The position numbers and the translations under genes are program-made. The notes under the pieces were generated by a model that had not been told where the DNA came from, ran no database searches, and saw only the letters and a program-made list of their open reading frames with translations. DNA of 63,989 nucleotides, the filler included, from Dimargaris cristalligena (taxonomy: Eukaryota), in assembly GCA_003614675.1 (NCBI GenBank). It is 3 parts of 3 records of this genome, joined end to end, with 100 filler letters (N's around TTAATTAATTAA, not from the genome) between each part and the next. Parts side by side here need not be neighbours in the genome. Positions count along the whole stretch, not along the records: positions 46,521 to 63,989 come from ML002800.1; 2 more parts are not named here. The stretch is one strand, 5' to 3'. Positions 1-63,989 of the stretch are shown one piece after another; position 1 is the first letter of the stretch; every line of letters starts with the position of its first letter.

Positions 1-55
1 ATCTATCTTTTCAAATAAAGTTCAGTTTTCAAGGATTTGAGTTCAGTTCTTTACA
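1..55 (+). mobile_element. 3' end of a putative LTR (AATAAA signal, ends ...CTTTACA)
   Basis: Near-identical to 23353-23406. Both copies contain AATAAA and stop matching exactly at TTTACA, the typical ...CA LTR terminus. Confidence 0.55.
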
Positions 56-470
56 CTAGTTAGTATAAGGGGGTAAGCATATATAGAGTTTATTGGGGTA
101 AACCAGGGGGTAATAATAAGCTAAGGAATCTAATCAGTCCCAAGGGGGCCCAGTTATATATATGTGGGGACAGCTCCAGTAGGAGGTCCCAAAGGGAATG
201 CTACTAAGACTAAGTTATAGGTAGATAAAGAATCTGGCCAGATGGCTTTGTATCTGGAAGACTCTCATAGGAACTGGAAGAGTTATTTGGATCAGCTGGT
301 TTGAGTATTTAGTGTGAAGCATTGGGGCCAGAAGGGGAAGGGTTATATAATAGGTAATGATCCTATAGTACTGGGGGGACTATGGGAGGGTTAATATGGC
401 ACTATAAGGCCTAGTAAGGATGGGTGATTATTAAGTCTGGATTAAGTTGGATTAGGAGGGCTGATAGTAA
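56..470 (+). repeat. Degenerate dispersed repeat family A, copy 1 (CpG-erased)
   Basis: Aligns by eye to 23586-24000 (direct) and to the reverse complement of ~24330-24740. No CG dinucleotide found in 1-741. Confidence 0.85.
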
Positions 471-1138
471 TATTAGTATAATAATCAAATGAGTATTCAG
501 TAATAAGAGATTTAAATAAACCAGGAGGTTCTTGTCACTTGGCTTAATTGTTGGTAGACTAATAGATGGTTAGTATTGCAGACAGAAGGGGCAGGGCAGT
601 GGGAGAAATATGGATGTGACTTCAGTTGAGAGGTGTCTGCTTATCTAGTGGCTTTGCCCCAATATTTGGTGATATAATTACAATGGTTTGCCTTCTTTAG
701 ACTTATTAGTACTAACTTGATCTAGCTGCATGCCAGTGGCTCGTAGGACAGCCTACCAACTTCAATCCGAGCTGCTCCCTTTGTCAATTAGGCAATCCAT
801 TAAACGGTATTTGGTTAAAAATATATATATTGCAGATGATTTTCGCCTATCATTCTATATGTAGGTAAAACCCCTACTCGGCAGCTTCATTTATTATCGT
901 CGGTTCCGAAACTTAACTTACCCAAATCTACTTCCCATGACCCTATAGTATTCGTTAACCTACAAAATATCGATTGTATAGCTACCATAAAAGCAAAATT
1001 ATTATAGTACACAGCGTTATAACTTTGGCCGCGTTCCTCTATAATATAAACACCTCCGTTTAAAAATATTACACATTTATTACTTATTTTATACTGACAC
1101 TATTAATATAATATACCCTGAGGAACACCGCCCTGCCA

Positions 1139-2319
1139 CTAGTCCTTAGCTATTACGACCTTAATCTCGAGGTCACCCATGCTACTCCTGGAATCAAACT
1201 TCTTTTCCGCCTCGCTAATGGGAACCTTGGGCTTCGCCTCTTGTTTCTGGCGTTGCAGGTAAGCTTGTTCACCAGCCACCTTCTTTCTCTCCAGCTCCCG
1301 TTGGCGGCGAACGGTGCGCCGGAGCCGGAAGCCACAGGCAATAATAAGAAGCACCACCACACCGGAGACCACCCCTCCAATGATACCATTGGTCGAGGAC
1401 GATGCTGAACTTGATTTCACCACTTGCCCATTTTCCGTGGTGAGTGGCCGAATAAAGAGGCGGCGGATTAGCGATGGATCGGTACTGTCTTGATCGGCAG
1501 CGGAGACCGAAGTGCTATCGGCCGAGGGGTAATCCTCCGATGCAGTAGTGGTATTCCCAGCGAGGACAGGGTATTGGTCCTTTATTTCCGACCACGATAC
1601 ATCGCCGTTGTAGAGAGTCTTGAGCATAGCGGCAAACTGAACCCCGTCTTTGTAAGGAACGACTACACAGGGCATTTGGGCACTTACTCCTAGACTGACA
1701 CAGTGGCTCAGGTCATTTTGCTGGTAGACAATGTACAAGTTAATGCTTGATAGGCGGTCGACGGCTGGGGCAGCGGTGACGCCTCCGTTCTGGGTTTCGT
1801 GGAGGACCACATACTTTGCACCGTTAGATAAGTCTTGTTTTGAGAAGTCTTCAAACGTCAGCACAATCCCCTATAATATAAGTTTTAACAGGATAGGTAC
1901 AAGTAGTAGGCAATTGGTTAATTACACTGGCATCCCATTTATATACTAGTTCCACCTTCTTATATAATAGCGGGCTAGGATAAATTGCATGAAGGCAGCA
2001 TCTACATCCAGAGCTATATGGGTGACTATTAGCGTTTGTGCACCGGCGTCCAAGATTATGTATAAGTATGAGAGGATGAGCTGAACATTTATGTCGAATC
2101 ACTTACCCCTTCGGATGCTCGTGGGTCGTTCTTGAGTTGAAAGGTCATACTAGTTTTTATGAGCGTCGCTGTGGTTAGATTTTGAACAGTGGTCGCGTGG
2201 TCGGACTCCATGAGGACAACGTCACCTATTAGCGTCGTGTCAAGGGAATCTGCCTGGGAAATACCCAAGGTGGTTAAAGCCATCCCGGCCAACGCACCGA
2301 TTAATACAGCTAACCGCAT
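1139..2319 (-). CDS. Single-pass type I membrane protein, ~314 aa (signal peptide, possible PA-like ectodomain, Ser/Thr-rich stalk, TM helix, basic tail); exons 2319-2107, 1870-1139
   Basis: Signal peptide MRLAVLIGALAGMALTTLGISQA. GTAAGT donor at 2106 and TAG acceptor ending at 1871 join in phase 0 (PRASEG|GIVLTFEDF). TM IIGGVVSGVVVLLIIACGF followed by RLRRTVRRQR. Confidence 0.75.
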
Positions 2320-5300
2320 AGTGGCAACAGGTATGTTAGTAAATACGAGTTTATGCCGTATAGCAAGCGACCAATATCAGGCAAAAGTACAATAGTATAG
2401 AGTGAATTGGATGAGCCAATTCGAACTATCAGGCGGCGTGTAATGGATGTAAAAATAAAATGGGATCCAAAGGTAAAGGGAAAAAGTCAATTGAGGGAAT
2501 TCAAGCCAGTGATATATTCAGAGTGTAAAAATAAACTAGTGATTAGGCGCTCTATATTCCTAAAATGAAGTACTCCGGTGGGCGGGGGGGTGAAATAATA
2601 TATAGCAAATGCAGTGGCCGTAAAATCTGAGCAGCATAGGGAGCGGCTGGGTGTATATAAAATAAAGACGGCTAGGAGGTCTGAAAGGGGTTGCGTTGAT
2701 CATAGAATCATTAGAGGATTGTCGGGTCGGATAAAGGGTCTTGAATCACCAGTACCAATCCTTTCGCAGTCCCCCTTTCGGATCATACACTCTACCCTCC
2801 GACCTCCTTGCCGCACCTATAATTGGGTCACTCAGTACCCTGCCGTCAGTCATGAAACTGGGGACACTCAATGAATAAAGTAGGAAAAGACCATGGGCAA
2901 CAGCCCAGAAACTAAAATAATTATAAAACAAGTACTATAGTCTTACAGGTGCTCCCATTTTTCGTACTGTAACATCATTGAAGCTAGGTAAATAGGGACG
3001 TTTTGCTGACACCCATACCCAAATGCACGGTGTGAGGGCTACCAACGGTTGGCCATTATATTCACTCAACTTAGCCATGCACCATGACAGCCTAGCTTCC
3101 CGATTTACACCATTAAAGGGGTGCAATCTTGAATTCACAGGCAGTCTTGTTAACAATGGCCATCATGACATGACACCCCCCCCCCAACCACCCTGGGAAA
3201 TATAATATTTATATTTCACGGATGAGCCATACTTAACGATATAAACGGCAGTCTTTGTAAATCGTGTCCTTGGGTTAGGGGATGCGGATATAACTATAGG
3301 CATTTCAAAAATGTAGTATACATTGCCCATGCCTTACGTAGGGACAGAAAAGTGCGATCATTCTTTCCATCAAATACCCCACTGAAACACAAGATTATCC
3401 CAGACACGACTTCGCCTCAAAGTATTGTTTTCAATAACACGTCTCCGTGGCAAGACCGATTGGATTCAAGGTGGATTTACACGTAGCCAGATACCTTGTG
3501 CTCGCTGTTCTTGGTAGCTGTCGTGAGAACTTCGGTACGCCAGCAAGGGTCGGAAGTCCAAAAAAGACGGCAATCCACTATGGTTAGCAACCTATATTAA
3601 AAATAATTGGATCAACCCATCTAATTGAGGTGGGGAGGGGGGGAGGTTTCATAACCCCAGATGACATTTTCCATATCTTAACTAGACTCAGATTATCACG
3701 CGAGTGGGATTGGTCTACATATATTTAAGGTAAAAGCCAAGTATTTTATTTCACAGACCACATTACTTGATTCGCTTCAGTAAACCGGATCATCCCTTAA
3801 TTTCCCACCGACACAGTAGTTTACCAACAAGATGAGCCAATCCATCACGAGGTCTATAAAGAGTTGTCCATAACGGGATGCCTTACTTTACATAGGTATT
3901 CTTTACTTACCCATTTGGATTTGAACAGAGTCTGGGCTGCAATGCGCCCCTTAATGGTATCCCCCCTGTAGGTAGGCAGCTCTGTATTTAGGAGACTTGG
4001 TAGAATAGACCAATCATGTCTTTGAAGGCGGTTCAGTTGTTCCCCAAACGCCTAATATAGCTGCAAAGAGAGAAGTTGGCTTGCGGCCTGTAAGATGGGA
4101 GAGTAGGGGCTAATATCGGAAACCTGGAGGACCTGCCCATTTTCGATTGGCTCTGGCAATGTACTATACAATCGTAGGGCAGCATGTCCCAGGCAATATT
4201 ACATGCCTTTGTCTTGAAATTTATCGGTAATGGAAAACGAAGGCTGGCCACGAAAGCAGTAAAACACGCCTCAAGACTATGCGTAAATGATCCGGGAAAG
4301 AGTAATAATTCGTTTGATTGAAACACCCTACCCACAGTAAGGCGTAAACCTCAACCCCAGAACTAGCATTTATATAATTATTCGGTAATTACATTGGCAC
4401 CAGTGGATTTGGACTCTAAAGCGCTATCGCATCTAACTCAAAAAAAAAAGGCGACTCGGGTTATTACATGGTCGGTATTGGCGTGTTCAATAGGAGCACC
4501 CTATTGTGTTTATCAACGGATCTACCCATTTCTACAGGCCTAAGCCGGTGATATATCACTTTAATCACTTTATTTATCAACAAATATAGTAATACAATAT
4601 TTTTATAACTACCTAATAGTTACTGCATGAAACTAATCCAACGATAAATAGCCGCACTAGCTTCCACTTGTCCCACAATGGACGGATTCGTATTTTCAGC
4701 TACGGTTTATTATGCAGTTGGCTTTACCGTGGAAAAGGAAAACATCCCCCTTTTGAATTCCGCTAGGTGAGCAATGTCGGAATCATTTTGGGACAGTTGT
4801 CGAGTGAACGCAAGGACATACACATCCTGTCTAAAAATATGACCCGCTATTTTTTTAGAAATGATACTGGTGAAATATGCTCTGCCAAGGTCAAAAAAGT
4901 ATTCTATATACAATCAGGCAGCTTACTAATATTTGATATTAATCAAGTCTACTGATAAAGTGCAGTTGATTTACGGACATTTGTTTCAAATGTCGATTCA
5001 TTTAATAACACTCTGGCCAAGCTTATACCAATCTTCCAGGTTATAGGATTTCCAGTCTTGGTATGTTATGCAAGGGCACCGCAGTCTATTGTAATTTTTG
5101 AAGGAGGCCTTTCGATAGCGCTTATTTTGGACAAATCTGATGTTAATACCATCCCATCGGGTTAAATATTAAGCTACAATGTATCCCCTTTTATTAAGCA
5201 CCCTCTCCTAACCATTAAAAACCAACTAATTAATATCGTTATCAATGGGTGGCTTCGTGTTATACTCATTTGGATGGTCTGTGTGCGTGCATAAGTGAGC

Positions 5301-6323
5301 TGGCCGGAGTTTTAGAAACTACACCCAATCCGGGCTCTCTAACTCTTAATAGATGAAGTGTAGTTTTTATTTTTGGTTTGCCGTCAGTCGGACGCATAAC
5401 GTAAACATACTTGCCGCTTGTGTCGTGACTTGGGCAAACTATATGGAATATCCATATTTTTAAAAATTGAGATGCAAGCACTGCCGTATAGTCGATATCA
5501 CCTGGTTCATTTGGAAGACCATAATAGTAAACAACATGCAGGATCTGTATTACCACAGTGGGAAAACACCGAATGGACTCAATTATGGGGCATTCGGGTA
5601 TTTCAGTGGTTTTTAACCACATATCACCGTCGGAATCGTGCAGCATAACAAAAACCTTATTAGCTTAAACTGGCTGGGAGGCGCTGGCGGTTAGTAAGTC
5701 CACCCTAACCAACCCTTTCCCATACACATTTTCAAAACCGAGGCTTCCGTATTTTCTTTCCAAATAGATGCAATATAACCCCCGTTTACCACAGGGCATC
5801 GTCATTTTCTTTTTGCCGCTGGTGTATTGTTCGGCCGTACCTTGAAATGATAATAGCGAGCGTGCTGTAAATGCTGCCCTGGGATAAATATACATTTAAC
5901 CCAGCAAAAGTGTCGTGATTTCCGTGGCCTTTAAGTAGCATGTATGGATATAACCCCCTTCATCCCCCTCCTGGTCAATTATACACCGTTCTTACCCTAT
6001 ACTACATTTTTTAGCACTTCTTCTTGTCTATCAAGTTGCAATAAATATCAGTTATTTTCTTATTGTTGTTTGCAGGTTCGTTTAGCTTATTTTACACTGT
6101 CCATGTCATGTCCCAATCCTGTACCACGGCACGGCCCTGCTTCACTGCATAGTGAGCCAATTACTTTTTTTAGGCATATTTAACCAACCTCCACCAGCTA
6201 CTGTATTCTTTTTCATAGTGACCCGACCCTGTCGTTAACTATATACTTCCAAAACCACCTCGGCAATACGCACAGTAACGACAGCTCTCAGTGAAGGCAC
6301 AGGAAAAACCCCGATAACAAACG

Positions 6324-7325
6324 ATGGCGCGTCCAATGGGTGATGGGTATATGGCACCCTCGGAGGGTATGACCGTTAACGTCAATATTGTATCACCCAC
6401 TCAAATGCACCACAGTCACCCCAACCTCCAGCGGTCCATCACGGCCGGCAACTCGACCATCGCCTCCAAAGGTCTGCGGGGCACCGCCGAGGTTCCGAGA
6501 CCGGGATTTTGGTCGCGGATGGGTGGTTGGCTTTGCCTCCCCACTTCGGATGTCAACCACGCCAGTTTTACCAGCGAACCGATTGGGGTGAGCAGCGCGG
6601 TGGCGTACGGCTCTACCTCAGAATTTAATGGCTCCCGGATTACCAACGGGGTTCCCGCCTCGCCAATGGGCCACATTGGCATAGAGATTCATCCAGGGGT
6701 TACCGTAAACCCCCCGATGGTGAATGCTCAGCAATATGTCCACCAGCGTCCCCGTCATACCGCCATGCCCCCCCACCTGGACGGAAATTCCCAGCATCCC
6801 AGTCCCCAGGAGAAACGGTACCTCACTCATGGGCAACCCATTCCGCAGGCTCGCCAGCCGCACCAGCAAGCCCGAAACAACAACCGACCCTCCAGGCCAC
6901 CGCAAGGCACCCACCCGCAGGGCCATCACCGCCCTAAGTATACGGTAAAATTACCAGATGAACAGTACCACCCTGCACCCAACGAGGCCCCCCCTCTCCC
7001 GTTCTACAACGGCTCGGGCCAGATGGTTTCACAGGAACCAACTATGAACACGGTGACCTTGTACAATGCACCCCCCCAGGCTGTGCACCCGGAGGCCTAT
7101 AACCTTCACGATCCCAATTTCCCAACCCCCTACGGTGCAAGTGTCAAGGAACAATTTCACCCCACCGAAGGCCCAGGAAGGCCTAATCTTTTTAAGAACA
7201 CCATGGGGCCTAACGAAAAGATGAATCCACGGCATCGAATGGAAGCACATGCCCGAATTCCCATGGTCGATACCTCTGTACTGACCATTGAGGCGAACCA
7301 GCGCCATAATCAGCTGTATTGCTAG
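6324..7325 (+). CDS. Hypothetical Pro/Gln/His-rich, probably disordered protein, 333 aa
   Basis: 1-kb GC-rich ORF with coding-like composition between AT-rich flanks. No recognisable domain. Confidence 0.7.
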   Translation: MARPMGDGYMAPSEGMTVNVNIVSPTQMHHSHPNLQRSITAGNSTIASKGLRGTAEVPRPGFWSRMGGWLCLPTSDVNHASFTSEPIGVSSAVAYGSTSEFNGSRITNGVPASPMGHIGIEIHPGVTVNPPMVNAQQYVHQRPRHTAMPPHLDGNSQHPSPQEKRYLTHGQPIPQARQPHQQARNNNRPSRPPQGTHPQGHHRPKYTVKLPDEQYHPAPNEAPPLPFYNGSGQMVSQEPTMNTVTLYNAPPQAVHPEAYNLHDPNFPTPYGASVKEQFHPTEGPGRPNLFKNTMGPNEKMNPRHRMEAHARIPMVDTSVLTIEANQRHNQLYC

Positions 7326-8035
7326 CATAAATGGCGTATAGCTTTTACCCTCGACCTCGCACAGAGGCACGTTTAGTTATCAGCGAATTTTCCCAGTCTC
7401 AAGCTGATTGACAGCTGTTAATGCCCCCCCTCCCCTTGTTTGATTGGGGTTGCATATTCTCCGTCTTCATATTTCATTATTAAGGTCCACTTCTCGCAAA
7501 TTTTAATGTAGTCCCTATTCATATGCCCAGTTTCTTTTACTAACACCACTGATTAATTTACACTGCTGTGTAACTACAGCCGAAGCGGAGTTAAATCCAC
7601 TCCGCCAGCTATTAGGTTATCCTTTCCAGACAAGGGCCGCTTTATTCGATATAGGATGTACGCTCTCTGGATATAAAGCAGTTATTATATTATCGATCAC
7701 ATTCTCACTTATTACTAACAGTGATGTATACCATCATACGGCAAATGGCCCCTTATATTAAAGTCACAATAATAAAAACCCATTTTAAATCGATTAGTTA
7801 GCTGAGGTGCGAACATGGCTTTATGATGTGGAAACCCTGGGGTACTATTATATTATTTTCACTGAGAACCGAGAGGCACGACTCAGTTAGTCCTAGGAAC
7901 AATCGTTTATTAGAATAATGTCCGAATTGGGTTCAATGAAATAGGGGGATTTGACAGCGCCCCCCCCCCTCCATTGGTCACAATAAGGGTATATTGCAAA
8001 CCCTGCTTATCCTCACCCCACCGACACGTCCATGG

Positions 8036-9610
8036 TTAACGATTCATGGTGGCGGGACCACGCATGGTGTGTCCAGGTAAATCATCTGCCGGGTCGGTCG
8101 CCGTAGCCGAATGGGTATCACGCAAATATTCTCTGGGAACCCCATACGTCGGATGGAGCCGGCCTTCCGCGGCTTGGCGGCGAACTTCTTCCTCTTGCTT
8201 ATCCACCTCCTGGTAGGTGTCGTATAGCTGACAATACCACAGAAGCTGTTGGGCATGAGCGGCGCGGGCCGCATTAGTGATCTCTTCAAGATTTTGCGAT
8301 TGCACAAAGCGACGCAGTTCCACCTCACATAGCTCGACTAGTGCAGGCACCTGACAGCTTGCTGCACAGGTCAGAAGGGCCTCCCATTCGGCGTGGCCCC
8401 AGTCAGTTGTTTTCGTTCGGTCGACGTCCTGGCCCCGGTTTTCCATGAAGTCAAAAAGCGAGGCGACTGCTTGAGGGTCCAAACAAAGGCCATCGAGTGA
8501 GAGGACCTTTGAACCTTCGGAACTGGTGGTCTTGAGACGGTCGGCCAGCAGCTCACTGAAAAACCGCAGGTCCTCCTGTGACAATGGTTGGACAGAAATG
8601 GTATTATGGTTGTTGATCTGGACCACGATGGCGTCATCATGTCCCACACTGTTCAAGTAAGTACTAGGCGGCTCCTTATAATGCCGAACAATATCGGGAC
8701 GTAGCTCGGACACCAATTCAAACCCCAGGTTCTGAACTTCGGCAAGGTCGCTACATCCACTATCCTCGGCCTGTCGGAAGAGCTGGGTTTTCTGCCAGCT
8801 ACTACCCGACTGATCGCCAGTTTGAAGGCGAACCTTGAGGACAAAACCGTAATCCATTTCAGCCAAATATGGGCCCAAATCGAGAGGTTGGTTGTTGGTT
8901 TCACCCACGGTCAATTCGATGGGAATGCGCTGCCAGTGGGAACTGGCCAGGGGCCGAATAAACCACTGGAGGGTAGCCAGGTCGGTGAAAATAGTGGAGG
9001 CAAGGGTCGCCTTCAGTCCAGTAACATAATAACCGCCGGGGCGAAAATTGAGCCGCCACTCCATTTCGGACGGCTCGTTGAAGTTTTGCTGGGGGTCACG
9101 GGCGATGTATACCACGTGATTATCGTACTCAATCTTTCGGCGCAGCCCCCGCTGTCGGAAACAGCCCTGCCGCCAGCCTTGCACCAGGGGGATACTGCGC
9201 CCGTTTTCGTAGAAGGCGTCGTCGCTTGGGTTGTAGCCGACGGTGTGAGAAGCACCACCGGGACTGGTGGCGGCTGCCAACTCATTAGAGTGGGCTGGGC
9301 TGGCCCTGGTGTGGAGCGGTACCCAGGCGTTAAAGTACCCCTGGACTGGCTGAGCCTGAATGCGCTCGTGCTCGGCCTTGGCTTGGGAGGTATCGCGATT
9401 GAGCTGCGCTCGCTGCTCTTGGCTGAGGGGGATAAATGCGTGCTGGGAGTCGTTGGGGATCGGGGCCATACGGGAGGCCTTGGAGAATGGGTTACGCATG
9501 AATACGGGCTGGTTACTGTTTACAAGGATAAGAATGAGCGAAGTGCAAAATAATGGGAGAACAATGGCTAGGTGAAGCGGAATGTTGAGAATAGTTAAGT
9601 TCGACGGCAT
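8036..9610 (-). CDS. PAW-domain (PNGase C-terminal mannose-binding module) + BTB/BACK-like protein, up to 524 aa, intronless; start could be 9610, 9499 or 9469
   Basis: aa ~121-303 carry GWRQG..RKIEYDNHVVYIAR..MEWRLNF and GDQSGSSWQKTQLFRQ, matching NGLY1 PAW motifs (GWENG..RKVETDWHMVYLAR..ISWKF; GDGDVAWQHTQLFRQ). aa ~318-465 carry FFSELL..LDPQAVASLFDFM..LLTCAASCQVPALVELCEVELRRFVQSQNLEEITNAA..AQQLLWYC, a SPOP-like BTB + BACK pattern. Confidence 0.85.
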   Translation of the reverse strand: MPSNLTILNIPLHLAIVLPLFCTSLILILVNSNQPVFMRNPFSKASRMAPIPNDSQHAFIPLSQEQRAQLNRDTSQAKAEHERIQAQPVQGYFNAWVPLHTRASPAHSNELAAATSPGGASHTVGYNPSDDAFYENGRSIPLVQGWRQGCFRQRGLRRKIEYDNHVVYIARDPQQNFNEPSEMEWRLNFRPGGYYVTGLKATLASTIFTDLATLQWFIRPLASSHWQRIPIELTVGETNNQPLDLGPYLAEMDYGFVLKVRLQTGDQSGSSWQKTQLFRQAEDSGCSDLAEVQNLGFELVSELRPDIVRHYKEPPSTYLNSVGHDDAIVVQINNHNTISVQPLSQEDLRFFSELLADRLKTTSSEGSKVLSLDGLCLDPQAVASLFDFMENRGQDVDRTKTTDWGHAEWEALLTCAASCQVPALVELCEVELRRFVQSQNLEEITNAARAAHAQQLLWYCQLYDTYQEVDKQEEEVRRQAAEGRLHPTYGVPREYLRDTHSATATDPADDLPGHTMRGPATMNR

Positions 9611-11549
9611 TTAGGAAAGCAAGCAGCTAGTTTAAGCAAGTGAGACACTAAGTAGACCAGCAACAGAAGGGTAGAAGCATGCCGAGTCTCTTGGTGGGGC
9701 ACTACTTGGCCTACTGAACAATATAGCCCGGCTGCTGGTGCTGCTGGTATGCATGGATCTAAAATGGGCGGGGCAGTTAAGAGAGTACATTGACGTCACC
9801 TAATGCTGCACCTTGCTGTGCACCCGGGTTAAGCTAACAGAGCTATATACGAAAATACAGGGTACGCAAGTGTGTTTCCAGTGACTCGGGGAAAGGACGG
9901 TTGGTCCAATGCTGTGGATATGCGGTAAGCCATCTAGCTAAGCCAACTCCCAACTCGTTGGTTATATGGTTGACGAATTACAAGGATGTATCCGAAAGCG
10001 GGTTATTCTTAATAGCAGCAGCCCAATGTGGTGATGTAGATTGCGTAGCCTGGCACTATATCCACTCACCGGGTATTGTATTTTTACCGTCGACCTCTAT
10101 CGGATGTATAGTCAGTCTTAATTACATTTTATGGCGTCAACATCCGCAATTGAACTGGCTCCAAATAAATGAGAGCGAAGCAGGATACGGTTGACTTTTG
10201 AATGGGGGGGTGGCTTGGTAAAAAGACAATAGTGGAAATAGAGACTGCAAAACCCCAGAAACCAGACCATCGGTCCACTAGACAGTTCGTTCGACTTGTG
10301 AGAGGCGGTCAAAGTTGAGAAGAGGGGATGGCTGAAATGAAGAAAGTCCATACTAATCACACATAGTACACCGACCAAGTTCTCTTTCAAGATGAGCAGC
10401 TACAAAGAAAAAAATGGCGGTGGGTATGTTATGTGAGGGCTGCAAGATTCCGCCAGGATGCCTCCCTACCGCCGGATTTGGCTTGATAGGAGTGAACAGG
10501 CCACCGTATAGAATTATAATTAAATGTACAGACGCTTCCTTGACCATTTCCTTTTCTTCGACTAAACTAATGTGAACAGTCATGCGACCCAAAGAGGTAA
10601 ATATAAGCAAACTGGCTTATCCTTGGATTCCCAGGATATTGGGATAGGTGATATTTCGTTAAATTGCTTAAGTAAGCGCCGCCATGGGAACTGGGAAGTG
10701 GGTGGGTGTTTCCAAAGTACCATATTAGCCTGTTGGAGACGAATTTGAGTAGAGTAGGCTGACGAAGGAGCTAGGATAAGGCGATGGCCGTTTCTAACTG
10801 GGTCTGTGGCCAGTGCTATCATTCTATCATTATCTCAATAAAGCGTTCACCTGAGACCCCAGCATTGAACATACAATGAGGATCCTAATAATATGTAAGG
10901 ATTCTTCGAGCCAAGCAATGGTCGACAGGGTCTGGTTTGCGTCTTCCGACTCATATCATTTGCTTTGCTACCATTGCTTCACCACATTCATTGACGGCTT
11001 CCCATCAATATCCAACGCCAATCATGCTAGCAACGGTGGTGGATCAGCTAGATATTTTAGGCGGATACGTCCATGTCAGTTCCCTCGCCTCCTTTTCAAG
11101 GACTTTGTTCGCAACACCCCCTCTACCGCCTGATGTCTTTATTAAAGCAAATCACTAACCACCATTTCAAACGGCATTTTCTAAATATTTATTTTGCGGG
11201 TGTTCGAGTTGAGCGGAAATCAAGTCGCCCAACAAAGAGTTATTATCTTAGCATCCGGTGGAATTGGCGGGTTGAAAATGGTATAGCGTCAGGAGCAGGA
11301 TCCGCTCATACATTGGAGTTATTCACGCTTCGGATTCAAGAGAGATTCTACCAATGGGCTAGTACCATACTATACGACCGGGGCCCAAAACCGAAGTATT
11401 TAACGAAATGGCTCCGCCCAGTCTGTCATTAACTACACCCACATCACCACAGTTTTCCACCTAATTCAACTACATCTCTAGTAGTTACATTCTCCAGCCA
11501 CGGGCTATTTATTTGTTTATTAATTCGGTTATATTACTATTATACCATA

Positions 11550-13893
11550 ATGTCCACGTCCAGTGATAATCTTCCTGGTTCGAGCGCGAGTTCATTCGCT
11601 GAATTAAGTCACCACTCAATTACCTTCATCGGCAACGATGCCCTGGTTCGGCCGGAAGCGTCGAGCGGGCTAACCTGGAATAATATTCATTACCGGGTCC
11701 CTACAAAACCCAAAGGGTTCGGCAAACGAGCAACAGAATCGCGCACGCTCCTCAATAACATTTCGGGGGCCGTAGCCCCTGGCGAAATGGTAGCAATTAT
11801 GGGAAGTTCGGGAGCCGGCAAGTCCACTCTTCTGAATGCTCTCGCTGGACGACTCCAAACGGGTACGCTGAGCGGCCAAGTTTTATACAAAGGAGTCAAG
11901 CGGGATCCCCGGCTGTTCAAGAAGCAGGTCGCATATGGTAAGCCATAGCCCTAATGCCCCAACTGGGATGAATGGTCGTTTTGGTGTTTTTAGTCGTGTT
12001 GACCAAGTGCTTCCCTATGCATCTGAATATTTATCTATCCATGTATTAGTATAATTTATTTATATAATAATTTCAACCACATATTATCTAACCATCGGTG
12101 CTTTTTTGTTTTTCGCCATTGTTTTATCGCCCCGCTTCGTAGTCGAACAGGATGACCTGCTCTATCCCGAGCTAACGGTTAAGGAGACCATTCAATACGC
12201 CGCAACGATGAAACTGCCGAGCCGGGATTTTAGCGCCGAGTCCAAAGCCCGGCGGGTCAATGATGTCATTGAGTGGCTTCGACTCACTGAAACGACCGAC
12301 ACAATGATCGGCGACTCCATGGCCCGCGGGGTCTCGGGCGGTGAACGCAAACGCACCGCCATTGGAGTTGAACTGGTCACTGACCCGGGCTTTTTGTTTC
12401 TGGACGAAGCCACTTCGGGTCTGGACTCGAATTCGGCCCTGCACGTCTGTGAAGTGGTGAAGAGTCTCTGCCGTGCGCGCCATATTGGGGTTCTCATGAC
12501 CATTCACCAACCCAGTGCCAAGATTTTCAACCTGTTTGACAAGGTGATTCTGCTGTGCAAGGGGGATGTGGTGTACGCGGGACCCGTGGCTGAATCCGTC
12601 GATTATTTTGCCCGGCTGGGCTACGTGTGTGCCCAGCACGAGAACCCAGCCGATTTCTTTTTGGACCTTATCACCCTCGACCATACCAACAGCGAGCGGC
12701 TGGCCAAAAGTCAAGCCCGTATCGATTCACTGATTTCGAGTTTCCAACTTAAGGCAAATCAGGACAGTAAGCCCATCCTGACTATCCTGCCCAATCCCAA
12801 GGAAAAGCCCGAATCTACGAAGCCACCATTAATGACAGGTCGGGCCGAGTTTGTCCCACTTCACTTGGCCAATCCGTCCACCGCTAGTTTTGGCCAGTTA
12901 TCCGATCCCCATCTCCCGAATGGACTTACATCCACTCAGCGTAAATCGCACGTAATGTCCTCCAACTGGACAATCAACTTACCCCGCCGCCTATCGCACA
13001 ACAAGTCCAGTCCAGTTGTATCGGCCGGTTGGGCTCTGCCGTGGCTTCGGGAACTAGCCGTGTTACTGGACCGTACCTGGAAGGCCCAGACCCGTTCGCA
13101 TTTCCGGATTATTGCCATGGCCATTCGTCCGCTGATCACCGGCCTGTTTATGGGCTTCACATTCTTCCAACTGGAAACGACCCAGTCGTCCATCCAAAAC
13201 CGAGTCGGATTCCTCTTCTTTATTCCCATCGATTTGGCGTTCGGTGTGGTGGTACCTATGCTCACCACATTCACGCTCCAGGCGGACATCATGACCCGCG
13301 AGCGCAGTGGCGGAGCTTACCGGGTTTCGTCGTTTTACCTGGCTAAATTCCTGACCGAGTTGCCCTTCTGGCTCCTTTTCAACGCCGTGTACCTCACCGT
13401 CATTTATTTTCTGGCCCACCTGCAGTACGACGCCATTAAGTTCTTCACGTACTTGGGTATATGTTTGATGCATGTAGTGGTGTCCGTTTCCTTGGGTTTG
13501 GCCATCGGCTCGGTATTCCGTAATGTACATGTCTCCCAGATGTTGGCCCCCCTATTCATTAACATATTCTTGGTCTTCAGTGGGAACTTGGTTAACTTCG
13601 ACGATATTACCCCCGTTCTGTCTTGGATTCGGTACATTTCCTTCATTACCTATACGTACCAAGCACTCAGTCGAAACGAGTTTACTGGCCTTCACTTCTC
13701 ATGCGACAACCCCGCGACGGAAAGTGCCGTGGGCTGTGTGCTGACGGGTGAGGATGTGTTGACGAAATACTCGCTGGACTCGTTTTCTATTGGCACGTGC
13801 ATTGGCTTATTAGGTGCCCTCACTGTTGCTTTCCATCTCATTACCTACATTTGCCTACGCTGGAAGGCTAAACCCCGCTACCTTTGGATTTGA
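11550..13893 (+). CDS. ABCG (White/BCRP-family) half transporter, ~712 aa; exons 11550-11937, 12143-13893
   Basis: Walker A GSSGAGKST, Q-loop AYV|EQDD formed across a GT-AG intron, signature VSGGERKR, Walker B FLFLDEATSGLDS, H-loop TIHQP, ENPADF, six C-terminal TM helices. Confidence 0.96.
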
Positions 13894-16688
13894 TCCGTGT
13901 GCTATAAATATACCCCTCCCTCTAAACGCCGCTTGGCCCAATTGCATTATTATTTATAAACCAGTTATAACCGTTAAAACAGCCTGTAAGATGGCCTTAT
14001 TGTCGATTACATTACTATCGGCCCCAGTGTCACCCTCTGTACATTGTTCCACAATACTAGCTAGTGTGCTTGGTTGACTCCCCAACTTGAAGGTCACCGC
14101 AGTGTAACCCTCCGGATGCCCTTTAATTAAATTCATCAGGGCACTTCCCGTTGACTGAAATTGAACAGTCGAAAGGCAGGCTAGCACTTTCGGTGTTATC
14201 TCATATGCCTTCGAGATACCTCAACCCCAAATACCTTTCCTGGAGAAATAACAATAGCAGTATTAACAATGTCGCCATGCACTGCTGTATATCTATAAAT
14301 AAAAAGGTTGACCAAAGAACCTGGCCGCTTACACTTGGAGGCTTGGGAACTCATCCTGAATACTCCCTTCATTTTTCCAATGGCCACCCTTCTATATATA
14401 GCCGGTCGTGTATCCAACTCCTCCTTAGGCTAATAAATGCCACGGTGTGGAATATTTATTCGCGTTACCTATGTATAACGTGTTTAAGCCCAGCCAAATC
14501 AGATTCTCCCCAATAAATTTTTCTGTAAGTACGGCCTTCAGCGATGGGTGTGTGATGCAAGGGAATTCGGTTGACCAGCGTTGATGGAAAATCAATGGGG
14601 AGTACAGGTTAACAAGGACTATTGTTAATGAAACGGCATTCGGATGAGGCAAGTGCCCTTCTCCCTGATAAATCGAATGTATACAGATGTGGTACAAGTC
14701 AAAGTAGCTGAACTCCACTACTGAGACGCTACCTCGACTTGATATATTTACCCCATAAATGTATACATTGCATAGTACAGTAGCCATGCAAGTTAACTAC
14801 ATAATAAAAGATAATATTTAGGTCAATAGCACGACCTCCATACTCTAGCCTGATTAACCCTAGACCCGTTTTTATCCAAGAAGGCGCCCAATTTTCTATT
14901 ATGACAGGCATATAGCAGCATCAGTCGAGCTATCTGTACACCAAGGGCCAATCTTGTAGTCACATCCTAAAACCGGCCACTGATTGAAGGGCACGGTAGG
15001 CACGGGATTTCGACTCCGATCGATTGCCAGGCCCCTAGAGTGAACGGTGAGCAGCCGACTCAGCATAGTTCGCTGACACGTAGCGAGTTTCGATACTCTT
15101 GACGAAAAAGAGTGTGGTGAAATAGTGTAATATTGGAGGGAATAGGCCCTGGGAATGTCTAATTGCCTGTCATTGAAGGTCATTGTTCATTGCGGATATA
15201 TCACTTGTATATTTATAGTTGAAAATTATAAATAAATAAAAATATTAGTACCCAAAGGTATAATAGCTTTTATTCCGATTTATGGGTTCTAGCCCAGGTA
15301 TATGTTCCAAATTTTTACACTCAAGACATGTATACACTAACCTCCGGAAGACTCGTTTAGAGTAGTATTAAAAGCATAGAGATGTCGCCCAAGAAATCGC
15401 TGTCCTTAATATGTTTAGACGCAGTGTTGCTATAGCAATGCCGAGAAGCCTGCGCTGGCCATCTACATTATTTGCTTCTCTATAGTGATTGGAATGATAT
15501 TATTCCGAAAATAATGCCACCGCCATTCGGTTAACGTGCATTTGATAACTAATCGCATTTTCTTCCATGGAAGCCCCCTCCCATCATTAGCTTTAGATGA
15601 TATTTTACCCCGCCCCCAACCCCATCTCCTTACATCTCATTTAACGACCCCATAATACCTAAAGTATCAGTCAATTATCAGGGGGTGGGGAAGTGGAAGA
15701 TCGATTGTTGTATAGGAGATGACCAACGATACTGATTAGCCTTGATCGACCGGACAATGTGGCTGAATCGGCAATATCCACTCCACCAGTGTAGAGAGAT
15801 GGCCATTTAATCTGGTCATCAGGACCATCACTGCAATTTATTAACGCTGGATTGAGTAGAAATCGACAAACCTGAGTATGTATCCACCAAGCTGAATCTC
15901 TGAGGAGTGACAAATCTCGGGCAGATGACACATTCCACACTAAGCGAGACTGGGGGGTTATAACGAGCGATATGGGGCGTGTCAAAATGGCACTAGGGGG
16001 GGAGAGGGTATAATCCCACAGTAGGACTTCACACAACCGCCCATCCTAAGTCAGCCAGTAATAATGTGAGGGAAATTACGGCGACTCATCTCTGCCAGCT
16101 TGCTCAACCAACCCCACAAAAAATACAACAGGGGAAGTACGCTAGGAAATACGTATTGGTAGATTACCCCTGTGTAGTTCAAAATTGGATTATCCGGGAA
16201 GGGGGGAAACGACCTGCACCCGCTCCCTCTCTTTCTCTCTCTTCCTGCCTCGGCTTCATTTCCTTTAATTTTCGCTCACCTTGGCGATCGCAGACTATAG
16301 CGACCATAAGAATAGCGGTAAAATCACGACGCTACCGTTTGTGAGAACTAGTACATATATAAGAGCCCCGCGCGTCGCGCCATGGCCCCCATATCAACTA
16401 GTGCTATCCAACCTACAGAAAAGCTGTATATTACGTTTACTGTTTCATAACATTCTTGTCTTCACTATATCCCCACGGCTGTACGTTGTTAGTGCATTCG
16501 CCTTATTAATTTTCTGACTTCCACCCATAGTCGTACCACCACGACTATTTGTCTACCTCAAAACCAAATACTTTTACCATAGTCAACAAAACTACATTTA
16601 CTATAACAGACAGCGTCACCTTTTATTTTCTATAGTACACCATACCTCTCTACACACCATATTTCGCCGCGCCAAAATTATACCCATA

Positions 16689-16997
16689 ATGCCATCTCTT
16701 GCTCGCGTGTGTCTCTTCGCGGTTGCCCTTATCTCGCTCACTACTAGTCTCACGACAGCCGCCCCCACCCCATCGCCCAAGCCTTCCAAATCAGATCGCT
16801 TATCCGATGAGTCATTTTCATCTGACAGCGAGTCTAGCCTTTCTTTAAATGAACATTCCTCAGGCAATTCTGGCTTGACCATCTCCCACAGCGGGTCTGG
16901 AAATGAAAATGAAAATGGGAATGATTCCAACTCGGACAATAATTATAGTATCGGGGTTGCCGGCACTGTCATGCTCATGTTCAAGTCAGATTATTGA
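16689..16997 (+). CDS. Small secreted Ser/Asn-rich protein, 102 aa
   Basis: Signal peptide MPSLARVCLFAVALISLTTSLTTA-AP, low-complexity S/N/E body, hydrophobic C-terminus. TATA-like TATATAAG near 16356. Confidence 0.6.
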   Translation: MPSLARVCLFAVALISLTTSLTTAAPTPSPKPSKSDRLSDESFSSDSESSLSLNEHSSGNSGLTISHSGSGNENENGNDSNSDNNYSIGVAGTVMLMFKSDY

Positions 16998-19900
16998 TTC
17001 GTTTAGCAACCCCATCCATTAAATTGGGGCTTTAATACCCCTATTTTAACTAATTCAATTAAAAGAATAGTATGTCTACCACTTGGGTTATATACCAATA
17101 TTTATTTTATACATACGCTCTGTTAATATCTACAATCACAATGCTCATATTGAACTCGATAATTACTTTAATGTTTATATTACATGCTCGTCTAATATAC
17201 ATATCTTATTACACCTCAGTCACTCTCTAAGGCCACAAATTAAATTATGTCTTCTATGCGATGACCTGTATCAAGTATCCTACATTTAACTTACAATAAA
17301 ATTAAAATTAAAATCCCTCTATAATAGGGATGGGCCGCAGCTCATGCTGCCCTGTAATTGCTATGTAATTCTGGTATGATAACATGTGGTAAAGTATTTG
17401 ATAGCTTTCTAACCTGATATGCAACAGGTCATCTTACTACCAGGTGTGCTATAATGGAAGCATGTTATGTACCCCATCTAAGTAACGATAGTATACCAGG
17501 TATATATTTTTGCAGAGTTCTAAGCCTAATATTAATCAGAGAACATACAACATATATTAGGTAAAAATGATACGATTGCAATGATAAAGTGAATTATGAG
17601 CTAGGGTGTCACAGACAGCTAGGCGAGCATACACTTTACTCGATGTCGGCCTCTATCACCGACGTCGTTGTGGACTGGTCATTAAAAGTCCCGCGCGAAT
17701 CTCGGATTTATTAATGTGACCAATGACCATTGGACTTTGGAAAGTTAGCAATTGTACACAACAACCTTCTACTAAGGAACATTTGTTAGTCAATCATTAT
17801 ATAAGAGTCGGCTTATGTAAAATCTACAAAGTAAGGCTCTATACAAAGAATACCAATAACCAGATCCTAGTGAAAGGGAAGTATATATGAAATGAATTAA
17901 TGAGCTAAGGATTAGCCCAGTGAGCATCGGTTTATAGTTAGAGTTATACTACTACTCTGATTCAAATGGGGGAAATCAGGGTGATTAAAATTGGTCGGAT
18001 ATTGTTGGACTAATACTCATCTCAATTTACTAATGGGATTACCCCTCCTCCATTTACATGTCCATATGCCGACTACAGAGCCGAACGCACTTTGTTTGAC
18101 GAAAGCAGCCCATACCGTCCCCAAAGTAGACCTCCCTCCCGCCATTGTATATGCGTCCAAATGAGATAACATTTATCAACAATAGCACCACGGGCGATTA
18201 ATTCATCAACAGCACTTGAGAATGAAATCAAAGGAAGTTGATATTCACATACAAGTGCCCACTCGGCACCATGAGCCAGTTGACCATCTGCTCCAGGAGA
18301 GATAATTACCTGTGCATCAACACTATGTACTCATTGGTCCTATATCTTGGAACTTCGAACACAGTCGGCTTGTCCTTTCGGGAGGGTAAGCAAGACATAT
18401 ATTTATATATATTTATAGTTTTCAGAACTTATGACACCGACCCGCCAAGGTGCCGGGGGCGTCTTCTAAGTAAGATTTTACCCAAATTTAATCGAGAAAG
18501 GGGTAATCGACTATCAACTTTTTTCTGGTCGCTAGTTTATATATTTGAGGTGCAAAAATCAACCTAACCAGAATTTAATAGACGGTAAATATAATTAGGT
18601 GGTGAGTATAGCGGACACTTAATAATACACCTCTGTCGGATACTATGTATATATGTATATATTGAACCTGGGTCAAAAGTGCAAATATATGAATGGATAT
18701 GCTGCTCTCCGCATAGTTGAACAACCTTATCTGCTGGCAAATTAAAATCAACCATCTTATGTAATACTTAGATCGTCGGTAGCGCATCGCAAAGTTCGAC
18801 TGGACCCAATTTAGTAAAAAGCAAGGAAACGAGTAAATCACAATGACCTACGTCTATAATAGGGATAAACCTGGCATGATATGGGCGGGCAGCCCCTAAT
18901 AAGACCGAGTATATCCAACACAGATTCCCAATTTAGGAAAAAGGGCATTATCCGATAGACCATGGCGAGAAGAGAACCCCCCTATTAAGCCGGGCTGTAG
19001 GCTTAACCCGTTCGGGACAGCTACAGGGAGATTGGGAGACATTGCCGAGAACTTTGGAAACATTCCAATGGCACCCTGTTAATAACCATGAAAATAATTG
19101 TCTTGGTCATAAGTAGCACGGAAACTGGATTACTCATCACCTAATGCTTTCCTATTATTTATACCCGACGCTCTTGATGGGACATGTATATAGCGGACAT
19201 ATAGTGTGTCAGGGGATTGTCGCATACACATCTTGCCACTCCCCCTTTTTTAGTTGGTGGTGCCGATGGGATAGGAAACGTCTCATTTAACGGCAATCAA
19301 GAGCTACCCACTAAGTAGCACGGTGGTTCTATCCCAAAGACAGGGAATCACTTTCTCAGTGTGACCGAAAGGGCACATTGTGCTTTTCACTCAACGTTTC
19401 CTGTGCATTGCATGTAAGGGGAGTAAGTTGGGAATATAGTGGTATTTGTTGAATAAGTCGCGATAGGCCGATTAACGTATTAAATGCAATATTTTCACCG
19501 AAGTTACCTAAGGAAGGTATAGGTAACTCCAATTCATAAGTCTTCTATTTTGGAGGATGAAGGAGTAGAGCTGCTATAAACAACAAACGGTAGCTTCAAC
19601 AGCTCTGCTATATCTACTGTGTAGATGGTACTTCGGTCGACTCGATACTGAGTGGAATCTCGAGCAGTTATAAGTATACTGTTAATGAACTATATATTTC
19701 ATATTAGTATGAATTTATTTGGAATGCGTTATAGCATTATCCTTGTAAAACTTCTACAACATCCACCTTATTCATACAAAATAATATCAGCCAAATAGAT
19801 AATTCGGTATACGGCCCGGTTGAGCCGCTCCTGTATGAATTCTATATGATGGGCATGGGTAGGTGGGCTGGGGTCATTTTTCGCGGTTTGGCCCTATGTT

Positions 19901-20277
19901 CATTCATTTATAGAAGCTTGACCCGTCTGTTACCTGTGATTTTTCGGTGATCAGCGAATTGGCTTAATATTGGAGAAGGGGGCGATGGTTAGCACCATAG
20001 ATCTAATAGAACCGACAATTCCGGCCAATCCCCCTCCCTACCAAGCCACGCTAATTACGTCCGCCGACCCTAACTTTGCCTATTCGATCTACATGTTTCT
20101 GCCGACATCAAGAATTTTTGGATGTAGGCAACGGGCGTGTTATATAAGCATACACTCGCACCGACACTCGCCGATGCTCATTACACGGTTCCCCCTTTTA
20201 ATCGTTAGACCTCTGTATATTGTGCATCATCTCCTCACCCACTATTAGCTTCTCTCACTATAATCATTCCCCACCAT

Positions 20278-20496
20278 ATGCAAGCTCGCCTTTTCTTGAC
20301 CTTGGCCTTCGCCACTTACCTCGCTAACTCTGCCGCTCGCCCTGCTTTGGTCTCGACACGTAGTAAATTGAATAACCGCTCCGTGGGCGGGCTCAGCTAT
20401 TCTGGGGCTGGGCTGAGCTCCGGTAACTCCGCATCTAATGACCCAGGCGGCCAACAAAATCCGGCGATTTGGTTGCCATGGTCCTTCAAGTTTTAA
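20278..20496 (+). CDS. Small secreted peptide precursor, 72 aa
   Basis: Signal peptide MQARLFLTLAFATYLANSAA-RP, Gly/Ser/Asn-rich body, aromatic tail PAIWLPWSFKF. TATATAAG at ~20141. Confidence 0.55.
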   Translation: MQARLFLTLAFATYLANSAARPALVSTRSKLNNRSVGGLSYSGAGLSSGNSASNDPGGQQNPAIWLPWSFKF

Positions 20497-22519
20497 CTCG
20501 TTATACAACTAACACACGCTTATCAGTTGCCCCGACCTTTCCCCCCCAATACGATGTAGCGGGATTTATCCTTCCGGCGATATTGGAGCGTCGTCCCAGC
20601 ACAACTAATTACAACAGCCCATCCGTTGCATTATATTGCCGTTTACATTAACCCCTTAAAGGGCCTGTTGGTCGCACAATGCATAGATTTCAAGAACTTA
20701 TGCTTGGAAATTTGTTAGATTATTTTTCAATCTCGACACCGACTATTTTTTATTGTTCCTCCCACTGCTGCATAGGTTGATTATAACTCACCTCAATTGT
20801 TTTTGTTTCATTATAATAATATATAAATTTGTTTTTCACGACGAAGCCCTGACCTAGAATATACTAGTTGAATATAAGAGGGAGGCTACGACCGGATGGC
20901 TTCCCAGCGTATCTACTGTAGTAAATCCGAATGGTGGGTATTAATGGACCAGGGCGACTGCACCGGATATTGGTCCGATTCCATGGCGCCCGTCCCACCT
21001 AATGCGCTAACTGCACTCACAGATCTAAATCTAGAGATTACCAATACCCGGCTAAAAGTCAGCTGACCCGCCTCGTCTTTTTATTAATGAACTGTATCAG
21101 TACCGCCAAGTAAGTTTGGGTATTATCAGCCAAAAAGAATCTACAATCCACTATGCAAAATGGCTTTAACCGGGGGAGTCACACCCGTTTCCTGGCCTGG
21201 TCGCCTCCACTAACCCTTTTCCCTCACTTCCTCCGCCCTTCTGAGCTTTCTCACCCGACATCGACTCCGATAACCAGTGTCTGCTCTCCATCCACTCACT
21301 CTGCTTTACTTCACCCAATCCACTCTTTGTTCCACGGCTCTCCCCCATATACCCCCACACCCCCCTTTCGATTACCCCGTTGGCCCACGTGCCCGTTTCG
21401 CCCTCTCCTCACCATCCCCCCGGCCTCGGTCTTCCCCCCATTTGGCGCACTCCACCGCCTTGACCCACGCGCCCCTCCTCTCACCCTATTATATCACTAT
21501 TCCATTCGCCTTCTATGGACCCTTTCTCCACCCAGACCACCCCGGAAGCCCGCATCGAACAGCTTGTTTCGACCCTCACCCCCGCCACTGCCCAGTCCAA
21601 TCTCTCCGAGCTATTCAAGGTAATATATGGTCAGAGTGGCTAATTGGGCGCTGGCGAGCCGCATATCCTTGGGCGAAGCCCCTGTTTGTATCTTCCTAGT
21701 AGTTGATCCCTTGGACTTCCTTATGTCCCATTTGGAGGGCGGATAATATACCTGGCCCTGTAGGAGGAGTGCCCCTCCCCCTTCTATTCTCTTGAAGCTC
21801 GGTCCTCAGCTCATCGGCACACGGTTTACTAAAGGAGAGGGAGGACCTCTGGGGGGATCCCTGTATGCGGCCCCCTCCCAGTCGCCCTCGCCTGACTTGG
21901 CTGAGGGAATACAGTAAAGTCTCCTGAATCAATGGTGGGAGGGCTATTGTGAAGATTTTGACTATGGTAATGAGAAATTGACCCATGGGGCCTATTTCTC
22001 CGCTCATCTACCAACCAAAAGGGCCGTTGATTGGGATCAGCTCTCTAGCCCATTCATAGATAGACACACACACACCCACATATACAGTCTATATATGCGC
22101 TGCTCCCTCCTCTAAGTTGGATTAGACAACACAATACCACATACATCACACACATTGTGGTTGGCTAACTAGTAGAACGCGGCTCGCTTCTAGCCTTCTC
22201 CTTCTTATGTCGTCCGTATATGCATGGATTACTGTGCCCTTCTGATCCTCCCTCACCCTGTGTATTCTGTTCAACGCTAATCCGCGCCATCTCTTCTGCT
22301 CTACCTCTCTTCATTGTCCCCTTGTCGCATCTCCCTCCCTTGTCCTTTCGCGATCCGCATCATCATCCCCCTATAGCTCATTACCATCTTTGGTCACCCA
22401 GGTTACATCCTCCTACTCCGTCGCCTCTTCTGCCATCTCTTTCCCGATTCCTCTGCCACCGATCCCCTAGCCTCGCCCACTGCTTCGGACTCTCAGTTGG
22501 CCGTCCGCACCGTCCTAGT

Positions 22520-23182
22520 TCACCAGCTGCAATACACTATCCAGCGTTGCACCTTTGCTGATACCGTGTTCCAGTCATCCTGGGACTTGCTAGAGGACAG
22601 TATGGAGCCCGAGACGGGGGAGGTAAGCATAGTATGTAGGGCTACGGCGACCCCTTCTTCGTTGAGGATTTCGGACCGCCGGGCGTCATTGACCTCGTAG
22701 GATTTAAGTACATTAATGAAGGTGTCTGGATCGGAAAGGCACGAGGTCCCTTCCTTCCGCAGAATGGTATCGAGGGAAATGCCGTGGGAGGCCATCGGGT
22801 CGAGACACTGGGTGAGTAAAGATTGGACAACGTCGGAGAGGCCAAAGGTGGATGGGGAAGCGGCAGGGAGGAGGGGATTCACAGTCAGCTGCTGGAGGAT
22901 CTGAACAAGCAACAGACGTGGAGTGGCTTCGGTGGGTATACGGTCGATCAAGATGCGAAGAAGATGAGGGAGCTGACGGGTCAGGTAGTCACTGGCAGCT
23001 TGGCTAAATAGCGAACAGGTGGGACTGTGGCAATAAACGGCAAGGGCAAGGGATTGGAGGGGGTCGTCAGCGACAAGGGCCTGGAGCCAGCGAAAGGGGG
23101 TATGACGAAGTTGGGAGGTAGTGGTGGCGGAATCGAGGGCGGAGTTGTGGAAGACCTGGAACACGGTATCAGCAAACTTTCA
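22520..23182 (-). CDS. Hypothetical helical protein, 5' end cut off by contig end (>=214 aa)
   Basis: GC-rich open frame running from the contig break to a stop at 22520. Leu-rich, no recognised domain. Confidence 0.5.
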
Positions 23183-23282
23183 NNNNNNNNNNNNNNNNNN
23201 NNNNNNNNNNNNNNNNNNNNNNNNNNTTAATTAATTAANNNNNNNNNNNNNNNNNNNNNNNNNNNNNNNNNNNNNNNNNNNN
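23183..23282. other. Artificial contig-joining spacer (44 N + TTAATTAATTAA + 44 N)
   Basis: Identical 100-nt structure at 46421-46520. TTAATTAATTAA gives stop codons in all six frames. Confidence 0.98.
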
Positions 23283-23406
23283 AGTATAAATACTCCCCCT
23301 TGCTGCCACCTCTTAGAACAGTAAGTCTAGCATCACCTTTCCCTTTTTTATTATCTATTTTTCAAATAAAGGTCAGTTTTCAAGGATTTGATTTCAGTTC
23401 TTTACA
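23283..23406 (+). mobile_element. Partial putative LTR (TATA-like TATAAATA, AATAAA, ends ...TTTACA)
   Basis: Shared with 1-55, has promoter and polyadenylation signals and a CA terminus. The contig starts inside it. Confidence 0.55.
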
Positions 23407-24000
23407 CTCTGTCTGTTGCCTGGATTAACTACTATTAGTCAATGAAGAGTCCTGAGGATAGGCTTCTAAGAGTAGGTGGGACTTAGGCATAGCTAAGAGG
23501 TTATTAGTTTTGGGTATAGGGTACAGTACTAACTAATAAAGGCTAGCAGAAGATATATATAAGGGATATATAGCAGGTGTGCTTACTGGTCAGTATGAGG
23601 GGAGAGAATATATATAGAGTTTATTAAGGGTAAATTAAGGGGAATAATAAGCTGAGGGATCTAACCAGTCCCAATGTGGCCCAGTTATATATATATAGGG
23701 ATAGCTCTAAAGGGAGGTCCTAAGGGAAGGATACTACTAAGACTAATGGGTAGGTAAATAGGTTAGCTAAATAGCTTCTAGTATCTGAAAGACTCAGCCA
23801 GTAACTGGAAGAGTCTAATGGATCAGTACTTAAGTAATTAGTATGAAGAGGTAGAGTCTGGATGGGGGAAAGGTTCTATATAATAACTAATGATACTATA
23901 GTACCAGGTGTGACTATGAGAAAGTTAATATAGTACAATAAGACCTAATACAGTTGGGGGTTGAACCAGCTGGATTAAGGTAGATCAAAAGGGCTGATAG
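23407..24000 (+). repeat. Repeat family A, copy 2 (CpG-erased)
   Basis: Aligns to 56-470 and, inverted, to ~24330-24910 (e.g. aagagtcctgaggataggcttc and gggaggtcctaagggaaggatactactaag). Confidence 0.85.
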
Positions 24001-24329
24001 TATCTTAGCTAGCACTTATTATTAGCTAAAAAAGTAATATTAATATATTCGTAGGATAGAATCTCCTTAAAAAGGGGGGACTCTACCTTTATTAGCTAGT
24101 AATAGTAGTTCTTTATAGGCCTGGTTGGCCTTGTAGACTCCCTTATTCACCTAATATTTTTCCTTTTTTTATTAGGGATCTCCTACCCTATGCCTACTCT
24201 CTCACTTTACTGTGTATAGGTTCTCTTTTTCACATTTTTATTTATTTTCACTATTACCTATATATTAGTAACCAGATTACTGGTCCCCTTTATTTTATAT
24301 TAAAATTAGTTCAATAAATTACTGTGTAT

Positions 24330-24910
24330 ATCAGACTATTTAATCTACCTTAATCCAGCTAACTTAGTGTCTGACTTTATTAGGCCTTATAGTATCATAT
24401 TAACCTTTCCATAGTTACCCCTAGTACTATGGAATCATCCTATATCATATAACCCTTCCCTATCTGGACATCACCTCTTCACACTAATTACTCAAGTACT
24501 CATCTAAAGACTCTTCTAGTTACCCTCAGAGTCTTCCAGATACCTGCAGCTATCCAGGGGGCCTATTTACCTATACTTTAGCCTTAGTAGTATCCTTCCC
24601 TTAGGACCTCCCTCTAGAGTTGTCCCCATATATATATAACTAGTCCCAATTAGGATCAGTTAGATTCCTTAGCTTATTCTTACCCCCCCAGTTTACCCCA
24701 ATAAACTCTATACACTCATCCCCCTTAAACTGATTAGTAAGTATACCCACTATACATCACTTGTATATACTTGCACCTAGCCTTTATTGGTTAGTACTGT
24801 ACCATATACCTAATACTAGTAGCCCACTTAGCTGAGCCTAAGCCCTATCTATTATTGGAAGCCTATCCTCAGGACTCTTGATGGATTAAGAGTGGTAAAC
24901 CTGGGTGACA
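24330..24910 (-). repeat. Repeat family A, copy 3, inverted relative to copy 2
   Basis: Reverse complement matches 23410-24000 over ~580 nt, mostly with transition differences. Confidence 0.85.
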
Positions 24911-27489
24911 ATGCAGGCAGTAATACCTAAATGTAGAGTACTAACTAGGTGTAGGTGTAGTAAGAATATATTAAAATAACATAAAAATATTATCTAAGGA
25001 ATAATCAGATTTACCCTAAAAGTTTGATAGAGAAGACCTCCTCTGATTGGCTGGAGGTTAATGAAGGATTGGCATGCCAGTTGGTATTACCATGGGAAGA
25101 GGGATATAGTAAAATAAAGTACCATTCAGGTAGTGCCCAATGCAAGTTGATCTACTGTAAATAGTACAGGTTACACAATGTGATTAGCACCCCTGCCCTT
25201 TCTTTTATGCAGCCCACTAGAGTATCTACTGCCTGTAAGCAGTTTTATTATAGTATATTTCTAAAAATAGTTTTTAATGGGCTTCATCCATATACCCTAA
25301 ACCACTCTAATGGAAGATCTGGATTTACCAGGTGCAATATGGCTGGACAATAACCATTTATATTTGAGTACAGCTCATGAGTATTTTTTATACAACAATA
25401 AAACATTAAATCTCGATTTTCTAAAAAAATAACCCCTAAATAAATAATGAGCACACTATATTCCAGGAACAGCCATGTGGGTGGGTATTTAAATGCGGAC
25501 AGTTAATGACGTAATATTTCAGATTATTATGCCATCAAGTATGGCTCATTCTAATGGTGGAGAAATTCGGACACAATAATAATGCAATTGTAAATTTTGC
25601 GAAATATAGATAAAGTATGAAAAAAAAAACAGATAGCTAAATGGACCCTAGCCACATTAAAGTGCCAGGTCAGGTGCCCAAATTTTATCCTAATACTACT
25701 ATTTCGGGTATAAACCAATAACCAATCAGTACCCAATAGATTCTGGATTTGCGCCCATGATTGGACCAATGGGGTAAAAGAGAGTTACGCAGTTCGGGAA
25801 AAGGCGGGCTAAAGGGTAGCCAATCACTCACTGTGATTGGATGAGTGTAACGAGGATTATCCCGGTATATCCCGCCTATTCCGACGCTGCCCGATTGTGT
25901 AACTCTATCTTCTCCCTTTCCCCTTTTGAATACCAGCCAAAGATATGGGGTGTTGGTGTTGCCCAGTGGCCTGGTCTGTGGAGTATATACGAATATATAA
26001 GCCCCGTTATCCGCCGCCCCTCTTGGCAGGCTGCGGCTTTCTACCCATTAGTTAGTTTGGTAGATCCCTATTTTATAGTGATTACCTAATGAAAATGCCT
26101 GTACGTAAGGCCAAGGGGGGTGAGTAACAATACATGAGCATGCTCTTTAATTGTGTTGGGTTCTCCCCCCATCTATGGTACCCATTTCGAGCTGTTGGGT
26201 AATCTCGAAATGGGTAGGTAAAACTATAGTGCGGCACTGTAGACTACACCCTTACCCACTGGGGAGTGTGCCATTATATTTTATAGTCGTACTATACACG
26301 CACCTACCCTACTGGTGGGGGGAATACCAAGCAAGACACAGCTGACATGGGAGGGGTGGCGTGGGATACTATATATTTCCTTATTAAACGTTTTTTAAAT
26401 CTAAACCAAACTAGTATAGCACTCCCTCTCCAAAGTCCGCATTTTTCGTCTTTGGACTAATAGCAGAAGATCTGGCAAGTGATAACCAGCTGACTCAAGC
26501 TAAAGGGATGGGTATACCCTGCATATCCAAAACCAGGCTGGATCAATAGGGGTTCAAAGCCAGCTTGCCAGAATCAGGGTGGCTCTAGTGGGCATTTTAC
26601 GCGGCCACCTTCCTACTTATGTTGGAGATGATCTATCCGGATATTTAAAGTATATTCAAGTGACGGAGTGGCTTTTAAAGTCAATCTTGGTCATGTTGTT
26701 ACACGTTAGTATAATAATCCCACCAATGGGTTGCGGGTAGGGTAGCCAACCACTCAGTGATCCCCCCACGCAATCTCCCAAGTCCACGTCAGCAGCATTG
26801 GCTACGGAAGTTGTAGGGGAAGGGGAGGCCTAAGGGGGGCAATCAAGGCATTCCGTTCACTCATTTGTGTCACTTCCCTTCCATACACACGAAGAAAAGC
26901 CGGAAGGCTATACCGCAGAACAGCCCCGCTGTGGAGGCCGGAACTGATAAGGACGATCACGGCTTCGAAATGTGGTTGAAATCCGCCCCAACCATTCGCC
27001 CAGCTAAATTGAGGGGGGTTCCCATGGCTGGGGGGGGCATATGCTAGCGACAACCCCGCGGTTCCGGGTTTGTCCTTTTGGGCAAAAAAAATCCAGCCTA
27101 CCGGTTTTGGTTTTGGGGCAGGCGGGATGAGTAATAAATAATGTAGGATAAAGAGATGCTGGTGTTGTCGGGTGACTTCTCTTCCCTACTGCCTCCTTAT
27201 ATGCGCATACTGCCCCCTCCTCTCCTTATATGCGCATACTACCTCTTCTACAAAAAGAGCCACCGCACTTCTTTCTTTCTCTATCTTATAACTAAAGCCC
27301 CCCGCTGTCTCTGCCCTTTCCTTCTCTTCTCTCACCACACAAAAGGACCTGCGCATACATCTCCCCTTTTCTCTCCCATAGCTTTCCTCTCTCTTCACCT
27401 GCTTTCCCTCCCATTTGCATACTTTCCATCCGCCTAGAACTTTCTTTTTCACCCTGTCTCAGGTATATCCTCGTCTTCCCGCTTTTACC

Positions 27490-27663
27490 ATGAATGTTCC
27501 TTCACAGCCTCGGCCACTCGTTGTAGGTGGTGAGCGTATTGACAATCCTTTCCCCGTCTTCCTTCGCGGCCCCGTTGAGCATGGATTTGGACGCGGCAGC
27601 AAAGAGTTGGGTATTCCCACAGGTACGTTCCAAATCCTCGCAGTCATTATTAACCACTCAGAT

Positions 27664-27694
<31 letters not shown>

Positions 27695-28780
27695 CTCAAT
27701 GCAGCCAATAATAGCCGTTTGGAACCGGTCTCTCCCGACATACTTGCTTAACCGACCTTCTAACTGGTATCCTTACTATATTCTTGATTTTTGGTGGAAA
27801 CAACTCCCCTCTTCTTCCGATCGTGGCCCCTTTCCCTTGCCTTCCCTCAATCCCTCAATTAGCCAACCTTCCGGAACAGGCCATTCAAACCGCCTGTACC
27901 CATATGAAACCGGGCGTCTACTTTGGCTGGGCCCAAGTCGAGGACGGCGAGGTTTACGGCATGGTTATGAGCGTTGGTTGGAACCCTTACTATAAGAATG
28001 AAAAACTATCTGCGGTAAGTGAACTTGAGTGTCTGTATTTTCGAATGCACTGCCGAATCTCCAGGGCAGTATTTGTTCGTTGGTGACGCCCCTTTGACCG
28101 ACTTTAGATAGACTCGCAGGCCCTAGCTGGGGCTGATGCCCACTCTCAGCCTGTCCATCCTGCTTTTAGTCACCAGATTCGATCATCACCCCGCCAATCA
28201 CATTACAGCTACTCTAATGAGACTGCTCATCTAATTTCCGCTTTTTACTTTCCAAATGATATATCCCTTTTTCGACATTTTGTTCCGATAGGAGGTCCAC
28301 ATTCTCCACGAGTTCCAGGACGATTTTTACGGGCTTGATATGAGGGTAATAGTTCTGGGTTACATTCGGCCCGAGCGGGACTATTCATCTTTAGGTAAGT
28401 CTACGGACCTTTTTGGACCGCTATGTCTACATAACCCCACCATATGTCCCTATAGCTACAACCGCCGCTCGTCTATTCCACCTTCTCTACAAATTGCCGA
28501 TGCTGCTTTTAATTTTCGAATAATCGACAATCAGATTTGGTACGAGTATCTGATGTGGTTGGCTGATCTGATATACAAGATCAATGGCCAATCCCCTGAC
28601 TATCCCAAATTGAGATCTAACTTTCTTTGTTCTTCCTTTTTTCTTCTTCTATTAAATTTCGTATCAATATCAGACGCCCTTATATACGACATCAATGTCG
28701 ATATCACTGTTGCTAAGAACTCCATGGCTCGTGCTTCTTACCAAGTGTTCAAAACGGACTCCTACTTCACCGAAACTTAA
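27490..28780 (+). CDS. FMN1: Riboflavin kinase, 164 aa; exons 27490-27622, 27863-28014, 28292-28394, 28674-28780
   Basis: Spliced product contains [59 protein letters not shown]. All introns are GT-AG and keep the frame. Confidence 0.95.
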
Positions 28781-29928
28781 GGTTTTATCCGTCGCTTTTA
28801 CTTAATATCACATCAATTCCAGTTATTTAATGTTCCCTAATTGCGATGCCATTTCCCTCTTTTGTACTCTTCTAAATGTAAACGTCTCCTATATAAAAAA
28901 ATCCGGTTTTTAGTTCTTAATATGGCTATGGACTACATACTGTTTTTGAACATGCCATTTTCCAAATTTGATCGAGTTGATAAGTATAATATACAAAAGT
29001 TGGAAGACCGTTGCTGTTTTGCCAATTTTTCCCACAAGCAAGGGCCATTTCAGGACAAACAATAATCTATTGAAATATAGTGGGAAGGTTTGTGGCAAGT
29101 CCGCTGTAACACACCTGACAATGCCAGCCCAAACTGGAAGGTTCCACTTACGTTAATTCATCTCGAATTGGGTCGACCTCATCCGACTATAGGTGCCTTT
29201 AGAGTGCTATTGTGATGTATAGTACCTCTCGGCTAATTATTAGTCCGATAAATGGCTGTGATTTACTAAATTGTCTCCAATTAGGTATTTACCCAGCCAG
29301 GCTTCAGTTTCTTATAAGTAGAACTATGGCGCAAATCGTACTTGGCGTACATCACCCAGCTAGGGCATATATAAAGTGTTGGTGTATATGCAAAAATAGT
29401 GTTACATTTATCCATTAATTCAGCTTTGTAAACCTGTCTTTTTTATTATAAGGGGCCACACTTACCTCATTAATGAATTGTTGAGACCGGCTGCCTATAG
29501 TAGATGAAGCCCAAGAATCCTTACAGCTCTCCAAGTATAAATTTAAAGTGCGCCAAATTGAAAGTAGGCAAGGGCACAAAAAATATGTCTCCAACGGGCT
29601 AAGAAAATGAGGCGGAGGTACTCCACGGGCGAACAAAATATACAAGGATGGCCAACTAGGATTGGCTCTGTGAGTGTAACATGTGAATATCGACGACACC
29701 GAACAGTGTGTATAGAGTGTTTTCATGGTGTCTTCCACTATAATTGGTTAAAGTGAAAATATCCACCGTACAAAAGGATTGGACCACCGCAGCCACGTTC
29801 CGACTTATCCCATCAATGTTATGCAGATTCCGATTGGTGCTGCCTAGCTAAGCACCAATGGGGATTGCGCTAAGCACATTTTTTATAATGTATATCTATA
29901 TACCAAAGGGAAATTTCATTTTCAACCA

Positions 29929-30010
29929 GTCACTTTGGCGGAGTGGTTAACGCGGTGGCCTGCTAAGCCATTTCCCTTTGGGAGCGCAGGTTCGAATCCT
30001 GCAGGTGACG
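29929..30010 (+). tRNA. tRNA-Ser(GCT)
   Basis: Acceptor stem GTCACTT/AGGTGAC, D-arm GCG/CGC, anticodon arm GTGGC-CTGCTAA-GCCAT, long variable arm, T-arm GCAGG-TTCGAAT-CCTGC, discriminator G, downstream T-run terminator. Confidence 0.95.
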
Positions 30011-30793
30011 ATTATTTTTAATTGTTTTTTGGCGGATAAAGTGCACTTATATGGCCAAGGGTAAGGTAGCCATCTTATTTGGCAGTCTAAATGTCTGCTA
30101 TATTTTGTTTCGGGCGGTTTTCTAAAACCGCATGTACTCAACAAGGCAGGTTCGATTCATGAATAACAACCCTTGGGAATATTTTTATCGATATGGCACC
30201 CTTAATTGCGCGGCTGCTTATCATCGAAAAACTCCTAATTTTGAAGAGCTATTGTCCATATAGGGGCGGAGTAGCTTTGGGCTATATATATCAAAAGTTG
30301 GACGAGCGAGATCGTATATCTAAAGAATGGGATAATCCGTTGTATTTTTCGATTGGTCTACTCCTGTTTGGCTAATTGTAGCCATAACAAAAAATGAATC
30401 GGTAACACAAAAAGGTAGGAGGCTCGAATTAAATCAATCCTCCTGCCATGATCAGTCGTACAGATATTGTTAATAGCAATTTCCAGGCCAACCGTCTAAT
30501 TTTACACTCAAAACTGGAGGCACCCAATCGAACAATAATATGGGAGAGGTTTAGTCTGGCTATGCAACGGAAAACTCCGTTGGTTGAGAAAGGTTACGTA
30601 GGTTTAAGGTGTTTCTGCGACCTATTTTCCCTTTGATATTTCTTTCAAAATCCTATAAAAGAATGCTGGAAGTTGCCTATATGGAATATTGAATAATACC
30701 CTACAGTTATGCCTACTGGTGGAGCTGAATTAGCTGACTCCCATACAGTACATTTGGTGCTATATTAGAAGTGTCTTAGATATTGCATATGGC

Positions 30794-30931
30794 AGAAGTT
30801 CATCCAGGCTGTATAACGAATAATCCATTTGACAAGGTAAATATTACTGGTCAAAAATTATTCTCCCACATATTATCCCATACACATATTGTGTAAAATC
30901 TTATACAGTTGGGTTGAAGTTCACCCATATG
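30794..30931 (+). repeat. Dispersed repeat family B (decayed coding-like relic), copy 1
   Basis: Aligns to the reverse complement of ~36249-36385 (agaagttcat..ataacga..aatccatt..tattactggt..cccatac..cttatacag..ccatatg). Confidence 0.7.
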
Positions 30932-33258
30932 GAAGCGACTGGGGGAGGGCGGTTTATCCACTACAGTGCTCCACCCCGTAAAAGCTAGCAGTAGAGGTGG
31001 TCAACTATTTTGATCTTATCCGTGCTCAGGTGAGTTCATAGTTTCAAACTGAAGACTATCGAATACATATGTACGGTCTATAAATCAACGATATCATGTG
31101 TATGTGTTTGGAGAAACTGTCCAAGACTTGCACCAACTGTCTCGCTATTTCGGGCAGACTATTCTGCTTACGCCAAAGTAAACCAATAACCAATGTAGTC
31201 ATTTTATTTTTAATGTGTTTTTAAATTTCCCTAAATATTCTAAAAAATGTTAATAGGATGGCTATAATGGAGCTGGTGAGGTAGAAAAAAAGGACTTTAG
31301 AAGGTAAAAGTCAGTGTATAGTAATGACCAGGCCAAAACAAACGGCCAGACGTTGGTGACTAAACCCACACGGCTAAATTACATTAGCCGATGTTAGACG
31401 GGCCCTGGGTTTATATAACGGGGCTGTTAATGTGCCTAGGTGTATAACCCATGGCAAGAATCAATTACGGAGTCTCTGTAGCATAGTGACCCAAACAATG
31501 GTACCGCTAAGCCTATCCTGGAAAAAGGCATGCTTCGATCAAGGGGTCGTGGGCAGTAGAGCATCATCGGGTACAATTCCGAATTGTGTTATTAGCAAAA
31601 TCGCCAAAATTGGGTGAAATTCGGCCCAGCTGTGTAGGTTTTTAAATGATAGGCATATAGGGAAATGAGTGAGAGATTCATTACTAACCAATAGTATTTG
31701 CCTTGTCCAACGGATTTTATGTTATACAGCCTGGTTGAATCTTTCCCACATTATTAATGGGTAATCGAAGCTAAGTATCGTGGGCTGATGTCTGACGGAG
31801 GGCACAGAATACATCGAGAATTCGATCGCTAACAGGGGATACCTGGACTCTTTTAAATCTACGGTGATCGGTTCCATTCTTGTTTCGGCGGTATTGCTTG
31901 CCATTCTTAATAACCGGGTGGATTAAGGTCAGCTCGTTGATGAATAATCGGCGCAACTATCGTCTAGTGTATTCAATAGGACTCAAGAACTTTATCCCCG
32001 AAAACACCAACCTTCAGTCATTACCGCCTCACTGTTCATTGATTATTCATCCATACTCGCTACTCCGTTCTCATTATTCTCAATCTTAAATTTCTAAGCT
32101 CTAGTACGGTCTTCCGACATATTTTCCGTTAGCACTGCGCTTATATTCTTAGCCGGCTTGTTTATACAAAGTTGTGCCAATTCGTATAGCTATCCCTCAG
32201 CTAATTTACCGATCATTTGATATTCGCTATTTTAGCCACCTCGTTAGTGTATTGATATCCAGCGTCATTGTTGTCTATGAAGCTCACTTTGTACCCCTGT
32301 TTCAAACGTCCTCTGAGCATAATATTCGCAGGCGTAGAAAATCTAGTATTTACTCCACGACAGACGGCCCTATTTTTGATTTTGCGGTATGGCTGTTTAA
32401 TAAGTTGGGCTAGGGTTGACGAGTGGGACTAAGTCCCGAGATCCGAAACCACCTTTATTTAAACTGTAACTCATTTATAATTGTACTTTCTAAGTGAGAA
32501 TCGATGGTGTTTTTATCATCCAGCTGTGGACAATTTCCCCCCGGAAAAAAGCTGCTCTGGTTGCCGCCAAACTCCCTTAACGGAATGGTCATCCGATGTT
32601 CATGGAAGAAACTGGTTCGCCATAATACATGGATTTTTATGAAACCGAGATTCTGGAGAGGGTTCAATCAATTACACTTGCGTCTACTACTCATATTCTG
32701 AGTCAGTAGAAAAATACGGAAGCCTCCTAAACTGGCGTGGAAGCAGCACCTTATAATATTCTATACCCAGTAGTCACCACCGATTTTCTGGCGAAGGTTC
32801 TTGGGGATTCTCTACAGCCGAGATTGGTTTTCTATGTCCCTTCCCCCATCTGGTCAGCGGGCCACCATCAACCGGGGGATGCGCTACAGTATAGAGTAGC
32901 TTGTAACCTCCATTACTTTTCTCTATATGTTATCAACAGCGGCGACGATGCCAAGAAGGGTCTCAGCTATTCGGCACTCCTTATATATCTTGAACCATAT
33001 TTCCTTAGCTCTGTAATGCGCGGCAATCATTAACCCCGGTACAATCTTAATGAATCCATCCTAAACCCACACAATTACTTTCTTGCGCTCTAATAACTCG
33101 GCTTCATTATGGACAATTTCAGGCCATTCAATAGTAACCCCGATGGGCTAAAGTGCTAATATACAATACATAATGCCAATTTCTGCAAGGTAAATTGTGA
33201 GTTTAGAGCTACCCTTTCGAGTTACTGTAGAGTTGGGGTTTCCCGTCGCCCACTATGG

Positions 33259-35084
33259 TTATATTAGTTGCTCGAACGACTGCATCGGGGCACACAGCAG
33301 TTCAACAAAGCAGGCATCCCCGCGGTCGGCTTGGATCATAAATTGCATTGACAAGAATCCGTACTGGTTGATTCGGACGGATGTCTTGGAGGAATAGACC
33401 AGTGCATTCAGGGCATGCTGGACTTGGTTATACCGGTAGGCATGTTGGGCGGGTTCTGCGGAATAAAACGATTCGATGATGTCCGTGTCTTTGGAGAAGT
33501 TTACCTAGGGGTGGGGGTGAATTCAAAGGAAGATGATGCAACCATTGATATTTGAATGAGCGATGAGTAAGAGTATGTTAAGAATAGGGCGCCAGGCCTC
33601 TTTTCCGACGTAGAATAAATATAAGTGACCGGCTTCAGTGTGATTGGGCCGGCCGCCTCTTCCGGTCTTAGTAATAAAACGCGTTACATAGGACATCCCG
33701 ACAATATAGATTGACCTACCTCGGTGCTTCCCGCCATACCCACGGTGGAAATCCTAAAATGAGGGGAATGGGCCGAAAATGTAAACGTAATCTTCTCGCT
33801 GGCATTATCGAGCTCGGATAGGGCATCCCGTAGGATATCGGACTGGGAGTAGCGCAGGTTGTGCATGGGGTATAGAGAGGAATATTAATGAACCGATATT
33901 CCTACTGCCGGGAAGGCTGCTATTGTTCCGAGAGTATGTAAGGCGACTGTGAAGAACGGACAAATGTATTGTTTTGTGGATGGTGACTGTAGCCAGGGTT
34001 TTGCTCTGGAAGAAGATATTATTAGTAGTTTACCTTGATAATCAACCGGTGTTGAATGGGGTGCACCTGGAACTGAAAATCGGTGATTTCCTCACTTTCA
34101 AATGTAGCCAACTTACACACCGATATGACTTCGTTCTCTTCCAGACTGGCGGATATCGTAAAGGGGGATGGATATAGGTAATTTGATTTTGCAGATGCAG
34201 TAAAAAAAAAAAGAGGTTCGTAGAAGTGGGTATCCAAGATAAGTTATACGTACATTACGCATTGATGTTTCACTTGGCGCTTATTAAAACGATGCCCTGG
34301 ACTATCCTTGCCGAATACCGCTTTGTACGGTCTAAATGGCACAAACTCAAATAGCAAATAATTACAAAAAGTAGAAAAGAGGGGAGCGGAAATAAAACCG
34401 CCCGTCCTTATCCCCCCCCTTCCTTTAAACATGGTAGACTTACACGAGTTCGACTTCCGATCCCTTATCGTTGACCACCCACCCCAACGACGTGTTGCTT
34501 TTATAACGGGCATGGGCGGAGGTGGGATTGCCGAATCCCCCAACGGGGCCACCGGGAATACCACCTCCCACCCCACCCGTGCCGTCCAACGAATTAGCCG
34601 GCGTGTTCGCACTATGCGCCAACGCATTCCCCGCCGTCCCGGAAAAGATGGTCAAGCACTGGAGGAGAACCGTCAAGTCCAGCGCAAAGACCATTTCCAG
34701 CTCCTCCTCCTCCTCCCCTTCCCCCAGCCCCGCTCCACGGGTGTCTTCGGCTTCCCGGCCAGCGGAGTTGGGGTGGCCACCACCTCCCCTGCTGGAGTTC
34801 GGTAGGGGCCCCCGGTGCCAATGCGGTCCAAACCGAAATTCCGAGAAAAACTGGCGTTGTAAATAGGCGTGGGCCTGGACGGACCGGGAATCCTCGACAC
34901 TGAATTTAACGCCCCGGTGGGTCAACACGCAGTGGGTTTGTTTTTTGAAATGGATGGCCTTCAGTAATTGGACGAGCGGTTTGACATTGGTAAGTTTGGC
35001 TACGAGGGCGTACTCCGGCGAATCTAGAGAAGTGCCGTCCGGAACGCGTGCAGTGGACGGGCCAGTGGTTGTGCGTGTTGCCAT
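33259..35084 (-). CDS. RAD1: 9-1-1 checkpoint clamp subunit Rad1/Rec1 (S. cerevisiae Rad17 family), ~373 aa; exons 35084-34444, 34145-34034, 33842-33720, 33504-33259
   Basis: LVAKLTNVKPLVQLLKAIHFK..GVKFSVEDSRSVQAHAYL..FFSEF, LLQCLTIF, LEENEVISVCKLATFE, IIK|SDILRDALSELD, PHFRIST.G.AGSTE, SSKTSVRINQYGFLSMQFMI, FVELLC. GT-AG introns keep the frame. Confidence 0.93.
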
Positions 35085-36248
35085 GTGGGTTAGCGAGAGA
35101 GAAAAAGAGAGGGGAACAGGCCGAATTCGGTGACGCGAATGGCAATGAGTAGCGGTCAGTTTGAACAGCAAAGGAATCTCGGACTTTATGCTAAGCAAAG
35201 GTATCAATGGAGTTAATAATGGAAGTAAAAGGAATGGTATATGCCATGGTGGCTCTTTTCGCTGGTGGGAGGGTCATAGAAAGGCTCTCATGTCAGCTTC
35301 TGTTTTAAACGGGCCCGCTGCGGTAACTCTGCTTGTTCATTCTGAAATTCATAGGGAATAGGTTCAATCCAACTGTATGGCCAAAAGTCCATTTGATACA
35401 ACGGGTGTTACCGGTTAACAGTAGATATAGGTGACATTTAGTCCAGCTATCTGAGGTTTTGCATGGTATCTGTTTGGAAAAATAGACGGCTGATTCATTT
35501 TCAGCCAGCAATAGTGCCTCATCCAACGTATTTGTCGTTATCCGGCCTTGCTGAGCCTCTCCCGTATGTTCAAATAGGGGTATTCTGTTCTACTGATATC
35601 TAATTATTCGATATATATCACCAATTTACTATTGTCTCCATGGTACCCCAATCTTAGCCTGTGTACTGCTGTCGGACTTTGGAATTAAGGAGGAGGACGT
35701 CGCCTCCTCATCGGCGTGGCCCAAAGACGTGGTGAACAGCTCACGGTCGGCGTTCTCCAAGTTGGAGGAGACAGACGGGTAGACACGGTCATCGTAACAG
35801 AGAGGGGCGTCTGGGTACGAATTCGACGTAGATTCGAAACAAAGATATTAAAGTAATAGGATTCATTTGGAAAAATAAAATATATAATAAGGCCGACAGC
35901 AACAACCCAAGGGAGCAAATAGGGGTTTTGGAAGGTGATGGCACTCCTCCAACGAAGAACATTCTGCTGGTTACTTATAATGATTTGTGACAAACTAGTT
36001 AAGGTCGCCAACTGAAAACATGAGGCCAAAGAAAAAGGGAGCTAGGAATATATAATATAAAGAAAGATCCGGCTTTTAAAGGCAAAGTTGGTAATATAAA
36101 CGCACACCAACTGTTTTTGGAAATAGTGTCACTGGTGCAAGGCAATCAGTTAGACATTCCCTAATTAGAGCAATCTATTCGGGGAGATAATTTCGATCCA
36201 AAAATTGCCTGCTGATACTTCACCAGGGTGAGAAACAGTTGGGAATGC

Positions 36249-36385
36249 ATATGGATGAAATTCAAACCAGCTGTATAAGGTTTCACATAATACTTGTATG
36301 GGCGAATATATGTGAGAAAAGCTTTTAACCAGTAATACTGGCCTCATCCAATGGATTTTTCGTTATAATGTCTGAATGAACTTCT
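36249..36385 (-). repeat. Repeat family B, copy 2
   Basis: Matches 46521-46615 closely (same orientation) and 30794-30931 (inverted). Confidence 0.75.
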
Positions 36386-37404
36386 CACACATGGATTAGG
36401 GCACACAGCATACAGAACTTGGTAGGGGGATATAGAGGAAGCAGTTATAATGTGAAATTCTGAGCATAGGTACACGCTAATTAGTAAGAAAATCCGGCAG
36501 TCTCATTAACTGGTTGTCTGGGTTGTAGCCAAGACAGATGCGAGGCATTCCTGTAGAAGCTTGGTCAGGCTATATAGCGAAAATTGTGTTTGATGAGCAG
36601 GATGTCATCAATTAAAAAGATATGCTCAGCTCGCTTTCCCTACTTCATATTATTAAGAGTCTCAGCTAGTTGAGTTGGATTTTACCCATGTTGAACCGAT
36701 GCCGTGCAATGTGGCTTTCCGATAGTGGCCAACAATTAAGTAATCCGATTAATTCCGGGCTATAGTAGGTTTTACAGGGTTTATTGTGAAGACTGAGTTA
36801 GCCATTGCACCAAAAAGTATATATTTGAAATAGCCGTATGACAAGGGAATCGAGGGGTCGTGTAGGCACTGGGCCAGTCTAAAAACGAGTTTGGGCGAAA
36901 AATTCGCAGTGTAAATGTCCATTATGAAATAGATGGATGGCTACGCCAACCAATGGGATCAATCGGGTCTTAGGGGGTGAAGAGGGGTGTTGGTATGGAT
37001 AAGGGTCAATCTGGTCGAAGGAACTGGGTGCTGCCTCATAAAGTAAAGAATGAACTATAGCGCCAAAGAAAGGAAAAATACACATAGTAATACAAAATAA
37101 TAATATAAAAGGTGGAAAATAAAACTATACGTAACATAAGGCCAGTAATGCATGTGTGTATATGATGTATGTATGTATATAAATATAAAATAATTATTGA
37201 CAGATATATTGAAAACTAACTATGACCCGTAGAGATGGTGAGCAAAAGAGGAGTACACGACTTGGGTTCAGGAAGCAATTGGCTAAATTACGCACATCGA
37301 AAATCGACAGTCAAGCGAGAGAAAAAAAACAAGCAGGGCGGGTATAATGTATCATAGTTGGCGAGCCTACCAAGGCCTCATCCATCAGCGAATCAGTTTC
37401 ATGG

Positions 37405-40400
37405 TTAATCCCCGGCTGTATTGAGGATCCGGCGACGGAGGACGGCCAATTGGTGTGAAATGGCCTCGATACCTACAGACGGTAGCCCGATTAAAAAGGG
37501 GAGTAACATACACAATAGCCAAATACACAAATTTGGTTAAACAGATGTTCGTTAGCATCATGAATGGCAATACACACAGCATTTAAGTCCATGGGGCAAC
37601 GAGCGTAAAACAATAGAATAATGCCACTTACATTGGTGAGCGCGCGCCTGATCCTGGGGATCCAGTTTGAGGGCCGGCTTCCCATGCCACTCGGGCATAC
37701 CACCCTGGCCCAGCCCAGGTCTAGTAAATTGGGCCTCTTCATCCGCACTAGTCCAGGCCACCGGCTCGAGTAGTGCCTCTAACAAATCAATGGCCCACTG
37801 ATAGCCCCGTTCGCACAAGATAAATTCCTGATGTCGGTAAAGGTGGAGGGCATGCTTGGCCGTTTGAAGGGCGGCGTCGTGTAACATTTGTTCGATACTC
37901 AGGTCAGTCAGGACGAGCTCATCGGTGGGACTCTTGGACTTGACGTATTCGGCCCGCTCCTCACAAATGTTGAACTGATGGCGGGCCAATTGGACTGTGT
38001 TGTTAAATGGCACCGACGCAACGGCCGGAGGGGATCCTTTGGAAGGGCCTCCGCCAATGGTAACTCCGCCGGCGGTATAAAACGGGAGCCGACGGGGTTC
38101 GGATGCAGGGCTACCACCACCGCCCATGATGGACTGACTAGTCAGTCGAGACCAGTGGCGCTCGGCGGCATAGAGTCCAATCTCCAACAGGGACAGCGCC
38201 CGGTGATAAAGAGCGAATGATTCCTCCACGCTGGTTTGCACCCGCAAATGGGTGTCGGTCAAGTGGCCGCGGCGAGAGTGGGCGGAGCTAGTGGTTTGGG
38301 GTCGGACGGCCGGAGAGGTCGTAGCAGAGGGAGGACCACTATTACCGGTCCTCTGCACCTGACGTTGGTGGTGGGGTAAGTTGAGTAGGTCCTCGACGTA
38401 GCCTAGTTTCTGGTCAGCCAACTGGGTTACAGCTTGGGCCTTGGTGGTCAAATCCTGGATTTTGGCAATGGTGGCCTGTTCGTCCATATCCGTGGCTGAC
38501 CCAGCTGAATTCAATTGCGGAGGTTGTCCACTGGGAGTCGCCGTCGAGCGGAGTGATGAGGGCCCTCGGAAGGCTGTACCAGCCCCCGTTTGCCCAACAA
38601 AACCGTGTTGAAGCCCAACGGCTCCCAACTGGGGCGGAGAGTCGCTACGAGTACGAAGTGGCGAAGGTGCAGTGAGCTGCTGTGTCCGGTCGGCAATAGG
38701 GAACACCATAGGGATTGAGGTGGACTTGCCGTGGTGTTTCATCAGGCTAGGGGATGGGCCAGTGGACGAAGGGGGGTGATGCTGGGTATTGGTGAGACGG
38801 CCTCGACCCGACTTGGGCGACGACGCCAACTCATCAGCCAGGATATTAACCTCGACGGTTCGCTTGTCTACCATCACGTACTCCTTTTCGGCCGTCGGCG
38901 GAGCATTCTCGCGAATGGCTGAGGCGCGGGACAGGGAATCGCGTTTACTTAAATGGGGGGACCCCTGGGATGAATTGGATACCAGAGGAATTGATTCCAT
39001 AGCAGGCGGTATCGTCGCCTCCCGAGGCCGTGGGGTACTGGAGGGAGACGAGGAAGACGGGAGGGCTCGGATATTGAGCAGCTCATCTAGATCCCGGGCT
39101 AGTCCGCCGGCCACCGGGTCCTCACGAGACCGTGGGTCGGGTTCTTGGTGGGCTGGTAAGGCGGACCGTCCACTGGCAGGCTGTGCAACTGCTGACGGAC
39201 CCTGGTCATTCGGGGTCGCAGTACGGGCCGTTGGTTCAGTGGGACCCGCTAGTATCGGCATCGCAGTTGATAGAGACGCCCGCAGCCGCAATACCGGGTG
39301 CTGAAAAAAGGCCTCGAATGATATCCGGTCCTCGGGATGGCGTTTCAGCATAGCCCGCACTAGCTCTTGGAGGTCCAGAGCCACCAGGGGACTGGCTGAG
39401 GCAGGCGGAAGGTAATGTCCCCCATGGCCAGTGGATTCGGTTGATCCAGTGGGTGCCCCGGTATCGCCGGGGAATCGGATTTTGTCGTTGGTCAATTCAA
39501 TCTTACGAAGAAGGTCAATGTGATTGGCGGCTCGGAAAGGTGGGCGACCCGCGATCATTTCATAAAGTACCGCACCAGTGCTCCATAAGTCGGCTTTGGC
39601 ACTGTACTTTTGAAATCCTAGAATTTCAGGGGCCATGTAAAGCGGGGAGCCACAGAGAGTCTCGGCCAGGTCCTGCGAGGGTAGGGAGCGTGCAAAGCCA
39701 AAGTCGGCCACTTTGAGGTTGGGGAAGATTTGCAGGGCCTCAGAGGACCCAAGGACGTATTCGGGCGTAGGTGGGCATAGCAATAGGTTTTGGGGCTTAA
39801 TGTCCCGGTGAATAATCTTTCGGGCCTGGAGAAACTCGAGGGCGGAGGCTAGAGAAAATATGATGAATCAGATGATATTAAGTATAATGGATAAGGAGAG
39901 CGGTAGGTAAGTAAACGATCATGTTTCTTCGGTTAAGAGTATAGCGTGATGGACGGTGTATTGTTCCAATTCGTGTATATCCCAAAGGAGAAGGGGTTCT
40001 AATGGTAATAGAAATCAGTCGAATTGGGACATACCTAACTGGTTCAAAAAATGCCGGACAATCGGCTCCTTGAGGCCGCCAGCCTCGCCTTTAAGGACGG
40101 GAAACTCCTTTCGCCGTTTGATATACGCTGAGAGATCTCCCACAGAACAAAACTCTACGACTAAGTGAATATGGTTCCGAGATTTCTACATGCGGGAATG
40201 TAGAAAAAAGAAAAGAAATTGAATGGAAATGGAAATGGTAATAGAAATGCGAAAGGGTTTTGAGGGTTAGTATACTGCGGTTACTGGACATCTGATTTAG
40301 GAATAACCCTGGAGTTTCCCTGAAGTTTAGCAGGTGGGTAAACAAAAGGCCAATCCACGACAGAGGCGGGCTAAATAACGGGCCATTGTGCTGGCAATTC

Positions 40401-41083
40401 GCAGGCCAGTGGCAATTGCTGTGAATCGAGGGGACACTTTGCTTACCAAACAGTCCAAGAGCTCCACCACATTCTCATGGCGGGCCTTTTTCAAAATGGC
40501 AATTTCGGATTCGAGATTTTCGAGAAGTTTCTTGGTTAGCTGGGACCGGGCAACGGATTTGATTGCGACCGTCAGATTGGTTATCTATATGCATAATCGG
40601 CGTAGAGTAAGGTGAGGTATCGTAATTTAATGTAAGATTCAGCGACGGTGGCTAGGAAATATGTAGGTATCTGAACGTCCCCATCCCCATCCCCATCCCC
40701 ATCCCCATGCATCTTTCGATTAGCAGATAATCCAGGTCGGACATTCATTTCTAAAAAAAAAAATGGAATTGAGCCAAAGAGGGGCCACATGTGCTTACCC
40801 CCTAGTCCTTATTTACAGACTGACTCGTGACCTTCATACCGCCACTTCCCCCTAGGCTCATGTATGCGGCCTTGACCGAGCGGACCGAATAGTAAATAGC
40901 CAAAGGGGTACACATGGATCCACGGGGTTATATCTAGGGATACACTAAAGCAAGGCCAAAACATACCTTATTATAGCCCTTGTATACGGAGGCGAACGAA
41001 CCGCGGCCAATTTCACTTCCGATAACATAGTCACCGACTCGGACTACGGTGCGAACTCGGTTGGCGTGGGTTCCATCACTCAT
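37405..41083 (-). CDS. ATG1: Serine/threonine kinase ATG1/ULK1, ~896 aa; exons 41083-40967, 40584-40447, 40185-40035, 39848-37632, 37472-37405
   Basis: [83 protein letters not shown]1-typical [20 protein letters not shown] segment and C-terminal tandem MIT-like helices. Confidence 0.95.
40679..40706. repeat. (CCCCAT)n microsatellite in ATG1 intron 1
   Basis: About 4-5 tandem hexamer units are visible. Confidence 0.8.
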
Positions 41084-43630
41084 TGCTGTCTGACGTGGGC
41101 TCTACTGGGTTAAGGCCACAGTGGGTGGATTTGTTAAACCTTGCCGATAGACCTGCGAGATGTCCGGACGAGCTGTGGGGGCAAGGTGAGGGACAGAGAG
41201 GAGGGAATGGAGCCAACAGTCGGTGAGGTCTCTGCAATTGCCCTGGCAGAGCTAAAGTGAGAAAGGTAAGGGAAAGCCAATTGGGCCAAATGACAAAGAA
41301 TAATAATAAACAATAACGTCGGTCGTTAAGCCGAGACAAGTGAAATAACCAAGGCGGGCGGGAAGGAGCTTGAGGTAGCGATGTCAATGTATTTATATTG
41401 ATAGGGGAAGAAAGGGAGTAAAAAAAAAGAAAGAGGGCCGGGAGCAAAGGGTTGGAGAAATGGGTCAAAGCGATACTCAAGCAAGATAAGAGCTGCGGGA
41501 AATTGTGCCAAGGCTTGGTGGTGTACAGGAAATAAAAAAATACAGCGAGTAATAATGAGCCAGTTAAACGAATAGGGGAGTAGAATGTACAGCAACGTAA
41601 GCGGGAGAGGAAAATATGAGTAAAAGTGAGAGTGACAACCACTACTGCGGGTGGGAAAAGGTCAAATACCTCAGGACCATAGCCATAGACAAAGGGGCCC
41701 TTGAACTGACAGGTATGGGTCGTCAATGGGAGCTTGTGTGAAGGAGGGAATGTAAGGGTAGTTTCAAAAAAGGCAGAGGATGTTGTGGGCAAATTGAAAC
41801 ACAACCGACAACCGGATTCCTACCGTCTAGCTAGGGAAATACAAACAGTCCCTTTCGGTTACCACTGGAGCATGGAACTGAACGGTTCAAGAAAGGGCCC
41901 AGCGGTCGGGGTTTTCAAAAGGGTTTATGCCTTGCTAGTCTAACAGGTGTGTTATATAAAGAGTAAATGGAGGAGGGTGATTGGAATGAGCGAGTTGGGC
42001 TGGCAATAATGGATATAGTACAACAAACGGAAGAGAGTGGTTTGGTGCTGACAGCCCAAGGATAAGAATGGCAATGGGATGGCGTTGCCCGCTCGGGTGT
42101 ACCAAATAGCGGGGAAAGTGGTACTTGGCTCAAGTAAAAAGTGGGCGTACTCAGGTTCGCCCAGCTGACTCCGGAAAGTGGGCAATATGACCTCGGAGGC
42201 GAAATTGACCGAGGTAGCGGCGGTGGTGGTGATATAGAACGGGCGTATCCGAACGAGTAAAGGCGACGGCAGGAGGTGGGACGGTACAGTACTTTGTGGC
42301 GGATAACTAAAGTGATGGAGTAAAATGAGGTAGTTTGGTGGTCGGACTGTTATTTTATATATATAATATATTTAGAAAATGGAAAGCAATATGCAAGCCT
42401 TCTTCTCTGTAAAGCAGCAGTCGCCTTTTAATCTAGTGAGGCTGGGTGGAAGAAGGAAATGGAGTGGAACTGTGTATAAAGTACACCTACGTAAATATAG
42501 AGGGCGGTGAAAGGGTAGTAGCAGTGGAGTTATAAATAAACCGAATTTGGGGGGGACAGACCCACGCCAAGCATATATATATGACAGTGAACCACAACAA
42601 CCGACCAACCGTGCATATAGAGATAAGGCAATGCATACATTCGGTTTGTTGCCCGGATGGCGAAATAAGGGACGATTGACAGCGCGGGTTGCCGCTATCG
42701 CCTCCATCACAGCGACTCGTTCGTCGTCACGCGATAGTCCTATGTGATGGCGATGGCCGCTGACCCTCGCCATTGGACCGACCCTTCTTCTACCTTCTAT
42801 AACGATGGCTAATGGCTATAGTCTCGGCCAAAAGGGCGTGTTTCTCTTCCACTTTCTCTTCTTCGGCCCTTCATTTAATATTCTCGCCTTGAAGAGATAC
42901 ACACACGCCCCCTCTACCACACCTGTAAACCCACCCACTCTACACTTAGTGCCATATCAGCCTGGCTGGTATTTAGGGAAGGGCACTAAACCATTCACAT
43001 CCCATTTTATTAGCCATGGGCTTCTGTGAATAGAGCCGTGTCTATTTTCCACAAGTAAAGGCGCCCCTTCCTCCACAGTCACTGCCCATTTCCTTCTATT
43101 CCACTTTCCATCGTTAGTTTATATACATGGGAGTCCTACAGCTTATTAGGCACCTCAAATAGTAGCAACCCCCACCCTCCATGGCACTTGAGCTATATTT
43201 TAACCGTTCTTCATCAATACAGTGACTAGCTTCCTGGACTCTATTTTAGTCTAGGATTAGCTGCAGTGGGCATTTCAATGGTGAAGGATGAAGAGTGAAG
43301 CTGTAAATGAGGCGCATAAAGCGGCCAAGGAACTCGATTGATAAGAGCTGCCATCATAATACTATACCCATCATGGTTGTGGTGACCTTAGGAGTGCCTA
43401 AATCCAGTCCACTAAACTGGTTATACCCAATTGGGACTTTTCCCCCAGTAAAATTGCGTCCTTTCGATAAGAAGTATCTAGTGGTAGTGCCGAGGCTCAC
43501 AAGAGCAAGGCAACCAAATTTATTCCTTCAGTCTATTTGCCCTACTGCACTTGATTCCCTCCCATTTGGCCATACTATAGCTCCCTTCCATTGTCCCCAT
43601 TATATCCGCAGTTTTGCTCGACAATTCAAC

Positions 43631-44592
43631 ATGGTCGACCCCAAACCGACTGATTCGGCGTCAGAGCCCCAACCGCCTTTGGAATGTAACGTCATGAGAG
43701 CCATTGACGACATGTTCTCCTGTAGTAGTAAGTGCATCCGCTTGGTTAGCTATTATTTAAAACGACCCCCCTGACCGTCGAGGTGCCACGAGAGTGCGGG
43801 ATCGCCAGCGAAAGTACTTTTCCGGGTTTACACCCCCAAAAACCCACACCCCCTTCTCGAATTCCAAGGCCCTGCTCCATTGGAATACGCCGTTGACATT
43901 GCCCCCCTTCTTCCGGGACCCTTCTTAAACCACCCTATTACACCTATTCAATACGACTACTATACCCCAACCAGATCTCAAAGGGCATGCCCTCAACTAC
44001 TACCGGTATGGTGTCCGCCGGGACTGTAAGAGCAAATCCGAGCGTCTCAAGCTTTGCCTTAAAGTGAATCTTATGTCGGACGCACGGCGACAGGTACTGT
44101 CCATATCTCTAGCATCACCACTTAGATCCAATCAACCATACCACCCACTCATCTAAATCAGTCTGTTCAACGTTCCTGCCCAATTATTTAACCAAACTCC
44201 GTTTAAACCCGATGCATTAACCTATCCCTCTTATATAGAAAATTTTGCAACAATACGAGGACGAGAAGAAACAAAAGCTTCTGGATGGTCCTAATATCCT
44301 GGATGTGATGTCAGAGCGGACGTAAGTACTCCCCCTCCTTACCTCTATTATACACCAATTACTTTGGTACCCAAGTGCCATGCACTCTTTGGGTCCCGCT
44401 GTATATCATTGCAATTTGATTGTAAATATTGTTTCACGAAATCGTGTTAATGATATACTAAGTTTACTCATGGCCAACCCATTAACTATTGTGGATAATA
44501 ATTATCTCTCTTCAAATACGCGGATGTTTAGAGAACCTCTTGAAGACTTCCCTCCCCAGAATCCACCCAAGATCCCACCACCAATCCTTTAA
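43631..44592 (+). CDS. Emi1/DUF3128-like small Cys-motif protein, 119 aa; exons 43631-43727, 43975-44093, 44239-44321, 44532-44592
   Basis: Spliced sequence ECNVMRAIDDMFSCS|NLKGHALNYYRYGVRRDCKSKSERLKLC..GPNILDVMSERT matches the DUF3128 pattern (D..F.C...G....YRYG...C.........C; GP...D++..R). GT-AG introns are in frame. Confidence 0.8.
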
Positions 44593-44849
44593 GCGGATTC
44601 GGGGACTGGATTTCATACAAAATGAACGTATGAGTTAAGCTACGGAGAGTGGCTCTTATACTAGAGCTATTCAAGCCATTAGAACAGCTATCTGAACTAC
44701 CTTGGCCGAATAAAGAAAAACGTATAGATGTATATACACGTATATAAAGTACCTGTGGCGTGTTTCCAGCAGGTATTTGCCGTATCAAGTATAAGCCTTG
44801 TAAGATTCGGGGCAAATAAAATAAACTAGTCCCACGGTAAACGTCGTGC

Positions 44850-46285
<1,436 letters not shown>

Positions 46286-46420
46286 CTGCCGATTCGATGG
46301 ATAGTGTTTCCAATCCAATAAATAAATAAATGGTACGTTAATATTATTCAGACTAAACCCTAAATCCCCCCTTTGTTAATCAACTTAGATACCACGGCAA
46401 TCGATTCCATGAAGCTTGGC

Positions 46421-46520
46421 NNNNNNNNNNNNNNNNNNNNNNNNNNNNNNNNNNNNNNNNNNNNTTAATTAATTAANNNNNNNNNNNNNNNNNNNNNNNN
46501 NNNNNNNNNNNNNNNNNNNN
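46421..46520. other. Artificial contig-joining spacer
   Basis: 44 N + TTAATTAATTAA + 44 N. Confidence 0.98.
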
Positions 46521-46615
46521 ATAATATGTGTATGGGCGAATATATGTGAGAATAGCTTTTAACCAGTAATATTGGTCTCATCCAATGGATTTTTCATTAT
46601 ACAACCTGAATGAAC
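46521..46615 (-). repeat. Repeat family B, copy 3 (contig starts inside it)
   Basis: tgtatgggcgaatatatgtgagaa.agcttttaaccagtaata.tgg.ctcatccaatggatttt is shared with 36295-36360. Confidence 0.8.
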
Positions 46616-49156
46616 CATCTTGATATTATCAAGATCCAATAGCAATTTACCCAGCAGCTATTGGTCATGTTAAAGAGTGAGCGGTATAAGCACGTTTATT
46701 AAGAGAGAATCAAATTCTGTGTGACTAATGGAGAACATTGCGAGTGCTAGTAAACTGAAGGATCAGGGGGTGACGCCGATTCACTTTTATATGACCAATG
46801 ATTAGCATCCGACAGACATGAGGAGAAGGCCGAAAGCATCTTCACGGAGCCTTCAGGAGTAATACTCCTAGTGATAGGTCGCCTTGTCGTCCATGGGGTA
46901 ATAGTGATTAAAAAACAGTCCCTGGTCGGGAAATGGGTGATTAAAACACATCCTAGTACACTGGTGGTAGGTTCCAGGGGAGCCGGTCTCCTTTGGAAGC
47001 GGGGGTCGGCCCCTGCTCTGGCAGTGGGTGTACCAGTCACATACCGACCACTTTGCTTATATTTCGCTTATTCAATAAATATATTGCATACTTTTCGGGT
47101 TAGTATATATAATTTCTTTTAGGACTATCTGGCTCGCTTGTTAGAATACCAACCCATCACCCAAACCTATCTATGCTGGCAATAGAACTAATCCCCCTAT
47201 TGAGATTTCCGGATTTGTCGTGTTATAAACATGAAATTTAAGTGAGTGTTGTTATTAAAGTGGCATGTAGCGGGGATTTGTGAGTGGAGGAATAACGTAG
47301 CGATAGGAGTGTCAGTAACCTAAAGAGACACCAGCATGGTTAACAGACCACCCTTTATATGTAATTGATGCTAACTCTACCGCATGGGATTGTTAATGTC
47401 TAGCAGACGCGAGGTTCGCCCCTATAGAGTATTGGGGCCTTGAGATGGACCTGGTAAAGTGGGGCTATAGTGTATCTAGTATACCTTGGCCAACGGCGGT
47501 AAAGATTTATCAAATATCCGTGACCGGGGTCTCCCAATGGCCCGACACCAGGTTTCTTTGGTCCACGGCAATACTGTCCCCGGCCAAGGGTGATGACACA
47601 TCGATATCAGTGGAATTACGCCTAGCCGCAGGGTCTGAAATGACAGCTGTGAGCCTACGTAATGGACAATCCTACTGGTTCACCGGACTCGAAACTACAA
47701 TCGCGCCTTTATTCCGGATAGAGTTAATAATAGCTGACCATATTGTTAGGGCTATGGAGGCCGTCCCTGGAAGGTACTGGGTTGTCTAGCGGTAAGTTCT
47801 TCTTTATATAACGTACACTGAGTCGACCAATAGGAAATACCTATGGGGTAATTAGAATACCCGTCCAGAGGTAGACAGTCATATACACTTCACCCCCCGC
47901 TCCCCTCCGTGGATCTAGGTGGTTCCCTTTCTGTTCTATTCGATACTAATTGTCCATATAGATTAAAAGGATATTTATAAAGGCTACAATATAAATGAAA
48001 ATAAATGTTTCAACTACATACTAATTCAGTACGGCCAGTTCCCCTTTAGGCTGCATAAAGGTCGATACAGTACTTTGCTCCTAGATTCCTGAACGGGTAA
48101 TAGCTGCAGGAGCCGTGATCAGTTAAACGAGTGATAGTGCCGAATCTGTTTTTAATATATATGCAGTAGAACCGATATTGCGCGATCTTTAGGTGACTAA
48201 CTACTGGCTTACTATATTTGGATAGTAGGTCTCGTTTTTAACTATAACCGTGGAATCATATACCTGTTTTATGTGTTGGAATACTAAGGACGTAAAGGAA
48301 ATAAAACTGGAAGTAAGGGAAGAAGGCAGCTAGAGGACAGTAGGTGCCTCTAGGTGGTTAGTTTTATTAAACTGTAATTTCTATGGGGTGAAATATAAGT
48401 GGCTAATATATATGATCTCATGATAGCAGAATAAACTAACATAGTTGGGTGAAACAGGATAGGATAAAGAACACGTAGGAACATATTCTTCAACATTATG
48501 ATTCTATCGTTTATGAGAAATCTGTTATTTTCTTGACGTTGCTCAATATTTTATCAGCTGTCATCGCCCGGTATTCATTCCAGACTTTATAGGATGTCAC
48601 TATTACACATGTCATGATGTTGGTTATATGGTGCTGACCGGTCCCCTCCAGCATTTATTAATTAATGGGTCCTAAACCAAAGTGTGGATGCCATACGTTT
48701 CTTCGAATCACTAAGCCGATTTGGTCAATAACCAATCGGGGTACAGGGTATCTCCAATGTCTGCAACCCACGCAGGGGAGCATAATGATACTACCTTTAG
48801 AATGGTGGGAATGAATGAGGCGACGGGTTGCTCCGGTGAATGCGATAATAAGGGTTACGATTCGCTGGATTCATTATAGTTTGCAAGGACTAGGGGCCCC
48901 ATAGTCAGTCTTTCAATCTGATTTATAGGGTGACGACTTCCTCTAAACCCTGATATGATACGATGGTCAAGCTTCAGTAGAAACATATATATGGTCGCTA
49001 AACTGACAGCCATGGTAGCTGCTGTCAAGTCTTTTTCTTCAACCCTCTGCGCTCCGATTTAATTCACCTCAATCACCTTCAAATATCTCCCACTTATCAA
49101 TAATTTTACGTTTAATCTATTAGTCCACCTGATCCTCCGTTTACACTACGACCCCA

Positions 49157-52100
49157 ATGTTCGATTTACCCCCCGCTGTTCCCATCGTGACCCCAAGCCT
49201 AACGGCGGTCTCGACGGATTATCAATCCGCTATTGCCTTGCCCCTTAGTAAACCCCGTATCAGTTTGGCAGGTTATTCATCCTGGGTGAGCATCCTTGCA
49301 TTCCCTGGTACGCTGGGGGCCGAGCACCATAGCTTTGTGCAGACCCATCGGATGGCCACAGCTATTATCCTAAGTCGTTACTATCGCCGGCCCGCCGTTG
49401 CTTTCGCCCACTGGCGAGGCCAGCCTAGTTCACCCGCGGTCAATGGCCAGGTCCCCGAACCATTTCAATTAGTTCTCGCTCGAGTGGACCCCGACTCCCC
49501 GATTTCCCCCGCCATGCTACAAAACAATGCACCTATACATATCCCTGAATCTTCTGGATATGTAATCGAGGTGATTCTCCACACTGCTATTAATGGTTCC
49601 AGGGAGATGAATCCCAGGTCGGAATCTGGTAACAGTCACAGTCAGTCCAAGGAGGTTGAAGCCGACCCACATATCGCGGATCTATTGGCCAAAAGCACCG
49701 CTCATCTGGCCATAGGTTGCACAAATAACCAGGCGGAGTTCACCCAGATCACAATAACTTACGCTCGCGCTCAGTATCGTGACTCGGCCGTAGCAGAGTT
49801 CGCAAATCAATTCGTAACCGTTTGTGCGGCCGTTACCCAGGCGTTGAAGAGTGACCGGCCCATCCTTATACGTGATATTGCTTGGGTGTGTAACCAGGAA
49901 CGGTTACGCCTCCTAGACTTCTCCCACGTGAACAGACCCGTCCAGGAAGTCGGCCAGCCTATCCATCACTTGTTCAGTGACTGTGCCCGACGTTATCCCG
50001 ACCACTTGGCCTTAATACATGGACCTGACGAATGGACCTATGCGCAGCTGGACTACGCCAGTTCGGAACTGGCCCGGGTTCTAGTAGATCGATACGGGGC
50101 CCTTCCCGAAGTACGGATCGCACTGCTCATCCCCAAGTCAATTGCCTACAACATGGTTATTCTGGCCGTGTTCAAGTCAGGGGCTGCCTACGTACCCCTC
50201 GATCCTGACTACCCCTCCGATCGAATTCGGTTCGTTTTAGAGGATAGTGGCGCAACTCTGCTTATTACCGCTGAAGCAGTGCTTGGTAGCGTACCCGATC
50301 AGCTTCAGATACCAACCTTGACTGTGGATCCATACGCCCAACGACCAGTTACTCAAGTACCTTTGGATTTTCAATCGTTCCCTTCATCCCCCAGTGACCT
50401 GGCCTACATAATCTATACTTCGGGCACAACCGGTCGACCCAAGGGTGTCTTGGTCGAACACCGGGGTGTGGCCAACATGGCTACTGATCCGCGTTTAAAT
50501 GATGCCTATGGCCCCGACCGCCGCACTCTCCAGACCGGATCGATTGCCTTTGACGGTGTTCTATCAATCACCTTCCGGTCTTTGTGCTCTGGCAGTACCC
50601 TCGTGATCTCGACGGATAATTTACTGGAAGACCTACAGAATGTTAATACCGGTTTTCTGGTAACCTCATTCCTGTCCCGCTTGAGCCCCTTAGACTTTCC
50701 GGAAATGGATGTAATTGTATTCGGCGGTGAATCCCTGCTACCGGAACAACAAGAACGATGGTCACCCCATTGTCTCTTGGCCAACCATTATGGCCCGACC
50801 GAAGGAACCGTCTACTCTAACATGGCGTTGATTGGGCCCGATGACGATATTACCATTGGTAGGCCTATCCGTAACGTTTTCAATCTGGTAGTCGATGATG
50901 ACCTTCAACTAGTGCCCGTCGGGGTCCCAGGCGAACTCCTTATTGGTGGCGTGGGAGTGGCTCGGGGATACCAAAACCTACCCGAGCTGACCGCCAAAAA
51001 GTTCATTCCCAATCCATTTGGGGAGGGCCGAGTCTATCGCACCGGAGATTACGTCCGGTGGCTTCCAAACGGGATGATTGAATTTATTGGTCGAATCGAT
51101 AACCAAATCAAACTGCGTGGATACCGGATTGAGATTGACGAGATTGAGAATGTCGCGAGTCAATTTTCAGGACTTCAGCAGTGTGTGGCGGTTGTAGTTC
51201 AGGACACTCTGGTACTGTACGCCAGTCCTATCAGCCTTGATATAACCGGCTTGTTGGACTACCTAAGGGAACGGCTGTCCAAACAGATGGTGCCTGAGCT
51301 AGTGGTGCCCATGGCGGACTTTAAAACCACTGTAATGGGGAAACTCGATCGCCAGTCTCTACCCGCAGTTGGTCATTTAATATTGAAGAATTCGTTGTCT
51401 TCTATAACTAGGTCATGTATTGAAGCTCCTCATTCAGAGGTCGAGGAGGACCTCCGACGAGTCTGGGGGCAGGTTTTACAGCTAGATCCCGATCGCATCA
51501 GTACTACGGACCACTTTTTTCGAATCGGCGGCGACTCTATTTCGGCTATTTTACTGGTATCCAGAGGCCAGCAGATGGGATATCAGCTAACTGTCCCATT
51601 GATCTACCAGTACCCTGAGCTTCGCCTACTTGCCCAACACATTAAAATAGGCACTAACAACCAGGCCAATATCAACTCTGCGTATCAAGAACAGATTCTG
51701 GGTGAAGTGGCTTTAACCCCTATCCAGCGCTGGTTTAGTGTCACTGGCCTTCGTAACCCCCACCACTTTAACCAGTCGTTTACGTTGACAGTCAATCCCA
51801 AGGCCACTTTATCATTAGCGGCCATATCCGACGCTTTTGTGGCCCTGGCCAACCACCACGATATTCTCCGAGCCCGATTCCAGCCTGACGAAGGCGACCA
51901 ACAGTGGGTCCAGACAATTCCTACAGCCGCCGCCGTCCCAGCTGATTTCCTATTGTTGGAAGAGACAGTTTCGTCCGAAGACTACGCAAACTTTATTCTA
52001 CGTGTCCAGTCTAGCCTTAATTTAACTACCGGCCCTGTATTAGCAGCGGTCCTGATTCACAATTCAGAGTGCAAGTCCCAGTCCCGCCTATTCATCACCA

Positions 52101-55100
52101 TCCACCACATTTTGGTGGACTTGATTGCCTGGCGTATTCTGATTGAGGATTTGAATACCCTATTTCGAGGTGCCTCGCTTCCGCCAAAAACACTACCCTT
52201 CCAAGCTTGGGCCACCCAACTGGGCGACTATGCTGCTACTCTTTCGGCCGATATCTGGCCCACCCAGGTGGACACCGACAAGCCCATTGCTGACATCGTG
52301 GACCTCCTTCCACCACCAGAATGGGATACTGTCGGTACCCAAGCAGCCCGTCTTTCCACCTCATCCGAGTTTGACTCGGACGCCACCCAATCATTGTTTG
52401 AACTGGCGCCGAAGCTGCGAGTCACTCCACGGGACCTACTATTGGCTACCTTCACCCACGCCTTCGCCACTACCATCGGGCTGGACCAGGTTACATACTG
52501 TATGGAAAGCCACGGTCGTGAACCATGGTCGTCGGACCAAGACATTACCCGTACCGTAGGCTGGTTTACCGCGCTTTATCCTCTTGTTCTGCGGGTTCAG
52601 CTTGAACAGTCTTTATTGGACCTGTTGCACCACACTAAGGAAGCCATCCAACAAATTCCAATGAAGGGACTGCCGTACGCTTTATTGAAATACACGCCTG
52701 GGGTTGCAGCGGAGGAGCGGGCTAAGCTGGGGGCCAAGACCCCGGCCCATCTAGATGTTCAGTTTAACTACTTTGGACGCTTCAACGGTAGCAATAGTGA
52801 CTTGATGGATGATCTTCTATCCATCGAATGGTCTGACTACTTTGGTTTGCACGACTTTGCCCCACACGATAGGGTTATCTATGACATTAACCCCATGCCG
52901 ACGGTGGCTGGCAACTGTCTACGCCTTATCATAGAGTACAATCCCCTAGTTTACCACCGCGGCGTCATTGACGAATTTATGGCCAAATGGCGCCATAATC
53001 TTATGCAGCTTGCTAATTCTATAAACCAGCCACATTCCATTGATGTGGAGCCTCTTCTCACGCGATTTGATTTTGACCACCTCCGACTCTCCGACACCGA
53101 ATTCCAAGAGGTTATTAGCGAAGTTCGCCGCCGTCAGATTCCTCTCGATCAGGTGGAAGACTTGTTACCTTGCATTGCTCTCCAAGGTGGTTTATTAACC
53201 GGGTTAACTTCCGATGCCACTGCCTATTTAGTGCAGGCTGCTTTCAAAATACATGGCCCACTGAATGCCGATCGACTGCTTAAAGCATGGCAGGCTGTTT
53301 CCCAGCAGCACACCGCTCTACGCACTATTTTTATTGAATCATCGTCAAAGCAGTCTCAAGGATACATTCAAGCCGTTCTTCGGTCGTGTTCCACCGCCTG
53401 GACTATTTCCGAGCAGCCCTTAAAGTCTCTTGAAGAATTCCTAGCCCATAACCGCCGGCGGGGTTTTACTTTGCAGGAGCACATGGTCCGTAACTTTGTG
53501 TTCCCCACTGCCAATAGTCAAGTCCATCAAGTCATTGTGACATTTCACCATTCTCTCTGCGATGGCTGGTCGCTGCCATTATTACTCCAGGCGTGGACAG
53601 AGGCCTACCACCACCCCAATCAGCCTATACCGAATCCATCGGCGTCCTTTACCTCGGTTGTCCACCATGTCGGCCAACTTCATTCAGACTTGACCAAGCC
53701 CTTTTGGGTCGAGTTTCTGCGGGATGCGCCAACTACCCCTGCGCCTCTAATCCTCCTTGGTAGCGCTGGTTCCCCGGGCTGGGCCGAGTATTTAACTAGT
53801 ATCGATATTCCCAGAGCTGATTTAATGCGGTGTTCTCAGGCGCATAATGTGACAGTTGCAACACTGCTACGAGCTGCCTATGCCCTCGTTTTGGGACGCC
53901 TTCTCAATCAGGACGATGTAGTGTTTGGTGTAACCCTCTCTGGACGGAATCTAGGACTTTTAGGAATAGACCAGACCATTGGCCCGTGTACGAACACTCT
54001 ACCTTTTCGTGTACGCTTAGGACACACCTCCATTTCGTCCTGGCTGCGTACACTTCACCAAGACCAGGTGGACATGATTCCATTCGAGCACTCCCGACTG
54101 ACTGATATAAGCCGTCGGACCTCTCTTGGTCGAAGTGGGTCACTCTTCCAAACGCTACTGGGGATGGAGAATTTCCCCAACTTTGTAACCGACCTTTCGC
54201 ACGATTTTACTCTATCTGACCTGCGGGTCCATGAATTTACAGAATATCCCTTAGCTGTCAACTTTATCGACGCTCCCTGTAAAATCAAGGTCAAGGTATT
54301 TTACAACACGTCCAATTTTTCAGAGTCGGCAATTAGTCTACTGATTGGAATGATTCAGTCTGTTCTAAGACAGATTTCGTCGGTGGACACTAATACAACT
54401 GTAGATCAGCTTGCTCTCGCAGTTCTACCGCCGAATCTCCAAAGTGTTTCTGAACTAGCAGCGAACAACACGGGAGACACACTTCAACCTTCGTCACTTG
54501 TGCAAATTTGGGATGCTACTATACGCGACCACTCCCGTCACCCGGCTTACGTATCTAAAGAGTATATTCTGTCATATGGCCAGGTTGACCAACTCGCAGA
54601 TGCCTTGGCATTTCGATCTAGCCAAATTCTCAAGCAGAATCGCCCATCCATTGTAGCCCTCGTGGATAGTGTTGAACATCTACTAGTCTGTCTAGTGAGC
54701 ACAGTCAAGTTAGGGGCCCACCTCACCCTTCTGGCAAGCCCATGTACGCTTGACCAGTTGACTGTGTGTATTGAATTAACCGCAAGCGGGGCTGTGTGGC
54801 TACCGGCTACCAAAGTCGAGGAAATCCGTCCATTCCTGAACGGGGTTGTGGAGCTGGTTACCATATCAAATGTGGCTGAGGAACACACGAATGGTGCCTA
54901 TGTGTCTCATCGATTCAAGCCTCCCACTGATGTACAGGACCCCAGTCTGTCTTTTATTTCCCAAAAGAACTCGGGTGACCCAGTGCTGTACACTGCTAGT
55001 GGTTCGTGTATCCAGAGCACCCTTGCTTCAACCCAGCATTTTGTATCGGACACTACTAGTATTATTTTTGACTATTCTGTGTTCCTTGATACTCCTCAGG

Positions 55101-58100
55101 CTGCTTGGCTTGCCCTATTGAGCCTGTCATCGCACGGAACAATCCACGCCCTTGATTTACCACTCGATAAGTATAATAGGCTGACCTCGTGCCGCGTCAC
55201 TGCTGCTGATTCCCTAAGTAATGATTTGGATGAGAGCAATAGGCTGGTTCTTTGTGACCTGGCCCAGACTCGCTGGTCTGATCGCATTAGTCTGGTCAAA
55301 CCCACTGACAGCTGCCTAATCTTTATTGAATCCATCTTCCATGGCCACCAACGGGTCACTGAAGAGCAGTTGGCGTCCCAATCTTTCCCCAATGTAGCCA
55401 AGCCCTCCATTAACTATTCCCTGGGGGTGCTGGATTGCCATGGCCACCCCTGTCCCCCGGGAATTATTGGCCGCCTGACTTTCTCCCCCCCACTGTCCTC
55501 CGACTTTCCAATACCTGAAAGGTATCCAATTCTTGGCTACCGAGATTGTACCAACCTAGTGCATGTGCTAGGCCCGGTCACCCAGAGAGTTACTGTTAAG
55601 GATCAACAAGTTCATCTTGGTGTACTGAGTCAAGCACTAGTTAACGCTGGTGCTCTTTCCCCAAGATGTCTAATACTGCCCGATGAGCGAATAGTGGCCT
55701 TAGTTGCCAATATCACCGAAGCGGAATTAACTCGGCTTGAGCAATCTGCGGCCCCACCCGGCACTTCTCCCACTCTAGCACCCCATGCCATTATTTCGAC
55801 CCACGCCTTCCCCCATGTGACCGGGCTTGCCGAGCATCTTTTGCCATACTTCGCCCAGGCTTATCTCGCCACCCTCCCCTTTCGCCAATCAGAATCAATG
55901 TTCGAAACAGAATGGTGGCTCACTGTAGTGGTGAATGAGCTGAGTGCCTCATCAACCCATTCAGGCGACTGTTCTACCGCACCCCTTCTTCGGACCTCAT
56001 TGGCAGCCACATTAGCCCAGTTGGAATTGCTCCAACATCGCATTCAAACGAAATTTGGAGTCAATATGCCTCTGGGAGACTTGGTCAAACACGCCGAACT
56101 CCGAACACTGGCACCTATTATATTTGAGCAAGTTCGCCAAGGCCCGGCAAAGCAGTCTGGCGATTTGTATGTGAAAGAGACCAACATTACCTCTTTACCA
56201 ACCTCGCTCTTACCTTGTCGGGTTCAGCCGGTTTCCGATCGGCAGCGCCAAATATATTCCCTTAGTCGATTAGGTGATTACACAAAACAATTTTACCACC
56301 AATGTGTCATCACGTTCCAAGCCCCACTCCGGCTGGAGGTTGTCCAGCAGGCCATCGAATTCCTATCATTCACATTTGAATCCCTCCGGACCCAGTTTAT
56401 TCCTGTTCAAGGGGTAGTCGCTTGCTACGTTTTTTCCCGGGTTCAAGTCAGAGTCACCGAAACTAAGCTGATGACATTCCAGGAGTTGTCCACCGACGAG
56501 CTATTTTCTGAAGAGGTTAGGTTAAACCTGGACCAAGGGATCCTCAGTCAGGTGGATTTGTATAATTTCTCGACTCCTAATGAGGAGGGCGTAACATCGG
56601 CTGTATGTCTTCGGGTCCATGATATTGTTGCCGATAGTCACCTTTTCAGCAGAATGGTTAACTACTTGATAATGGGACTATACGGAGGTTCCCTAGATAA
56701 TGCTGACCCATTTATGGCCAAGGTGAACTCCAGTCAAACTTTCTACAAGGAAACTGCCACTAATTACTGGAAAACACTTCTTTATGAACCTCCCACCGAG
56801 CTCATCTTGCCCCTTGGTCATACCCGACCTCTTCTTTCGAATTTCCGGTCAGCCACAGTCCACAGTGAGCTTGATCCCAAATTGGTGGAATCGTTGACTA
56901 ATCTTGAATCAACAGGTTCATTCAGCCAAGGTGACATTTGGTTGGCTCTCTTCGCCTCATTCTTAAGACGATTAACGAGTCAGGATGACATTATCGTCGA
57001 TTACAGCAGCTTGGAAGACCAATCTGGCAATCAAATGGTGAGAGCCAGGGGACAACCAACCGCCTATATACCAATTCGGTGTTCTGGAAACTGGCCAACA
57101 CACATTCCCCAACTGGCAGAGCACATCAGTCTTCAGCGTCGCCAGTCCATGAGCCAGCCAACCCCGTCAGTTGATTTCTATTCGTCGCTCGTGAACCACC
57201 TCGGTCTTATCCGAATTTCGGGGCTAGCTCGAGCTCGGGTTTCAATTTACCCGGAATCTCATGATAAATTTGGCCATAACAACTCCCGAGTAATTTTTCC
57301 AGGCAATTCCCAATCGCTGTTTACTTATGACCTGGAACTGGTTATCCGGGAAACAGTTTCCACGTATCTCTGTGGTCTTCGCTTCAACCCAGAGATACTG
57401 GAAAGTCCGACAGCTGAGCGCTTGATATGCAACTTCCTACACTATGTCCAAGCATGCTTATACCCTGAGCGACCATGGACCAATGCTTTAATAGTCTCCC
57501 CCAACGAATCTCGCATCTTACTTCAGGAGTTTGCGCTTGGGGGCCTAACGGCCGAACAAATGGCTGTAGAGCTACCTGCCAGTGTCCCACGACTATTCAA
57601 TCACGTGGTTGCTTTATACCCCAATCAAACTGCAACTGAAGTATGCGGCCAAGCCTTGACCTACCTTGACCTCATGGGTCGTATTCATTTAGTAGCCACC
57701 GGGCTGCGTAGAGCCCAGATTCAGCCGGAAGACAAGATTGGTCTCATCGTCACCAATCACCCCGATACGGTGGTTGGAATGCTGGCAATTTGGTTTGTAG
57801 GGGCTATATATGTTCCAATAGATTGTAAGCTGCCAGCCAAACGCCAGAAGTATGTAATTGAGACTACTAACTGCAGTCTTGTTCTAAACACCACCAACAT
57901 GCTTTCTCGGCTTCCTAATATTCTGGCCCTATCAGACCTACTCGAGGATAGTGCGAATTCCGGTAACTGGGCTGAAATATACAACAATCACCCTGATGAC
58001 TTGGCCTACATCGTCTTCACTTCGGGAACCACTGGTCAACCCAAAGGGGTGATGGTCACCCATGGCAGTCTTAATTATCTTATCAGCAATCCCGTTTTCA

Positions 58101-61100
58101 AAGACTTTCGAGAAGCCAAGCAACGCTTAATGATGGGATCATCTCCCGGATTCGACGCCTTTATCCTTATTTCACTTATCACACTGTGTAATGGGTCAAC
58201 GTTGGTGTTCTACGATGATAATTTGGCAGAAACATTACGCCAGGTAAATCAGGCCTGGTTAGTACCATCGGTAATCAACCGACTTAACCCTTCCGACTAC
58301 CCCAATCTAAAGAAATTATGTATCATGGCCGAGCCTCTTAGTCGCAAGTTGGTTGACAAATGGTCGGCTGTTCCCCATATCTATAATGGTTATGGGCCCA
58401 CGGAGACTACCATTGCAAGCCATTTTACCCGAATTTCATCAACCGGGCCAATCACCATTGGTCGTCCGATTCCCTATTACGAGTGCTATATTCTGGATAG
58501 TCAATTGCAGCTGGTGCCCATCGGAGCCGTTGGCGAAATCTGTATTGGCGGTGTTGGTGTCTGCCGTGGTTACATTAATCGACCGGATCTCAATCCTATC
58601 AAATTTATCGATAATCATTTCACTGGTCGAGGTAAACTCTACCGCACCGGTGACTTGGGTCGCTGGTTAACTAATGGTCATGTCGAATGTCTGGGGCGTA
58701 TGGACAGCCAGGTTAAACTCCGGGGGTTCCGTATCGAACTAGACGAAATCCGCAGCGTCTTGATGCGTCAGCCCAGAGTCCAGGACTGTATCGTCTTTGT
58801 CCATGACCAATTCTTAGTTACCTACGTTTTCCCCGAATCCGCCGCCAATAATGATGAGCTTCATATTGCCTTGGCTGACAGTTTGCCCAATTATATGATA
58901 CCCAGTTATTTCATGGGCCTACCAACAGTGCCCCTCACTGTCAACGGCAAGTGCGATACCAAATTTCTGCAAAGTCATTTTATCAAACATTTAGCTACTC
59001 AGCGTAAGCAGGCACCGCTATCTAATCTTGCATTAGACCCGTCAAGCCAGGCAGTGGAGGCCCTAACCCAAGCGCTGATCGATGTACTAGGTCTGACCTT
59101 CGACCAGATTAATCTGCAATTATCGTTCGTTAAACTCGGTGGTGACTCAATATCGGCTATTCAACTTTCGTCGAAGTGTCGTCAGCTAGGGTTTACTCTG
59201 CCCACATCAGCCATATTAAGATCAAGAACTCTGGGTAGTCTAGTTAGCGACATGGAAGCCGCCAACTCTACTGTCGATCAGACAAATCTCCTCCGAGCGA
59301 TTCAATACCACACTCCTTTCCCAATCACCTCCACTCAGCAATGGTTCTTTGACCATCCATGGGGTAACCTCAATCACTTCAACCAGTCGTTTGCCCTGGA
59401 ATTGACCGGGCCATTATCCGCCCTACAGATTGAATCCGCCCTTCTTCGTCTAATCAACTATCACGCCATATTGCGCTGCCAGTTCACCAAGGATGGGCCT
59501 AATTCACCCAATCAGTGGGCCCAATGTATATTGCCGCCATTTGCCGGTCTACCCATTCCTGTGGTGGAAGTTATCGCCTCTCTGTCCGACTGCCCTAGCC
59601 AATTTACATCATTACAGTCCTCACTTGACATTTCCAAGGGCCACCACCTGGCTGCGGGCCTCATTACCCTCTCGGAGCGTAATATCAACTCATCCACTGA
59701 TTTGGCCTCTCACTCGACGGCTCCATCCCAAACAGCTCCTCGACAGTTACTATTCTTAACGATCCATCATTTGGTAGTCGATTCGGTATCCTGGTCCATT
59801 CTATTGGAGGATTTGACACGGCTTCTGGACGGCCATTCACCAGTACCGCAGCATCTCTCGTTTGCTACCTGGGCAACGGAGTTGGCGGAATGGGCTAAAC
59901 AGGTTGACCCGGTGCCAGGACATCAATTGCCCCCGATGCCATCATCGTCGTCTTTACCCCTTATTAGTCCCGATAACTTGGTATTCAATACCTGGGGAAA
60001 TTTGCAGCGTTTGTCGATCACGTTGGATAAAAACCACTCGGATGTCTTGATGGCAGTCGATGCCTTTCTTATCCAGCCTCTGGAGCTGATGCTAGCCGGC
60101 CTATTCCGGGCCCTGTACTCTTTGACGCAGGCCTCGACCATCACCGTTGTCAATAAATCTCATGGCCGCCATTCGTGGGATAGTAGCCTTGACCCGAGTC
60201 GCACGATCGGCTGGTTTACCGCCCTAGTACCCTGCCTGGCCCGAGCCAGCCCTGATACAACAACAGTGGATTTCATTAAACTGGCCAAGCAGGCCCTCCG
60301 TTCATCGCATGGTACTGAAGGGCTACATCATGGTCTCCAGAAAATGGTGAACTGCCCTGGACTTACAACTTCCGCCGGCCGACCCTATGCACCCATTGAT
60401 GTTGTGTTAAATTACCTGGAGCATACGGTAGACCATGCCACACAGGCCCAGCAGGGCCGTGGCCCTTGGTCGGTTTGCCCCGAACTGATATCAAACCTAG
60501 CAGTCTGCGACTCCGATGAACTCTGCACGCAATTATTGGAAATCATTGGCTTACCAACACCGAATGGTTTAGTATTCACGGCCAATTATTGTCCACAGGT
60601 CATAGCGACGGGTGTTATTGAGTCTCTTTTGGCTAACTTCCATGACTCCCTTATAAGTATGATAGAGCTCTTTGACAAAACCCCCGGCCCTAGTTTGTGG
60701 ACCCCGGCCGATTTCCCTGACTTAAACGCCACTCTACCCGAACTAGCAAAGCTCGAATCCGAACTGTCCTCAGTGGGACTTTCCCCTCTCGACGTCGAAG
60801 ACCTTTATCCTATGTTGCCGATGCAACAGGGCATGTGGACGGCCACCGCCAAGGATCCTTCCGGATACATGATTCAATTGGCCTTCACCGTAACAGGTGT
60901 TTCAGATTTAGACCAACTTGAAACTGCGACCAGAGCTCTGGTTGCTGACCACGCCATTTTGCGCACAACGTTTTTGACTACGTGGAGTAGCCCGCACTGT
61001 GATGGTGTCCAGATTATCACCCGGGCACCACGTTTCGATTGGCATGTCCTCCAACAATGGTCTGATGTGGGCGCCGACAGTGAAGACGCCTTTCTAGTGG

Positions 61101-63989
61101 CCAATCAGATACGAGGATTTACACTCGATGAACCGCTTCTTCGTGTGTATGTCAAGCAGTTGTCATCCAACTCGTTCCGCTACCTACTGACCATTCACCA
61201 CGCCTTGATAGACGGATGGTCAATGGGCCTTATTATTAAACAACTAAGGGTTCACCTGCAAAACGGAAATCCTTCCCAAGCCGCCGCTACTCCATTACTC
61301 CGCAATTACGTTAGTTATTGCTTGCAATCGTACACCCCCGAAGCCGAATCATTCTGGCGCAATTACCTCCAGGGAGTCGAGCAGCCCACTGAGTTGGAAC
61401 TTCCCCAACCCGTGGATAAGCCTGAATTGCGGCATATGTCAGTGATTCACTTCACCTTGTTCTCTGACTATGGCCGAGTTCTGCGAATTGCCAAGCACTT
61501 GGGATGCACTCCCTATACTCTCGTTAAGGCCGCTTGGGCCATCCTGCTGAGTCGCTACACCGGCCAAACCGATGTTATATTTGGTAACACTGCGACTGGT
61601 CGAGCACTTCCCTTGGCCGGCATCGATTCTCTTGTGGGATGCCTTATTAACACTGTACCCTTCCGAGTCCGATTTGATTCAAATATGCTCGTGTCAGAGC
61701 TGATCTCGTCCATCAACACCACCTCTCAACAGATGGTTTTGTTTGAGCACCACCATGTAGCGAAAATAAATGAATGGGTAGATGGCGAGGTCCGTCCCAG
61801 CGATATGTTCAATACGCTTGTGGTTTATGAGAACTACCCTGATATTGGACTAGGAGATTTAAATCACACAGTGACATTTACAGATACCAAGTCAGCCGGA
61901 TCCACCGATTATCCCTTTACCGTTATTGCTCAAGTGGAACATGCCGAGATTACCGCATGTTTAAGCTGGGATTCGTCCCAGATAGGCCAAAACTACGTGG
62001 AGTCCTTGGCCCAGCACTTCTGTACCTTATTCAATGGACTGGTTTGCGCCCTCACCGATTCGGAAAAGCACACTCTTGTCCAGGATCTTTCGATGTTATC
62101 CGCTGATGAAACCGCCTTAGTCACGGAACAGTTCGCCTGTCCGACTCTGGCCATTGATTTCGAAGCATGCGTGCCGGACCTTTTTACTCGTTCAGTTCAG
62201 ATCAGACCAAACACTATTGCCGTGGAGTACGAGGATACTAAATGGACCTATACGTATTTGTACAGCCAGTCCCGCAGTCTCGCCCAGCGGCTGCTAGACC
62301 GAGGGATCCCGCGTGAGACACCCATTGGCCTACTCATTGACCGGGTACCCAGTACGATTGCAGCATTCATGGGCTTACAGTTGTCAGGGGCGGTTTTAGT
62401 TCCCCTTGACCCTACTTTCCCCATTGAGCGTATCCAGTATATCATAGAAGACTGCGGCATAAACCTAGTTCTTACCAATATGGCGGACCAGTTCAAACTC
62501 GATGCTATTTGCCTAGCCCTCACCCAAGTCGAAATTCAACCAATCGACTCATGGCTTACACCCCTCCAACTACCCCAAGACCGGCTGCCAGTCCTCCCGC
62601 ACATTCGCTCCTCCGACCTCTCCTATATAGTTTATACATCTGGAACCACGGGTCGGCCCAAGGGCGTTCAAATCGAACATCGTTTAATGGGCAACTTTGT
62701 CCAACAATTGGAATCAACGGTTGGTATTACCACGGGTCTACGCCTAATGCAGAATATGGCGATGACCTTTGACGGTGCCTTACTCGAAATATTTACCGGT
62801 CTTTGCAAGGGCGCCACCCTTGTTCTTCGGACGGATTTGCTGGACACACTACCCAAGGTGAATGGTTTATTCGCCACCCCTACTGTATTAGCGTCGCTTG
62901 ACCCGGCACAATACCCTAGACTTAAAACAGTCATCTCCGGCGGAGAGGCCCTTCCTCGCGAAGTGGCCGAACGCTGGGCCCACCACTCTCGAGTGTTCAA
63001 TATGTACGGGCCCACCGAGGTTCTGGCCTCACACACTTTCGAGTACAGCCTCGGCGACTCCATGACTATCGGGTTCCCAGTACCTAATACCAAGGGCTAT
63101 ATTCTCGATTGCTTCTTGCGCCCGGTTCCGATTGGGGTTCGTGGTGAAATCTATGTTGGTGGTGCGCAGGTCACGCGGGGTTATGTCAACCTGCCCGAAC
63201 TCAATAAGGCAAGATTAATCACCAACCCTTTTACCGGAGAAGGCAATATATATCGTACAGGGGACTCTGCCCGCTGGCTACCCAATGGCACCGTTGAATA
63301 CTTTTCTCGCCATGACGACCAGGTAAAAATCCGCGGTCATCGAATTGAACCTCAAGAAATTGAAACAGTTCTTCTTAGCCATCCAGATGTCCAGAGTGCT
63401 GCCGTGGTCATTATCAGTCGAAGTGTCTACGCCTTCGTCTGCCCTGGTTCCGTTTCCATCGGGTCCGTTAAGTCGCACATTAGCCGAATACTGCCAGCCT
63501 ATATGAACCCCAAAGCCCTATTCAGTATTGACGACTTACCCCGGAACACTAACGGTAAGACCGACAAGCACGTATTGGCGGCAAATATTGCTGAATTAAC
63601 CTCAATGTCTGCTGGCCGTGCCATTACAGCACCGCAGACTTCAGCTCAGATCCTGGTTGTGGAGGCCCTCAGCCAGACTTTGGATATTCCCTGTGAGGAG
63701 ATTGACATTCACGATTCATTTTTCCAACTCGGCGGTGATTCGATTTCGGCCATTCGCCTGTCCTCCCTCTGTCGAGACCATGGTCTATATATATCCATCG
63801 CCCAGGTGTTTAATTGCATCAATATCATTGAGCTGGCCGAGTGTGCTACTCATCACACCAACTTTGGCAATTCATCAGAAACCAGCCTCCCCACCCATTA
63901 CAAGCCCTACAGCTTACTTGGCGAAAAAGATCTTACTTCCTCAATGGTGGAATCTCTCCTACAAGAGGCCACCTCCCAATTAAATATCG
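49157..63989 (+). CDS. Multimodular nonribosomal peptide synthetase, intronless, >4900 aa, 3' end beyond window: partial C - A1 - T1 - E1 - C2 - degenerate A/T/C - A3 - T3 - E3 - C4 - A4 - T4 - (next domain)
   Basis: All motifs lie in one frame from ATG 49157: YTSGTTGRPKG (~50414), GGDS (Ser 51536), HHILVD (52103) with MESHGRE/RTVGWF/FNYFG, HHSLCDG (53546), FTSGTTGQPKG (~58016), GGDS (59147), HHLVVDS (59765), HHALIDG (61196), YTSGTTGRPKG (~62633), GGDS (63740). It is absent from the ORF track, consistent with no stop before the window end. Confidence 0.96.
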   Translation, partial: MFDLPPAVPIVTPSLTAVSTDYQSAIALPLSKPRISLAGYSSWVSILAFPGTLGAEHHSFVQTHRMATAIILSRYYRRPAVAFAHWRGQPSSPAVNGQVPEPFQLVLARVDPDSPISPAMLQNNAPIHIPESSGYVIEVILHTAINGSREMNPRSESGNSHSQSKEVEADPHIADLLAKSTAHLAIGCTNNQAEFTQITITYARAQYRDSAVAEFANQFVTVCAAVTQALKSDRPILIRDIAWVCNQERLRLLDFSHVNRPVQEVGQPIHHLFSDCARRYPDHLALIHGPDEWTYAQLDYASSELARVLVDRYGALPEVRIALLIPKSIAYNMVILAVFKSGAAYVPLDPDYPSDRIRFVLEDSGATLLITAEAVLGSVPDQLQIPTLTVDPYAQRPVTQVPLDFQSFPSSPSDLAYIIYTSGTTGRPKGVLVEHRGVANMATDPRLNDAYGPDRRTLQTGSIAFDGVLSITFRSLCSGSTLVISTDNLLEDLQNVNTGFLVTSFLSRLSPLDFPEMDVIVFGGESLLPEQQERWSPHCLLANHYGPTEGTVYSNMALIGPDDDITIGRPIRNVFNLVVDDDLQLVPVGVPGELLIGGVGVARGYQNLPELTAKKFIPNPFGEGRVYRTGDYVRWLPNGMIEFIGRIDNQIKLRGYRIEIDEIENVASQFSGLQQCVAVVVQDTLVLYASPISLDITGLLDYLRERLSKQMVPELVVPMADFKTTVMGKLDRQSLPAVGHLILKNSLSSITRSCIEAPHSEVEEDLRRVWGQVLQLDPDRISTTDHFFRIGGDSISAILLVSRGQQMGYQLTVPLIYQYPELRLLAQHIKIGTNNQANINSAYQEQILGEVALTPIQRWFSVTGLRNPHHFNQSFTLTVNPKATLSLAAISDAFVALANHHDILRARFQPDEGDQQWVQTIPTAAAVPADFLLLEETVSSEDYANFILRVQSSLNLTTGPVLAAVLIHNSECKSQSRLFITIHHILVDLIAWRILIEDLNTLFRGASLPPKTLPFQAWATQLGDYAATLSADIWPTQVDTDKPIADIVDLLPPPEWDTVGTQAARLSTSSEFDSDATQSLFELAPKLRVTPRDLLLATFTHAFATTIGLDQVTYCMESHGREPWSSDQDITRTVGWFTALYPLVLRVQLEQSLLDLLHHTKEAIQQIPMKGLPYALLKYTPGVAAEERAKLGAKTPAHLDVQFNYFGRFNGSNSDLMDDLLSIEWSDYFGLHDFAPHDRVIYDINPMPTVAGNCLRLIIEYNPLVYHRGVIDEFMAKWRHNLMQLANSINQPHSIDVEPLLTRFDFDHLRLSDTEFQEVISEVRRRQIPLDQVEDLLPCIALQGGLLTGLTSDATAYLVQAAFKIHGPLNADRLLKAWQAVSQQHTALRTIFIESSSKQSQGYIQAVLRSCSTAWTISEQPLKSLEEFLAHNRRRGFTLQEHMVRNFVFPTANSQVHQVIVTFHHSLCDGWSLPLLLQAWTEAYHHPNQPIPNPSASFTSVVHHVGQLHSDLTKPFWVEFLRDAPTTPAPLILLGSAGSPGWAEYLTSIDIPRADLMRCSQAHNVTVATLLRAAYALVLGRLLNQDDVVFGVTLSGRNLGLLGIDQTIGPCTNTLPFRVRLGHTSISSWLRTLHQDQVDMIPFEHSRLTDISRRTSLGRSGSLFQTLLGMENFPNFVTDLSHDFTLSDLRVHEFTEYPLAVNFIDAPCKIKVKVFYNTSNFSESAISLLIGMIQSVLRQISSVDTNTTVDQLALAVLPPNLQSVSELAANNTGDTLQPSSLVQIWDATIRDHSRHPAYVSKEYILSYGQVDQLADALAFRSSQILKQNRPSIVALVDSVEHLLVCLVSTVKLGAHLTLLASPCTLDQLTVCIELTASGAVWLPATKVEEIRPFLNGVVELVTISNVAEEHTNGAYVSHRFKPPTDVQDPSLSFISQKNSGDPVLYTASGSCIQSTLASTQHFVSDTTSIIFDYSVFLDTPQAAWLALLSLSSHGTIHALDLPLDKYNRLTSCRVTAADSLSNDLDESNRLVLCDLAQTRWSDRISLVKPTDSCLIFIESIFHGHQRVTEEQLASQSFPNVAKPSINYSLGVLDCHGHPCPPGIIGRLTFSPPLSSDFPIPERYPILGYRDCTNLVHVLGPVTQRVTVKDQQVHLGVLSQALVNAGALSPRCLILPDERIVALVANITEAELTRLEQSAAPPGTSPTLAPHAIISTHAFPHVTGLAEHLLPYFAQAYLATLPFRQSESMFETEWWLTVVVNELSASSTHSGDCSTAPLLRTSLAATLAQLELLQHRIQTKFGVNMPLGDLVKHAELRTLAPIIFEQVRQGPAKQSGDLYVKETNITSLPTSLLPCRVQPVSDRQRQIYSLSRLGDYTKQFYHQCVITFQAPLRLEVVQQAIEFLSFTFESLRTQFIPVQGVVACYVFSRVQVRVTETKLMTFQELSTDELFSEEVRLNLDQGILSQVDLYNFSTPNEEGVTSAVCLRVHDIVADSHLFSRMVNYLIMGLYGGSLDNADPFMAKVNSSQTFYKETATNYWKTLLYEPPTELILPLGHTRPLLSNFRSATVHSELDPKLVESLTNLESTGSFSQGDIWLALFASFLRRLTSQDDIIVDYSSLEDQSGNQMVRARGQPTAYIPIRCSGNWPTHIPQLAEHISLQRRQSMSQPTPSVDFYSSLVNHLGLIRISGLARARVSIYPESHDKFGHNNSRVIFPGNSQSLFTYDLELVIRETVSTYLCGLRFNPEILESPTAERLICNFLHYVQACLYPERPWTNALIVSPNESRILLQEFALGGLTAEQMAVELPASVPRLFNHVVALYPNQTATEVCGQALTYLDLMGRIHLVATGLRRAQIQPEDKIGLIVTNHPDTVVGMLAIWFVGAIYVPIDCKLPAKRQKYVIETTNCSLVLNTTNMLSRLPNILALSDLLEDSANSGNWAEIYNNHPDDLAYIVFTSGTTGQPKGVMVTHGSLNYLISNPVFKDFREAKQRLMMGSSPGFDAFILISLITLCNGSTLVFYDDNLAETLRQVNQAWLVPSVINRLNPSDYPNLKKLCIMAEPLSRKLVDKWSAVPHIYNGYGPTETTIASHFTRISSTGPITIGRPIPYYECYILDSQLQLVPIGAVGEICIGGVGVCRGYINRPDLNPIKFIDNHFTGRGKLYRTGDLGRWLTNGHVECLGRMDSQVKLRGFRIELDEIRSVLMRQPRVQDCIVFVHDQFLVTYVFPESAANNDELHIALADSLPNYMIPSYFMGLPTVPLTVNGKCDTKFLQSHFIKHLATQRKQAPLSNLALDPSSQAVEALTQALIDVLGLTFDQINLQLSFVKLGGDSISAIQLSSKCRQLGFTLPTSAILRSRTLGSLVSDMEAANSTVDQTNLLRAIQYHTPFPITSTQQWFFDHPWGNLNHFNQSFALELTGPLSALQIESALLRLINYHAILRCQFTKDGPNSPNQWAQCILPPFAGLPIPVVEVIASLSDCPSQFTSLQSSLDISKGHHLAAGLITLSERNINSSTDLASHSTAPSQTAPRQLLFLTIHHLVVDSVSWSILLEDLTRLLDGHSPVPQHLSFATWATELAEWAKQVDPVPGHQLPPMPSSSSLPLISPDNLVFNTWGNLQRLSITLDKNHSDVLMAVDAFLIQPLELMLAGLFRALYSLTQASTITVVNKSHGRHSWDSSLDPSRTIGWFTALVPCLARASPDTTTVDFIKLAKQALRSSHGTEGLHHGLQKMVNCPGLTTSAGRPYAPIDVVLNYLEHTVDHATQAQQGRGPWSVCPELISNLAVCDSDELCTQLLEIIGLPTPNGLVFTANYCPQVIATGVIESLLANFHDSLISMIELFDKTPGPSLWTPADFPDLNATLPELAKLESELSSVGLSPLDVEDLYPMLPMQQGMWTATAKDPSGYMIQLAFTVTGVSDLDQLETATRALVADHAILRTTFLTTWSSPHCDGVQIITRAPRFDWHVLQQWSDVGADSEDAFLVANQIRGFTLDEPLLRVYVKQLSSNSFRYLLTIHHALIDGWSMGLIIKQLRVHLQNGNPSQAAATPLLRNYVSYCLQSYTPEAESFWRNYLQGVEQPTELELPQPVDKPELRHMSVIHFTLFSDYGRVLRIAKHLGCTPYTLVKAAWAILLSRYTGQTDVIFGNTATGRALPLAGIDSLVGCLINTVPFRVRFDSNMLVSELISSINTTSQQMVLFEHHHVAKINEWVDGEVRPSDMFNTLVVYENYPDIGLGDLNHTVTFTDTKSAGSTDYPFTVIAQVEHAEITACLSWDSSQIGQNYVESLAQHFCTLFNGLVCALTDSEKHTLVQDLSMLSADETALVTEQFACPTLAIDFEACVPDLFTRSVQIRPNTIAVEYEDTKWTYTYLYSQSRSLAQRLLDRGIPRETPIGLLIDRVPSTIAAFMGLQLSGAVLVPLDPTFPIERIQYIIEDCGINLVLTNMADQFKLDAICLALTQVEIQPIDSWLTPLQLPQDRLPVLPHIRSSDLSYIVYTSGTTGRPKGVQIEHRLMGNFVQQLESTVGITTGLRLMQNMAMTFDGALLEIFTGLCKGATLVLRTDLLDTLPKVNGLFATPTVLASLDPAQYPRLKTVISGGEALPREVAERWAHHSRVFNMYGPTEVLASHTFEYSLGDSMTIGFPVPNTKGYILDCFLRPVPIGVRGEIYVGGAQVTRGYVNLPELNKARLITNPFTGEGNIYRTGDSARWLPNGTVEYFSRHDDQVKIRGHRIEPQEIETVLLSHPDVQSAAVVIISRSVYAFVCPGSVSIGSVKSHISRILPAYMNPKALFSIDDLPRNTNGKTDKHVLAANIAELTSMSAGRAITAPQTSAQILVVEALSQTLDIPCEEIDIHDSFFQLGGDSISAIRLSSLCRDHGLYISIAQVFNCINIIELAECATHHTNFGNSSETSLPTHYKPYSLLGEKDLTSSMVESLLQEATSQLNI

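Follow-up and report, generated by a model that had tools for sequence, protein, structure and literature searches.

A catalytically dead, conserved A-T-C block that is probably by-passed in an NRPS family of Dimargaris cristalligena

Introduction

Module skipping and dead domains are both already known from NRPSs, and the block described here is a variant of both. In the myxochromide S and D-subtype 1 synthetases an internal carrier without its Ser (GGNPS) stands between active modules, and skipping of the Ser-less module is documented for myxochromide S. The myxochromide A enzyme still works after deletion of A4-CP4-C5, and such a unit therefore need not be a required spacer. In these synthetases the carrier is the described lesion, A4 is assumed to be still able to load the carrier once repaired, and the unit is deletable (PMC6180311).

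Dead domains take several forms. The fungal SidD and Nps6 NRPSs hold a dead A domain (dA) that is thought to be structural; it is without about 290 N-terminal residues, and the accompanying T and C are active and loaded by A1 (PMC8162485, PMC10192304). The glycopeptide X domain, an inactive LCL-derived C from an ancestral extra module, is terminal, lying after an active T and before the TE, and recruits P450s (PMC8949500, PMC1894796). VibF C1, from a bacterial siderophore line, is a lone dead domain with a structural role in dimerisation (PMC8795117, citing Hillson 2004). In the fungal HcpA fungisporin synthetase, laid out as A1-T1-E-C2-[insert]-A-T, a proposal has C2 bridging an inserted A to link T1 with the carrier that follows; this A4, which is without a T, is suggested to work in trans, and in Aspergillus there is a C remnant of 177 aa as well (PMC4041764).

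The Dimargaritales show one of the largest NRPS expansions of early-diverging fungi (PMC6784888, PMC9866270). We found no product assigned to a Dimargaris or Dimargaritales NRPS in the literature searched, and no description of the block in work on Dimargaritales NRPSs or on skipped, inactive or vestigial modules (main texts, with few subscription papers). Supplementary Fig. 7 of PMC6784888 may depict these NRPS architectures. Dimargaris cristalligena itself is a mould-parasitic fungus.

Results

The window (the whole stretch of DNA analysed, 63,989 nucleotides) contains a multimodular NRPS reading frame with the domain order C-lobe relic-A1-T1-E1-C2-[dead A-T-C]-A3-T3-E3-C4-A4-T4-..., made up of the following features.

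49157..63988, + strand: multimodular NRPS ORF, 4944 aa, 3' end open at the contig end
49157..49966, + strand: N-terminal relic, C-terminal lobe of a C domain only (hhalign)
50009..53056, + strand: intact module 1 (A1-T1-E1), P-loop at 50405, GGDS with its Ser at 51536
53189..54406, + strand: C2, DCL-like, HHSLCDG intact at 53546
54494..57526, + strand: dead A-T-C block, about 1011 aa, in frame with the NRPS ORF
54494..55876, + strand: dead A domain; P-loop, A5, A7, A8 and A10 lost, A6 partly deleted
55808..55921, + strand: block-specific FPH...F...Y...W stretch, conserved across block rows
55889..56146, + strand: dead T domain with a four-helix pattern; Leu (56012) in place of the carrier Ser
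56219..57526, + strand: dead C domain, LCL-like; first His kept (56618), second His replaced by Asp (56621)
57584..59251, + strand: intact A3-T3, P-loop at 58007, Ser at 59147
59324..63856, + strand: E3, C4, A4 and T4 (motifs and Pfam)

The N-terminal relic matched C profiles with an hhalign probability of 96–97%, over columns of about 200–430 only. The release domain lies outside the view because the gene runs off the contig. A named homologue, P0001 of D. cristalligena, reaches 90% over the block, because its gene model leaves out 68 aa. Pfam scores were 229–235 bits for the active A domains and 166–183 bits for C2 and C4, module 1 carries the E1 motifs HHILVD and ESHGRE, and, by sequence motifs, T3 is the first pantetheine-capable carrier downstream of C2. 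The first-pass annotation had called the NRPS otherwise intact, which is true of the flanking A1, T1, E1, C2, A3 and T3 and less so of E3, whose EGHGR-type motif near 60155 reads KSHGR, with Lys in place of Glu (the other listed E3 domains have ESHGR).

That annotation had also described an A-T-C unit without catalytic residues in an unbroken frame, and this was borne out. The strings DPSLSFISQK (54938), VLDCHGHP (55427), GPVTQRV (55571), LLQHRIQ (56027) and HDIVADS (56618) lie in one frame, and a motif scan between C2 (53546) and A3 (58007) found none of TSG(S/T)TG, GGDS, YRTGD or KxRGxRIE. The spacing from the HH motif to the P-loop is 1487 aa across the block versus 476 aa between C4 and A4, an ordinary pair; removing the resulting 1011-aa insert would restore canonical spacing, in line with the canonical module that had been suggested. 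HMM scores agreed: the A relic reached 21.9 bits in Pfam (N-terminal part only, cut-off 29.9), the T relic had no Pfam match, and the C relic scored 70.5 bits. Identity of the three dead domains to active domains is about 15%.

The dead A domain is without the active-A hallmarks (P-loop A3, A7 Asp, A8 Arg and A10 Lys). It aligned with bacterial A domains at 99.6% in hhalign, and its predicted model (pLDDT 79, Foldseek E 3e-22, VIA Z 28.3, rmsd 3.1 Å over 338 residues) has the ANL fold. The dead T matched bacterial T domains at 97% in hhalign. Its carrier Ser position is Leu in 17/17 copies of this genome and mostly Leu or Pro in distant copies, among which GGNL and GGTL relics are present; Ser, without GG, occurs there in P0248 alone, and the orthologue P0388 has Pro. 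In the dead C, the hmmalign register identified the first His as structural and the replaced second His as catalytic, which ruled out a catalytic role for the retained residue. The second His is Asp or Glu in all 17 copies of this genome and is gone in 10/10 distant rows too, with Gln or Pro there; in the distant copies the Asp of the HHxxxDG motif is variable. Conserved residues of the dead C mostly correspond to the canonical structural core, and its predicted model scored pLDDT 78, pTM 0.80 and Foldseek E 6e-24. On these models, the block is predicted still to fold as A, T and C. A role in product release, raised earlier, is not supported: in all complete genes the block has an internal position, and the dead C is without the catalytic His in all aligned rows.

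The block has also gained conserved residues of its own. The FPH...F...Y...W stretch sits at the junction of A-sub, linker helix and T helix 1, where it replaces the A10 lysine loop. H2220, F2232, Y2236 and W2254 are kept in 17, 16, 16 and 18 of 18 rows, respectively, versus 0% at the same columns of 21 aligned bacterial A-T-C units, and are near-invariant across genera.

Genome searches returned 21 matches to the block, 16 of them full length and stop-free (31–100% identity), and paralogues thus conserve it. It was present in 16/16 module-1 genes with enough downstream sequence (21 A1-type matches in total), and the genera Dimargaris, Dispira and Tieghemiomyces all have it at one and the same place in the enzyme. 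The C2-to-A3 spacing is 1481–1505 aa in 14/14 copies of this genome and 1442–1485 aa in 6/11 distant gene models; the other five are 130–420 aa shorter across the block. Identity of the dead block between genera is only 16–24%, and two Dispira orthologues share 72–73% in dead domains versus 78–91% in active ones. One profile search was dominated by ordinary NRPSs, and its new block carriers were two D. cristalligena proteins only. No clean deletion of the block was found in the 16 testable genes of this genome or in 23 block-carrying proteins. E1, which some paralogues have lost, is cleanly gone from the DNA of C41; domain deletions therefore do happen in this family.

Among 13 paralogues, dN/dS was 0.34–0.41 per dead domain versus 0.175–0.21 in C2 and A3 (dead A core 0.41, dead A sub-domain 0.34, C2 0.21, A3 core 0.175), so that the active domains evolve at about half the ratio of the dead ones. 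Fixing omega at 1 worsened the fit by 193–751 in 2dlnL, and pairwise dN/dS was 0.26–0.46 over seven pairs. The values are well below 1, away from the neutral decay that the first-pass annotation had named as the outcome telling against its reading. Together with conservation in paralogues, they support retention under selection, and the dead block is not a product of recent decay. A ratio below 1 could also come from mere selection against misfolding. In neutral simulations 0/1000 runs stayed stop-free at ≥0.1 substitutions per site; we do not take the stop-free frame as proof of function, because any internal insert must stay open.

The dead C differs in ancestry from the other C domains of the family. 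Thirteen of 14 dead C domains scored higher on the LCL than on the DCL profile, versus 33/33 active C domains higher on DCL; hhalign gave E 1e-38 to LCL and 8e-28 to DCL. Randomly degrading active C domains flipped the LCL/DCL assignment in 0, 0 and 2 of 33. The dead C domains form a single clade (support 99–100) outside both the LCL and DCL clades, and the tree does not place it as sister to LCL (71/29). In the AU test a grouping with LCL was not rejected (p 0.51) and one with family C domains was (p 0.026). For the dead C, an origin by duplication of module 3 of the same family was discarded on the latter result and on own-family profile scores of ≤40 bits; for the dead A, profile scores were too low and mixed to point to a source module. 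By these sequence comparisons, the dead C is of non-DCL ancestry and the block of single origin; the LCL-like dead C, set against DCL-like family C domains, therefore points to an ancestral L-module relic rather than to copying of a module within the family. Strong stereoselectivity at the donor site is described for C domains, together with D-specificity of those that come after an E (PMC1894796). In 11 rows of this family, DCL-derived C domains follow E-less carriers. Together with the loss of E1 in paralogues, this means that shifts of stereospecificity are possible, and what the LCL argument accounts for is therefore the origin of the block at most.

Discussion

Our best reading, to which we assign a probability of roughly 0.55, is that C2, being D-specific, links T1 with T3 over a structural spacer that has been retained. 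In the mechanism that we infer, the block would be the fossil second module (A2-T2 plus L-specific C3) of the family's ancestral NRPS, killed in one event earlier than the Dimargaris/Dispira/Tieghemiomyces split and then kept as a folded structural spacer. Skipping would be obligatory: in an expressed enzyme, A1 would load T1, E1 would then give the D-form, and C2 would condense this D-residue with the residue loaded by A3 on T3, meeting T3 either within one back-folded chain or between the chains of a dimer. A3 would still have its upstream C-A platform from the dead C, and the His/Phe/Tyr/Trp cluster may pin the dead T to the A-sub domain of the dead A, at a distance from C2. The NRPS thus probably passes its product across the dead block. 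The C2 link from T1 to T3 had been proposed from the first; it stands as the most economical candidate route, with a putative stereochemical reason now added. The scaffold role also proposed is compatible with the data. Against skipping, T3 must reach a C domain outside its own C-A platform.

We put forward one more specific form tentatively, as a possibility. The His/Phe/Tyr/Trp core would weld the dead T to A-sub, and the rigid 1011-aa unit would bring T3, in cis or on the partner chain, to the side of C2 that receives the acceptor; the main Dimargaritales NRPS family would then have acceptor-side skipping as its fixed design, first forced by an LCL domain refusing the module-1 D-residue.

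A new non-catalytic job for the block seems doubtful: dimerisation as for VibF C1, recruitment of tailoring enzymes in trans as for X domains, or acidic-residue chemistry of the dead C. Inactive LCL-descended X domains recruit P450s (PMC8949500) and VibF dimerises via its inactive C (PMC8795117); certain C domains stay active without the second His (PMC10510592), and the Asp or Glu there in every copy of this genome, with the block-specific conserved residues, would suit such a role. Yet conservation of the dead C falls mostly in the canonical core, distant copies have Gln or Pro at the second His and a variable motif Asp, no tailoring gene was found among the scanned window ORFs, and these NRPS genes lie mostly alone on short contigs (PMC6784888).

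It is unlikely that the gene encodes two semi-independent lines, in which C2 transfers what T1 carries to an acceptor that is soluble or acts in trans, A3 begins a chain of its own, and the block only separates the two and supports A3. The C-lobe relic before A1 indicates that in this family a starting A can have remnants of a dead C in front of it, one fungal A-T was unstable without its upstream C (PMC10192304), and long open frames begin at or inside the dead A on C565 and C372. Those two frames, however, resemble chimeric or rearranged junctions, module 1 and A3 share one frame in intact genes, and the full length and new conserved residues of the dead A and T would be left unexplained.

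We regard it as improbable that skipping occurs and the block is an entrenched relic without a positive role, persisting only because its precise removal is a rare event and incomplete lesions make the protein misfold. The doubled dN/dS, the low identity between genera, the need for any internal insert to remain stop-free, and gene models without most of the dead A would agree with it; the absence of a clean deletion from all genes and proteins surveyed, when E1 has been cleanly deleted, and the near-invariance of block-new residues across genera would not, and the short models may be false introns. On that last point, the A-core-less forms P0016, P0263 and P0317 were not counted as true deletions, since a similar gap in P0121 is missing from the L006 DNA.

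Splicing of the block, or silence of the NRPS genes, is very improbable: public gene models do put in-frame introns inside the block, but two models of one gene place them differently (P0004 vs P0121 at L006; P0005 vs P0241 at L011), the best-conserved donor- or acceptor-like columns (≤11–12/14 paralogues) all lie inside the block with no donor-acceptor pair among conserved columns of the 14 paralogues spanning it, and codon-level selection speaks for translation.

Motif-based tools detect just one weak C in the block and gene callers insert false introns; product predictions and protein models are therefore likely to be off. If C2 does serve T3 over a whole dead module, this would be a natural test of carrier reach and of the need for module adjacency, and the many natural variants of the family with or without E1 are useful for exact-deletion comparison.

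As in the myxochromide synthetases (PMC6180311), a Ser-less carrier stands between active modules and evolution acts on A-T-C units; unlike there, not only T but also A and the C downstream of it are dead, and this state is fixed in a gene family of three fungal genera, no clean deletion was found, and skipping, shown there, is proposed here from sequence. Like SidD and Nps6, this is a fungal NRPS with a dead A, which here is near full length and followed by a Ser-less T and a dead C. The dead C shares inactivity and an LCL-like character with the X domain, yet is internal and follows a dead T. With VibF C1 it shares inactivity and a putative structural role, but in the VibF line only the one domain is dead. 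HcpA shares the fungal layout and a C2 proposed to reach across an insert; its A4, proposed to act in trans, and its short C remnant set that insert apart from the complete dead module described here.

The NRPS gene and its setting

The NRPS occupies the last part of the window, and its closest named protein matches are from Dimargaris cristalligena, a mycoparasitic fungus. The other genes are ordinary and match eukaryotic families.

Features of the window
49157-63988 (+), NRPS open frame, 4944 aa, running off the contig at the window end
8036-9610 (-), PNGase PAW domain gene
12106-13893 (+), ABC-2 transporter gene
34440-35207 (-), Rad1 gene
37558-39783 (-), Atg1 kinase gene
23183-23282 and 46421-46520, N runs joining separate contigs

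Because the N runs link separate contigs, it is not established that the genes before 46520 lie next to the NRPS. Its domain order is C-lobe relic, A1, T1, E1, C2, block, A3, T3, E3, C4, A4, T4, where the block is a dead A-T-C unit at 54494-57526. The opening relic (49157-49966) comprises only the C-terminal half of a C domain; it is conserved ahead of A1 at the start of the family, and may be a platform for A1. The E3 motif (60155-60170) reads KSHGR in the window copy and ESHGR in the other E3 domains listed; going by this motif, the window copy may have an inactive second epimerase and an L-configured residue 3.

The block is a catalytically dead A-T-C unit

The first-pass annotation had described an in-frame A-T-C unit stripped of its catalytic residues; all the motifs it quoted were found where it had placed them, and profile alignments identified all three domains. 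(Motif names A3-A10 follow standard A-domain nomenclature; the roles of the first His of the C core and the Glu of the E domain are general background.) Profile alignment placed the dead A (99.6%) and dead T (97%) with bacterial profiles, and the dead C with a profile of LCL domains, the class taking an L-donor (E 1e-38). Pfam gave 21.9 bits for the dead A, over its first 130 residues only, 70.5 bits for the dead C and no match for the dead T. Models predicted from 17 paralogues (pLDDT 79 and 78) resemble NRPS A-T and C structures.

The insert measures 1011 aa (1487 minus 476). In the alignment, none of the P-loop, A7, A8 or A10 residues is present in the dead A. All 17 copies from this genome have Leu where the carrier Ser would be, and the Dimargaris xerosporica copy retains GGNL there. 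The dead C core has the first His in all 20 aligned rows; the catalytic second His is missing from every one of them, its position being Asp or Glu in the genome's own copies.

The block is ancient and under selection

Searching the genome with the block gave 21 matches: 16 full length and without stops (31-100% identity), 3 partial, and 2 inside genes broken elsewhere too. Among 21 A1-type matches, 16 have the block downstream and 3 are cut by contig ends; the remaining 2 lie on short contigs. Codon models of 13 paralogues (L007, L009, L010, L016 and fragments were left out, their flanks being incomplete) gave dN/dS of 0.41 for A-core, 0.34 for A-sub, 0.34 for T and 0.35 for C, compared with 0.21 for C2 and 0.175 for A3, so that constraint on the block is about half that on active domains. 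Fixing omega at 1 fitted the block far more poorly than free omega, and seven pairwise estimates fell at 0.26-0.46. C2-to-A3 spacing is 1481-1505 aa in all 14 measurable copies. Neutral decay, for which absence from paralogues and dN/dS near 1 had been proposed as signs, is not supported: 16 copies are stop-free, and dN/dS is 0.34-0.41 across the dead domains in the 13 paralogues modelled. The block is not recent decay. It is real, ancient and under selection. E1 has been deleted cleanly in the paralogue on contig C41, so exact domain loss is possible; nevertheless, a clean deletion of the block was not found.

Further carriers emerged when 1.84 billion representatives were searched with a profile. 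The block is present in 23 of 490 stored proteins, with scores of at least 110 versus 67 for the best ordinary module, 10 of the 23 being members of the profile itself. Named carriers are D. cristalligena, D. xerosporica, Dispira parvispora, Dispira simplex and Tieghemiomyces parasiticus; none of the carriers with a named source falls outside Dimargaritales (eight distant matches lie outside that count). Wherever both flanks exist, the block lies between C2 and A3. Identity to the window drops to 16-24% in distant copies, but the dead C domains group in a single clade, with a branching pattern similar to that of C2.

Paralogue loci and gene models

A point against fixed retention is that 5 of the 11 distant gene models have a shortened block region, although models of one gene place in-frame introns differently. 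Public models P0001, P0003-P0006, P0121 and P0241 remove 46-371 aa in this way, at positions differing between models of one gene; given this inconsistency, protein databases probably understate these enzymes.

Contigs C41 (L031-L033) and C143 (L034-L036) hold complete paralogues of ~7500 and 7970 aa. Neither has a thioesterase; the last domain of each is epimerase-like (HHLVFDY, without the Glu motif) and is probably the release domain. On C565 (L022:4273-4630), two paralogue fragments, 76% identical and both without module 1, are fused in head-to-head orientation where C2 meets the dead A, through either an assembly chimera or a rearrangement. On C372 (L024, near 16920), a 5004-aa open frame starts mid dead A, right after an unrelated gene, with no module 1 trace upstream. 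Frameshifts or stops interrupt the paralogues on C75 (L039), C123 (L040) and C928 (L038); the dead-block matches on C75 and C123 hold stops too.

Origin of the block

Profiles from bacterial proteins were made for LCL (80 of the 742 C domains that follow a GGHS carrier) and for the D-donor class, DCL (all 66 that follow E). Each of the 33 active C domains of the family scored DCL over LCL, including 11 after a carrier without E; 13 of 14 dead C domains scored LCL over DCL, with one tie. Random degradation of the active domains flipped the call in 0, 0 and 2 of 33. In a 36-row tree, the DCL clade (100/99) includes the active family C domains; the dead ones fall outside it and may belong with either LCL or E. 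The AU test rejected grouping dead C with family C (p 0.026) and allowed grouping it with LCL (p 0.51). For 14 of 15 dead T rows the bacterial carrier profile scored higher than the family one, although all these scores were low. Taken together, these sequence comparisons suggest that the block is most likely what is left of module 2 of an ancestral synthetase of D-L-D type, the family having most likely grown later solely from DCL-type modules.

Both T1 and C2 are intact and under constraint; T3 is the first pantetheine-capable carrier downstream of C2. According to PMC1894796, donor sites show strong stereoselectivity, and a C domain that follows E is D-specific. We infer that, once module 2 failed, only C2 would be able to accept the T1 D-residue; its takeover would leave the LCL domain idle, which would account for the order A-T-C, rather than C-A-T, in the dead unit. 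Two points count against this reading. DCL-derived domains of the family evidently adapt to L donors. Some C domains are active without the second His (PMC10510592), and the genome's own copies keep an acidic residue there.

Conserved block positions are mostly canonical structural ones. The A-sub/T junction clearly departs from this: H2220, F2232, Y2236 and W2254 hardly vary across 18 rows and do not occur in 21 bacterial units, and the model predicts a helix (2226-2244) immediately before T helix 1; these residues suggest a putative lock on the dead carrier. The dead C has four further block-specific positions (Y2380, R2486, Q2660, N2759), whose novelty may be partly alignment shift.

Comparison with known systems

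NRPS expansion in Dimargaritales has already been published, and the main-text passages on it do not mention the block (PMC6784888, PMC9866270, PMC7466969). In myxochromide S a module with a Ser-less carrier is skipped, and in myxochromide A an A-T-C unit is deletable with function retained (PMC6180311), which counts against such a unit being indispensable. Excerpts of other reports describe a truncated dead A kept with a live T in SidD and Nps6 (PMC8162485, PMC10192304), P450-recruiting X domains that are dead remnants of LCL domains (PMC8949500), dimerisation of VibF via a dead C (PMC8795117) and an HcpA C2 that works across an inserted A (PMC4041764). In none of these are A, T and C all dead and fixed across a gene family, as they are in the block.
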